Below, piece after piece: positions 1 through 63,810 of a DNA stretch of 63,810 bases. The notes beneath the pieces are model-generated. The model made no database searches. It was not told the DNA's origin and saw only the letters and a program-made list of their open reading frames with translations. The translations under genes and the position numbers were made by a program. The stretch lies in NCBI GenBank assembly GCA_964187785.1, contig OZ076409.1, positions 7,442,191 to 7,506,000 on the forward strand, in the 5' to 3' direction. Each line of letters opens with the position of its first letter. The stretch's first letter is position 1. Source of the DNA: Amphiscolops sp. MND2022. Its lineage: Eukaryota.

Positions 1-209
1 CGAATTCCTTTGTGCCAGTTTTTTGTCTTTCGATATGTTCTGCTGTTTGTGTAGTCATTTATCTCTTCGGATATGTCTCCATTAAATAAACAAGACATCC
101 GATAAGCACCGGAATTTTTTCACCAGAAATTCCAGGCTGGAGTCCGGGTTCGAGCCAGACGGAGCACTACCAACTGGGCCACGGTGTCTAACTTGTCCAC
201 AATGGAGTA

Positions 210-660
210 ACCAGACGAGACCTTCTAAAGTCGGCGCTATATATAAAGCTCAAAAGCGCAAAACATTTTTTGGAAAAAAACTCGAAATTTCGAAAAATGT
301 CGCATAGTGCCGAAAAATGTAAAAGGGGGACCCTTTTGGATTTATTAACATACTACATTCTGTTGGAAAATATCAAAAAACAAGAAGGGAGGACCCTTTG
401 GGGTCATTTAAAAATTTTCGAAAAAAATCGCATAGAACCGAAAAAATCCGTCCGTTTTTCTAGGTTTCCTTGAAAAAATAAAAAAAAATGAAAGGGGACC
501 CTTTGGACTAAGTTTGCCTTGGCCGGACTTGGCCTTAGGTGGTTTCAGGAATGTTTGTAAAAATTGGATCGATCAGTGTGAGGATTGTAGTCTGAAGAGA
601 ATGAAAAGGTCACTGCTATAATCGGGCATTTTTCTTTAAAAGGAAAATGCGCCGACTAAA
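210..660 (-). mobile_element. DINE-1/HINE-like non-autonomous Helentron, family A
   Basis: Subterminal inverted repeats AGTCGGCGC (~229) and GCGCCGACT (~649), internal GGGGACCCTTT/GTGCCGAAAA tandem units and a terminal hairpin. The same layout recurs many times in the window. Confidence 0.6.
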
Positions 661-1687
661 AATAAAGCAAAGATTTGGCTAAATTGGAACAAAATGCTAC
701 ACAGATGGAGATTTGCCTCCCCTATTGCAATAAATTGTGGGCGCAAAGAATAATCCTTTCTCTTCCAATCAATGGCTAGGTTTGGTGTTTGATTCAGAGA
801 TTGTGTGACGTAACGTAGATGCAGGTAAAGGTACAAAGTATGCAAAGTTTATCTACAGCTACTTTAGGTTTTGAGGTTATCAACTGAATTAGAACAGATA
901 AAATATCTCTCTTTTCTGGCTCGAGGGAATTTTATAGCTGTAGTATTCATTTTTTAAGGTTTCGATACTTTGCAACCATATGGGTGTGAAAAGAGCCCAA
1001 TGAGAATCCCAATAAGGGTTAGAATTGATTCTTAAAAAATTTGGTCCTACTCTTTGTAATGTGATTTGTACTTTGAAATTGCCTTAAGGTGGCGCTTGGT
1101 GAGATTTTGGAATTGATGTATCGACAAATAAAAATGGATTAGTTTGAAAAAATTCTCCAGCTGAGGCATTTGATACCATTTGTTTCATTCAACAATCCAG
1201 TTTCATTCAAATAAGTGCCGAAACGTTTGGTTCCGTCAAAATGATGCGAGTTCCCTCGTTACAAGGGAAAGGCAACCTGTAGAAAAGCATTTTGATCGAC
1301 TGTTGCATTCGTAGAACTTGCAAGGATTTTAACAGTTATACAAAAACTGACGCTCCATCTTGGATCTCTGTTACTTGGATCAGCTAACTGCTAGTTCGAT
1401 CACAACTGATAGTATGATGGGGTCCTATCATTGATCGTGAGTCAAGACTCCTCAAAGAAAAAAATTTTTTGAAGTGACACAAATTTAGCAGTTTGAATAA
1501 ACAGAATTCAATATTTTACAACATAAATTTTTCTTCTGACTTTATATATAATTCAATAAAGTTCATGAAACATTAAAACCGGCATATTCGTTGTCTATCA
1601 AAGTTGATGTTTCTACATTTTTTACAATGATCTCGACCAGTGGGTTAACCGCTAAGTGTATTTCAGCTATCGCTATTGCTAATGATT

Positions 1688-2242
1688 AACAAAACGGGAA
1701 CGTCTAAAGTCGGCACCATATCTAAGGCTCAAACAGCGCAAAGTTTTTAAAATTGTAAAAGGGGACCCTTTGGGCTTTTTGAAATTACAGTTTCTTGCAA
1801 AATATCAAAAAAATTGAAGCGGGACCCTTTGAAGACATTAAAAAATTTTCGAAAAACGAAAAATGAGAACTTTGAAACTGTCTCATAGTGCCGAAAAACT
1901 TAGAAGGGGAGACCCTTTGGGCTTTTTGAAACTTCAGTTTGCTGCAAAATATCAAAAAACTTGAAAAGGGGACCCTTTTGAGACAAAACAAATTTCGGAA
2001 AAAGTCGCACAGTGCCGAGAAAAATTGAAAGAGGGGACCCTTTGGTGTCATCCGGTTTTGTATGTCACGTTTAAAAAGGAAAAATGAAAAGGAGGACCCT
2101 TTGCTACAACTTAGACTCGCTTCCGAGGCATTCGTTTAGTTGAACAAACTGAACAAAAATTTCGTCGCTTCGAATCTGTCTTGAAGAAAAAAAAGAAAGA
2201 CTGTAATAGTCGGGCTCTTTTAATAAAAACGCCTACTAAAAA
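1688..2242 (-). mobile_element. HINE-like family A copy with expanded central tandem repeats
   Basis: Begins AAACGGGAACGTCTAAAGTCGGCAC; repeated GGGGACCCTTTG...TTGCAAAATATCAAAAA units; ends TAGTCGGGC...GCCTACTAAAAA. Confidence 0.6.
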
Positions 2243-2454
2243 CGGTAGCTAGCTGTAGCTGAAGAACAAAATCAAAAGCTACTTTTTCAATTCAAATTTT
2301 TCGCTTTGACTATTTTTGATGGTCTGCAAGAGAGTGAGGGGTCAAAAAATTGAGAAACTTTTTTGATTGCAGAGCCTAGAAATAATTGAAGAAGTCACTG
2401 CAGGGGCATTGTTTGCGTGATGAATTCAGCGAAACAGCTGTTTTGGAAGAGCAA

Positions 2455-2712
2455 AGACAGCGGCTTCTCGAAAAACAAAGGAGTCGGAGACGGATTAAAA
2501 TATTGGAAAACAAATTGTCATTTGGTGATTTTTGGTCTGATTTTGGCTGTTTCTCAGATCCAACTAATACGATTTTGATGTCATTGCACACATAGGACCC
2601 TATGGTGTAGAATGATTGTGCTAATTTTTATTTTAAAAGTATCGACAAATTTTTATTGCAAGGTCGGGAGAAACAGATTCGATTGCATAAGTAGTCCAAA
2701 TTTTTCCGATTG
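2455..2712. repeat. Interspersed repeat family B (HINE-like)
   Basis: AAGGAGTCGGARACGGATTAA...GTCATTGCACACATAGGACC...AAGGTCGGGAGAAA...TTTCCGA is shared with 50562-51012 and 51655-51950. Confidence 0.55.
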
Positions 2713-2754
2713 CTAAAATGTTCAAGAGAACAGCGGCAACTAGCAGTATACTAG

Positions 2755-2895
2755 CTATAGCAATAACTTCAGAAACCGGTAGCGACAACTACAAAAAGCG
2801 GAAGCGATTACTTCGAAAAGCGGTAGCGATTACTTCGAAAAGCGTTAGCGATAATTTCAAAAAGCGCTAGCGATAACTTCAAAAAGCGGTAGCGT
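2755..2895. repeat. 22-bp minisatellite (GCGGTAGCGATTACTTCGAAAA), about 6 copies
   Basis: Direct tandem units read from the sequence. Confidence 0.85.
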
Positions 2896-2899
2896 TCAA

Positions 2900-3210
2900 C
2901 GTGAGTAGCGATCAAATCGCTGATGTAGTAGATCCTAATCGATGAAGAAGTGCAAGCGTTGCTGGGGGGAACAGGCCAGGTAGCAGAAGAGGAAAGAAGA
3001 GGCGCTGATGAAACTGTTCAAGGTCACGGCCACTGTGAGGAGCTGGAGACTGAGCTGCGTGAGTTTGGCCTCTTTCTTGGACAGATGGAAGCCGAGAAAG
3101 AAACAGGCCAGACAAACGGCGTTGATGACAACGTTCAGAGCCATGTAGACAGTCTTGTAAAACAGAGACACTTTCTCACACGTCTTCTTTGGGGCCGCCT
3201 TGGACAGTGA
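2900..3210 (-). CDS. Probable host exon of a 7-TM receptor-like protein (ECL2-TM5-TM6-TM7)
   Basis: GC-richer island encoding KKTCEKVSLFYKTVYMALNVVINAVCLACFFLGF...LLTVAVTLNSFISASSFLFCYLAC. Removing one G from the G6 run at 2964-2969 continues the frame as SPSNACTSSSIRIYYISDLIATH. Exon boundaries are uncertain. Confidence 0.5.
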
Positions 3211-3271
3211 TGTTCATTCATATATTTTTTAAATTTATGTTTAGTTTTGATCATATTCGAATAGTGAATTC

Positions 3272-3504
3272 GGCTCTTTTCTGTTCAACCCCCCCCCACA
3301 GAACGTTTTTTGGAAAATTAATGAAAGTTTTATGAAAAAGACTTGAATACAAACGAGAATCCTTCAATTTCAATATATTTACAGTGTGACAATTTGCAAT
3401 TGAGATATAGAATTTGTTCACACTATTTTTCCTTGTGAAGTCACTCGTTTTTGATCAGAAAATTAACGGCTTCCTGTTTTGAGTCACAAAAATACAGTGA
3501 ATAC
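3272..3504 (+). mobile_element. Left part of a GGCTCTTTTCTG-TIR MITE interrupted by element 1 (continues 21574-~21700)
   Basis: The joined flanks align by eye to the intact copy at 22811-23233. Confidence 0.7.
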
Positions 3505-3923
3505 TGTGATGCCATGATGCATGTCCTCAAAGATTTTATAAGTCTGAAATACTCTGAACTCTTAACCGAAGAAATTAGTAAATCTAATTGAATCTAGAAA
3601 CCAATTATTCTAGAAGAAACTTCATTTAATAGATCCTGTATCAAACTTCCCTGCTTTATCCTGTTGCTGTCACATTATTAATTGATGTAACCTACCCTAG
3701 TTAATAGAATATATCTACTTGGAGAAATTGAGAATTCTTCCTAGCAATCAGTCTTCTTCCAACACTTCAAGAACTGAGATCTCAGAAATAGACTGTACTC
3801 TGAAATAGCTAGCTACCAAATATAAGATAAAAGATAAGACGACTCCGCTGTTAAAATCTTAGACTTCTTATGTCAGTTCTAACTTGTATAAAAGAAACAA
3901 CCACAAAACTTTTTAACAGCTCA
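3505..3923 (+). repeat. Element 1 5' LTR (419 bp)
   Basis: TGTGATGCC...AACAGCTCA; no difference from 21151-21569 seen by eye. Confidence 0.95.
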
Positions 3924-3925
3924 AT

Positions 3926-3940
3926 TGGTGCGACCACGAA
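3926..3940 (+). promoter_or_regulatory. Element 1 primer-binding site (TGGTGCGACCACGAA)
   Basis: TGG starts 2 nt after the LTR end. The tRNA identity is not established. Confidence 0.75.
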
Positions 3941-4077
3941 AATTCTTCTTTCTCTCCCATTTGTTTCACACATCTACAATTGTTGTACGCCTTTCCTCAA
4001 CTTTTTCATTCGATATCTCTTTGTTCGACACACAGTCTCTCCACCTCTCAACATTGCATACCGTTATTAACTTCAAC

Positions 4078-4384
4078 GTTGCAACCAATTTCTACTTGAA
4101 ATTGATCCGTGTTGCTATGGTTCTGACTGCGTTCATCAACGTAATTCCTGTCAGTCATACTTCTTGGTTCTGACTACGTTTCTTCACGTAATTCCTGTCA
4201 GTTAAATTTTTCGTTCCAACCACCTCTGAGTGAATTCGTGTTGGCTTTCTTCTTCTTCTCTCTTTCTTTCGTTCCAACCGCAGACGTGCGATACGTGTTG
4301 GCCCTTTTACAGTGCTATCCAGCGATTCCTGCTAGTAAAACTCTCTTTGGTTCTAGCCGCTCGGATCAACTTTAAAGTTGGCAC
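4078..4384 (+). ncRNA. Array of six bulged stem-loop RNA motifs in the element 1 leader
   Basis: GTT + 5-bp stem + inner hairpin + ATHCST bulge at 4078-4115, 4120-4154, 4167-4201, 4213-4244 and 4271-4301, plus a permuted copy at 4317-4366. Stem sequences differ but still pair. Confidence 0.7.
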
Positions 4385-4623
4385 ACATATATAACACATC
4401 TTTCTCCATAACATCACTATAATACTTTTTTCTTCTCTCTTTTATACTACAAGCTACATATAAAACTTCTTTAAAACTCTCTTACGGATCCAAATATATA
4501 ACAATTCAGATATATACCACATATATCACACCTCTCTTTACATTACTTTCATTTTTCATACACCTATACACAACAACAATTTTGTATAACTTTTTTTACA
4601 CGCCTTATAGAACTTTATTGTAC

Positions 4624-4746
4624 ATGCCGCCTTCAGTAGACATTGTAGTCAAACTCATTGTCTGCTTTTGGTTCTTTGTTGCTATCGTTGCCGGTCTTGC
4701 ACTTTTCCTAGACAAATTTTTAATTTCATTCATACCAAAATTTTAA
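4624..4746 (+). CDS. Leader small ORF1, 40-aa single-TM peptide
   Basis: ATG...TAA encoding MPPSVDIVVKLIVCFWFFVAIVAGLALFLDKFLISFIPKF; below the ORF-track cutoff. Confidence 0.5.
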   Translation: MPPSVDIVVKLIVCFWFFVAIVAGLALFLDKFLISFIPKF

Positions 4747-4765
4747 AGTACAACCTTTTCCTTCT

Positions 4766-5005
4766 ATGTTAACAAGTATAGTACTACCTCTTTTTGGACT
4801 ACTTAATATATACCACACTTTCAAAATACTTATTCAATATATACAAAACCCACTTCTTCTTTTCATAAGTATTGTACTTACTATTTTTCTACAAGTTATT
4901 TTCATAGATCAAATTTTACCATATAATTCACAATTTAATACAAAATATCTTCTTTTCCGATACATCTACCCTTTATGGCAATCCTATTGTACTAATCAAA
5001 CCTAA
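4766..5005 (+). CDS. Leader small ORF2, 79-aa hydrophobic peptide
   Basis: ATG start, hydrophobic stretch PLLLFISIVLTIFLQVIFI; ends 9 nt before the gag-pol ATG. Confidence 0.45.
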   Translation: MLTSIVLPLFGLLNIYHTFKILIQYIQNPLLLFISIVLTIFLQVIFIDQILPYNSQFNTKYLLFRYIYPLWQSYCTNQT

Positions 5006-5014
5006 TATCATATA

Positions 5015-8000
5015 ATGCTCCCCACTCCCTTTACAGTCTCTAATGATAAAAGACAAAATCGATCTCTTATACAATATGTAACACCTTTTCTACAAAATAT
5101 TATCTTTCAGTACACTAACCCACTTCCATTTGAAACAGAACCCCATATACTACACACTATTCCATTAATACGAGAACATTGTGATTCCTACTTATATTAT
5201 ATTCAATATAAAACACTTGACATAACACCATCACAAACTCCTTTTCAAGTTATTTTTAACCCTGTTAAAGGCATAAACTCTGGAACATTTTATAGAACTA
5301 TACACCCACAAAATATCACACTTTCTATACAAGATGTTTTTCGCACATATCTACAAAAACTCATTGAATTCAATGAACACCAAGACATACCACCTTATCG
5401 TCCTTCTCATTTACAAGAACTCAAACGCTTGTCTGAATATTTCGAGGTTCCTGATCTTGACACAAAAGTTCAAAGACACGGTAACCCTCATTATTGGCTA
5501 CAACGAGATATATTACAAGTAAAGAACTTTGAATACAAATTCTTTACAAAAATCACCCTTACAGATGACACTATACCTCAAGTCAAAATTTTTACACATT
5601 TCTTATTAAAATTCTTTAGATTTAACTATCAATTACTTTGGGAACAAAAAGACCAAAATGCTTATACTAACTTCCCAAAAGCATTAACAGACATAGAACT
5701 CTTACCATACATTATAGACAATAAAAACAAACATTTACATTACATAGATCTTACCTCATTAAATGCTACACATTTTGAACAAATAAACCTAGATCACAAC
5801 TTTGTACTTGAACATTCTGAAACGTCAGACAGTAGACCTTATATTACATCTGATACTTTACATCAACCAACTCTTCAAACACGAACTTTTGATGTTGAAC
5901 CTCCATATATAAGACAACAATCAGAACAATCAGAACAAGAATCTATAACACAAGAAACACTTGTTCATCTTTTTCACAATCCTGATTCTCCTCAAGAACA
6001 ATCACCACAGCCACCACAATCACAAATTTCTGATACGCGACAACCAAATCCGTCTGAAATACATACACTTCCCAATACATCAGAACTTTCCGATGAAACA
6101 GTACAAAATCCACAAAGTTTTACAATAACTCAGGACACCAATCTTATAGCAATTCCTACTCACAATATCACCCAAAAGACTACAAATCAAAATCAAGACA
6201 ACCCTTCAAATGTCATCACCGATAATACTTCTGTTTTATCACAATATAATACTAATATTACACAACCCTCTCAAACACAAATATTATCTCCTCGAAATTA
6301 TGATCCACCTCCTATTCCTCCCCAATTCTCAGCTCAAATAAATACTCATAACTCTCCTCAACCAAGCTCATCAAATACACACTCTATTACACAGAACCAA
6401 AATACAGTACATTTCCAAACACCAACTCCACCTACATCTTCTGAAATACAAACTTCTACTTATACTCCAGCTCAAACTAACCCAGTACAAACTACACAGC
6501 CTACTTTAAATATTAACACAATTCATTCCAACCCACCCTCTAACTATACTACAGCCAGACATCTATCTCGACCTCCATTACAACCTATATTAACTGACCC
6601 ATTATCATACAATCTTACCTGTACCAATCCAAGTCATACTCAACAATCTCAAATAAATTATAACACACACAACCAATTAAACACTCTTTCTTCCCAGCAT
6701 ACATCCAATACAATTCCTCCTACATTACAAACCTCTCACTTTCAAATATCAAATCCTCCTTCAACAACAATTAGAACTAACCCTCACTTTCATAATACTT
6801 CAACTATATCTTCAACTAATATTTCACACCATCCTACGTATAATACAACACCTCCATCTACTATATCTCATAACACTATGTCACATCCAACATATATTAA
6901 CTCTTCTACTTCTATATCAGAACCTATTAAACCTTTTGACGGACTCGATCACAACTATACACCTGAAGAATATTTACAACATATTGAGGCACGTGTTACA
7001 TTCTCTTTAGGTTTACAACCTACCTCAGAACATGAATATAAATTTTGGCACGCTCGCCGCATGGCTTTCATACAATGCTCTTTAACAGGTACAGCACTAA
7101 GCTGGTACATCCGTTTAAACGACACTTATAAACATGATTGGCACGCTTTTGTACAAGCTTTCAAAAAACAATTTTCTTCACAAAAGAACGCTTATTATGC
7201 TCAAGTTGAAGCCCTTAACTTAACAAAGAAGGATAATGAAACAGTACGCCACTTTGCACTTAAAGTTCAACAACTAGTTGAAAAAGGCTGGTGCAATGAA
7301 AATGCATCCACTATTAACCTTAAATGTAATGAAATCTTCACAAAAGGACTTCCAAAAACCCTTAAAGACTTTGCAAATAAAAGACAAGTAAAACACACCT
7401 CTACTGTTCTAGAACCTTCGATTCCTTTCCATACATTGGTAAAGCTTGTTGACGCTGAAGATATTGCAAATGACAAAATCAGAACACATGATCTTGCACT
7501 TGAAATAAACAATATTACAAAACAATTGAACACTCAAACCTTAGATCACTCATCTCAAGAACAACTTATGTATACACAACCCAAAGACCCAAATAACAAA
7601 AATAAACCCGCATATAAAAAATATTGCTCATACTGTCATAGAACAAATCATTCCATTTCTGCTTGTTTCAAAAAACAACGAGATGATCAAGATAAACGAG
7701 AAGCATATGCTCGATCAAAATCTCCACAAAAATCATTCGTTCAGTACTTTCGTTCTCCTTCCAATGACAAAACAAAACACTATGATAATCCATATCGAAG
7801 TCGAAGTACTTCACGAGACAACTCTTATAACCAAAAATATTCACAAGATAGATACCGTTCTACATCTCGAGATAGAGACCGATTTCGTTATGATAAAAGT
7901 ACTACTCCTCCACATTACTCCAGATCAAGATATGACACATATAAACGCGATTCTCGATCGTACCGTTCTCCTTACAGATCTTCTTATAGATCTCCATATA

Positions 8001-11000
8001 GACAAAATTCTCGTACTAGATACAGATCACGCTCTTATTCAAGAGATGACAAATTTAACAAATACACCAATTCATATAGACCACCTTCTAGACCAAGAAA
8101 CTCTCGATTTTCTAGATCCAGATCACATTCCAATTCCAGAAATAAAATCAATATAATACAACAACAAGAACAAACTGATCCTATCAAATTTGAAGTACAC
8201 ATGTACCACCCAACAGCAATGGCAAATGCTGTCACACCTACAAGTTGGTTTTATACTCTATATGTACACACTCCATCAAGTATAGTACAAAGAGACAACC
8301 CTTCTAGACTAGAAATTGCATTTCTCCTAGATAGCGGTGCTTCCATTTCTGTACTCAATTACCCAACATATATAACTCTTACAAAACTTCTCGATATTCG
8401 ACCCAATCATACCTCTGATGTTGGACCAACAAGAAATTCCAAAACACTAACTGTTGCAAACCAAACCGAAGTTCCTATCTTACATTATGCAAATATCATT
8501 CTGAATACCACTATTGACGAAAATTCCCGATACTTTTCAGTACCCTTTGCAGTAGCTGATATTAAATACAATATCCTTGGTACACCATTCTTCGAAGACA
8601 ATATACAAAACATAAACATACAAGACTTTACACTCGAATTTAAATACCAATCAAAAACACACCCAAATTATGCAAAATTTACAACACTTCTATCTAAAGA
8701 TTATCCATACTTCTCGTACATTTATAGAATCAACTCAAAAACCCAAACACGTTTAAAACCTAAATCTTCAAAAATTGCACACTTTCCGATCAAAAATTAT
8801 CATAATCTTCATTTTACAACTACACCGCAAAACCACTTCTTTCCTTCAGTACCTCATACCTATTTTGCTACCAAATTCCGTACAACTTTCAATTTTATTG
8901 AAGTTTTTACAGACGACAAGCCAGACATATGTGCAACAATTATTCAAAACACTTCAAAACATATTGCAACGCTACCTACAGGACATATTGGCTACATCGA
9001 ATTTCCAATTACTAATGAAAGACCCAAATTCTTCCAAGTTAATGACATAAATACTTTAATACATAATGTTACTCATACTTACCATCCTGATATTACCGAA
9101 CCACTCCCACAAACAAATTATATTGTACAATATGATGACCCTACAACCCCTCCTCCACAATTCTCCTTACATCAAATTTATATGACAAATGACTACATTC
9201 CCCATCAAACTTCTTCTCTATATAACGTTCAACCTACTTCTCATACATCAGAAAAACGCATTTTCCCTTCTCTTCCATATACTTCTGAAAATCTGAAATT
9301 TATTAACAAATTTAACTTTCAATTTTCCGACCTTACAGATTCAGAATACATTACTCTTTGCAATATGCTCCTCAAATATAAAACATGTTATGCAACTCAT
9401 AAAAACGATGTTGGAAAAATTTCAACACCCTTTCGTATCCGACTTAAACCCAATGCCCAACTTATGACACAACGTCCTTCCAAAGTCCCTATTCATTATC
9501 GAGACAAATTAAATGCACTTCTAAAAGAACTCGAAAAATATAACATTATTAAACAAATTGGTTCTTCTCCTCATGATAAACCCGTCTATGGCACAACTTA
9601 TTTAAATCCTCTTATTATAATCCCCAAGGGAGATACAATAAAATGTGTATTAGACGCTCGACATCTCAATTCCAATACAGAACAATCTGATGAATCTTGG
9701 CCTATTGAACCTCTTGCTCCACAATTAGCACGCGCAAACAAAAAGTACAAATCTGCTATTGACCTTATGTATGCCTATGCACATACACCTCTCGACGAAG
9801 ACACTATAAAACTTACTAGCTTCTCTTCAGGAGATAAACTTTTCGCTTTCATACGAGGCTTTTATGGTCTCAAAGGACTACCAAATTTCTTTACAAAACA
9901 AATGTCTACCTTCTTTAAAACTCTTATAGAACAAGGTTTCGCTCTTGTCTACATTGATGATATATTACTTTTATCCGACTCTAAAGAACATATGTTTCAG
10001 CTCATAGAACAACTCCATATTATCAGTACAAAAAATAATCTTAAACTAGCCCCTGAAAAATCCTTTTTTATGCTCCTCAAGGTCAAATTCCTTGGACATG
10101 AAATTGGTTACAATACAATTAAACCAATTCATTCAAAAATTGCAGCTATTCATAAAATCCCTTCTCCAACTGGCAAAGTTGCCCTCATGAGTTTCATTGG
10201 CGCACTCAATTTTTACACTAAATTTATTGAAAAATTACATATTAACCTCAAACCGTTTTACGATCTTTTACATGAAAACACTCCTTGGAAATGGACAGAT
10301 GAACACGAAAGTCTATTCCAAAAACTTAAAATGTCTCTTACATCTGAAACAGAATTAACAATACCGAATACAAAACATCCATTTTTTATTACAGTTGACG
10401 CTTCCCTTATTGGATTAGGCGCTGTCTTATTCCAGTTAAATGAACAGAACAAAATGAAAGTCATATCGTACAACTCTCGTATACTTAGCCCACAAGAACA
10501 AAAACTCTCCACACTTGATAGAGAACTCCTTGGTATAGTACACGCACTCCAAATCTATGAATTTCTTATCATAGGTTCTCCACATCCAATACACATTTTC
10601 ACTGATCACAAACCTTTATTACATTGTTTTACAAAGAAAGGTAATCTCAGCCCTCGTTTCTATAGAGCCCAAATGCAATTGACAAAATTTTCAAAACTCA
10701 AAATAATTCACACCCCTGGAAAAAATCTTTCTGTTGCCGATATGTTGAGTCGCTCATTCACAAAAGCTGAATTACAACTCAACCAATTAAAACATAAACA
10801 CCTTCCACCACAAATCGATTTTGCACTTTTACAAGATAACACTCTTAAACCTGTACATTACTTAATAAAACATGAAGAAATTTTATCCCATCAAAAACAT
10901 GACTCTCATCCAATTCTTGCTGATTATGGTACAGATCAATTCTCTATCCGTATCAATGATAAAGGAAACGACATTATTGTAAAACCCTTACAATCTTTCT

Positions 11001-13210
11001 CATTCAAATCTGTAACCCCTTTTCAGACCAAGTTTAAGACACCTACAAAAAAGAACAACAAAACCCTTCATCAACAATCTCTCTTACTTAATGATACTGA
11101 CGTTACAAGCGATGACGAAGATCATATTTACACAAGAATTCCAAAATCTAACTCTTCTTTCTCACAAGATACTACATTACAAACAGAAAATTATTCTACT
11201 CTTAAACAACAAAGTCACAACACATCACAGAAATCAATTTCTGCAATAAATGTACAACCAAATTTCCCATCACTCACACACTGTCAACAAATTATACCCT
11301 TTTATGATACATCATTTTTTAAGTATAAAAACTACTTTCAAGGTTTCTTCCTCCCCGATGATTACTCATTAGACATAAAAACTCTTCAACAACAACAATC
11401 TCAAGATCCGGTTCTCAGAACTGTTTATTCTTGGTTATTGAACAATGAAAAACCCGAATTTGTAACACCTCTTATCACTGGTACTCCATTTCTACATGTA
11501 TATTACAAAAGATTTTCACAACTTTTCATCGATGAATCGACTAATCTTATTAGTCTGTACATTACAAACTCCACTGTTAATAACCAATCCTATACTCCAA
11601 ATTTTGTACAAGATACTATTCGCATATGCCTACCTTTTAGACTATTTAAAACTGTCTTTAACAAACTTCACGAACATTCTCACACTGGTATGAAAATCAC
11701 CTACAATACATTCAAACAATATTACTATATTCCATTCCTTGAAAAATGGCTTTCCATCTTCATACATGACTGTATTGAATGTCAACGTAATAAACACTTC
11801 AATATGAAAGTTCAAACTGCTCCTACACAATCATTTTCAGAACATGCTCCATCCTTCAACTATAGAATCTCCATGGACACTAAAGGACCTATTAATCCTC
11901 CTTCTCACAACAAATCCTATATACACGTAATAATTGACGCTTTTAGTCACTTTGTTGTTACAGTACCCATAAAATCAAACAACGCAAAGACTGCTATCAA
12001 AACTCTTCTACACCATTGGATTATTAAATTTGGACCACCCATATACCTTGTCACTGATCGTGGATCAGAATATGTTAACAAAGAAATGGCACACCTTTGT
12101 ACACTTATGGGAATCCGCCATTCTCCTAGAACAGCTTATTCTCCTTGGACAAATGGTCTTGTTGAAGTACAAAACAGAAATCTTGGTACTCATCTTCGAA
12201 TGTTTCTACATGACACACCTAAAGACTGGGCATTTCAAGTCCATATGTACGCTTATGCACATAATTCACAACCACTTTCAGAACTCAATGTTTCACCTCA
12301 TGAAATTGTTTTCCATACTAGACCCAGAATACCCCTCACATTTGATTTAAACCTTAATCGAGATACTTCCAAAACATGTATTTCACGTTATTGCTCTCAG
12401 CTCCCTGAACACTCTCACTATGACAAATCAGACTTAAACCCATTCTTCTATAAAACACTTTCAAAACCTATTCCCCAATGGTTTCTCGCTGTAGAAACTG
12501 CTATGTTACAAATTTACTCCACAGTCTACGAAAACACTCTACGAAAAATTAACTCACACGCATATATTACAAAAACTTACCACGAAGGTAAACCCCTTCC
12601 CATTGGTACCTTTGTTTTAAAACGCAATTTTACACATGTTCACTTCTCGGACAAACTCAAACCTCTTCGTATTGGACCATATAAAATTCTTGACAGACTA
12701 TCAGACGTTACCTATGCATTACTTGCACAAGATGGTTCTATAGTACATGTTCATAGAAATCATTTAATCCCATATTACCCTAAAGAACCACTCTTATATC
12801 CACATTTGCGTAATTTTATGCGCTTTTCAGACACCACTCAAAACCAAATACCACAAATTACTAGATATGCAAACAGTGATTCTTCCCCATTTAACTCAGA
12901 TGAATCTTTGTCTGAAGAAGATTCTCAAACATTTATGACACCACCATCATGTAGTACATCCAATCAAAATACACCATCTATAACATCCAATGACAAGTCT
13001 TTACCTTCCTCAACCAATGACAACTCCTTATATAAACATATAATTAATACCCCTCACACTAATGTCCCTAGTGACAGATTGAGACACCCCTCTCACAACC
13101 AAACAACTTCACTTCCTCCTCTAATTGACAGAACCACAAAAACCACTTATAAACTGCGACAACAACCCAAATTAGATTATAGACTTTTTATTACACCTTC
13201 CCAAATATAA
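5015..13210 (+). CDS. gag-pol: Gag-Pol polyprotein (2731 aa, single frame)
   Basis: Capsid (PFDG...LTGTALSWY...FKKQF), zinc knuckle CSYCHRTNHSISAC, RS-rich tract, protease LDSGA, RT YIDD, RNase H (DAS, REL, TDH, ADMLSR), integrase HHCC plus D-D-E (MDTKGP, TDRGSEY, GLVE), GPY module. Confidence 0.95.
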   Translation: MLPTPFTVSNDKRQNRSLIQYVTPFLQNIIFQYTNPLPFETEPHILHTIPLIREHCDSYLYYIQYKTLDITPSQTPFQVIFNPVKGINSGTFYRTIHPQNITLSIQDVFRTYLQKLIEFNEHQDIPPYRPSHLQELKRLSEYFEVPDLDTKVQRHGNPHYWLQRDILQVKNFEYKFFTKITLTDDTIPQVKIFTHFLLKFFRFNYQLLWEQKDQNAYTNFPKALTDIELLPYIIDNKNKHLHYIDLTSLNATHFEQINLDHNFVLEHSETSDSRPYITSDTLHQPTLQTRTFDVEPPYIRQQSEQSEQESITQETLVHLFHNPDSPQEQSPQPPQSQISDTRQPNPSEIHTLPNTSELSDETVQNPQSFTITQDTNLIAIPTHNITQKTTNQNQDNPSNVITDNTSVLSQYNTNITQPSQTQILSPRNYDPPPIPPQFSAQINTHNSPQPSSSNTHSITQNQNTVHFQTPTPPTSSEIQTSTYTPAQTNPVQTTQPTLNINTIHSNPPSNYTTARHLSRPPLQPILTDPLSYNLTCTNPSHTQQSQINYNTHNQLNTLSSQHTSNTIPPTLQTSHFQISNPPSTTIRTNPHFHNTSTISSTNISHHPTYNTTPPSTISHNTMSHPTYINSSTSISEPIKPFDGLDHNYTPEEYLQHIEARVTFSLGLQPTSEHEYKFWHARRMAFIQCSLTGTALSWYIRLNDTYKHDWHAFVQAFKKQFSSQKNAYYAQVEALNLTKKDNETVRHFALKVQQLVEKGWCNENASTINLKCNEIFTKGLPKTLKDFANKRQVKHTSTVLEPSIPFHTLVKLVDAEDIANDKIRTHDLALEINNITKQLNTQTLDHSSQEQLMYTQPKDPNNKNKPAYKKYCSYCHRTNHSISACFKKQRDDQDKREAYARSKSPQKSFVQYFRSPSNDKTKHYDNPYRSRSTSRDNSYNQKYSQDRYRSTSRDRDRFRYDKSTTPPHYSRSRYDTYKRDSRSYRSPYRSSYRSPYRQNSRTRYRSRSYSRDDKFNKYTNSYRPPSRPRNSRFSRSRSHSNSRNKINIIQQQEQTDPIKFEVHMYHPTAMANAVTPTSWFYTLYVHTPSSIVQRDNPSRLEIAFLLDSGASISVLNYPTYITLTKLLDIRPNHTSDVGPTRNSKTLTVANQTEVPILHYANIILNTTIDENSRYFSVPFAVADIKYNILGTPFFEDNIQNINIQDFTLEFKYQSKTHPNYAKFTTLLSKDYPYFSYIYRINSKTQTRLKPKSSKIAHFPIKNYHNLHFTTTPQNHFFPSVPHTYFATKFRTTFNFIEVFTDDKPDICATIIQNTSKHIATLPTGHIGYIEFPITNERPKFFQVNDINTLIHNVTHTYHPDITEPLPQTNYIVQYDDPTTPPPQFSLHQIYMTNDYIPHQTSSLYNVQPTSHTSEKRIFPSLPYTSENLKFINKFNFQFSDLTDSEYITLCNMLLKYKTCYATHKNDVGKISTPFRIRLKPNAQLMTQRPSKVPIHYRDKLNALLKELEKYNIIKQIGSSPHDKPVYGTTYLNPLIIIPKGDTIKCVLDARHLNSNTEQSDESWPIEPLAPQLARANKKYKSAIDLMYAYAHTPLDEDTIKLTSFSSGDKLFAFIRGFYGLKGLPNFFTKQMSTFFKTLIEQGFALVYIDDILLLSDSKEHMFQLIEQLHIISTKNNLKLAPEKSFFMLLKVKFLGHEIGYNTIKPIHSKIAAIHKIPSPTGKVALMSFIGALNFYTKFIEKLHINLKPFYDLLHENTPWKWTDEHESLFQKLKMSLTSETELTIPNTKHPFFITVDASLIGLGAVLFQLNEQNKMKVISYNSRILSPQEQKLSTLDRELLGIVHALQIYEFLIIGSPHPIHIFTDHKPLLHCFTKKGNLSPRFYRAQMQLTKFSKLKIIHTPGKNLSVADMLSRSFTKAELQLNQLKHKHLPPQIDFALLQDNTLKPVHYLIKHEEILSHQKHDSHPILADYGTDQFSIRINDKGNDIIVKPLQSFSFKSVTPFQTKFKTPTKKNNKTLHQQSLLLNDTDVTSDDEDHIYTRIPKSNSSFSQDTTLQTENYSTLKQQSHNTSQKSISAINVQPNFPSLTHCQQIIPFYDTSFFKYKNYFQGFFLPDDYSLDIKTLQQQQSQDPVLRTVYSWLLNNEKPEFVTPLITGTPFLHVYYKRFSQLFIDESTNLISLYITNSTVNNQSYTPNFVQDTIRICLPFRLFKTVFNKLHEHSHTGMKITYNTFKQYYYIPFLEKWLSIFIHDCIECQRNKHFNMKVQTAPTQSFSEHAPSFNYRISMDTKGPINPPSHNKSYIHVIIDAFSHFVVTVPIKSNNAKTAIKTLLHHWIIKFGPPIYLVTDRGSEYVNKEMAHLCTLMGIRHSPRTAYSPWTNGLVEVQNRNLGTHLRMFLHDTPKDWAFQVHMYAYAHNSQPLSELNVSPHEIVFHTRPRIPLTFDLNLNRDTSKTCISRYCSQLPEHSHYDKSDLNPFFYKTLSKPIPQWFLAVETAMLQIYSTVYENTLRKINSHAYITKTYHEGKPLPIGTFVLKRNFTHVHFSDKLKPLRIGPYKILDRLSDVTYALLAQDGSIVHVHRNHLIPYYPKEPLLYPHLRNFMRFSDTTQNQIPQITRYANSDSSPFNSDESLSEEDSQTFMTPPSCSTSNQNTPSITSNDKSLPSSTNDNSLYKHIINTPHTNVPSDRLRHPSHNQTTSLPPLIDRTTKTTYKLRQQPKLDYRLFITPSQI

Positions 13211-13311
13211 TCTGGTCATTCTCTCTGTTGGCTTATTCAAACCTAGTCACTCTGGTTGACCGAATGTTGAATAGATGAAATAAAACCCATAACAAGTTAT
13301 CTTAAAGATAA

Positions 13312-14568
13312 CCTGTTGAAAACACTTCAACAATCCTGGATCCTCCCTCTGATATCTCTCCATCAGCTCCAAGTATTCCTTCTACACCTGAATCTTCAGT
13401 ATCAAACACCACAAACTCTAGTAATGTAACTCCTACTACTCCTTCTAAAAGACCCAGATCATACATCTCTGAAACCTCTTCTTCTTCACTTCTTCACAGA
13501 CCACCTATAACCGAAATCCCTATAAACACTCGTCCCCAACAAACTCCTATTAACACTCCTATTATACACATACCAAACCCTGAAAGTGTTGAACAATACG
13601 TAACATACAAACACCCTACAGCTATCAAAACTGTTAGACTCCAACCTCAACTTAATCTAGTACAAATTCCTGATACTGAATATACAAAACTACCTCCACT
13701 AAAATTACCTTCAGAACTTAGCACTACAGAACTTAGTTCTACTTCTTCAAAACTTTATCCACCATTAAAACCTCTTCGAAAACCCTCTACATCACTCTCA
13801 AATCTCTTAGACAATAATACTTCTGACTACGCTCCATCACAAGACACAAGCTCATTTTTTGTACCTAGACATAGATATAATCTCCGTGACCTTCCTTCAC
13901 GTAGACTTAGTACCGACACTTCCACACTCAATTTTTCCGCTCTTTCTAGCAATTCTGCATTACGACTTGTAAGACAACACGCTCAACCATTGTCCTCTGA
14001 CCCATCCTCTTCAGAACTTTTTCACTCTCCTTATTTTACTTCTGGTTTTGAAACCGCTTCATTACTCTCATCTAATCCACAAACTGCATTCCTATCAGGC
14101 GATCATTTTTCACAAGTAGTAATTCCTACTCCTGTTCCTGCACATATTAGACTACCTGAATATTATACTGCAGAACATTCTAGACCTCCAACCCCAAACT
14201 TTGCTGATTATCCACTTCGAGTCGATGGTATAACTATCTACGACCCACAAAACGATCCTCGATTTCCAATTCTTGCAGAACGTTTTATTAATAACAACGA
14301 TCTCTTATCTCATAAACGTAAAGAAACAGAACTAAAACGTCTTCAGACACCAAATTTAGAACTTAAATTTGAAGTCAAAGTCAAATTTCAAGGATTAAAT
14401 CCTCACCCAATATTTCACGTTTCTAAAATAGAACATAAAACTTCTCCTGCTCCTTTTGAAGTAGTACACATTGAATTTGAACGCGATCTTAATATACCCA
14501 CTATCACATATGGCAACATTGTCTTTTGTAACCCATACTCTGGTCTCAAATATAAGACATCCTTTTAA
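13312..14568 (+). CDS. ORF-X: ~418-codon stop-free frame without ATG, P/S/T-rich with a globular-looking C-terminus
   Basis: The frame of track ORF 13990-14568 stays open upstream to the TAA at 13309-13311; overlaps the env start. Confidence 0.55.
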   Translation, partial: PVENTSTILDPPSDISPSAPSIPSTPESSVSNTTNSSNVTPTTPSKRPRSYISETSSSSLLHRPPITEIPINTRPQQTPINTPIIHIPNPESVEQYVTYKHPTAIKTVRLQPQLNLVQIPDTEYTKLPPLKLPSELSTTELSSTSSKLYPPLKPLRKPSTSLSNLLDNNTSDYAPSQDTSSFFVPRHRYNLRDLPSRRLSTDTSTLNFSALSSNSALRLVRQHAQPLSSDPSSSELFHSPYFTSGFETASLLSSNPQTAFLSGDHFSQVVIPTPVPAHIRLPEYYTAEHSRPPTPNFADYPLRVDGITIYDPQNDPRFPILAERFINNNDLLSHKRKETELKRLQTPNLELKFEVKVKFQGLNPHPIFHVSKIEHKTSPAPFEVVHIEFERDLNIPTITYGNIVFCNPYSGLKYKTSF

Positions 14569-17215
14569 ATTCTACACAACCTTTTATATAACAATTATAA
14601 TTCTTTTACACTTCTTTAACTCTACCTTTTCAATAACTATAGTACACCCTGATACAGAAAACTATCTTCCATCGGATGATCCGAATATTACAAATCTCAT
14701 GGTTTCTCATTATGACTGTGCAAAACAACACAATCTCAGACAATTCAATCTACTTAATGTAAAACAATGCACTGAAGCTCCTTCTGACATTAAACATGCA
14801 AGTGTTAAAGCCCGTGTATATGTCCGCGCAAAAGCTAAACGTATCAAAGCTTTCAAATGTGTTGCTTATGCAAAGAAAGAAAGGAAAATATGCTTTCAAG
14901 GATCTGTCAAATATCGTCGTGTTGATCGAACTGTATGGAACCATAATACATTACCGCTTCCTGTTACTCTTGATCCACTAGAATGTAAAAACATTATCAG
15001 ACATTTAAATGGTACAAATGATAAAATATTGAACAACCTTAACTACAACAAAACATTTACACTCTTAGAAGATCATTATTTTCAAGAACGTTTAGAACAA
15101 TATCAAACTCCTTTCACTGTATATCAATTGAACAAAATGTATACAGGTACATTTACATTTATGCCTGCTGACAAAAACTGGATATATGACCCTACAAAAA
15201 ACCCTTATCATAACTGTCCTGCTCACCATCAATTCGAAGTCAACTTAGTTAGTTGGCGACTAGAAATTTCTGAAATAGAACTTACCTATGATGACACATC
15301 AAATGACATGATCATTGATGGACATACATTACCCTGCTATTTTGCAGATGGCTTTTGTAAACCCACTACCAAAACTCCTTTTACTCTTGTTTGGTTTAAT
15401 GACGATTATTGTCTGATTTTTACCCTACAAGACTTTATTGGACGTATGACTAAAATCGAAGATCGATATTGGATTGAAACAGACTCTTTTGTACATTCTC
15501 CACATTCAGTAAAATCTCAAACTGCTTCTGGCATAAAAGGTACAAAACACCCTTATGTTCATGCTCCTCATACACAACATCCAAATAACCCAAGTCTTTC
15601 AAGATTTGAAGTTTTCCCTACAGCACAAACCTTTTGTGGTAAACCAGACCCTCTCTATTCTACACAATACTCCGATCTTTTTGTTACATACACTGATGGT
15701 TTTAATATGCATACAGGACAACCTAATCCTCATTCCATAATTGATGAGTATATCTCTGGTAAAATCGTATTGGACACTTCAAATAACAAATTTGTATTCC
15801 CTGCATTAAATGTATCAAACAATTTCGCTACCATTGATTATGATGCACATATCAACACCAAAATTGACTATACTATTAATCATGTTTTCCGATCAATGAC
15901 AGTACAAGAACTAAATACTCTTCATACCATATGTGAACTAGAACGAAATCAACTCCTTACAATACTTGCAATGTCAGTACAAAATCCTCAACTTGCTGGT
16001 TTCCTTTTAACTGGTAATAGAAGTAACTTCTTATACGTTGAAGGCTCAACCGCCTGGCTTTATGACTGTCCTCATTTTTTATCTCCTTTATATAAGGCAG
16101 ATAGATGTTTTGACCGAATACCCATACATTTTAAAGATACCTTAATGTACGTTGATCCTATTACAAGACAAACTTATGACTATGCTACACCAATTACATG
16201 CGATAATAATCCACGTAACATTATTGAACTAGACCCTGATTCAGATGATCAAGACTTCTACATTCTTGGACCTGAACCTATCAAACGTAAACCTCCACTA
16301 ATGTTTACACCTTCACAAATCAAAACTACAATACGCCCTAATACTTTTACAGCCCAAGATGCTGGTATATATTCAAATGCAGAACTTGATCAATTTTGGA
16401 ACCGTATTTTATTTTCTAAACACTCTGATTCTACACTTCAATTACTAGGTAAAGCTCTTAGTTATTCATTCATTTCATCTAATACTCCAAACTACGATGC
16501 AGATTCCCCTCAAACTTCTGGTAATCCTTACAATACATTACGAATAGGACTACATGATAAACTCTTGAACTTAACTCCTCTTTTTACACCTACATGGTTC
16601 TCTGATGCTTTTATTGCACTTTTTGGATACCCTTGTTACATTCTTACACAATGTGGCATATACTTTTCTACATTTCTTTTTGTACAAGCTACTCTCACAC
16701 TTATTGTTAAACTTTACAAAACAATATCAATTAAATATAATCTTAAAAATAATATTACTTTATTTAGTTCTATTGCACATGGTTTTTTTAATGTTCTTAC
16801 AGCACGAATGGTCAGTGACCTACATGAGGCTCAAAACAAAAAACCCAAAAGTACACTTTCCAAATCCAAATCTTTAGATAACTTTATTGACACTTCTCCA
16901 AATTTAATTAACCATTCTACAGATGTTACTTCCCCTCCACCTTTTTATACTAAACGATCTAACAAAATTCAATTTCCTAAATTTAACTTCTTTCCGAAAC
17001 GACACCACAATTCTCACCATAAAACGACTCCACTTCCTTTCTCTTCTGTTCAACATCCCCCACTTCCTAATTATACTCATAAAAACTTTCACCCAAATGA
17101 CAATCTAACTACTCAACATGACACTTTAATTAACAATTCTGTCACTTCTACTACGGATACACCAATTAAAATTTATTCACGAATAAACTATCCTTTCCCT
17201 CCGCCATCTTCTTGA
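14510..17215 (+). CDS. env: Env glycoprotein, chuvirus-G / gB-type class III fusogen-like (901 aa from first ATG)
   Basis: Signal-like FYITIIILLHFFNSTFS; YDC...LLNVKQC; CELERNQLLTILAMSVQNP; EGSTAWLYDC...CFDRIPI...VDPITR...PITC; N-glycosylation sequons; C-terminal TM and cytoplasmic tail. Confidence 0.8.
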   Translation: MATLSFVTHTLVSNIRHPFKFYTTFYITIIILLHFFNSTFSITIVHPDTENYLPSDDPNITNLMVSHYDCAKQHNLRQFNLLNVKQCTEAPSDIKHASVKARVYVRAKAKRIKAFKCVAYAKKERKICFQGSVKYRRVDRTVWNHNTLPLPVTLDPLECKNIIRHLNGTNDKILNNLNYNKTFTLLEDHYFQERLEQYQTPFTVYQLNKMYTGTFTFMPADKNWIYDPTKNPYHNCPAHHQFEVNLVSWRLEISEIELTYDDTSNDMIIDGHTLPCYFADGFCKPTTKTPFTLVWFNDDYCLIFTLQDFIGRMTKIEDRYWIETDSFVHSPHSVKSQTASGIKGTKHPYVHAPHTQHPNNPSLSRFEVFPTAQTFCGKPDPLYSTQYSDLFVTYTDGFNMHTGQPNPHSIIDEYISGKIVLDTSNNKFVFPALNVSNNFATIDYDAHINTKIDYTINHVFRSMTVQELNTLHTICELERNQLLTILAMSVQNPQLAGFLLTGNRSNFLYVEGSTAWLYDCPHFLSPLYKADRCFDRIPIHFKDTLMYVDPITRQTYDYATPITCDNNPRNIIELDPDSDDQDFYILGPEPIKRKPPLMFTPSQIKTTIRPNTFTAQDAGIYSNAELDQFWNRILFSKHSDSTLQLLGKALSYSFISSNTPNYDADSPQTSGNPYNTLRIGLHDKLLNLTPLFTPTWFSDAFIALFGYPCYILTQCGIYFSTFLFVQATLTLIVKLYKTISIKYNLKNNITLFSSIAHGFFNVLTARMVSDLHEAQNKKPKSTLSKSKSLDNFIDTSPNLINHSTDVTSPPPFYTKRSNKIQFPKFNFFPKRHHNSHHKTTPLPFSSVQHPPLPNYTHKNFHPNDNLTTQHDTLINNSVTSTTDTPIKIYSRINYPFPPPSS

Positions 17216-17464
17216 ACTCTCTCTCAGTTCTTTTGTAACTCTCTTCCAGAACGCTCGCCTGCTATCTCTTCACAATTGCTACTCCTTCACCACTTGAAAC
17301 TCTTGCCGAAATTCATCTTCCTCAATCTAATAACACTTCTCTCATCATCACCATCTTCAAAAACTCTTCAACTAAAGTTGACAAATCCACTCGTTAGTGT
17401 AATTTATAGTACTTTAACTTTAAAGTGCTAAGGCCTCTTGAAATAGATAACACTGTGACTGTTG

Positions 17465-18808
17465 ATGCTTTCTCAAATAATGACACAAGCACAAATTGAC
17501 CTACAAACACAGCTTGAACAAGCAACTCCAACAGATCTTATCACAAGACCTCTTCCTAATGATTCTCCTGTTCTCTATATTGATACTTCTGAAAAAACAC
17601 CTCCAACTTTTCTTGAACCAATGGAACACACAAAAGTTGACAATGAAAATCCAAAACCTACTCCTCCACAAGATGATACTGATCATACACAATCGACACC
17701 TCCTCCTCCAAAAAAGCGATATGAAATAATGAAAGATCCAATCTTTCTTTCCTCACCAATATATCCTCCTTCAATACCTTCAAAAATTTCACTTTGCACA
17801 AATCGCGATGATCATTTGATCTCAATTCTTTCCACTGACGATTTCGTCTTCAAAGCACAACTAACTTCTCTATATATGCATCCTACTGACTACTCATTTC
17901 GCTTATATGACAAAAATCAAGACTTCTTCACATCCATTGCTTCCAAAATCATGGGTCCCTACCAATATTGGCTCGAGAATGGAGTTAAAATTTTCTCTCT
18001 CCAATTCAATTTTCTTAGACCTTCTATCTACGATCTCAAAACGGATGAATCTGATCCATCCTTTCTCTCTATAGCACAAAAAGCTTCTCATCATCAGACA
18101 TATACTAAATTTCTACAATACACGAAACCACAAAATTACATTTTTGTCAATTACAAATATACATCACCGTTCACAATGACAAATATGTACACTCTCGATC
18201 ACTCCTGTATAACAGGCTACCTCCGGAACTATGACCCTATAAAGCAATACTTCTGTTTGCTTCCATATAACAATACTTCACGTCCACTTATTGTACCTCA
18301 AGAATATCTCATACACTATGATGATTTTTTGTTGCCTTGCAACATCCCTACTCAAATTGCAAAACCTCTTACTGTTATTAAACACCTCGTTTCTTCTCCA
18401 CTTGACGATAAAGATAGAACATACTATACAGCACTCTACAAACAAACGTATTCCTACAATGAACTTCTCTTTATATCTGCCAAAACTATCTCTTTCATGG
18501 TACAAGCTGAACAAAAAACTGAACATAAATCACACACTTCACCCATCAAAAACACCCATGACAAACTTTCCTCTGTATTAAACAATCGCACACTTCGAGA
18601 CATGACAAATTTACTGGAACCCTACAAACGAAACTCCTCTGAAACACCTATCACAACACTCACACATATACTACACTGCTATGACAGAACACACAAACTC
18701 CTTCAGACACTCGATTTAGATTCTCAACGCATCACTCAATCATCCCAAGCAATTCAATCTGCTTTGGAAACTATAACTACTCTTTTTAATTCAACTAATC
18801 TTCATTAA
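17465..18808 (+). CDS. Accessory ORF4, 447 aa, unknown function
   Basis: Intact long ORF inside the element; PPPPKKR NLS-like motif; helical C-terminus. Confidence 0.7.
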   Translation: MLSQIMTQAQIDLQTQLEQATPTDLITRPLPNDSPVLYIDTSEKTPPTFLEPMEHTKVDNENPKPTPPQDDTDHTQSTPPPPKKRYEIMKDPIFLSSPIYPPSIPSKISLCTNRDDHLISILSTDDFVFKAQLTSLYMHPTDYSFRLYDKNQDFFTSIASKIMGPYQYWLENGVKIFSLQFNFLRPSIYDLKTDESDPSFLSIAQKASHHQTYTKFLQYTKPQNYIFVNYKYTSPFTMTNMYTLDHSCITGYLRNYDPIKQYFCLLPYNNTSRPLIVPQEYLIHYDDFLLPCNIPTQIAKPLTVIKHLVSSPLDDKDRTYYTALYKQTYSYNELLFISAKTISFMVQAEQKTEHKSHTSPIKNTHDKLSSVLNNRTLRDMTNLLEPYKRNSSETPITTLTHILHCYDRTHKLLQTLDLDSQRITQSSQAIQSALETITTLFNSTNLH

Positions 18809-19223
18809 ACTTCTCTACAGGTAATATAAAGTTTTAAATTTTCTTCTCTGGTACATCCTGTGGTACATTTATGGCACATTTTCCAAGGTATTTTCATTTT
18901 TATTTAACGAAAATCCTTACTTTTGAATGAAATCTCCTTATTTCTGAATGAAATCTCAGGACTGTTTTAAAGTACGCTAATTTTTCCTACAGTACATGTC
19001 AAAATCTAACTAATTTTTACTCAGAACACTACAATACAAGACATACAAGACAATATCACATAACATTATAGCACCCAATTTTGTTGTACATCTTTGACTT
19101 GATATTGTCATTCTTCTTACACTTCCTTTGTTTTAGAAACATCCATTCTTCCTTCTCCTTCCTCCAAATTCTTTCAGAACATCCCAACTTCTCCTTCTTT
19201 GTATTCCTTCAACTCTCGTCAAA

Positions 19224-19676
19224 ATGGCCCCGAATGCTGAAACAAATGACATTCTCACAATGACTTCTGAATTTTCAAAAGTACATAGTCTTAAAGCCGC
19301 CATCTTTCATACCATGGCCTTCAAACTCTCGCTTGAAATTCACAAAAACAAAATTACCCCAAAATGCCTAATCGCTTTCCTAAAGGTACTATACAACGTC
19401 ACCCAAATAAAGAAGAAAAAAATCACTTTCGAACAATATTCCCGAATCCATCTACAAGGACCTAAAATTGCCATTTGTGGAACGGCATCTAATGTTGTTT
19501 TTGTCCTCAATTCGTCTTTCACGTCAAAAGATCAATACTTTCGTGCTGCTATTCAAGAAGCTACAGATGCTTTTAATAACATGTTACAAGATTTCGGGTA
19601 TACGCAACAACTCGAACTTTATGACCCGATACAACATCAACCTCATCCTCCAACGCAAAATTCTCTCTTTCAATAA
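19224..19676 (+). CDS. Accessory ORF5, 150 aa, unknown function
   Basis: Strong Kozak context AAAATGG; protein-like composition. Confidence 0.6.
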   Translation: MAPNAETNDILTMTSEFSKVHSLKAAIFHTMAFKLSLEIHKNKITPKCLIAFLKVLYNVTQIKKKKITFEQYSRIHLQGPKIAICGTASNVVFVLNSSFTSKDQYFRAAIQEATDAFNNMLQDFGYTQQLELYDPIQHQPHPPTQNSLFQ

Positions 19677-19914
19677 TCTCTAACACAAATTCTACTTACT
19701 TCTTCTTCACTCTTTGACTACATTTCGTCTCCCAACTCTTCATCTTCTTTCGATGATGCTTCGAAATGTGGTTGATGCTCACTTCCAAGAACTCCTACAC
19801 ATGCTGAAACTCTTCACTTCTTCACCCACCACGATGGTCAACAACATCCATCTCTATTTTGGGTTCATCGACGTTGCCAAACACTTGTCCTTGTCAACTG
19901 GTCTTCTTCACACC

Positions 19915-20090
19915 TTCACTGCTGACTTTGTGAACTGGTCGTCTTCGCACTTCAACTGCTGACTTTGTGAACTGCTCTTCTTCACATCTCAACTGCTGAC
20001 TTTGTGAACTGGTCTTCTTACTTCAATGGCCGATACAAATTTCAAACTGAACTGTATAATCAAATTTTAAACTGAACTGTATAATCACTT
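19915..20090. repeat. Short tandem duplications in the element 1 3' region
   Basis: ACTGCTGACTTTGTGAACTG x3 (period ~37) and AAACTGAACTGTATAATCA x2. Confidence 0.8.
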
Positions 20091-21150
20091 ATAATAAATA
20101 TAACCTGTAACCCATTTTAATCACATCATAATATAGACTAGTGCTATCTACTTGTATCTAAATCTTAGTGCTCTATAATCTTGTTTAAATTGAAGTATAC
20201 TAGTGCTATATACTCATAACTTTTCACGCTATATAATCTTAATCTTATAATTACCCCTCATTAACCATAATCCTTCCCAAATTCTACCCATAATTATTCT
20301 TGTAACCGCAATATTATCTACTCCCATTGTATTATGTATAGAACTTTAACATTATCTTACTTAATTACCCACTTCAAAATACATTTTAACCCCCGTCTTT
20401 TTACAGAACACAAGTCCTACTTACAGTACAAGAAATTTTCTAAGATTTTTGGACAAAAATTTTTCTTTTACCAAACATGTTCTATAACTTTTCTTTAACC
20501 TTTAAAAGCATTCCCAAAAAATTTTCCAAAATTTTCTTTAGCCCTCTTGAAAAATTGTCACTTGCGAAAAATGTCACTTCTAGTTTTCCAATGTTTGAAC
20601 CTTGAAATGGCCAAAGTTTTTTTTCAACTCTTGCTTCTGCTCTGCTCTTCACTTTTGTTGAAAATGAACTCTCACTTCAACCTTGACTTTTCAAAACTTC
20701 TTCACTTTTGGTTCACATACCCGCCAATGTTGGTTCACAACTCATTGACAACTCCACGCTTTAATTCTTCAACTTGAAAAGTTTTTCATGCTGACTAACT
20801 CATGTTGATGAAACAAACTTTTTCAACAAGCCGATGGCTGATACGTACGAAAAAGAAACATGAAAGAATAAATAGTTGTCAACAATAACTTCAAAGAACT
20901 TGTCAGTCAAAAAAACTGAAAGAACTTGAACTTGTTTGAACCTTTTTGCACCAATTGAATCGTCTATGACGTAAGAAGTCAAATCGTCTTAGGTTGTTCT
21001 CACTCCTTAAGTATGGTACTCTACAAAACAAAACTCATGCAACTTTAGTACAACACATATGAAACAAACCCATGTATATAACAAAAACTTCTAGAACTCC
21101 TCAAACTCAGAATGCATATATGTAATTTTATTTTTAAATTCCCGGTTGAT

Positions 21151-21569
21151 TGTGATGCCATGATGCATGTCCTCAAAGATTTTATAAGTCTGAAATACTC
21201 TGAACTCTTAACCGAAGAAATTAGTAAATCTAATTGAATCTAGAAACCAATTATTCTAGAAGAAACTTCATTTAATAGATCCTGTATCAAACTTCCCTGC
21301 TTTATCCTGTTGCTGTCACATTATTAATTGATGTAACCTACCCTAGTTAATAGAATATATCTACTTGGAGAAATTGAGAATTCTTCCTAGCAATCAGTCT
21401 TCTTCCAACACTTCAAGAACTGAGATCTCAGAAATAGACTGTACTCTGAAATAGCTAGCTACCAAATATAAGATAAAAGATAAGACGACTCCGCTGTTAA
21501 AATCTTAGACTTCTTATGTCAGTTCTAACTTGTATAAAAGAAACAACCACAAAACTTTTTAACAGCTCA
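21151..21569 (+). repeat. Element 1 3' LTR (419 bp)
   Basis: Direct repeat of 3505-3923, followed by TSD ATAC. Confidence 0.95.
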
Positions 21570-22810
21570 ATACGATCAAAAAATAGTTGAAATGTCTGAA
21601 AAATGTTTTAATCAAACAGAAAACTATTCCAATAGACGTTAACTTACTGTCATGAAAGGAGGTTTTACTTTTAATTAGTCTGAAATTTTAAAGAACTTTA
21701 TTAGAATAGTTTTTCGTTTGAACAAAACATTTTTCACACATTTTAACTGACTGTGTTCGAATTAACTGAGTTTTGTGACTCAAAACAGTAAGCTGTTGAA
21801 TTTTCAATAAGAATGCGTGACTTCATAAGGAAAAATAGCTTGAACAAAGTTTCCATCTGAACTCTAAACTGTCGGAATTCAGAAAAGAACCAAATTTAAA
21901 TTGAGCGAATGAATTTCGAGGAAACTGAAATGACATCAACTCAAAATCAGACGAGTTTTTATCGAGGAAGTTTTCAGTCTGTTTTTCCGATTTTCTGTGA
22001 AAAAAGCTGATTTTGAAAAGGTCCTTTCAAAATTCGCGGGTGATGGTCGTAAATTCAGATTAACCTCAGATTGCTTTTCTGTCTACCTATGACTAGAAAT
22101 TATTGACCTAATTTGTTTCGCGTCACACTTGTTTCCCATGCTGGATCATTCTTGTAAAGTACCATTTTTTTTGAAATTCAAAGTGACCATTTAAATTTCA
22201 CCATTCAAATGGTTAATATTTGAATCAAATTAAATTTAAATCAAAATTTATATTACTTTAAATTCCAAAATATAGTAAATGTTCATCGCTGGCCTTGGAT
22301 GCTTGAGATTGTCTGCTTTGAGAAGATATTTTTCTGCCATCGCCTGCTCACAGAGTTTCCCAGTTAAAGTACGTTTGATGAGCTGCTGGTCGCATTTCAA
22401 CAAACCGGGAACCGCAAAAGTCGTTGCCCCACTTGAGGCTCAAAAAAGAAGAAAAATACTTCAAAGCCTCAAGGATTCTGAATAAATTCGCAATGTCACA
22501 GTACCGAAAAAACTCAAAGGGGGTTTTTATTGTATTCTGACCAAAAACATGAAAAAAAACCCCACATTTTCTGCTTTTGCCGCAAGAAACCATAAAATCA
22601 AAGCGAGAACCTTTTGTGAAATATGAATTTTCCTAAAAAAAATTGCACAGTGGCCAAAACAGGGCTTAAAACGCTTTCATATCCAACAATATCGAAAAAC
22701 TTGAAGGAGGACCATTTTGGAGTTTTTTTGGAAAGTCGCAGTGCCAGAAAAGACTCAAGGGGCTCAAAAACAGTTTTTGCTATCTAAAATCATTTTTGAA
22801 AAAAAAACAA

Positions 22811-23233
22811 GGCTCTTTTCTGTTTTCCCCCCACCACCAGAAAATTTTTTGAAAAATTAGTGAAAATCTAATAACAAAAAGACTTGAATACAAATCAGAA
22901 AACTTCAAAGTTACATTTATTCTTAGTGTGACAGTTTAGGATTCAGATACAAACTTTGTTCACATTTTTTCAATATGTAGTCACGCATTTTTGATGAAGA
23001 AATCAACAGCTTCCTGTTTTGAGTAATCAATAAACACTTAATGCGAACATAATTATAGCCAAAAAGCGTGAACAATGTTTTGTTCAAACAAAAAACTAAT
23101 CCATTAGACGTTCCAATAGACGTTATATTCCCATTATGAAAGAAGGTTTTACTTTTAATTAGGGTAGTCTAAAGTTTTTAAAGAAATTTACTTCCAAAAA
23201 TTTTGGTGGTGGGGGGGAAAACAGAAAAGAGCC
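22811..23233. mobile_element. MITE with ~29-bp TIR GGCTCTTTTCTGTTTTCCCCCCACCACCA
   Basis: TIRs at both ends; flanked by AAAAACAA on both sides (possible 8-bp TSD, low complexity). GG termini with an 8-bp TSD suggest Merlin type. Confidence 0.75.
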
Positions 23234-23867
23234 AAAAACAAAAAAGGTCCTTTTGGAAAATGGAATAATTTTTTCAAAAGATAGTCACACAGTTCCGAAA
23301 AGAACCTATTTTTCGAAAAAAAAACTCATTCAATCCGAAAGAATATGTGAAAATAGAAATGGGGAGACCTTTCCAACTAGTTCGCCAGTGTATAGAATTT
23401 TAGACGTTCGCATTTGGCATGAAAATTGTCACTTCGCCAGGATTGGAGAAAAAGCACGACGAAAAATCACTACAATAGTAGCGTTTTAATTCTATAAAGC
23501 GCTGATTAGAAATATTACGTCAAGTTCTCAACGAATGCGAAGAAGCATAAAAAGTTATTTGAAGTTTAATCAGCCAAAAAAACTTTTTTAACATTTTAAC
23601 AAACCAAGAAACCCTGCCTGTTGATGCTTGCAAAAACGCAGTACTTCCTGACTGGTTCGGCAAGTCAGACCCGGTGGTTGTGTGGCTGTATGGGATCCTG
23701 TGACACAAAAAGGGATCGGACGTGAACACATTTGTTCGGTCATTCGGGTGACGTAATCCTGATCCGAATGAAAACATAGGAATCGTGCTCTCTTCGTCTT
23801 CGGGTGGGTCGCTCAAACTGCCGCCTCCTTAAATTTCCACGGCTTTTTCAAGTACTAACTTCCAATT

Positions 23868-24940
23868 TCTAGTCGGCGCTTCATGAAGTGAAACGCGACT
23901 ATTATAGTGACTCTTTTTTTGCAATCCACACGAACTGACCAAAATAGTTTTACAAATATTTAAGGGGCCAAATGGTACCATTGGGCCCATGGAACTGAGC
24001 TGAAATAATTGTTCTTTTTTAGCGTAACATATAATACCGAACGAGACTAAATTGTTCCCCTTTCGATTTTCTTTCGGCACTGTGAGACTTTCGAAAAGTT
24101 TGTATGGTCTCCAAAGGGTCCTTCTTCACTACTCACAATGCAAAATTTCCCGTCAACCTTTCAGAAACTTCACATGCGCACAACCATTAGGTGAACCAAA
24201 AAAATGGAACGCACGAAACATGCGTCCTTAAGATCGTATTAATTTCGTTCAAAGCTAGGTAAGATGATGTGAAATTGAACGAAAAATACCAAAAACATCA
24301 AATTTTGAAGAAAAATTGTTTTGTCGTTTCCTAATTAAAACCAATACAGCAAGGTTTTTGCGGCGAGTTAATAACTTAAGCAACGAGCGACAGAATTTGG
24401 AAAGAAACTTTCGTTTTTGTATGTCAAAGCTTAACAACCAAAATGTTTTTAGTCGGTGCATTTTATCAAAATGAGCCCGACTATTACAGTGGCAAGTTTT
24501 TTTCTTTTTTTCGACAGACCACAGAATGTATGCGTAGTGGACACTTTTTACAGAACTACTAAAAGTACTGAACCGGCAAGCGGAATCACATCTGAGTTAC
24601 TGCAAAGGGTCCCCCCATTCGTGTACTCAATTTTTAACGTAAGATACAAAACCGGACGGGATTACAGGGTCCCCCCTTTGAATTTTTTTCGGCACTGTGC
24701 GACTTTTTTTTGAATTTTCTTTTGTCGCCAAACGGCCCCCCTTCAAGTTTTTTGATATTTTGCAGCAAATTGAAGTTTCAAAAAGTCCAAAGGGTCCCCC
24801 CTTTTTAGTTTTTCGGCACTGTGAGACTGTTTCAAATTTCTCATTTTTCGTTTTTTCGAAAGTTTTTTCAATGGCTCCAAAGAGTGATGTCTCCCCCTTC
24901 AATTTTTTTGATATTTTGTAACAGACTGGATTTTCAAAGT
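23868..24940 (+). mobile_element. Two HINE-like family A fragments (~23868-24125 and ~24447-24940)
   Basis: TAGTCGGYGC...CGACTA hairpin starts and AAAGGGTCCCC tandem units. Confidence 0.55.
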
Positions 24941-26317
24941 TGCCGGGAAGTTTTACAGGCACATTCAAAAAATGCCGGCTAATTTTTTATGAAACATGGA
25001 AAATTCAGGTACCATGCATGGAAACATTTTGTAGCATTACTATGCAACTTCCACTATTTCACTTAAAACTGAAAACATTTCCACTTCTTCACCACCGCGA
25101 TCACTTTGTTTTCACGCGTAAGTTTCTCAAGTAAGTATCTTGTGTAAACACCGTTAGTCAAATAGCACGCTGAATATGACGCTACTTTGAATCTTATAAT
25201 GTGACTGAAAGTTATTTGCATTGAAACCGCGGTAAAAATTTAAGAAGGTCTCAGCTGCTTTCAAAATTAGAACGGCCTCTTTATGAAACCTGCAAAACTT
25301 CGCGGCTCAGAATTGCCGCCAAATTTAGGATGCATCTTATAGGCAGCTTGATAAATATAAATGGCATCAGTGGAAGTTTTAATGGATGGAGGTTTCCTTG
25401 AGAATTTTGTAAAATCATGAAAAATTTAACTTGGTAACCTACAAAAAGTTCAAGCAGTTCCAACCAGGGAACGAAATGCGAATTTCTCAAGTTTCAGTCC
25501 ATAAAATATCACTCTCACGGAATTACAACAGTTTTTGGATGTTGAACATTCAAGAAAAACGTTCCCAGGAAAAGCGTTAAATGAAAAAGGTAACGAATGG
25601 TGTAAAGGCTACAAAAATGATTACTTCATTTTGTTATTTTCCGCCCACATATAATGGGGGAGGAAAATCATGATCGGAGTCGCGTTTTTTTTCCAAATTC
25701 TGCCAAATCGCCTCCGAGGTCTATATTGACTATTTGACTCTTTTTTCCGTTTTACCAAGTTTTGACCATTTGATCCACAGTTTTTTCGGCAAGTTTTACG
25801 CTCAAATAACCCGCAAAAGTCTTCTGAATCTATGGGTATTTTTAGATTTCAAAAATTATCAACCATTGTTGAAATATCATGCTCGAAAGGTAAAATTTCG
25901 TCGATTTACATGTATTAAGATAGAAAATGAACGTTTCGCGGCGGAAAACTGCGATTATTTTTCCATTTAGAATGTTTTTGAAACAAAAAATATATCATTA
26001 AATTCTATACAATCTGCAGGATCTGATGAATTTTAAATTTTCAGAAAAGTATTTCAAAAACCTGCCCAAAACTGGGAAACTAGCGGAAGTGTTCTTCCTG
26101 CGCCGGAGATTTCACTTGATGCGCCAATCAGAATTGAAAGTGAGAGCAAATACGCAATTCTAATCGGTTGATAACGACGCCTAGCGCATAGAGGGACGAT
26201 TTCTTAATCACAGTACTGTATATATATATTTTCGCTTCGAAATTGCTTTGAAACGTTCGTAGACAATTATGCGAAATTTTGTTGCGTTCCCATATTTCTT
26301 GTTCACCTAGTTAGGCA

Positions 26318-26882
26318 TAAGTCGGCGCCCTACATTAGGCTAAAAGATAGCACATGGACTTCAGAGTGTCAAGTATTGTCCTCTACAGTACCCGAAAAAC
26401 CCAATGTTGGACCGATCTGGCGCACGGCTTTGGGATTTTTTAAGATCCTTTCTGTTGCAAATTATAAAAAATATTTGCAGGGGGACCCTTTGGAGACATT
26501 AAAAGTTTTTCGAGAGACTGAAAAAGGAACAACTTTGATATTTCCGTTCCCTGACCAAATAGTATAATTCGGCTCCGAAAAATTTCGTAGAACTTTGTAG
26601 TACTATTTTACTATTTTGGCCAGTTCGCGTGGATTGAAAGAAAGTCAGTATTGTAGTCGCGCAACACTTCATGAAGTGCCGACTAAAATTGGAAATATGC
26701 GTGCTATGTCAAAGGACCCGTCACCCGTTGTGTCATTTTGAGTAAAGTCGAGTAAAACAACAGTTGCCAATAAAAAACGTTGGCCGCCGAAAATTTCGTA
26801 GAACTATTTTGGTCAGTTCGTGTGGATTGAAAAAAAGAGTCACTATCATCGTCACGTTTTTTTATGAAGCGCCGACTAATAA
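26318..26882 (-). mobile_element. HINE-like family A copy with duplicated end
   Basis: AAGTCGGCGCC start; GYGCCGACTAA ends at ~26686 and ~26880. Confidence 0.55.
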
Positions 26883-27377
26883 AAATTCTCAAATTCTGAA
26901 TACAACTCTCATAGCCCGTCTTGATATATGTTTTGATACTGTTCAGTTGTACGAAAAGTTACAGTAAAAACAACAATTCCTGAGGAAATTCACTTTTAAA
27001 AGTCCTAACTTGAACTGATACCATCGACACCTTTGAAAACATTAGAAAACTCCAAACTAACAACACTCCATAATTCATAAAGCATCGCATTCCATAAATT
27101 TCGAGAAGAGTTCACGAGTTTTCGCGTACCGTTTCACAAACGACCAATTTATTCAAATTACACAATTTACGCAAGAAAATGAAACATTTTCATTGACTTT
27201 CGCGATGAAAATGAAAGATATTCAGTGTTTGCACGGACAGGAAAGTAATTCAGAAAAATATTATCCTGACATTCTGGCGAGAAAACAAACTTGAAAAAAA
27301 AGGATTTTGAAATCTAGATCAGGAGACCTTGTCATTCCGGCCAGTTCTGGATCAGCTGAAAACAACAGTCTGGATCG

Positions 27378-27617
27378 ACTGTAAAACAACAAACGTTCTG
27401 AAATGTAATTAAGTTCATTCAGAAAACGCAGAATTCTGTTCCAAATTCATTCGTGAAAATTTGCTTGGTCTATCTCAAAGAGAACATCCTTTCTACTAGT
27501 AGAAAGGATGTTCTCTTTGAGATAGACCAAACAAATTTTCACGAATGAATTTGGAACAGAATTCTGCGTTTTCTGAATGAACTTAATTAATTTCCAGAAC
27601 GTTTGTTGTTTTACAGT
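27378..27617. repeat. 240-bp spacer-less near-perfect palindrome (foldback element)
   Basis: 120-bp arms ACTGTAAAACAAC.../...GTTGTTTTACAGT centred at 27497/27498; only a few mismatches. Confidence 0.9.
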
Positions 27618-27793
27618 ATATACAGGGTTACCGTACACGACAATTTTTTGTACACGATACCGATGCATTATAGGAAAATACACGATAAAGACGATACACT
27701 ACCATACTGTAATAAATGATTTGGACCCCTGATTGTAAAAAATGATTTGGACTGAATTAAATTTGCTCGGAACCCGAGTTATTTTGAAGGTAA

Positions 27794-30053
27794 TGTCACG
27801 ACCCGCTCCCGGTCGGGATTATAGCTGCTGCAGCGGGATACCTGGTTTCGAAATTGGCCGAGGACAAGGCCGAGGTAAACTCTATTAAACTAATCTAATC
27901 TTAAACTAATCTAAATTCTACTTACAGTACAGCTAAATCGATTGCAGATAATTTTCCGAATACAAAACCTAACGTAAACGTTACGGAACATTTTTCAGAA
28001 ATGATTTTTAGCTAAAACTTCCGGTTAAATATTCTCCACGCGTGATAAGATTTTTCATTTCCGGTATGATTTTCTGATTTTCTGCCATACTAATCTAAAC
28101 ACTAAAATGAACATTTATAATTGGGATCATTCTTTCCACTGGTCCACACTAAATTGAAAACATTAAAATAAAATTCAATTCCGAGATCCCAACGGAATTC
28201 ATACAATCTAAAATGAAAAAAAAACAGACAAATAATAGAGCGGAATTGTTTTCCAGAGATGAAGTAGTTGTCAATATTCACTTAAAGCACAGCCAAGTGA
28301 TTTAGGCAAATATTTACAACGCTATGGCAACGTCAATCTACTGAGCTAATATTAGGAATTTTGCTTCTACGGACCAATAACGTCACTCTATTGATAGAAC
28401 TATTCTTAGCTAAGTCGAATAGAATTAATTTCGGTTGCCCCTAGCAACACCAATCGGAATAAGAGAAAGAGAATGAATTCACCTACGCACTCCGCTTTCT
28501 CTCCGCTTGGTCCGACAGCTAAGCTATGAGCAATCTTAATACGTACGGGGCAGCTACGGAGCGGATTGTAAAATTGTATTCCGCCGCTCAGCTATAACCA
28601 ATCTTAATACGTACGGAACAATTCGTAAAATAATAGCGATGAAGCATTAGTTTAAACCGAAATCAAATAAGGATTTTTCTGAATCGACGCACTTAAAGGG
28701 TTCTGGAAACAAGTCCACATGTAAAAGGTTGTACAGTAAAAAGGGGCTAAAACAATGATCGAAGAGTAACGATGCTATTACAACAGTTTCTCGAATCACG
28801 TATACCTTACGTTACATTAAGAGTTTTATGTATTCAGTGATTAGTTGTTTATCATTAAAATGTTTCTCAGAACGTAACGTAAGGTCAACGTCGAAACCCA
28901 AACCAAGTGCTATTGTTGCGGGATGTCTGCTCTATTTATTCATATACGAAGTCCAATCGAGTGCAGAATAATTATTGCCTGCAAATGTATTTTTCCTATC
29001 TATTTGTACCTTGCAATTCGTACTTGTTACGTTATGGCCACGTATAGGTCAGAGTTGAGTTTACTGTTGGTGCAGTTGTTCAGTTTACAAAATTAACCGA
29101 TTAATCATCATTATGTTTTTTCTTAGCGTTGCTTGTTCCTCAATAATATTCAAATATCCTTAGTCCAAAGTTCCTTTTGCCTCGTTTCAATTTCGCTACA
29201 ATTTTTGCGAGTCATTCTTTTGCTTCGAATCTCAATTTCCCAACTTGAACGCTGACTAATTGATCACGCCGGCGTGCCTACGCTGATGAAAATGTAAGCT
29301 AGACTTCAATTTTGCCGCAATTTTGAAGTTCAAACAGGAAATGGGTTACCTGAACAAAAATGATTTCAACAAGGTTTTACGGAATAGTGACGCAACTAGG
29401 AATCTCAATACCTGAATTTATGACGCCGAGTTGAAATAATCTGAATCATTAGAGTTTTTTGATGAACAAACCTGATTTTTGCGATTCCTAGGAATTTTTA
29501 GATGAGGAACAAATGACGCTAAGAAGGTATATATACTTAGACGAGGCATGTAAAGTTAGTTAGTTGTGTTTGCAAGTTGTAATAAACTTAAACTGTTTCG
29601 TTGTTTCAACGTTGAACAAAATCATCTTCGAAGAATTCACCTTTTGCCGAAGAATCGTTTTCTAACATTAAAAAATGACTACCAGAAGCCAGAAGAGGAA
29701 AGCTGTAGCTGAGTTAGTGTCAGGAGATTTCGAAGCTTCTTTAACTGAGAACAATTCTACTGGAAACCTGATAGCTAGTTCTAGTAAAAACCGTAGACTT
29801 GAGCCTGAGGATTTAGAAGAATTAAAGACAACTCTAAGGAAAGAGATTATGTCTGACTTGACGAAAGTACTCGTCGAAAATCAAAAAGAAATGCTTAAAT
29901 TAATAGCACCTGCGTGCAAGAAACGCTCAGTTAGTTCGAACATACATGATTCTGATTCTGACCAAGAAAACATCTCCGTAACGAGAACGTCCACCCCAGT
30001 CAAGACACAAACTGCGACTAGTTCTAAAACAACTCCGATGAATAGTCGTAACA
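27794..30053 (+). repeat. Element 2 5' LTR (2260 bp)
   Basis: Direct repeat of 41719-43977 with roughly a dozen differences seen by eye; TATA-like ~29528 and AATAAA at 29581. Confidence 0.95.
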
Positions 30054-31084
30054 TGGTGACAGGAGTCCTCAATGACTCTACCAACCAACCCACGAAAAGA
30101 CCGAAAACGCAACGTATACTCAACGAACAACAAAAAGACCGTCCCTCCACATCAAAGATCCTGTTCGCGCCACAACCACAGACATTCCCATCAACCAATC
30201 TACTTCCGATGCCGAAAGCACTCACTGCTTCGCTCCCAGTTTTCGATGGTAAGTCCGAAAAGTTTGAACTTTTTGAGGACCTATTCCGAAACAATATCAA
30301 AATGTATCCTCACCTAACCGAGATACAAAAGATCAACTACTTCCATTCACTCCTACGAGGAAACGCACTACAAGCGTATTGTAATCTAGATGACACCAAA
30401 AAAGACAACCTAGAAGAAGTCATAACGGCATTTAAACGCCGCTTTGGTGATTTCCAATCATCCGCTAAAGCGAGATGTGAGTGGGACGCCCTGCATTTTG
30501 ACCCCACTAAACAGAAACTCCATGAGTTCCTTGACGCCCTGCAAAAAACTGCAAAAGAAGCATTCGGCTCAGAAGCACAAAAATTCATTGATAAAGCAAT
30601 CTACGCCAAAATGCCGGATCACGTCGAAAAGATCCTCAACAGAGCATATTTGGAAGATAAACCCTACAATGACATAGTTTTACATCTTGAGAGGGAAATG
30701 AGATTAAACGGACTAGGTGCGCCCGATGAAACAATCCTAGTCCCACTCAACACAGTGGACGCTGTAGTGACGGACGATAAAAAAGACCAATAACAACGAG
30801 GCCATTGTTTTCACTGTGGCAAATATGGCCACTACAAAGAACAGTGTCGCAAACTTCAACGAGAACGTTACAATACCGCCAAAACAAACACAAAAGACCC
30901 AGCCCAAAACGAAGCACCCAAACCCAAGTGTGATACATGTGGCAAGATGCACAAAACTGAGAATTGTTGGAACGGAGCCAATGCAGTAAATGACCCCAGA
31001 AAGAAGAAACGAGAATTCACCATTCCAACCAACAAAATCAGTGAACAACCTGTACCTACCACGTCCTCTCAGCCAAAAAACTAA
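29675..31084 (+). pseudogene. gag: Element 2 gag (469 codons) with a premature TAA at 30791-30793
   Basis: Capsid FDGKSEKFELFEDLF. Past the stop, the same frame encodes two zinc knuckles (CFHCGKYGHYKEQC, CDTCGKMHKTENC) and ends at AAAAAAC-TAA, as in element 3 gag. Confidence 0.9.
30054..30066 (+). promoter_or_regulatory. Element 2 PBS (TGGTGACAGGAGT), tRNA-Leu-like
   Basis: Abuts the LTR; one mismatch to the familiar Leu PBS TGGTGTCAGGAGT; same 12-mer at 60266. Confidence 0.7.
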
Positions 31085-31151
31085 AGTCGCCGCGCCTACG
31101 ATTTGGGGAAAAAGTAGACGCGAGGGCGTACACGATAGAGGACCCCCCAAA
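31075..31151 (+). promoter_or_regulatory. -1 ribosomal frameshift signal (A_AAA_AAC plus pseudoknot)
   Basis: Heptamer 31075-31081; stem 31091-31099/31114-31122; loop TTTGGGG 31102-31108 complementary to CCCCAAA 31145-31151. Confidence 0.75.
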
Positions 31152-34100
31152 CAGGTATGAAGGAGATTTTTTTAACCGAATGTAATGAAGAACCAACTCA
31201 AGACTGGCAACGCCGTTGGAACGTAGGCATGATACTCAGGCATAACGCCAGACACCCAGAAGATCCAACGCCACTACCCCAGTGGATAACAGAATCGCCC
31301 GATAACTATGCGACACTCAAAAGACCGTTGCCGGAATCAAAAACAGACCGAATTTATATATATGACAGAGACTACAGATGTGACCCTTGGGATGAACCAA
31401 CCATCTATGATACCAACAAACTCTCCTTCAAAATCCAAGTCTCAAACCCTCAAGCGCAATCCACAGGGATCACAAACCTACCATCACCGCCGTCACCGAT
31501 CCTCAAAAGCACAACACCAACCCCAACAGTACCCGTCACCATCACGTCCACACCAATAGACGCAGAAAATATAATCTGCATTGAAGATAAAACAATATGG
31601 GCACATCAAGAAAGACGTAAACGAGACAATGTTGATTCCCCAGCAACCCCTCCAAAAACTGCGCCAGTCACAGCCCTGATAGACGACGACGTAGAAATCT
31701 CGGAATGTCCCTCAAAACTGCCTGAAGATCTAGACGCCATCAAAGAATTCATCCAACACGACAAAGATGACGATTACATTCCGTTAATGTCTTCCATCGC
31801 GCTCAAGAAGAAAAAACGAATGCTTTTCCTTCCAGTCGAATTCAACACGGTCAAAATCGACGCTTTAGTCGACTCAGGTGCGTACATTAACGCCATTAGT
31901 GAAAGGGACGCTGAAAAACTCCGACAGCACGCTAGTCAGTGCATCGTCAATAAGGCACCCCCACCCCCTTTCAAAGTGCAGTATGCCAATGCCGAATTAG
32001 AACAACCACTTGCCACGTACACCCTACGCTTCAAAATAGGGGATTACACTTTTGAAGAAACATTCATCATCATGAATCAAACGTCATTCCCCATAATTGG
32101 ATTAGCGTTTCTACGTAAGCATGCCGCAATCCTTGACACGGCACAGGGAACCATCGACTTTCCCAAGATCCAAATCACGATGGCGCTCACAGACGAAAGA
32201 CAAAAGTGCAATCCCAAACCCATCACGATAAAGACCGAAGCCAAGCATACAATCCCAGCGCACTCTACCCGAGTCATCTACGCAACAATCCCTGTGAGTA
32301 TTGAACACCCAATAACGGGCACTATACAACCCCTACCACAATTCGATGAATGCGCGAAGGTAATAGTAGCTCCAGCGATTACCACAGCCAGAGACAAAAA
32401 GATACCAATTAAAATCGCCAACACTACGGATTTTCCATACACAATAGCCACCAATACCAAAATGGCAGAACTGCAAATCCTGAAACCCGAAGAAACGAAG
32501 ATGACCCGCCCAGTTGACATAGCCGCTCTAAACCTCCTCACTGACCATGACGATGTGGTCACGTACATCAATGCACTAATGCAAGTAGAGCGGCCCGACG
32601 ACAATGAAGAGAAATTCTGGTTTCCGACCCCAGAACACCCCGGCAACGAACAGGAACATTCGCCCATACAAAAGCGCATCTTGAAAGAATTGCGAGACCT
32701 TGCCGAACTAGAAAAACTCGACCCAACCGAAAGCGAAGAATCCCGCAACAAATTCCTATCCATGTTCAAATGGACAGATTCACTAATTGCGGGCAAAGAC
32801 CGTGAAAACCTTGAGGACACCATTGTCGAATTTAATGACATCTTCGCTCGACACCGGCTAGACATAGGAATGAATACACAATTCAAAGTCAGCCTAACAC
32901 CACAAGACTACAAACCAGTCTACACGCAAAGCCTACCCGTACCCATCAACCTCGAAGAAGATCTGACTGTAGAACTGGCCCTCATGCACCGATACGGTAT
33001 CATCACGACACTCCCCTTCTCCAAGTACGCCAGTCCTATATTTGCACAACGGAAACCCAACGGCAAACTGAGACTACTGGTGGATCTGCGCAAAATCAAC
33101 GCACTCATAGCAGATGACTACATCAACAACAACCACCCTGTCAGCACCCTCTCAGATGCGGCACAACACCTAGCAGGGAAAAAACTATTCTGCAAGCTTG
33201 ACTGCTCCCAGGCGTATCACTGCCTTCAAATGGCAGACCAAAGGTCAGTAGAGTTACTTGCTTTTAATTTTGCTAGTAGGACGTTCGCCTACCGTCGCCT
33301 GGCACAAGGACTAAGCAGAGCCCTATCAGCCTTTTCGAGCTTCATGCGTGAGTATCTGGACTCAGTCATCAAAGCCGACCAATGTGCACAATACGTAGAT
33401 GACATTGGCATTGCCGCAAACACAACGGAACAGCTCATAAAAAACATCAGAGCAGTCTTCAAATGCATTAGGAAAGCAGGACTAAAACTAACCATCGAAA
33501 AATGTCATTTTGGAGTAACCCAAATCGAATTTCTTGGCCGAACCATCACCCCCGACGGAGTAGCCCCGCAAGATCAAAAAGTCAAAAAATTTCTCTCCAA
33601 AGTACGCTTCCCCAAATCCAAAAAACAAGTTCAAAAATACATTGGCTTTGTTAACTATTACCGCAACTACATACCGCGCTTATCAGAAAAACTCATCGGC
33701 ATGTACGAACTTCTTAAAGCAGACTCCAAGATCAGAATTTCAGAAGAACTTGTCGATAACTTTAAGGAAATCAACGCCAGTTTAGCGGAAGCTTGTGGAA
33801 TCGCACTAAGACAGCCTATAGCAGGAAAACAGTACGTTCTAATGACGGACGCAAGCTTTCGTGCGTCAGGCTACGCCCTCATGATTGAGGAGAACGATGA
33901 ACGCAAAATACTCTCCAAACGAAAAACCTTCGCACCAGTAGCGTTCGGATCACGAGTTTTTTCACCTGCACAACTGAAAATGTCTATCTACTGCAAGGAA
34001 TTCTTAGCAATCTACCATGCATTCCTCGAATACAGCCACATACTATGGGAAGCAACAATTCCAACCCTGGTCTTAACAGACAACCGCTCAGTAACGAGAT

Positions 34101-36373
34101 TCTTCCAGACCAAAACGACACCCCCTGCACTCTGGAATGCCTGCGACTATGTATTACAGTTCAAGTTTCGAATTATGCACGTAGCAGGCTCCCAAAACAC
34201 AGCAGCAGATTTTCTTTCAAGACTTGAACTTACACCGAAAGAAAAGGTCCAACTTAAACTACGAGACGACATCCTAACGTCCCCAATTGAGGTCAATCTA
34301 CAATCATCAGATGTAGCTGACGAAGAACAACTTTTCTTCCTACCTGATGACGAAGATGAATCTGAACAAGAAATCTTTGCCCGAAAAGCACTCAGCAAGC
34401 GACGCGCCCTAGACGAACATGAGAGAGAACTATCAACAAAAGTAACCGAAGTCATCAAGATACCACTCAACTCCGCAGTCTACTCCTTCGGTGCAATCAA
34501 GGAAAAAGCACGGATCAGAAACGAGCAAGATGCAGACCCTCTCCTCAAAGCACTGAAACAACGGATCTCACACGAAGAATATGACAAACACCTTCTCAAA
34601 ACTGAACCACGAGGACGAAACCTATTACGCCACGAAGAAAGAATCATAATGAAAGATGGAGTTCTGATGCGGAAATACTACGGAGAAGACGGATCAGTCA
34701 CCCTTAATCAAATTATAATTCCGAAACACCTAGTCCCAGAACTCTTGGCCACTCTACATGGAAAAACAAATAAACACCCAGGAATCACAAAAATGATACA
34801 AGAATGCAGAGCGAAATACTACTTCCCGGGTCTTGCACGTAAAATCAGAGCTTGGGTAACCAGCTGTCAAGACTGCATTGCCAATAAAAGAATTGACACA
34901 AGACAAATACGCCCAAAAATGCTAAGCAACACTGAGTTCACAATGGGACCAGAAGACTGCCTAGAAGTAGACATCTTACCAAATCTACCTTCCTCAAATG
35001 GATACCAACACATCATAACGATGATGGATGTTTTTTCGCGTTACCTTCTCGCTTACCCGACACAGGACATGACAGCAAAAACAGTCGCACGATGCATAAT
35101 AGACGTCATGACACGACACTGCTATCTACCGTCCGTCATTCTAACAGATAAAGGATCACAATTCAGATCAGAAGTAGTCAACCACATAGCACAAACATTG
35201 GATATACGGATAAGCCACGCATCGACAAAACACGCCCAAACAATTGGCATCCTAGAAAGGACTCATGCTTCTTTAAAAACTTCTTTAGAAATATCAACGG
35301 GAGAACGGCGTTCCATGTGGCACAAATACGTCCAGATTGCAGTCATGAATTACAATACAAGTTACCATGAAAGCCTAGGTTGTGAACCTACAACAGTGTT
35401 TCACGGACGCATCCCGTACAACATTTTGGACATAAAACTTGGACTGAAACCTAAATGGGAAAAAGATAGCAACGAAGAACTAACGGATCAATTACAGAAA
35501 CAAATAGCCGAAATACACCAAGCTGCCAAAGAGAACCTAATGCAATCCTACCTCAAATACAAACAGTACTATGACAAGAAAGCAACAGCTACACCGCTCA
35601 AAGTCAATGACTACTGCTACGTCCTCAATCCGAAGGCAGACAACCAGTCGATGAAATTCGCCTTTAAAGATTGCATTTGGACTGGACCCTACATAGTAGT
35701 CAAAGTACTCTCGAACAACAACTACGTCGTACGCCGCACGGGAACTAGGTATACCCAAACCCTCCACAGAATTCGCCTAAGGCTATATGCGCCCAATCAG
35801 CGAGTACCTGACGTAACAGTCAGAAGGGAAGATTATCTTCCAGACCCAGAGGTTAAAACAACCCACAATGATTGGTACGCGCAAGCTTGGGAAACCGAAT
35901 TCGGAGAAGTTCTGTTCGGAAACAATACCGAAAACGCCGCAGAAGAAGCCACAGTTACAGAAATCACAGACACAACAGGACGCGACGAAATTACAACGGA
36001 AAATGATGTGGTTAAAACAACCACCAAAGAAAGTACAGTGGAAAATGACGTGGTTAAAACAACCACAGACGAAGCTACAACGGAAAACGACGTGGCTCAA
36101 ACAGCCACAAATGAAAATACTGCAGAAAATAAAGCACCTTCCGACAATATAACGTCATTTGACCTAGATGTCAGCGATAACCCATATATTTTGACCCCAC
36201 CACCGATACACAGCCCTCCCAAAACACCCAAATTACCGCCTATAGTCGTTGGATACAATCCTAGAAAAGTGGGACGATACAATTTGAGACCTAATCCGAG
36301 ACCCAACGTGGATCCTGACTTCAGAATGCTAGACTCAGCTACCACGGACGATCTACGTCAAAATCAAAACTAA
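31078..36373 (+). CDS. pol: Element 2 pol (PR-RT-RH-IN); one extra T in the T7 run at 31167-31173 separates the -1 frame from the 1738-aa ORF
   Basis: VDSGA, YVDD, TDAS/KEFL/TDN/ADFLSR, HHCC, D-D-E (VDILP, TDKGSQF, ILER), TGPY; 14-aa tandem repeat near the C-terminus (~35987-36130). Confidence 0.92.
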
Positions 36374-36519
36374 ATGAAAATAATCAACAGGCTAAACCGA
36401 ACCGGAGTAGCTACGTAAAATTATCATCTAAACTAAAAAGAACAGCAACAAAGCCAAAATTATAGTTCCTTCAGAATCATCAAAACATGATAAAAGTCTA
36501 CAAATTGTCACAACACAAG

Positions 36520-39500
36520 TTACTTGACATGATGATGTACGGGAGGATCAGTGTCTTTCTTCGACTTCTTCTTCGGAGTCGTTTTACTGCCACCAGCTTG
36601 AACTTTAGCCTTTTTCGTTTTCCCGACTTGCTTCCCATCAGTGCTCTTTTCACTAACTTTACTTCCACCACTTTTCCCTTTTCCACTAGCAGAACTAGAA
36701 CTACTCTGCACAACGGAACTGCTACGAGACCCCTGCTCTGCCCGAGACAAACGATTGACCCGATTACACTCGGTATAATGCTCATCACTGGATTGACGTC
36801 GCTTTACTAAAAATTCTTTATACAGCTCGCAAAAAGCTGCAATAAACGAGTCCACGCCAGCATCACACAGATCTTTCCACACATTAAAATCAGAAACAAT
36901 ATAGAATAGCCCAGCATCAGAAACAGCATCTCGAATTAGGCCCATAGACGACTCAGTAAACAATGACTGCGGAGAATAACCGTCGCTCAAAACATACGAT
37001 TGAACAACTCTGCAACACAGAAGAACACTTCCTTCAGCCTGTTTACAACTCGACAGATCAAGAGTAAACGGAGGACTAACACGGTTGGGCTCACCAACAA
37101 GCAGACAACACAACTTGAAGACACGAAGTACCTGTCGTCGTGACTGGAACCCAAAATCGTCCAGCAAATAGCGGCGAATGTCCGTAATAGATCTGACAGA
37201 ACGCTCCAATCGACTATGCTGCCTGCGTTTCTCAATCACGTATGCACTATACTCATCCACAGCAGCATTGCATTCTTCTCGAGATAAAGCGCCGCACCTC
37301 ACCAGACCATCACACAGCTCAGAAAACAAATCAAACGCACACTTATCGTCACCTTCCAACATCAGTTCAGGGCAGAAACTGCACAGACCTTTCGACACAA
37401 TGGAACGAGTGCTGGCGCTCTCCACTAACAGAGTGGCGAAGCGATCGATAAATTCTCTGCAGCGACCACGAAACTTTGGCATTTCACTTGCTTTCGATGA
37501 CAAAAGAGACTTCCCAAAATCACAGTGAGCCAAGAACTCATCTATAGGTGCAACAGGGAAACTTGCCACTTTTTCCACGTCCATGTACGCATCCCAATCG
37601 TGAATAGCTGGAAGACTTGATAACTGGCGTGTCTTCATCAACAAACAGTATATGAAATTACACAATTCACCATAACCATGGAATGCATAATCGCTTCGAC
37701 TTTGTCTCAATTCCGGTAAATGAATATGGAAAGTATCCAGCATCAATTGCAACAAACCAAAACGATACGGCACCAGTCCGTCCGAGATCACAGTTGAATC
37801 CATCCCTCTCAACTAAACAACAACACAAAATAACTAAGCAGACGGAAAATAATAGATGACCAACAAGACGACCGTGAAGAACCTCCCGCAAAAAGAAAAA
37901 TCATGCAACAAACTCACACTGTCGGCTTGATCTTTCACATGAGGCAACCCAGTACACCGAATGAACAGACGAATTGAAGGCCACAGGTCCACCAAATCAG
38001 TCAGAACCTCACGAAGATCCTGGAAGGCAACGGAACCTTGACGAATGGCCTTACGCAGCAACACCTTGCCGTCTGTCCAGTCCTCGTAAACAGCGCTCTT
38101 CAGCCGTAAAATGACATAGTCCACCAAACTTGTCACCTCCACCATTCCGAAAACATCCTGATGTGCCTGACGCACACACTGCAAGAACACCTCCTCGGAA
38201 AACTGTTGATGCATAACAAACCGTTTCCCATCAGTACGATTGTCCTCTATCACTCGAAGAAGCACCGGACTAGCACCGCTGACACAAAAGGGAAGGCGCG
38301 CATTTTGCACACTGTGGACGAACTGTGCCAAAGGAACCAACTCGGATTTAGGCATAGGCTGGTCCAAAACTTCCTGACCAATGCAGATTTTCCGCAGAGC
38401 ATTATCCAACCAGCACACAACAAAGCATCGCTCAACATCCGCGTCTTTCTCATAGAACAATGCATATTCATTGCGCGTCCCGACTGCACTGAGAACCAGA
38501 CGCAACACCCGAGGAGCAAGGCCACGACACAGCAGGGACTGAAACAATATACAACTACCATGACTACAAAACCATACTACTACTGCCCCCCCCCCTCGAA
38601 AAAAAAACGAGACAGACAAAAGCTCATAAACCCAAAGACCACAAAAAATATATAATACCCCTACTTACCACCGTCTCAGCACGACTCCAATTCAGCTGAT
38701 ATTCGGGCGCCCTCTCACCCAAAGAAGCTCGGAAACACGCCCATAAACGTCGCAGCAACGTGAAATCGCCGCCACTCCGGAGCCACTCACAGACGGACGA
38801 GATCATTGTCATAAACGGAACCTTTGAATCAACTTGGGCATGCTTGGGCACCAAATCTTCTGGAAAGGGAAACCCCTCTGCCAAGTCCACAAAAGGTTGA
38901 GCTTTGTATTCCGCAATCTGGGCGGCAGTCAGTTCCATAGGCTCCAACCATCTGTTGTATACGGGCAACCCCGAATGTACCCTGTAGCGCACGTCACGAA
39001 ACCAGTGCCCATCAGATGCGAAGTGACGTTTAAACTCGCCAGATCCTTGTGCCTTCATCCGCACATCTCGATTGCACACCCGACAAAAGAAGGACGTAGG
39101 CTCCCCGCACTTAGGGCCACTGACAAAGTCGGAATATGCAGGATGCAAAGATAACATGCGTCTCTTCAAATGCTTGCGATTTCCATAAGTTCGCACTCGC
39201 CGCTGGCAACGATCTCCAATCTTCTTAGATAATTTCGTGAAACCTGCAAACAATAACACAACCATCTATAAATATGACACACGATATTACGACCCCAAAA
39301 CCCCAACCACACCTAAACAACCCCCTATTAACTATGAAATACCAACGTACCTGTCTCGATACTTTGTACTGCCCGAGTCTCCACCTCCGAAATCAGGTGA
39401 CGACCAAATTGCGCCAAGTCAATGGGACTCAACGGAGTATTGCCGGGGAAAGCTAACACCTCCTCCTCCGCTTCTGGATCACCTATAACAAACACCAAAA

Positions 39501-40343
39501 CAATTAGGTGGAAACAATATGGACGCCCGAACCACCCAGAGAAACCCAACCAGAAGACTAAATTGAACAACTCTATAAAAGCATTCTACAAAACAAAGAG
39601 AAGCGAAAAGAAAAGGATGAGAAAAAAAAGAAACAACTAACTGCTCCATCCCTCAACCATAAGCTCCTGTAAGGTAGGTGAATGACCACCTTGACGTTGC
39701 GGTGGCGGAGTCGAAAACTTCACAGCCCGCTCACGGGAACAACTCGGCTCCATGACATCGACAGTCGCAGCTTCCTCATCATTTTTCCTCCCCCACTTTC
39801 TTTTGGGGAGGCCGGAATGGCCTCGCCTCCACGAGGCTCACTAACAACAGCAGCATCTTGAAGCTGAGAACCAAATCCTGTGGCATCTTGCGAAACACCA
39901 GTACTGACGTCGGGAGCCTCTAACAAAGAAGAGGAACCAGGCTGGAAAGAAGCAGCATGCCCAGAACCAGCAGGAACAGTCGTCAGGATAGCATTGACAG
40001 AGACAACCGGAAATGCCTCGGTAATGGAAGGGAGTCCCACGGGAACCAAAGAACGACTAGCTTCCGTATTGGTACTAAGCCCGGGCAGCGCAATGGGTTG
40101 AGTTACTGAAAATCAAGATCTGGTTCAGACGCGTCAGAGTTACGGGTAAGACTATAAAAGGCTGATCACCAAAACAATAGTCCTATTACCCAGGAAGTCA
40201 GAAAGATTTTACCAACCCGAAGCAGAACGAGAAATATCGATGTCAGAAGGGACAACATCATCATCGGTGAAATTGAATGTTGTCTCGTTTCCACTGACGA
40301 ACCCTGTGCCAGTACCAGCAGGAGGGCCAGAATCACCATCCAT
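36520..40343 (-). CDS. Antisense six-exon gene, ~1070 aa, BED-like zinc finger plus degenerate hAT transposase-like body
   Basis: Exons 40343-40217, 40105-39642, 39482-39351, 39243-38669, 38538-37918, 37812-36520. Five GT-AG introns of 105-159 nt with matching phases. Exon 2 is one nt short (A run at ~39801-39804). Confidence 0.8.
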
Positions 40344-40599
40344 CCAGAATAACAACTCAAGAAATCTAAAACAAAAGGAAAAATTAAGAAGGAAACTACG
40401 CAAAGCGAACGTAAAAGCCAAGAAAAGGATCAACAGCATCATTTTTTTACAGGAAGGAAAATTATCTATGTTTCAATTTCCTTTTTCCTTTTAAAAGCCT
40501 ATTATGGCATGGACGGAACAAAACGTTTCCAAAGATCCTAGAGATGGATAAAAATCCACCAAGAAATGCTAAAAAAGAATTAGGAAAATCATCAGGAGA

Positions 40600-40800
40600 T
40601 CACGGAACACAGGCGTAATACACCCATGAAATTGTGTGACGTCATTACGCCATTAACCGAAAAGAGGACGGCTACTAGAATTAGAAGTTTTCCTCAATTA
40701 TTTCGACCAATCACAACGCAGTAAGAAAGAACTTGTTTCTTTCAACTCGAGACGCACCGGAACGAAAACGGAAAAACCGACCAATAGAATTTCGTTAAAA
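40600..40800. promoter_or_regulatory. Candidate internal bidirectional promoter
   Basis: CRE palindrome TGACGTCA 40637-40644 and CCAAT at 40707 and 40781, between two divergent ORFs. Confidence 0.4.
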
Positions 40801-40859
40801 ATTACGAAGGAAAAGAATTTGAAACGTTCATTTGTCGTCCAATTTTCATAAAAGCTTGA

Positions 40860-41813
40860 CCAGCATCCTTTGCCAAACTAATTCTCCGTGACCTAGTCAA
40901 AGAAGACATAAGCCAAAATCCTACAAAATTTAATCTCTGCAATTTGAACGGATACTCGTTGGTGATAGATATATCTTCCGACGAAGATAATAACCGTTGC
41001 AGCACGCCATTGAAGACACTACCCAACAATACGATCAGCACTCTTAGTGACTCGTCCACGGAAGTATTCCGTGGGAGCGAAGCTGAAACAAATTCAACGT
41101 CCGAGTCTGACTGTTCTCCGAAAAGGCGCGGCCCTATCCCCAGCAAAAAGAAAAAGCTAGGGAGAGTAAGCTTTAATCTACCGCCAGCAGTAAACCCTAA
41201 CTCAGATACCGACTTCTACGAAGAACCGTACACGCCGCCGAGCCAGCCCCAAACAAAACCAACACCAGTTCTAAAAGAAAAGGCAAACATTCCCCAGCTG
41301 GGAAATGAAAGAGCTCCAAATACAGTCAAGCTGAATGACTTGAATGAGCCTTCGCTGGCAGAATTGGACGCTCTACATGGTTTAGACATAGAAGACCGGC
41401 AGTTCTTCGCAACAGTCGGTCGTGGACGCACTCACTACGGAGCAAAAGAGAATGCCCCCCCTCCGACCAAAAGAGAGCAATGCAGATGTGCGTTAGGCGA
41501 CCCTACTAAGCCGCCAGAAATATGCCCTATTGAGTCGACGCGAAGAGAACAGGAGCTCCGAGAAATGGAGGAAGAAGAGAGACTCATAACCAGAATGACA
41601 TCGGGAAGAGGACGTAGTCGCGGCACGCGGATTTTCAACGGCCGTCCCCCTGTCATCATCAGGAAAGAAATCCCCCATTGCCGAGCTATACCCTTGTCTC
41701 TTGCTTCAAGAGGGGCCCTGTCACGACCCGCTCCCGGTCGGGATTATAGCTGCTGCAGCGGGATACCTGGTTGCGAAATTGGCCGAGGACAAGGCCGAGG
41801 TAAACTCTATTAA
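40860..41813 (+). CDS. Sense accessory ORF (~317 codons, no early ATG), disordered and basic, running into the 3' LTR
   Basis: Frame open from the TGA at 40857 to the TAA ending at 41813; PKRRGPIPSKKKKLGRVSF and GRGR motifs. Confidence 0.5.
   Translation, partial: PASFAKLILRDLVKEDISQNPTKFNLCNLNGYSLVIDISSDEDNNRCSTPLKTLPNNTISTLSDSSTEVFRGSEAETNSTSESDCSPKRRGPIPSKKKKLGRVSFNLPPAVNPNSDTDFYEEPYTPPSQPQTKPTPVLKEKANIPQLGNERAPNTVKLNDLNEPSLAELDALHGLDIEDRQFFATVGRGRTHYGAKENAPPPTKREQCRCALGDPTKPPEICPIESTRREQELREMEEEERLITRMTSGRGRSRGTRIFNGRPPVIIRKEIPHCRAIPLSLASRGALSRPAPGRDYSCCSGIPGCEIGRGQGRGKLY
41708..41715 (+). promoter_or_regulatory. Element 2 polypurine tract (AAGAGGGG)
   Basis: Purine run 3 nt before the 3' LTR. 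Confidence 0.7.
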
Positions 41814-43977
41814 ACTAATCTAATCTTAAACTAATCTAAATTCTACTTACAGTACAGCTAAATCGATTGCAGATAATTTTCCGAATACAAAACCTAACGT
41901 AAACGTTACGGAACATTTTTCAGAAATGATTTTTAGCTAAAACTTCCGGTTAAATATTCTCCACGCGTGATAAGATTTTTCATTTCCGGTATGATTTTCT
42001 GATTTTCTGCCATACTAATCTAAACACTAAAATGAACATTTATAATTGGGATCATTCTTTCCACTGGTCCACACTAAAATGAAAACATTAAAATAAAATT
42101 CAATTCCGAGATCCCAACGGAATTCATACAATCTAAAATGAAAAAGAACAGACAAATAATAGAGCGGAATTGTTTTCCAGAGATGAAGTAGTTGTCAATA
42201 TTCACTTAAAGCACAGCCAAGTGATTTAGGCAAATATTTACAACGCTATGGCAACGTCAATCTACTGAGCTAATATTAGGAATTTTGCTTCTACGGACCA
42301 ATAACGTCACTCTATTGATAGAACTATTCTTAGCTAAGTCGAATAGAATTAATTTCGGTTGCCCCTAGCAACACCAACCGGAATAAGAGAAAGAGAATGA
42401 ATTCACCTACGCACTCCGCTTTCTCTCCGCTTGGTCCGACAGCTAAGCTATGAGCAATCTTAATACGTACGGGGCAGCTACGGAGCGGATTGTAAAATTG
42501 TATTCCGCCGCTCAGCTATAACCAATCTTAATACGTACGGAACAATTCGTAAAATAATAGCGATGAAGCATTAGTTTAAACCGAAATCAAATAAGGATTT
42601 TTCTGAATCGACGCACTTAAAGGGTTCTGGAAACAAGTCCACATGTAAAAGGTTGTACTGTAAAAAGGGGCTAAAACAATGATCGAAGAGTAACGATGCT
42701 ATTACAACAGTTTCTCGAATCACGTATACCTTACGTTACATTAAGAGTTTTATGTATTCAGTGATTAGTTGTTTATCATTAAAATGTTTCACAGAACGTA
42801 ACGTAAGGTCAACGTCGAAACCCAAACCAAGTGCTATTGTTGCGGGATGTCTGCTCTATTTATTCATATACGAAGTCCAATCGAGTGCAGAATAATTATT
42901 GCCTGCAAATGTATTTTTCCTATCTATTTGTACCTTGCAATTCGTACTTGTTACGTTATGGCCACGTATAGGTCAAAGTTGAGTTTACTGTTGGTGCAGT
43001 TGTTCAGTTTACAAAATTAACCGATTAATCATCATTATGTTTTTTCTTAGCGTTGCTTGTTCCTCAATAATATTCAAATATCCTTAGTCCAAAGTTCCTT
43101 TTGCCTCGTTTCAATTTCGCTACAATTTTTGCGAGTCATTCTTTTGCTTCGAATCTCAATTTCCCAACTTGAACGCTGACTAATTGATCACGCCGGCGTG
43201 CCTACGCTGATGAAAATGTAAGCTAGACTTCTATTTTGCCGCAATTTTGAAGTTCAAACAGGAAATGGGTTACCTGAACAAAAATGATTTCAACAAGGTT
43301 TTACGGAATAGTGACGCAACTAGGAATCTCAATACCTGAATTTATGACGCCGAGTTGAAATAATCTGAATCATTAGAGTTTTTTGATGAACAAACCTGAT
43401 TTTTGCGATTCCTAGGAATTTTTAGATGAGGAACAAATGACGCTAAGAAGGTATATATACTTAGACGAGGCATGTAAAGTTAGTTAGTTGTGTTTGCAAG
43501 TTGTAATAAACTTAAACTGTTTCGTTGTTTCAACGTTGAACAAAATCATCTTCGAAGAATTCACCTATTGCCGAAGAATCGTTTTCTAACATTAAAAAAT
43601 GACTACCAGAAGCCAGAAGAGGAAAGCTGTAGCTGAGCTAGTGTCAGGAGATTTCGAAGCTTCTTTAACTGAGAACAATTCTACTGGAAACCTGATAGCT
43701 AGTTCTAGTAAAAACCCTAGACTTGAGCCTGAGGATTTAGAAGAATTAAAGACAACTCTAAGGAAAGAGATTATGTCTGACTTGACGAAAGTACTCGTCG
43801 AAAATCAAAAAGAAATGCTTAAATTAATAGCACCTGCGTGCAAGAAACGCTCAGTTAGTTCGAACATACATGATTCTGATTCTGACCAAGAAAACATCTC
43901 CGTAACGAGAACGTCCACCCCAGTCAAGACACAAACTGCGACTAGTTCTAAAACAACTCCGATGAATAGTCGTAACA
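41719..43977 (+). repeat. Element 2 3' LTR (2259 bp), containing the first 126 gag codons (43599-43982)
   Basis: Direct repeat of the 5' LTR, followed by TSD GGTAA. Confidence 0.95.
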
Positions 43978-44943
43978 GGTAATCAAAAATGCTAGATCAA
44001 ATATCATTAACTTTTTGAAAACTCTTCAGAATCAATATTTTTGCAATTATGTAGCTTTTACTTTCGACAACTTGTATTCACTACTAAACAATGATCTAGG
44101 GGCAATTTTTTTATTGTAATCAACATTAAAATTTATAAAAACTTTTAGTTTTACAGTTTTCGATAATACCTTTTATCCAGAAGATTTTGGTCTCCTTTAA
44201 TCGAGACCAAACCAAACTTTACAATCAGAGGTTCAATTCATTTATTACAGTACGGTATTTTCATTACACGAGCCAATTCACTGGTCCACTCTAACCTGTT
44301 GCGTGCTTGTTGCTGATTGTTCCTCCCCAGCTTTGGGAAGTCCTGTTCAGAGTAGACGTTCCACAAGTCAGCGGGTACCCCGAAACCCTAGTCACGTGAC
44401 TTCCGGCCCCTCGATAAGCACATGTGTAGATTCCAGGGGGGCCTCGATTCGAGACGCAGAAGACGCTTCTCATGGACCCTATCATGGAGATTACGAACAG
44501 GATGAACAAGATAACGCCTTCGTTGATAGGGTTACACATCGCTCGTTCTGACACCCATGTCAGGCGGGGAATCCTGTCAGTAAGCAGGGATGAACTACGG
44601 TGAGATTTCTGATGAGGTTGTCTTTCAAGAAGATGACTGTTTGTTGTTAGAAGCGTTTTTAATTTTTGCAAGTCCTTGTAAATCATGTATGAATAATCTC
44701 TCCGATCTTTTCTGATAATTATCCCGCGGAAAATTTAACCCCCAATATGAGCGATGAGTTTAAGTTGCAGAAAGAGTTATAAAATACTGCAATTTGATTG
44801 GTTGTGTCTAGGGCCAGCTTAAAATCACGCGCGTGAATTAGCGTGATTTTCTAGCCAATTAGAGTGCTCTGTGACATGGCGTGATTACTACAGCGGAATT
44901 AGGAATTGGCGGAATCTGATGGTTTTTAAGGAGTCAACTACTA

Positions 44944-45323
44944 CAGACATAATGTAATACACATCTAATTTCTGGTGACTATTCATACAACGGAATTTAC
45001 GAAACGATCTCAAACAGCAGAATTCAAATTACTAGCTTTTAGTGCTGTTGAGGCCAAGATGTATGGAACTTGATTCATTTGAAGAGGTTAGCAAAATTGT
45101 TGTATGGCTCGGTCGCCTCGCTCCCTTCGCCAAGTAGCACCATTGAGGCATGGCCATATGGCACGTCGCTTCGCTTCGCTTCGCTCTTGCATTTAGGGCA
45201 CTAGGGGTATGTGAACATAGCTGACTACGTTATAATAATAATAATTCCGACAAAATCAGGCACGCGTTTTCAGCTTAGTGAATTCTGCTGTTTGAAAATT
45301 AGATGTGTATTACATTATGTCTG
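44944..45323. mobile_element. Tc1/mariner-type MITE
   Basis: TIR CAGACATAATGTAATACACATCTAATTT at both ends, flanked by TA. Confidence 0.8.
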
Positions 45324-45340
45324 TATGACGTTCCCCTTTT

Positions 45341-45606
45341 GAAGTACCTATTCTAGAATATTCCAGAAAATTGAATAATATAGACTAAAAAGGAACGACG
45401 AATCGGCGGATTCTGATGGTTTTGAAGTACGTATTCTAGAATATTCCAGAAAACTGAATAACATAGAATAAAAAGGAACTAGAAATCGGCGGAGAATGAT
45501 GGTTTTCGAGTACGTATTCTAGAATATTCCAGAAAATTGAATAACATAGAATAAAAAGGAACTAGAAATCGGCGGAGAATGATGGTTTTTGAGTACCTAT
45601 TCTAGT
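45341..45606. repeat. 83-bp tandem repeat, ~3.2 copies
   Basis: AGTACSTATTCTAGAATATTCCAGAAAA units at 45341, 45424, 45507 and 45590. Confidence 0.85.
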
Positions 45607-46160
45607 TTTCAAATATTGTCACTTCAAACCGCCAAAGGTTGGACCTCGAAATTATCAAACCACTGCTGTTTTCGTATATAAATTCCAGAAAATTGAATTG
45701 CATTCCGCAATTTGTTAATTTTTTGTCCGTGAATTTACCGTGATTTTCAATTCAAAATTGCGTGAATAGTTGCGTGATTTTTGGGCATGTTCGCGCGTGA
45801 TTCTATGCTGGCCCTAGTTTTTGCTATTAATTCAATGATAACTTCACTTGACCGCTTAACGGGGGATATAAATTGGTGGGGGGAGTGAACAGAAAAGATC
45901 CTAATATCTCTCCCAAATAACATAAGAGCAAATAACATAAAACCTAAATTAGTTCCAATTAACATAAAACTGGAATGAGTTTCACTAAACATAAAAATAA
46001 AATTGCTTACGAGAAAGATTTAGTGGTCAAAAGCTTTCACAAATCAAAAGATTCACTAGAAAAGTATGAACTGACAAATAAAATTTCGTGAGTTCGATTG
46101 TTTAACCGGGTATTCGGTTTTATTTCTATGTTATGTGAAACTAATTTCGTTTTTATGTTA

Positions 46161-46627
46161 CACCCAGTTTATTTTATAAGCAACTTCTTATAAGCAACCG
46201 AGCCTAGAAATCCCTCCAAAATAAGCAATTGCTAAGCAACTCGGTGAGGCTACAGAAAAAAATGATATCAGATTAGGTGAAGTTAACTCGAATTTAGTGT
46301 AAAAAACACAAGTAATTTCAACCAACAAAAAAATTCCAACATCATCAATATCAGAGGGATAGTCTGGATAGTCTATTTTGAACTCTCCAAGGGTAAAACT
46401 GTAGTACATTACTTCTCCAATATGCCACCCATTCTCGTACAAAGCTTTGATATTTCGCCCTACGTCTGGATGAGAAAATTGGCCCGGGTTCGAACCTGGG
46501 TATAGGCCCGCTTTTTCCGCCATATTTAAGCAACTTTTAAGCAACCGTTAGGCTCAAATCGGCCACTTCAGCTAAGCAACGCTGAGCCTAGAGCCCTATA
46601 ATTGTTGCTTATAGAAAAAACTGGGTG
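46161..46627 (-). mobile_element. TA-flanked MITE with internal coding relic
   Basis: TIR CACCCAGTTTT...TATAAGCAAC with TA TSD; internal VGRNIKALYENGWHIGEVMYY...FKIDYPD. Confidence 0.7.
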
Positions 46628-46654
46628 TATTTGCTCTTATGTTATTGGGTACGT

Positions 46655-46919
46655 GGTACGTGATCAAGTTCACTACTAGTTCATGCCTGTTAGTGACGCA
46701 AGCGATCATTGCGCAGAGGGGTAGCAGTGTGGCGATGATTGCTAGGATGAGGAGCAGGGGTTTTGTGAAGCGAAGGAACTCCATCTGGATTCTGTTGAGC
46801 AGCTCACAGATGACGAGCACGAACGAACACAAGTGGATCGCCACTGCGGCCACAAAACACAGTCCTATAGCCAAGTCCATCACGTTCTGTTCCAGCAGCA
46901 CATTACAGCATTGCCCCCC
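46655..46919 (-). CDS. Probable host exon, 7-TM receptor-like (TM3-TM4)
   Basis: TTGTAG acceptor, GC-richer, encodes GGQCCNVLL...IGLCFVAAVAIHLCSFVLVI...PLLLILAIIATLLPLCAMIACV. Confidence 0.5.
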
Positions 46920-47456
46920 TACAACTATTACTGGGTAAACCGGGTAATTTTGCCCTTTATTATTGGAAAATTTGCCCTTTATTTTCCCCAGTTTGTTTCC
47001 ATTTTGCACGTTATTTGCCTGTTAAAATTCTTCAAAAACCGGTCTCCGACAAACAAGTTTTCAAGTTCTTTTGAAGAGAAAGATTAGAATAAATGCAAAT
47101 ATAGTATTCTGTCTTAAGTGCCCTTCAACTATTACAATTCACTGCCCGGGTTGACCCTCCATGGATATCTTAGTAAGATCTTGGCAAGATCTTGGGACAA
47201 TCTTGGTTAAGATCTTGTCAAGATCTTGCCATGGTAAGATCTTATCAAGAGCGAAATGTTCCCAAGCAAAATTTTATTGTAAAACCCAATTTGGCTAGAA
47301 AAAATCTGGAAGGAAGTCAACAAAATTCAATATCTATGCAGATTTACACTGATAGACATGACAATTTTCTGTTAGCAAGGTATAAAATTTGATTGAAGAG
47401 TCTTTTCTTTTAACTAATTTCTGATAGCAAACAATTGACTTTTTTCAATTAATTAA

Positions 47457-48008
47457 CGCTAAATGGACGAAGAAATTTCCAAATCCATCTAAAAAGCTGG
47501 TGCTTAAACTTTAAACCGCAATGTCTCCTAAACTATTCAAGTCCGACAATCGATTCATAGCTCGTTCGAAAGAAGACAATCAGGGCTTTCAATTTGATTT
47601 TTGAACTTCTGGGTTGGGGGCCCGCGCCCCTTGCGCGCAAAGTTTTTTGCACGAAGTCCTCCGCTGACATGTGGCTCCGGACTTTGCACGCCTCATGTCT
47701 CTGATTGCATTTCAGCATGTTTCAAAACATGCTAGGGCCACTTTGACCCAATTCTGATACCAGTGGGAAAAAGTGGCCACAAACGAAAACTGGAAAATCG
47801 GAAAAGCTGCGCTCAATTTTTAAAAATTTTTGGTCCCATTTTCTTGATTTCGAAGACATCATGTCAATAATCCGTGAAAAGGTTCGGAACGCTATGCAAT
47901 ATCGTCTGAAATCTTATTCAAGAGTTTTCTTCACCATCCGATCAGCTGGTGCCTTGAGAAGTTTGCAGAAATTATCTGGTACGAAATCGTACCATCGTCC
48001 ATTTAGGG
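47457..48008. mobile_element. piggyBac-like MITE
   Basis: TTAA-CGCTAAATGGACGA ... TCGTCCATTTAGGG-TTAG. Confidence 0.55.
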
Positions 48009-48739
48009 TTAGTTTCTAATCAAAAATGGAAAAGTCCAAGTTATGACTTTTGTTGGACCATAGAACCATATATTATTATTATTGTGAAGAATCCACAAAA
48101 CCATTTCCTCATTTCTTGAAAACTTCATTTTTGCGCTACTAACATTATTGTCTGAATTCTTCGGTCAAATTGGCGGCACTTTGAAGTGAACTTTTTCCTC
48201 ATTTCTGGAAAACACATTTTGGTAGTCGCAAAAGCCAATTTTCCTCAACTCTTGAAAAACACAAAGTTCCCTGTTTGGCGTCGTAATGAACGGTGTCTGG
48301 ACAAAATACCAGAAGACAATTTATCAAATAGTCAAACTACCATGGGGACAAAATGCAGGAGCAAAACGACGTACCATTCTTGTTTTGACGAAGACCGACC
48401 TGGCTAAAGGCTGTTTTTATGGAAACTGAAAAATCACAAATCCAAAAAAATACTCTTTGGGCTTGAGAGGGCTTTTTCCTAACTCAGCATTTTATTAGCC
48501 ATTCCAATCAGCGGCAGGGAGTTTCGAAATAATTTTCGAAAAATTCCAACTGTTACATTTGCAAAACCCACACAGAATGGGAAATCCTAGTCTTTTTTCA
48601 TGCAAAAATTGAATAAAGTCGTGATTAAATTTTGAAACACACAATTAATAGTTCGAATAAATGGTTTTTCAACGAAGTAGCGGCTTTGAAATAAGCGATT
48701 TAGTCAACTTAAAATAAGCGATGAGAAAACTCTGGAGGA

Positions 48740-48980
48740 GGGGCAATGACGTCATTACATGTATGCCTGGGAACTTCATGTTCTGCAAGGTGGCTCTGAG
48801 CAGCATGAGGTAGATGCCTGCACTCAGACAGAACAGGAATGTGCAGACACAGTGCAGGAACAAGAGGTTGCTCTTATAACTGCAGGGTCGCATGTCTCGC
48901 AGGGACTTGCAAGTGTACAGCGTGGAGATGAGTCCGATCATGGCAAACACAAGACCCAGGAAACAGTAGATGTCCATCAT
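48740..48980 (-). CDS. Probable first coding exon of a host 7-TM receptor-like gene (TM1-TM2)
   Basis: ACAATG start; IYCFLGLVFAMIGLISTLYTC and LLFLHCVCTFLFCLSAGIYLMLL; donor site unresolved. Confidence 0.5.
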
Positions 48981-49051
48981 TGTTGCACTCCAAGTGATCT
49001 ACCTGCCAGCAAGGCTGTCATACTGTTATTAACAACCATGTTTTCACATGT

Positions 49052-49620
49052 TTTTAGTCGGCGTTTTCGAAGAAAAGTGGCCGACTCTTCCAGTGGGTGG
49101 TTATTTTTTTAGACGCATAAGGTCCACTTTATTGTTCATTTGTTCAACAACTTGAACTACGGAGGTTCAAAACACTCGAACCTCAGAAGCTGGTCCAAAA
49201 CGAAAAGAAAAACAAAAATCGACTTCCAGAACCTCCAAAACATACTACGGATCCCCTTTGGCTATCTTGGTGTTTTTCACTTAAGATTTTTTTCGGGACT
49301 ATGAGACTTTTTCAAGAAAATTGTTGGATTGTATCAAAGGGCGCCCGCCCCCTTCATTTGTTTCGATATTTTGCAACAGAATGGATGCTAAAAAATCCCA
49401 AAGGTTCCCCTTTTACATTTTTCGGCACTGTGACACTGTTCAAAAATATCATTTTATGATTTTTTTTCGAAGTCTCCAAATAGTCCCCTTTCATTTTTGT
49501 CCTATTTTCGAACGAACTGGAGTTGCAAAAACCCCAAAGGGTCCTTCTTTGTACAATTTTAAAAACTTCGCACTTTTTCAGTCTTAGATATAGCGCCGAC
49601 TTTGGCCGTTCTAGACTTAG
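49052..49620 (+). mobile_element. HINE-like family A copy
   Basis: TTTTTAGTCGGCG...CCGACT start; GCGCCGACTTTGG end. Confidence 0.6.
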
Positions 49621-49752
49621 ACTTGTTAACACCTTATTTTATACATATTTTTAACAGGTAACAGATTGCGTCGTTCTAAGATAATTGATATGCCTCGAGA
49701 AACCAGCCGGAAAAGGCCCAAGTCTGCGCCCCTCAAGACACCAAAGCATACC

Positions 49753-50510
49753 CAGGGGTCGTGGTTTTAATATCACTTGTTGGAAAAAAATTTTCGAAAA
49801 TCCAAAAAAGCCTTATAGTACTGAAAACCAGACCCTTAGGCTTTACAATGGACGCAATTTATGTGAAATTTTGGGGGAATATCAATAACGTTATACGAGA
49901 AATGAAAACGTTACATCCGAAGATTGAAAACGATACATCCGAATTTAAATGCGTGTTAATTGTTTTATAAGAAACTTTTTACTTAGCACTTTTTGCAACT
50001 TTGAAAAATCCCAAGGGAGGCCTTTTGTAACACTGAAAGATTGTCCAAGAAACGTTATATCGGAATTCGTTAACTCCAGTTTGCTTTAATTTCAAATGTA
50101 TTTTGTAGATTGTCAAATAGGACATTGCCAACAGCTTATAAAGCTTATAAAATCTGTCACCTCGTCGGCCTTGAAAAAAAAACATTACTATAGACGTCTC
50201 TTTCTACGGAAGCGTTCATTAAATACCATGTCGTATTCAGATGGGTTTGGCCCCATCTTGGTCGATATTGTATGTTCTGTCGTAAATGCACTTCCATCTT
50301 CGGAGAGTTTAGAGAGGCACTTCTTGACAATGGGCCTCACATATGAAACATTGAGAAGTTATCTTCCGGTTGAAAAGATTCCGGCCATTTCTGTTCCGTC
50401 GAGTTCTGAACCGTTCAAGTTCAACATTTTCAACTTTTTTACTTGTTAAAATTCGAAAGTAACATGTTATAATGTCAAACAATTTTCAATAGTTAAATAT
50501 GACAGCCCTG
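49753..50510 (+). pseudogene. Deleted hAT transposon relic
   Basis: CAGGG...CCCTG ends; VNALPSSESLERHFLTMGLTYETLRSYLPVEK (~50280-50380) matches the hAT C-terminal dimerisation motif. No TSD found. Confidence 0.6.
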
Positions 50511-50561
50511 TCTACCTTGGGAGTTGAAGCTGAAGTGGGAACCAATTAATTAGATTTTACC

Positions 50562-51950
50562 AAACCAGAGCCGCATGTGAGGTAAAGGAGTCGGAAACGG
50601 ATTAAAGCAGTGAAAAACAAATTACGTACTATATTATTTGGTCTGTTTTGGACTATTGTTGGCTATGCTTCTCAGTTCCCAGTCATACAATGTCATTGCA
50701 CACATAGGATCCTAATATGGTGTAGAATGCAAAACATTTCGTTCGAATCATAAAGACAGTTTTTGAGAAAATCGAAAAAAGTCAACAATGACCATCCTCT
50801 GACCATTTTTGGGCAATTTAGGTAGTTTTCTCACATCCCAGTCATACGATTTTGATGTCATTGCGCACGCAGGAGGACCTCAGGGTGTAGAATGTCTGTG
50901 CTAAATTTTATAAAAATTGAATGAACACTTTTTGAGATATTTGAAAATTTCATTGAAAGGTCGAGAGAAAAAAAGTACGATTGCACAAGTAGTCGAAAAC
51001 TTTTCCTACACCTGAAAACGCTCTTTTCGCTTGTTGCGTTTATGACAGGCGCTTTATCGCTTAAGTGGCGCCTTTCGTAAGGAAACTTTGGCTCAGCGCA
51101 CTTAAGTTTTCGAAACTGCAATTTGTTTAAAACATTTCGAAGTTTTTGATATTTCGATCGGTTACGCCCTTTTGTCAACAAACTACCACCATAAAAGACA
51201 AATCTTTCAACTGTACAGGTGTACTGTGAAACGCTCCGAACAAAAAACTCGCCGTTGTAAAAATCGGCTCTGATTCCGATATTTCGTCGCTTTTGCTTCT
51301 TTTGCGCTTTCACTCACAAGCTACCAAACTCACTTGTGGAACCCGTTTTGTATCACCGGTGTCATGTTCAAAATCGGAATGCATAATTTGATGGAATGTT
51401 ACTATGCTTGATCAAAGGACTTTCAAGTTGAAACAGGATCTTCCATCGAAATGCGAAAAAGATACTTTTTTGATATTACAGTGGTTTGCTTTTGACAGAA
51501 AGCAGAATAATAATTTGCGGTTCCGGTAACGTACTAGCATAATCTCAAGTTCTTACGAGTCATTCTACGTCGATTTGTGACCCTTTTTTGACAAAAAACC
51601 GGGAAAATGGACGAATGAATCGATATCGACGACAGACTTGAAAGTTTGGATAAGAAACCAGAGCCGCAAGTGCCGTAAAGGAGTCAGAAACGGATTAATA
51701 TAATAAAAAACAATGTACGTACTATAGTCATTTGGTCAATTTTGGGCTAATTTTGGCTATGTTTCTCAGATAGGTCTGTAATCTCACATAATGTAATTGC
51801 ACATATAGGACTCTAATATGATGCAGAATAACTGTAGAAAATTTTGTTCGAATCGTATGGACGGTTTTTGAGAAATTTGAAATTTTCATCGAAAGGTCGG
51901 GAGAAAAAAACGTCACTATTGCATAAGCAGTCGAAATTCTTTCCGACCTA
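50562..51950. repeat. Two family B repeat copies (50562-51012 and 51655-51950)
   Basis: Both begin AAACCAGAGCCGCAWGTG and match 2455-2712. Confidence 0.6.
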
Positions 51951-53796
51951 AAAAGATAGTATAAGATACTTATAAAATGAGAGCAGAAAAATTAACCTCC
52001 CCGGTTGTCGGTTATGATTTATTCGTGTGAAATGAACTCTTGTGACGCAGTGACGAATTTTTGTTCAGAACTTTCAAAACCTATAAAAAACAAACCTGGA
52101 ACGGCACAAGGGATTTTGGGATTTTTCAACATCTATTCTGTCGGAAAACTCCAAAAAACTTGAAGGGGTGACCCTTTGATGAAAAAAAATTTGAAAAAAA
52201 GTCGCAAAATGCCGACAAAAACTGAAATACTTTAGTCTCGACCGGTAAAGAGGAAAAACTTTTTGGTTCAGTTCGCTCGGCCAAATGGTTCAATTTGACA
52301 GCATAAAATTTTGTAGAACCATTTTGGTCTTTTCAGGTGTATCAAAAAAAATGCTGAAAGAAAGCCATGACTATGGTCGACGCTTTTCTCTAGAAAAGCG
52401 CCGTTTAAAAATGCAAACAGTAACTTTCAAAAACGCTTTTTGTAACTCTGCAGTATCTTAAATTACCGGAAAAAAAACACGAATGCGGGACTCTTTAGTA
52501 ACACATTGCGAAAAACCACATATTACAGTCCTGTCATGAAAATATAGAACCTCTAACTGATATTGATGTTTGGAGCGTTCTATTTTTCTGCTCATATCTC
52601 CAATACCATTGATTATCAGTAAATTACTATGATGAAAATTTCTCGAAAATAAATTTAGTATACATTGGCGTTCGTTTGAACTCCATTTCGAGCTATGAGA
52701 GATATAGCTTTTAAAACCTTTTTAGCCGGCACTTTTCCCTAGAAATGAGCGACTATAGTCATGGCTTTTCATGAGTTTTTTTTCGATACTCCTGATCCCT
52801 CCAAAATAGTTCTACCAAATGTTCTCCAAATTTTCAAAAATTTCTCACTGCCGCTTGTTTTGTATTTGGTTTGCTATCCAAGTTTTTGATTTGTGAGTAA
52901 TTTAGAAACAATTTTTGATTTTTTCGTTGATTTAAAAGTTTTTGAATAAGATATATCAAGTTATTTTAAATACCTTTGAAGATATTCAAAGGTGTTAATT
53001 AATTAATCTCTCGATTCATAGCTGTTCGCTGATTGCACTGTCCAATTTTGAAGCTCTTAGTGTTTACACGTCCGAAAAACAATCTCCACAGGAAAAATTC
53101 CGATGCATGTCTCAAGATTGCGTATAGATAAATTCAAGGCCATAGATTTATGATTATCTTTTGAAATGCACACAAACGGGAGGTCAACTTTTTCAAGTGT
53201 AAGTAATCAATGAGAAGCATCTTGAACCAGATTAACGGGCAAATAATGACTAGCTTTTAGCTTTTGTTCTTAATGTAGACACTGCAACTGGATCACCAAA
53301 TTATTTGCAAACTTGTCTCATACAGGTGGCAAGGCCTCCAAAATTAGAGGAATGTAAACTAAACAAAATTCCTAGAAAACTTTTTTTTGTTGAATCATAC
53401 TTTGGAAAGTTTGACAGTTTTTGAGGAAATCACAAAATCATTAGGCGTTCCAAACTTGATTACGAAATCACAAAAAGGGAACGTTCAAAGTGCGGATGGA
53501 GAAAATAATGGTCTATGTACCAGTTTCTTTTTTTTTTTCAAAACGCGTCAACTAAAAAGTTATCTAAAGCAGTGAGCTTTTTAAATATTATTATAGAATT
53601 CTGGCCCACCGAAAATTGGTTAGCTTTTTTTTGAAAAATTCATTTGAACTTCGCGGAGTCAGTATTTGTTGGCAGGTAGTTTTCTAGTGGCACTCCTCTT
53701 GTAAAAACTTTTCTATTCCAAAAATTAAGCTAGGGCCAGTACTGGAGACCAAAATTGGCCCGGAGATTAGAGACCGGTTTTGACCGAAAATAGAGA

Positions 53797-54828
53797 AAAC
53801 AAGACATGATCGTCCCAAGTCGGCGCCATATCTAAGGCTCAAAAATATTAGAAAACTATCGGAACACTATCGGAAACATTTGCAAAAAAATTATTTTTGA
53901 AATTTTTTTCGAAAAAAGTATTTTTTTTCAAGTCGCACAATGCCGAAAAACTCAAAAAGAGGCCATTCAGGCTCATTAAACGTTTTTACAAACCGAAAAC
54001 TTCAAAAAAATGCAAGGGTGTACCTTTTGATAGAATCCGAAAATTTTCGATAAAAAGTCGCATAGTGCCGAAAAAAACAAACAAAAAAAACCAAACGAAA
54101 AAACCTTTGGTCTCGCATCTACTTTTGGAAGCATAAAAAAATTTGTGGTTTAGTGCGAGAATCGAACCCACGATCTCCTGCTTCTCAGAAATTTAGTTGA
54201 ACAAATGAACAAAGATTGTAAGAAAAGTGGACCATTCAGAGTGAGATTGTCAACTGAAAAAGAAGACAAGACGGGAACGTCTAAAGTCGGCGCTATATAT
54301 AAGGCTTGAAAAGCGCAAGACTTTTTTTGAAAAAAAAACTTGGAAATTTTTGAATTTTTTTCTTTCAGAAACCGTCGCATAGTGCCGAAAAATGTAAAAG
54401 GGGGGACCCTTTGGGCTTTATTAACATATTCTGTTGCAAAATATGAAAAAACTCGAAGGGGGGGACCCTTTTGAGACATTAAAAATTTTTTCGAAAAAAA
54501 GTCGCACGGTGCCGAAAAAAATCCAAAGGGGGGACCCTTTAGGCACGTCCGGTTTTGTAGGTTACGTTAAAATGGTAAAAAAAGAAAGGGGGACCCTTTT
54601 GCACTAATTTCCGCTGACCGGGCTTGGCCTTATGGTAGTAGTTTTAGTAGTTTCGATTGTAAGAAAAAAGGCCCAATCAGAGTGAGATTGTAGTCTGACG
54701 GAAAAAAAGAAAAAAAAACTAGCCACTGTAAGTGTCGGGCACTTTTCCCTAGAAAAGCGCCGACTAAAAAACTACCCACTGTAATAGTCGGGCTTTTTTC
54801 CTTAAGGGGAAAGGCACCGACTAAAAAA
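53797..54828 (-). mobile_element. Two adjacent or nested HINE-like family A copies (~53797-54260 and ~54263-54828)
   Basis: AGACGGGAACGTCT stem-loop next to AAAGTCGGCGC; duplicated GCRCCGACTAAAAA ends. Confidence 0.65.
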
Positions 54829-57800
54829 CGAAGAAAAAAGCTCAGATTATCATGAGTCCACATACGTGTTTTGAAGTTACGTAAACGGAGACATTAATAA
54901 CATAAGCAGCGAACTTTCCAATTAATTTTTTTTCGGAAGTATTGAAAATCAACGAATAATATCAATCCGCGGCAGTTTTATCATGAAATAAAAAAGGAAA
55001 CGATTAGTTTCAATCTCTAATGTTGAAGCAAATCAGAGACGGTAAATGAGAATAATTTCATCGGATATGAAACCTTTTATAATCTTTTCCGTGTGTCGTC
55101 TACTTATATCAGATTGAGCATGGTCAATGACGCAGACTAATTGGAAATTAAATGTCGCACAAAGATATCTCCAAGTTTCAAGAGAAGCTTTCAGAGATCG
55201 CAGACATTTTGTCTCCTTTGAGATTATAGCAAGTGTCTAGTTAAAAGGTATTTCTCTGACTTTTAAAGAGAAAAAATCAGTTTCCACGACTATTTTGAAT
55301 ACAAAATATCAAAACAAATAGTTTTTAATGCACCGTTGGCCATTCAGTATACTTTTGATTTACATCGATGGTCAGAGAAAAAGGAAATATATGGGAAATG
55401 AGCATATACGAGCTTTTCAGTGTGAACTATTGGCTAATTAGCTAGGATTATGCATTAGTTTTCAAAATATTTTGGACAGCTACGAAACTTTTTTTCATTT
55501 TTCAGAAGAAAAAGGTTCTGCCAAGCGATCAAAAGTTAATACATGATCATATTGTGAAGCTTTACATGCCGTCAAGAGAAAGATTAGCAAATTTAGGACC
55601 GAAATCATCAATAAGCGCAAGCAATGAAAAATCAAAACCAACTTTGATTGCAGCTTTTGAAAGGCGAGTCAAATTAGGAGATATGATGATTTCCAATCAT
55701 AGAATGTAAATATTGGCATACAAGTAACAGCACAATAAAAGCGGAGCAATCAGACAACAATCCTGTACCATCATATAATTGATATTGCACAAATATAATT
55801 GATATTTCGAATACACGGAACAATAATCCTTTGTTACGCCTAGTTGAAACCGCTTCAAATTTTTGTAGGTTGCTAAGCTAATTTTCCACTTTTTAGAAAA
55901 CTCTCACGGAAACATGCATGCATTAAAATTTCACTGACTTAATGGAAATTTATCAAGCTGCCTAAAGATCTGTTTTGGCAACAATTCAGAGATGTGAAGT
56001 TTTTCAGGTTTCATTATGCAATAGTTCTATCTTTAAAAGCTGCTGAGACTTTATCAACTTTGCCGCCAATTTGATGAAAATCGATTGGAGTCACGTTTCA
56101 AACTAAACTCATATTCAGCGTGTAATTTGACTAAAGGTGATCACCTGAGTTGACCATTAAAAAAATTAAATCGTGAAAACAAAATACAGTACTGTGATTA
56201 AGAAATCGTCCCCCTATGTGTTGAGCGGTGACTTTTCAATTCGTAGAATAGTTATATCATCGAAAACATTTAGGCTATTCAAAGCGTCGAAAGAATTCCA
56301 TATCAGCGACTATTTTAATATTGGTTGTATGACTCGGCCTTCCCCCTTCCCCAGCTCTTCGCGCTGTTCCAGGTCGGCCTTCGTCAAAACTGGTCAAGTA
56401 ATGGCACGTCGCTCCGCTTTGCTTCGCTCCTGTATTTAGGCCCTGGGAGTATGTGCGCATAACTGATTACATTGTCGTAATTAGTTCGCCGCTTGTGCTG
56501 TTATCATTTCACTGAAATTGTCTCAATAAATAAAATTGTTGGTCACGTGACTATGATTTACTGCGTGTAAACTTTCCACCACGCTTTCAACGCTTTGAAT
56601 ATTCTACGATTTGAAGTTCCACCGTGGTGAGAGTCGTTATAAACCAATTCAAACTGTTTATTTGCTTTGCTCTCGCTTTCAATTCTAATTGGCGTATTAT
56701 GTGAAATCTGAGGCGCAGAAAGAACACTCCAGATATTTTCCCGATTTTAACCTTTCGAACTTTCAGGTTTTTCCTTAAAAGTTTAGATTCATTGGATTTT
56801 GTAGGTTGGCTAGATTCCACTGATATACGCTGTCAAGCCAGAAACAATCTGAATGGAACAATAGTATCAGTTTTTCACCGCGAATACTCTATTTCCATAT
56901 TATTGCATATAATTTGAGAATAAAATACCTTTTGAACCTGATTTTTCGAAAATGGTTGATTATTTACAAAATCAAAAGATATCCACACAATAATTGTATT
57001 AATCTATCAAGGTGCATTTTTGGATTTTAGTAATGACCGCAAGTGTTCTTAAACCTGCGTCATACTTTGAAACTCGACAATGTTTCAAATTTGTAGCAAG
57101 TTATGATGAATAAGCAAGAATTTTTTCCATTTTGAGACTGAACTTTCTCGAAGATTAATCAAAGTTTCCAAGATTCAATTGCGGAATCAGATTTAGTTGG
57201 TAGGTATACAAATTGCGTCAGGACAAACAATTTGAGGTGTTTTCAAGTGATAAATCAATTGACACTCATGAGGTAAAATAATAGTATTTTTGTTTGAAAT
57301 AGATCATTGTAATTATGGTTTTGCCACATCTAATCAGTGGTTCAGCAAATTAGCAGCCGCGCGGAGATTTTTCAGCGATTTAATTACAGATTCAAATTAG
57401 TGACAACTAACAAAATTTCGAGATTTCGAAATTTTTTCATGAGTTTACACGTATACACGGAGTATCAAAATGAATTTGGAAAAGTTCCAATTCAAACCCA
57501 CAAAGTATGATGAAAGTTTTTTTTTCAAAACAAAATTTAGTCATCATTTAATTTTCTAACATACTTGAAGTGTAACATTGAAAAAATTTAGAAAACCTTT
57601 TCAGCGAAATTGCGACTTTGAAACTAACGGTTTAGCGATTACTGAAAAAAGTTAGCGATGTCAAAACGCTGGTTGCAATTTAACACTTGAAATTATTTAT
57701 TTATGGGAAAGCAGAATGCAATTGTATTGCTAAACATCCTATACTTGGGGCGGTTTTTAGGCGGTTTTTTGCGCTATATTCAATTATGGGATAACATAGG

Positions 57801-58536
57801 AATAAAGAATAAGAATACGGGATAAAAAGGTCTAAAAAGAAGTGAATTGCATGTGGCTTGTGGTGTTAAAGCACGGAATAACTCCTTTGTCATAACTAAC
57901 GGAGTTAGTAGCTCCAACAGAAGGATATATATGCATTAACCAACCAACTAGTTCAATTACATACACAGCAGTTGTTGCATCATACAAGGAGATTCCAGTG
58001 TGACGTAATTTTGTTCAACTCTCTCAACGTTTCAGCTCAAACGTTGCTGCACAAATGCTTTGGCGGCTCGAATATAGCTTTTAGTACTACCAAGTGTCAT
58101 ATGGACACGTTTTCGAAAGCCTTTCTAAAAGCTACTGTCACTTTCAGAAGTTACAACAAAGCATGGAAAATAGCAACTTTCACGAATTTGATCATTATTG
58201 TTCCATGTTTCTTTGAGACGTGCCATTGAATTTTTTTTGAAAGTTTTGGCACTGTTTAACAGTTTTTTCAACATTCATGTTATCAAATCCCTTGCGAGAT
58301 GTTAGAAAAATATGTACATTGCTGGTTTGAAAAATGAAGTCTCTCTTTTTAGTCGGCGCTTTTCCTGAAAAGAGCCGACTATAGTCATGATTTTTCGTCA
58401 GTGTTTTTTTAAAATTTTTCAAGACCTGAAGTGACAAAAAAATTGTACTACCAAAAGTTCTACAAAACTTCAAATTTCACCTGTTGGCCCAGGGAACTAA
58501 ACCAAAAAGGTTTTTCTTTTTTTCCGCGTAACATAC

Positions 58537-60265
58537 TGTCGCAGGCTGCCGCCTGTGACGGAACTAGAATTTCAACAACAGCTGTTGGCCAAGATGTGGC
58601 TCCTGGGACCCTGCCCATTTATTAAAAGTAAACTGAAACTTTTCTTTAAACTTTTTCATTGTTTATGTATCTTGTTGCCTTGTTATTTTAAAAACTACCC
58701 GAAAGGGCCGTACTGGGACATATTCCCTATTACCGAACCAAAAATGTGCTTGTTATTTATTTACAGACAACCTTAATTTTGAATGTTAATTGTATATTAG
58801 TCCGTTAACATAGATTGTGTTGTGCTGTTGTTTTGTAAATGCAATGAAGTATTAATCGGAGATAATAGCAATCAACTTAGAGAAAGTACGGAAACGTGTT
58901 CAAATGGTCCTCTGTACTTTCTTGCTAGCGTCACTTGCGCTCACTCTATTAGCCAATCAGATGCCTTCATTTTGTACGCTTTATTCTCTTTTGCCGATTA
59001 TGGCCTTTGTATAATCTGGACGAGTGTGCTACTAATGCCGTTCAGGCAAACGGTCTAATCCGGCTATTTAGTCTACAATGAACATAGCACTTGTATTTAA
59101 TGCTAATTCCATGTAGTAATATTTATTTAGTAGTAGGCTTTGTTGATCATGAAGTACCAATTTGAAGTGCTATTTAATGCTTTGTTGTGTTATTAACAAA
59201 TAATTGCCCGATTTTGCTCTAGTATAACCCTGTTGCATGAAATTTGATGTTATTGCCTTAACAGGCCTTTTGCCATTGTACTCATGAAAGGTATTTAGAC
59301 TAAACATATTTGTTGTGCTGCCATGTGCTAAAGTATGTGCACTTACATCAACAAATACCTGTTCAATGAAAATATTTTGCCAAATATGTAAAGGATGCTA
59401 GCGGTTGAATGATTGTTCCTTTGATGTATAATATTTGGAATGGATAGCGATAGCGTTCATCCCGTGACCATCAGAAATGCAGTCATATGATATTGTCTTA
59501 GTCAAAGAATGTAAAGAATGAGAGTGTCACTCTTTCGGGGGTATAAATACCCGTGCCTTTGGGAGAGGAGACACTTCTTAATTTGCTCTCTTCTGGAAAG
59601 ACTATCATATTAGTACAAACGGTTTCACTGTTATTTTCGAGATATAATCTAATTCAATTTTATACTCGAAGTTTTCCTTATGCCTACTACAAGAAAACAA
59701 AAGAAAGCTAGAAAGTCCAGAGGACTAGAGATCCTTTCTGATATCGAAAATCTAGATATAATGTTAGGAGGCGATCGTTACAATGGAACTGAAAGAGAAA
59801 GGAGTTTAGACAGTAACTCCGTTAGAAGGAGAGAAAGTATGATGAGTAATAACTTAGACAACGAGGGCGAAAGCCTGTTTTCAAATTGTAGAAATGATGA
59901 ACCTAGGACAAGTGCCGATCTTGGTCAAAACTCAGCTGAAGCAAACTCACTAGCTGAGATAAACAGGTTGTCAAGCGAATTAAACTCTAGAATATCCCGT
60001 GAGATGGATGAAATGATGAATAATGTTGGTACACAGATCCAGAGGGCCATCAATGAGGCTATTAGCAGTCAAGTATTGCCTCAAATACAGAATGTCATAA
60101 TGGCCGGATCAGGTCGAGAGACCAGAAGGGGATGGGAAGTCCCAGTTGAGAGATCGGAAGCAAATGCCGAGGAACAGCGGATTCAAAACACCAAGGCCGA
60201 ATGTAGAAATGAACAACATGATGGATACCGATCAGGTGGACCATCTACCCGTCATGTTCATGACA
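58537..60265 (+). repeat. Element 3 putative 5' LTR (~1729 bp)
   Basis: TGTC...GACA termini; PBS TGGTGACAGGAG at 60266; TATAAA ~59542. The partner LTR is outside the window, so the 5' end is inferred. Confidence 0.65.
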
Positions 60266-61392
60266 TGGTGACAGGAGACAACGAATCTCCACTTCAAGTT
60301 CCCGAGTTTCTCACGGGACGAGTCTCATCGAGAAACCATCTCGACAGGTCCTATGAGGATATTAACCTTGACACGACGATCCCAGCGCAAGAGAGAAATG
60401 CTCCGGCTGCTCAAACTGACCCTATTACTCGACTAGCAGATGTCTTGACAACGATGCAGAATAGGCCGACAGCCCAACAACTCACTATACGCCCAGTCAA
60501 TTCAAACACAATGACTTTTGATGGCAAGAGTGAAAAATTCGAGCTGTTTGAGGACCTGTTCCACACGATGATCAAGATGCAACCGGAAATGACGGAACAG
60601 ATGAAAATAAATCACTTCCACTCACTGCTGAGGAAGAATGCTCTCCAAACCTTCCGGAACATCAGCTCGAGCAATAGACAGACTTTAGAGGACGTATTGG
60701 TAATATTCAGACGAAAATACGTCAAACCCGAATCACAGGCGACTGCCAAACATAAATGGCACCGTCTAGTCTTTGATCCCAACACGATGAAACTGCCAGA
60801 TTTCCTTGAAGAATTAAATCAAGGGGCAGAAAAAGCATTCGGGGATCACGCGCAGAAAATGATTGACAGTTTGCTCTACGCAAAACTGCCATCAAAACTG
60901 AAGCGGTCTGTAAACATGGCCAGACTCGAAAACGGCTCTTATGACGAAATAGTTGCTCATTTAGAGAGAGAGTTAGAACTAAATACCCTTGAGGAATCAG
61001 ACGACCTACCAATGGCCACAATGACCTCCTCGACAACAAAATCCAAGACTCCTCTAACTACTGGGCAAATATCTGATATCACTTGCAACTATTGCAAGGA
61101 GAAGGGCCATATGGTCAAAGACTGTGAAAAATTGAAGAAGAAAAAGGAAAAAGATGCCCAACAAGGCAAACAGACTCAGAAAAAGACGTATCCGGAGTGT
61201 GGCACATGTGGTAAAAAGAACCACCCGGAGGAAAGATGTTGGCAAGGTGCTGGTGCGCATCTTAAACCCAAACGCACCAGACCAGATGACGCTAATGACG
61301 GTAAACCCAATTCAAAGGCGCAGAAACCACAAAACAGGTCAACATCTTCCAACTCACAGGCCTCATCTTCCAATGATGAGTCAAAAAACTAA
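59680..61392 (+). CDS. gag: Element 3 Gag (570 aa)
   Basis: FDGKSEKFELFEDLF; zinc knuckles CNYCKEKGHMVKDC and CGTCGKKNHPEERC; ends at A_AAA_AAC TAA. Confidence 0.92.
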   Translation: MPTTRKQKKARKSRGLEILSDIENLDIMLGGDRYNGTERERSLDSNSVRRRESMMSNNLDNEGESLFSNCRNDEPRTSADLGQNSAEANSLAEINRLSSELNSRISREMDEMMNNVGTQIQRAINEAISSQVLPQIQNVIMAGSGRETRRGWEVPVERSEANAEEQRIQNTKAECRNEQHDGYRSGGPSTRHVHDMVTGDNESPLQVPEFLTGRVSSRNHLDRSYEDINLDTTIPAQERNAPAAQTDPITRLADVLTTMQNRPTAQQLTIRPVNSNTMTFDGKSEKFELFEDLFHTMIKMQPEMTEQMKINHFHSLLRKNALQTFRNISSSNRQTLEDVLVIFRRKYVKPESQATAKHKWHRLVFDPNTMKLPDFLEELNQGAEKAFGDHAQKMIDSLLYAKLPSKLKRSVNMARLENGSYDEIVAHLERELELNTLEESDDLPMATMTSSTTKSKTPLTTGQISDITCNYCKEKGHMVKDCEKLKKKKEKDAQQGKQTQKKTYPECGTCGKKNHPEERCWQGAGAHLKPKRTRPDDANDGKPNSKAQKPQNRSTSSNSQASSSNDESKN

Positions 61393-63810
61393 CTTCGCCA
61401 CGACTCCAATACAACGAACTGATATCCGTCCGACAATACATCAGGTCGGATCCTCCAACGAAAAATTTTCATCAATATACACAACAATTGATGGGCTATC
61501 CCTCTGTTGTCTGGCAGCAACAGATGGACAAAGCAATAACCATCACATATAACAACACACATTTGTTCCAAAAACCAATTCCTGTTTGGGACCCTGATTA
61601 TACTACTACCTTCACTACCCGATTCAGGCCCATTCCCCTGGTTGACAATTACAACCCTACCTACATAGATCCAGACTACGGCAGAGACCCCTATTGGGAC
61701 ACAGAAATCTACAACCAGGAACAACTACAATTCCAATATGTCTTAGACGACATCGAGCACTATAATAGAACGGTCCACGAGAACCCTCCAATCACCCACA
61801 ATAAAAAGACCAGAGCACTAGTTGAAAACTGGCAAATGAATGATGGCACCAACCATCCAGTGTTCCCAAACCCATTGGGGACCGAGACCCATGAAGACGT
61901 TGCTCAACCCATACCACAATCACTAGTAGACGAGAAGCAATTCCAGAATGTCTTAATCACCAGGGACGGTGAACCAGACTGTGTACCATTGTCAACCAAC
62001 ATCAATCTCAATTGCAAAAAACGCATGTTGTACTTCCCCATGGACTTTGGGGAGTTGACCATAGACGGACTTATCGACACTGGAGCGCTGTCCAGTGCAA
62101 TTCCTGAGATGGACCTCCGGAAAATTCGACTCCTATCTCCACAATCTGTTATCCGAGAAAGTCCGCCTCCAAATTTCCAAATCATGGTTGCTAATGGGCA
62201 ATTGGAAACTCCTAAGAGTATCATAGAGCTCAAATTTGAAGTTGGTGACATTGAGTTTCATGAGATTTTTATAGTCATGGAACACCTGACAGGTCCGATT
62301 ATCGGCCTAATGTTCCTTCAACGAAACCATACAGTTCTGGACATGAGACAAGGAATACTGAATTTCCCGTTCTTCTCAATGCAGCTCAAAACAGCTGACC
62401 ATAAATACTCAAATGTATTAGAACCAATTCTCAGTCCCATTGAGATAACAATTCCGCCACATGATAGAGTCCTAATTAGGACCAATTCCCTACTGTACCC
62501 TGAGAATGCTGTCACTGGAATTTTGCAACCGAGCGACCTTCTACATGAAGAAGGCGACATCACATTTTGCCCAGCTTTGGTCACTCTGAATGATGGCAAC
62601 ATATTGATACCAGTGAACAACTTCACAGACCACCCCTATAAACTCAAAAAGGGACTTCATATTGCCAATTTCTCTGTTATGACGCCAGAACAAGTGAAGT
62701 ATGTCAAACCGGTAGACCCGGCATCAACCTGGCATCTTTTACAAAATGACCAAGAGCAGGCAGCCCACTATGTCAGCAGTCTCATCAAAACTAATAGAAA
62801 TCCACAAAACTCCGAAAAATACTGGTTCCCGACTCCAGAAAATCCTGGAAATCCTGAGGAACATACGCCCATACAAAAACGAATCCTCCAAGAATTACAG
62901 GCTTTACAGGTCCTGGAGACACTTGACCCTACTAAAGATGACGAATCACGTGCAAAATTCCTAGAAAACTTTGACTGGAAGGATTCCACCCTTACTCCTG
63001 AAGAGAAGGAGAAAATTGAGGAAGTGTTAGTGGAATTCCATGACATCTTTGCACGACACCGATTTGATATAGGCATGAACGAGGATTTCAAGGTGAAACT
63101 GACGCCTAAGGACGATTCCCCAGCCTATAGTCAAAACCTCCCAGCTCCTATCAATTTGAAGGAGGACATCCTAGTCGAATTAGCCATGTTACACAAATAT
63201 GGCATAATAACTACACTGCCATTTTCGAAATACGCAAGTCCAATATTCGCACAAAAGAAACCGAATGGGAAACTCCGACTCTTGGTTGACTTGAGAAAAA
63301 TCAACAACCTCATCTCGGATGATTACATCAACAATAATCACCCCGTCAGCACACTAGTTGATGCTGCCCAACACTTAGCAGGCAAAAAACTGTTCTGTAA
63401 ATTAGACTGTTCGCAGGCATACCACTGCCTACCAATGGCCGACCAACGCTCAATCGAAATGTTAGCTTTCAATTTTGCCAGTCGCACATTCGCCTACAGA
63501 CGTTTGGCACAAGGCCTTAGGCGGTCACTATCCGCATTCTCAAGTTTCATGAGGGAATACCCCGACAAAGTCATCAAAGCGGATCAGTGTGCCCAGTATG
63601 TGGACGATATCGGCATCGCAGCCACTGATGTTGACCACCTCATGACGAACCTGAGAGCTACATTCAAATGCATTCAGGAAGCAGGCCTTAAGTTAACAAT
63701 GCACAAATGTCATTTCGGTGCAAAAGAAATCGATTTTCTCGGACGGACTATTACCCCACAAGGCGTCAAACCCCAGAAACAGAATGTGCAAAATTTTCTG
63801 GAAAAAGACC
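61386..63810 (+). CDS. pol: Element 3 Pol (partial; -1 frame, runs off the window, absent from the ORF track)
   Basis: The same frame carries IDTGA protease (~62075) and QYVDDIGIA RT (~63594). Confidence 0.9.

Follow-up and report, generated by a model that had tools for sequence, protein, structure and literature searches.

Why does the leader of one LTR element carry six similar units whose halves can pair, one of them with its halves in the opposite order, and is this array a selected RNA structure or a by-product of duplication? The question arose from an earlier reading of the letters alone (the sequence-only reading), which described six copies of a bulged hairpin and suggested a protein-binding or packaging signal, a response element or a translation element. 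We examined the array within a 63,810-nt stretch of Amphiscolops sp. MND2022 DNA (contig OZ076409.1, positions 7,442,191 to 7,506,000; hereafter the window, whose coordinates are used below). ORF reading and a domain search placed it in an intact 18-kb Ty3/gypsy LTR element with env, in which the features of an env-carrying member of this group were all found: LTRs, the RT-RNase H-integrase order, and an env-like ORF. The element is laid out as follows.

3505..3923, + strand: 5' LTR, TG..CA, identical to the 3' LTR
3926..3943, + strand: primer-binding site, beginning with TGG; its first 11 bases are shared with the relative L002
4117..4173, + strand: 18-codon upstream ORF; its AUG falls between units 1 and 2 of the array, with G at -3 and +4
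4624..4746, + strand: 40-aa ORF, intact, downstream of the array and upstream of gag; it contains a membrane-like hydrophobic segment
5015..13210, + strand: gag-pol, one unbroken frame of 2731 aa (Gag, protease, RT, RNase H, integrase)
13312..14568, + strand: ATG-less open frame of 418 codons, located between pol and env
14510..17215, + strand: env-like gene, Monjiviricetes fusion glycoprotein (PF24664, E 2.2e-23)
17465..18808, + strand: accessory ORF of 447 aa, conserved family, no Pfam match
19224..19676, + strand: accessory ORF of 150 aa, conserved family, no Pfam match
21151..21569, + strand: 3' LTR, identical to the 5' LTR

The runs of LTR identity extend over 3505-3925 and 21151-21571, and the LTR end was placed at CA, since the two bases that follow are part of the 4-bp target duplication, ATAC. 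A single TATA- or poly(A)-like signal was found in the LTR (3887-3894, + strand), 36 nt upstream of the LTR end, which implies a very short R-U5 or U5. Gag carries one CCHC knuckle, at residue 871, together with an Arg/Ser-rich tract. The 418-codon frame (13312-14568, + strand) is rich in Pro, Ser, and Thr and would require splicing or a non-AUG start; no GT-AG joint was found in sequencing run X1. Both accessory ORFs are real conserved genes, with 599 and 277 protein clusters for the two, and relatives of the 150-aa product reach down to 34-44% identity. Models of the two proteins, with mean pLDDT of 47.8 and 39.7, were too poor for fold searches. Relatives of Pol at 93, 79, and 73% identity make up a large family, the 93% cluster alone holding 1183 sequences. 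We also observed a 37-nt unit present three times, without a clear fold, in the 3' untranslated region (19886-20019, + strand), while the second LTR element of the window (27794 to about 42440) has several antisense ORFs after pol (36520-39265, - strand).

The LTR-gag-pol-env layout, the RT-RNase H-integrase order, and the viral fusion protein are shared with the env-carrying Ty3/gypsy and Tor elements described in the available text of PMC13524379 and PMC4402516, whereas the element here has three or four extra ORFs. The same portions of these papers mention no leader RNA motif, and in PMC13524379 the term 'UTR' is absent from the main text (0 occurrences). The 40-aa ORF is placed upstream of gag much like sORF2 of MDG1-group elements, but it is shorter (63-107 aa for sORF2), lacks the N-terminal Gly, and stands in an element that also has env (PMC11952523, available portion).

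The array occupies 4077-4366 on the + strand, between the primer-binding site (from 3926) and the start of gag (5015), and comprises six units of 35-50 nt each.

4077..4115, + strand: unit 1; GUU from 4078, bulge from 4105; predicted pseudoknot pair C-G; inner stem of 7 bp
4119..4154, + strand: unit 2; GUU from 4120, bulge from 4144; predicted pseudoknot pair G-C; inner stem of 6 bp including one G-U
4166..4201, + strand: unit 3; GUU from 4167, bulge from 4191; predicted pseudoknot pair G-C; near duplicate of unit 2
4212..4244, + strand: unit 4; GUU from 4213, bulge from 4234; predicted pseudoknot pair C-G; the weakest unit, with an inner stem of 3 bp and one extra A
4270..4301, + strand: unit 5; GUU from 4271, bulge from 4291; predicted pseudoknot pair C-G; GACG loop
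4317..4366, + strand: unit 6, circularly permuted; GUU from 4350, bulge from 4325; predicted pseudoknot pair G-C; a 13-nt linker connects the halves, and the inner stem is lengthened to 8 bp

Read 5' to 3', a unit consists of N-G, U-U, the 5' strand of a 5-bp outer stem, a variable hairpin whose loop is different in every copy, A-U-N, C-N', U, and the 3' strand of the outer stem. All six were found as the sequence-only reading had written them, with outer stems GCAAC/GTTGC, CTGAC/GTCAG (twice), CCAAC/GTTGG (twice), and CTAGC/GCTAG; inner stems CAATTTC/GAAATTG, TGCGTT/AACGTA, TACGT/ACGTA, CAC/GTG, CGCA/TGCG, and CGCT/AGCG; and bulges ATCCGT, ATTCCT, ATTCCT, (A)ATTCGT, ATACGT, and ATTCCT. The linkers between units are pyrimidine-rich. 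Shielding of splice acceptors was considered and rejected, as pyrimidines followed by AG end units 2, 3, and 6 but not units 1, 4, and 5.

Repetition of this anatomy is far from what shuffled sequence produces. A descriptor (GTT, a 5-bp stem, an inner stem of at least 3 bp, and ATNCNT) returned the six units over 63.8 kb, along with three cross-unit pairings and one isolated minus-strand match. Shuffled leaders held one unit in 8 of 2000 cases and two units in 0 of 2000, and shuffled arrays one unit in 9 of 5000 and two units in 0 of 5000; the motif thus does not appear equally often in shuffled sequence, where at most one unit was found, with the significance overstated by a descriptor drawn from the same six units. 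Pairing across units 1-5 is a fairer measure. Here, 94% of the 50 stem cells were paired, whereas shuffles gave 75.9 +/- 4.2 and 0 of 500 attained the observed value; sliding the partners brought pairing to at most 43%. Seven of the ten pairs had changes on both sides, the covariation score was reached by 0 of 500 shuffles, and at least seven separate double changes preserve pairing. The claim of a selected RNA structure in the leader is supported by these covarying stems, and the covariation appears to span three helices, including the pseudoknot described below.

Thermodynamic folding bears out the helices for single units but not for the array as a whole. When each unit was folded alone, its outer stem formed with a pairing probability of 0.88-0.99, while the inner stem of unit 4 reached only 0.19. 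Within the whole array, the outer stems of units 1-5 had probabilities of only 0.03-0.26, similar halves of different units cross-paired, and the folding energy was no better than in shuffles (z = -1.39). The best structure retaining all six units lies at -62.2, 4 kcal/mol above the minimum of -66.2, with the pseudoknot energy excluded from both values. The proposed + strand agrees with one G-U pair, in unit 2, but units on the minus strand fold about equally well, and the strand assignment rests on that pair and on the direction of transcription.

The bulge itself seems to be part of a further helix. The base before GUU (position -1) is complementary to bulge position 5 in all six units, as C-G in units 1, 4, and 5 and as G-C in units 2, 3, and 6, and next to it two invariant bases stand opposite each other, the G of GUU and the C of bulge position 4. 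Together, these would form a 2-bp helix that crosses the outer stem, which is a pseudoknot topology. Among 153 pairs of variable columns, seven were complementary in all six units; six are stem pairs, and the seventh is the pair of -1 and bulge position 5. The best of 105 unit trees needs only one change to explain this switch, at a split where an outer-stem pair also changes, and it may therefore be one event. The pseudoknot would account for 12 G left unpaired by the nested model, in a leader that otherwise has 7% G, against 25% in the unit core. Of the 52 G in the array, 33 lie in nested stems, so that 45 are paired once these 12 are counted; the remaining 7 fall in variable loops, linkers, or the unit 6 extension. 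The outer and inner stems of the earlier bulged-hairpin model hold, but it overlooked this covarying pair, and because the -1 base can pair into the bulge beside an invariant G-C, we consider it probable, from covariation, that each unit is a small pseudoknot and not a plain bulged hairpin.

In copy 6 (4317-4366), the two halves stand in the opposite order, 3' before 5'. It does rebuild the bulged helix, as had been proposed, in both the minimum-energy and the centroid structures, and it is the best-folded unit in the context of the whole array (0.98 and 0.97). The permutation had been taken to argue for selection on three-dimensional structure over simple duplication. By itself it does not exclude duplication, since a tandem array offers a 3' half followed by the next 5' half, from which simple duplication can produce the permuted copy; units 2/3 and 4/5 can today pair a 3' half with the 5' half of the next unit. 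Selection is argued instead by what the copy has kept: every invariant base (G-U-U and A-U-N-C-N-U), the pseudoknot pair, and two double changes of its own, namely A-U to G-C at outer-stem pair 4 and U-A at inner-stem pair 4, where unit 5 has A-U. This suggests that selection acts on a shape independent of where the chain enters it.

We then asked how widely the motif is distributed. Rfam gave 0 matches at E up to 10 in 3400-5100 and 0 at the gathering score over 3400-21700. A covariance model built from units 1-5 (model R1), a check that the sequence-only reading had itself proposed together with Rfam, found no further copy within the window, including its other two LTR elements (next best E 0.069), and none among 14 loci (best E 0.23). 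Distant relatives were identified by protein at 13 metagenome loci with 30-45% identity, and none of the relatives came from viral contigs or from the prokaryote genomes searched. Three of these loci, L011, L012, and L002, include leaders, and at 30-36% Pol identity the motif was absent from them. When four other leaders were searched for the topology under relaxed rules, matches were no more frequent than in shuffles, and a match common to L006 and L008 was dropped because it sits inside env coding sequence. Pattern scans of phage loci (1 + 22 + 12) and 25 prokaryote loci found no array, and over all scans one full unit each was seen in 4 of 73 loci and an array in none, which we take as chance; a phage BLAST search gave no match. 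Contigs of run X1 span the whole array and differ from the window at six positions and by a 9-nt deletion. None of the six substitutions, nor the deletion, touches the core, which makes up 178 of the 292 positions. The nominal P of 0.004 overstates this, because a single C/T-rich linker contains three of the substitutions as well as the deletion and contig depth is 2-3; on 3-4 events it is about 0.02-0.06. The X1 contigs, which may come from the same source as the window, represent another copy of the family and not an independent lineage, and their weight is modest.

What could such an array do? In line with one suggestion of the sequence-only reading, the array may dock proteins at several points at once and so label full-length RNA for export and packaging, through a fold whose function is independent of strand connectivity; we hold this tentatively, at slightly below an even chance. 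N-G would pair with C-N', placing U-U along the outer stem, with A, U, U, and U as the invariant unpaired bases, and the variable hairpin would point away as a spacer. As the core is restored in copy 6 although its chain is opened at another point, the selected feature would be a surface and not a 5'-to-3' path. Several such surfaces on pyrimidine-rich tethers would give high-avidity binding only to transcripts that retain the leader. Oligomeric Gag, with its CCHC knuckle and Arg/Ser tract, is one candidate partner; others would be an accessory protein or a host factor for export. A TAR/RRE-like response element, also suggested by the sequence-only reading, would call for a trans-acting RNA-binding protein encoded by the element. 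The two conserved accessory ORFs are candidates for it, with models too poor to reveal an RNA-binding fold and no usable atlas hit. The covariation, the concentration of G in the core, the X1 changes outside it, the position of the array in the region where packaging signals lie, and the presence of a Gag with a CCHC knuckle and an Arg/Ser tract speak for the docking site; the whole-array z of -1.39, the weak outer stems in context, a pseudoknot switch that may be one event, and the motif-free distant leaders speak against it. Zinc knuckles usually read unpaired G. The conserved core exposes none, lacking this feature of packaging signals for a nucleocapsid zinc knuckle, which argues against a plain zinc-knuckle reading. 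Like Ty1 and retroviral packaging regions, the leader here has structured RNA adjoining the primer-binding site, a probable pseudoknot, and a zinc-knuckle Gag, but Ty1 has one long-range pseudoknot, whereas the modules here are six, local and interchangeable, and their conserved core exposes no G (available text of PMC4974528). The main Gag-binding site of Ty1 lies within its 5' pseudoknot, which could not be shown to act in encapsidation (same source and portion).

Other functions were weighed against docking. The array might recruit ribosomes or initiation factors for the 40-aa ORF and gag despite a leader of more than 1 kb with four upstream AUGs. Four AUGs do precede gag, one of them in strong context inside the array, and the linkers are rich in pyrimidine; we nevertheless regard a translation element as unlikely, as the array ends 260 nt from the 40-aa ORF and 650 nt from gag, no Rfam IRES or enhancer matched, and splicing or leader trans-splicing could resolve the AUG problem without it. 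A new small self-cleaving ribozyme, whose slow cleavage would leave some messages uncapped and the rest whole for packaging, is quite improbable. Its appeal lies in the compactness of the core, its invariant unpaired bases, and the dispensable hairpin, in viral 5' UTR ribozymes that initiate cap-independent translation (PMC13725137, in part), and in natural circular permutation, which has been reported for few RNAs, including hammerhead and twister (PMC10085705, in part). These two share with the array a permutation that keeps a small core and repeated copies in a mobile element, according to the same portion; they differ in that no consensus is common, that normal and permuted forms stand here in one array, and that self-cleavage is only a candidate. 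A cut 3' of the primer site would detach that site from the genome, six copies would multiply the loss, no Rfam ribozyme matched at E up to 10, and only one invariant purine (an A) lies outside pairs. A bolder reading, distinctly unlikely in our estimate, is that the unit is a new minimal tertiary fold with its own activity, either a new class of self-cleaving ribozyme or a split T-loop pseudoknot mimicking the tRNA elbow, caught mid-permutation with both forms in one transcript and dividing element RNA between translation and packaging. The tRNA T-loop (G53, U54, U55, C56, A58, C61; PMC10424219, in part) has counterparts in G-U-U (followed by C in five of six units) and A-N-N-C at equal spacing. 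This spacing, with the closing G-C pair and one further pair outside it, was found in all six units and could be a coincidence. In the unit, the parts are split over two strands by 25-30 nt of helix (the outer stem and the hairpin) in place of one contiguous 7-nt loop, and the base after GUU belongs to the outer stem; membership in the T-loop class therefore fails, and the likeness remains a lead.

An exonuclease block is very unlikely. In this reading, the 5' N-G would pair into the junction and brace the RNA, protecting it from 5'-to-3' decay or from premature termination downstream of the 5' LTR. The unit shares several features with class 1 flavivirus xrRNA (PMC7527734 and PMC8374639, available portions): two 5' bases pair with the junction strand with G-C as the second pair, P1 has 5 bp, an unpaired base (U) follows Pk1', the P2 hairpin is variable, and copies are in tandem. 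The 2-bp Pk1 complementarity holds at the sequence level in six of six units and perhaps reflects one independent switch. In contrast to class 1 xrRNA, the unit has an outer stem and one hairpin in place of a P1-P2-P3 three-way junction, with 3 nt between hairpin and Pk1'; it has no second pseudoknot to latch a ring of 15-16 nt (the longest loop-to-tail match is 2 bp, in five of five normal units); and it sits in a 5' leader with one copy permuted. With the Pk1/P1 half reproduced and the junction and latch missing, membership in class 1 was rejected. A permuted copy that enters the fold from another strand could not thread a 5' end, yet it has kept the core, which argues that the unit does not work like an xrRNA. 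The same copy, by making connectivity immaterial, lends something to a dimerisation device in which two genomes would each supply one side of a unit, 5' halves from the first and 3' halves from the other, so that the fold is rebuilt across two molecules. Adjacent units are able to swap halves, and the loop of unit 5 is GACG, the loop carried by the kissing hairpins of MLV. Dimerisation is most improbable all the same, as the loops are neither conserved nor self-complementary across units and swapping requires no invariant unpaired bases. An extremely unlikely explanation is a DNA-level repeat, of enhancer or insulator sites, with incidental symmetry: insect gypsy leaders carry repeated factor sites, and the strand evidence here amounts to one G-U pair, but at least seven separate double changes retain pairing, and the spacing of the two conserved halves varies, with their order reversed in one unit.

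The array is a real structured RNA repeat with no match in Rfam or in the literature examined, namely titles and abstract beginnings outside subscription journals and outside the 1512-element table of PMC13524379, where no description of such a motif was found. For Ty3/gypsy elements, very little is known of cis-acting RNA structures, and the RNA structure of Ty3 is called uncharacterised in a review (PMC4974528, available text). Here, a module of about 40 nt carries its own internal covariation set within a large family and is small enough for probing, crystallography, and binding screens. The joint presence of normal and permuted forms indicates that permutation can be reached through duplication, and it limits the likely functions to those independent of chain direction.

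Leaders of the distant relatives contain other repeats and helices. L002, which has the same gene layout, has a tandem repeat of ~61 nt that is distinct from the array and includes short palindromes (13053-13166 and 1-130 of that locus). In L004, a splice-donor-like sequence followed by a 6-bp hairpin occurs in two copies (26-70 and 189-230), with a third donor-like site near 361. Finally, L011 (4460-4530) and L012 (1125-1190) share a conserved helix-rich leader stretch that is unrelated to the motif.
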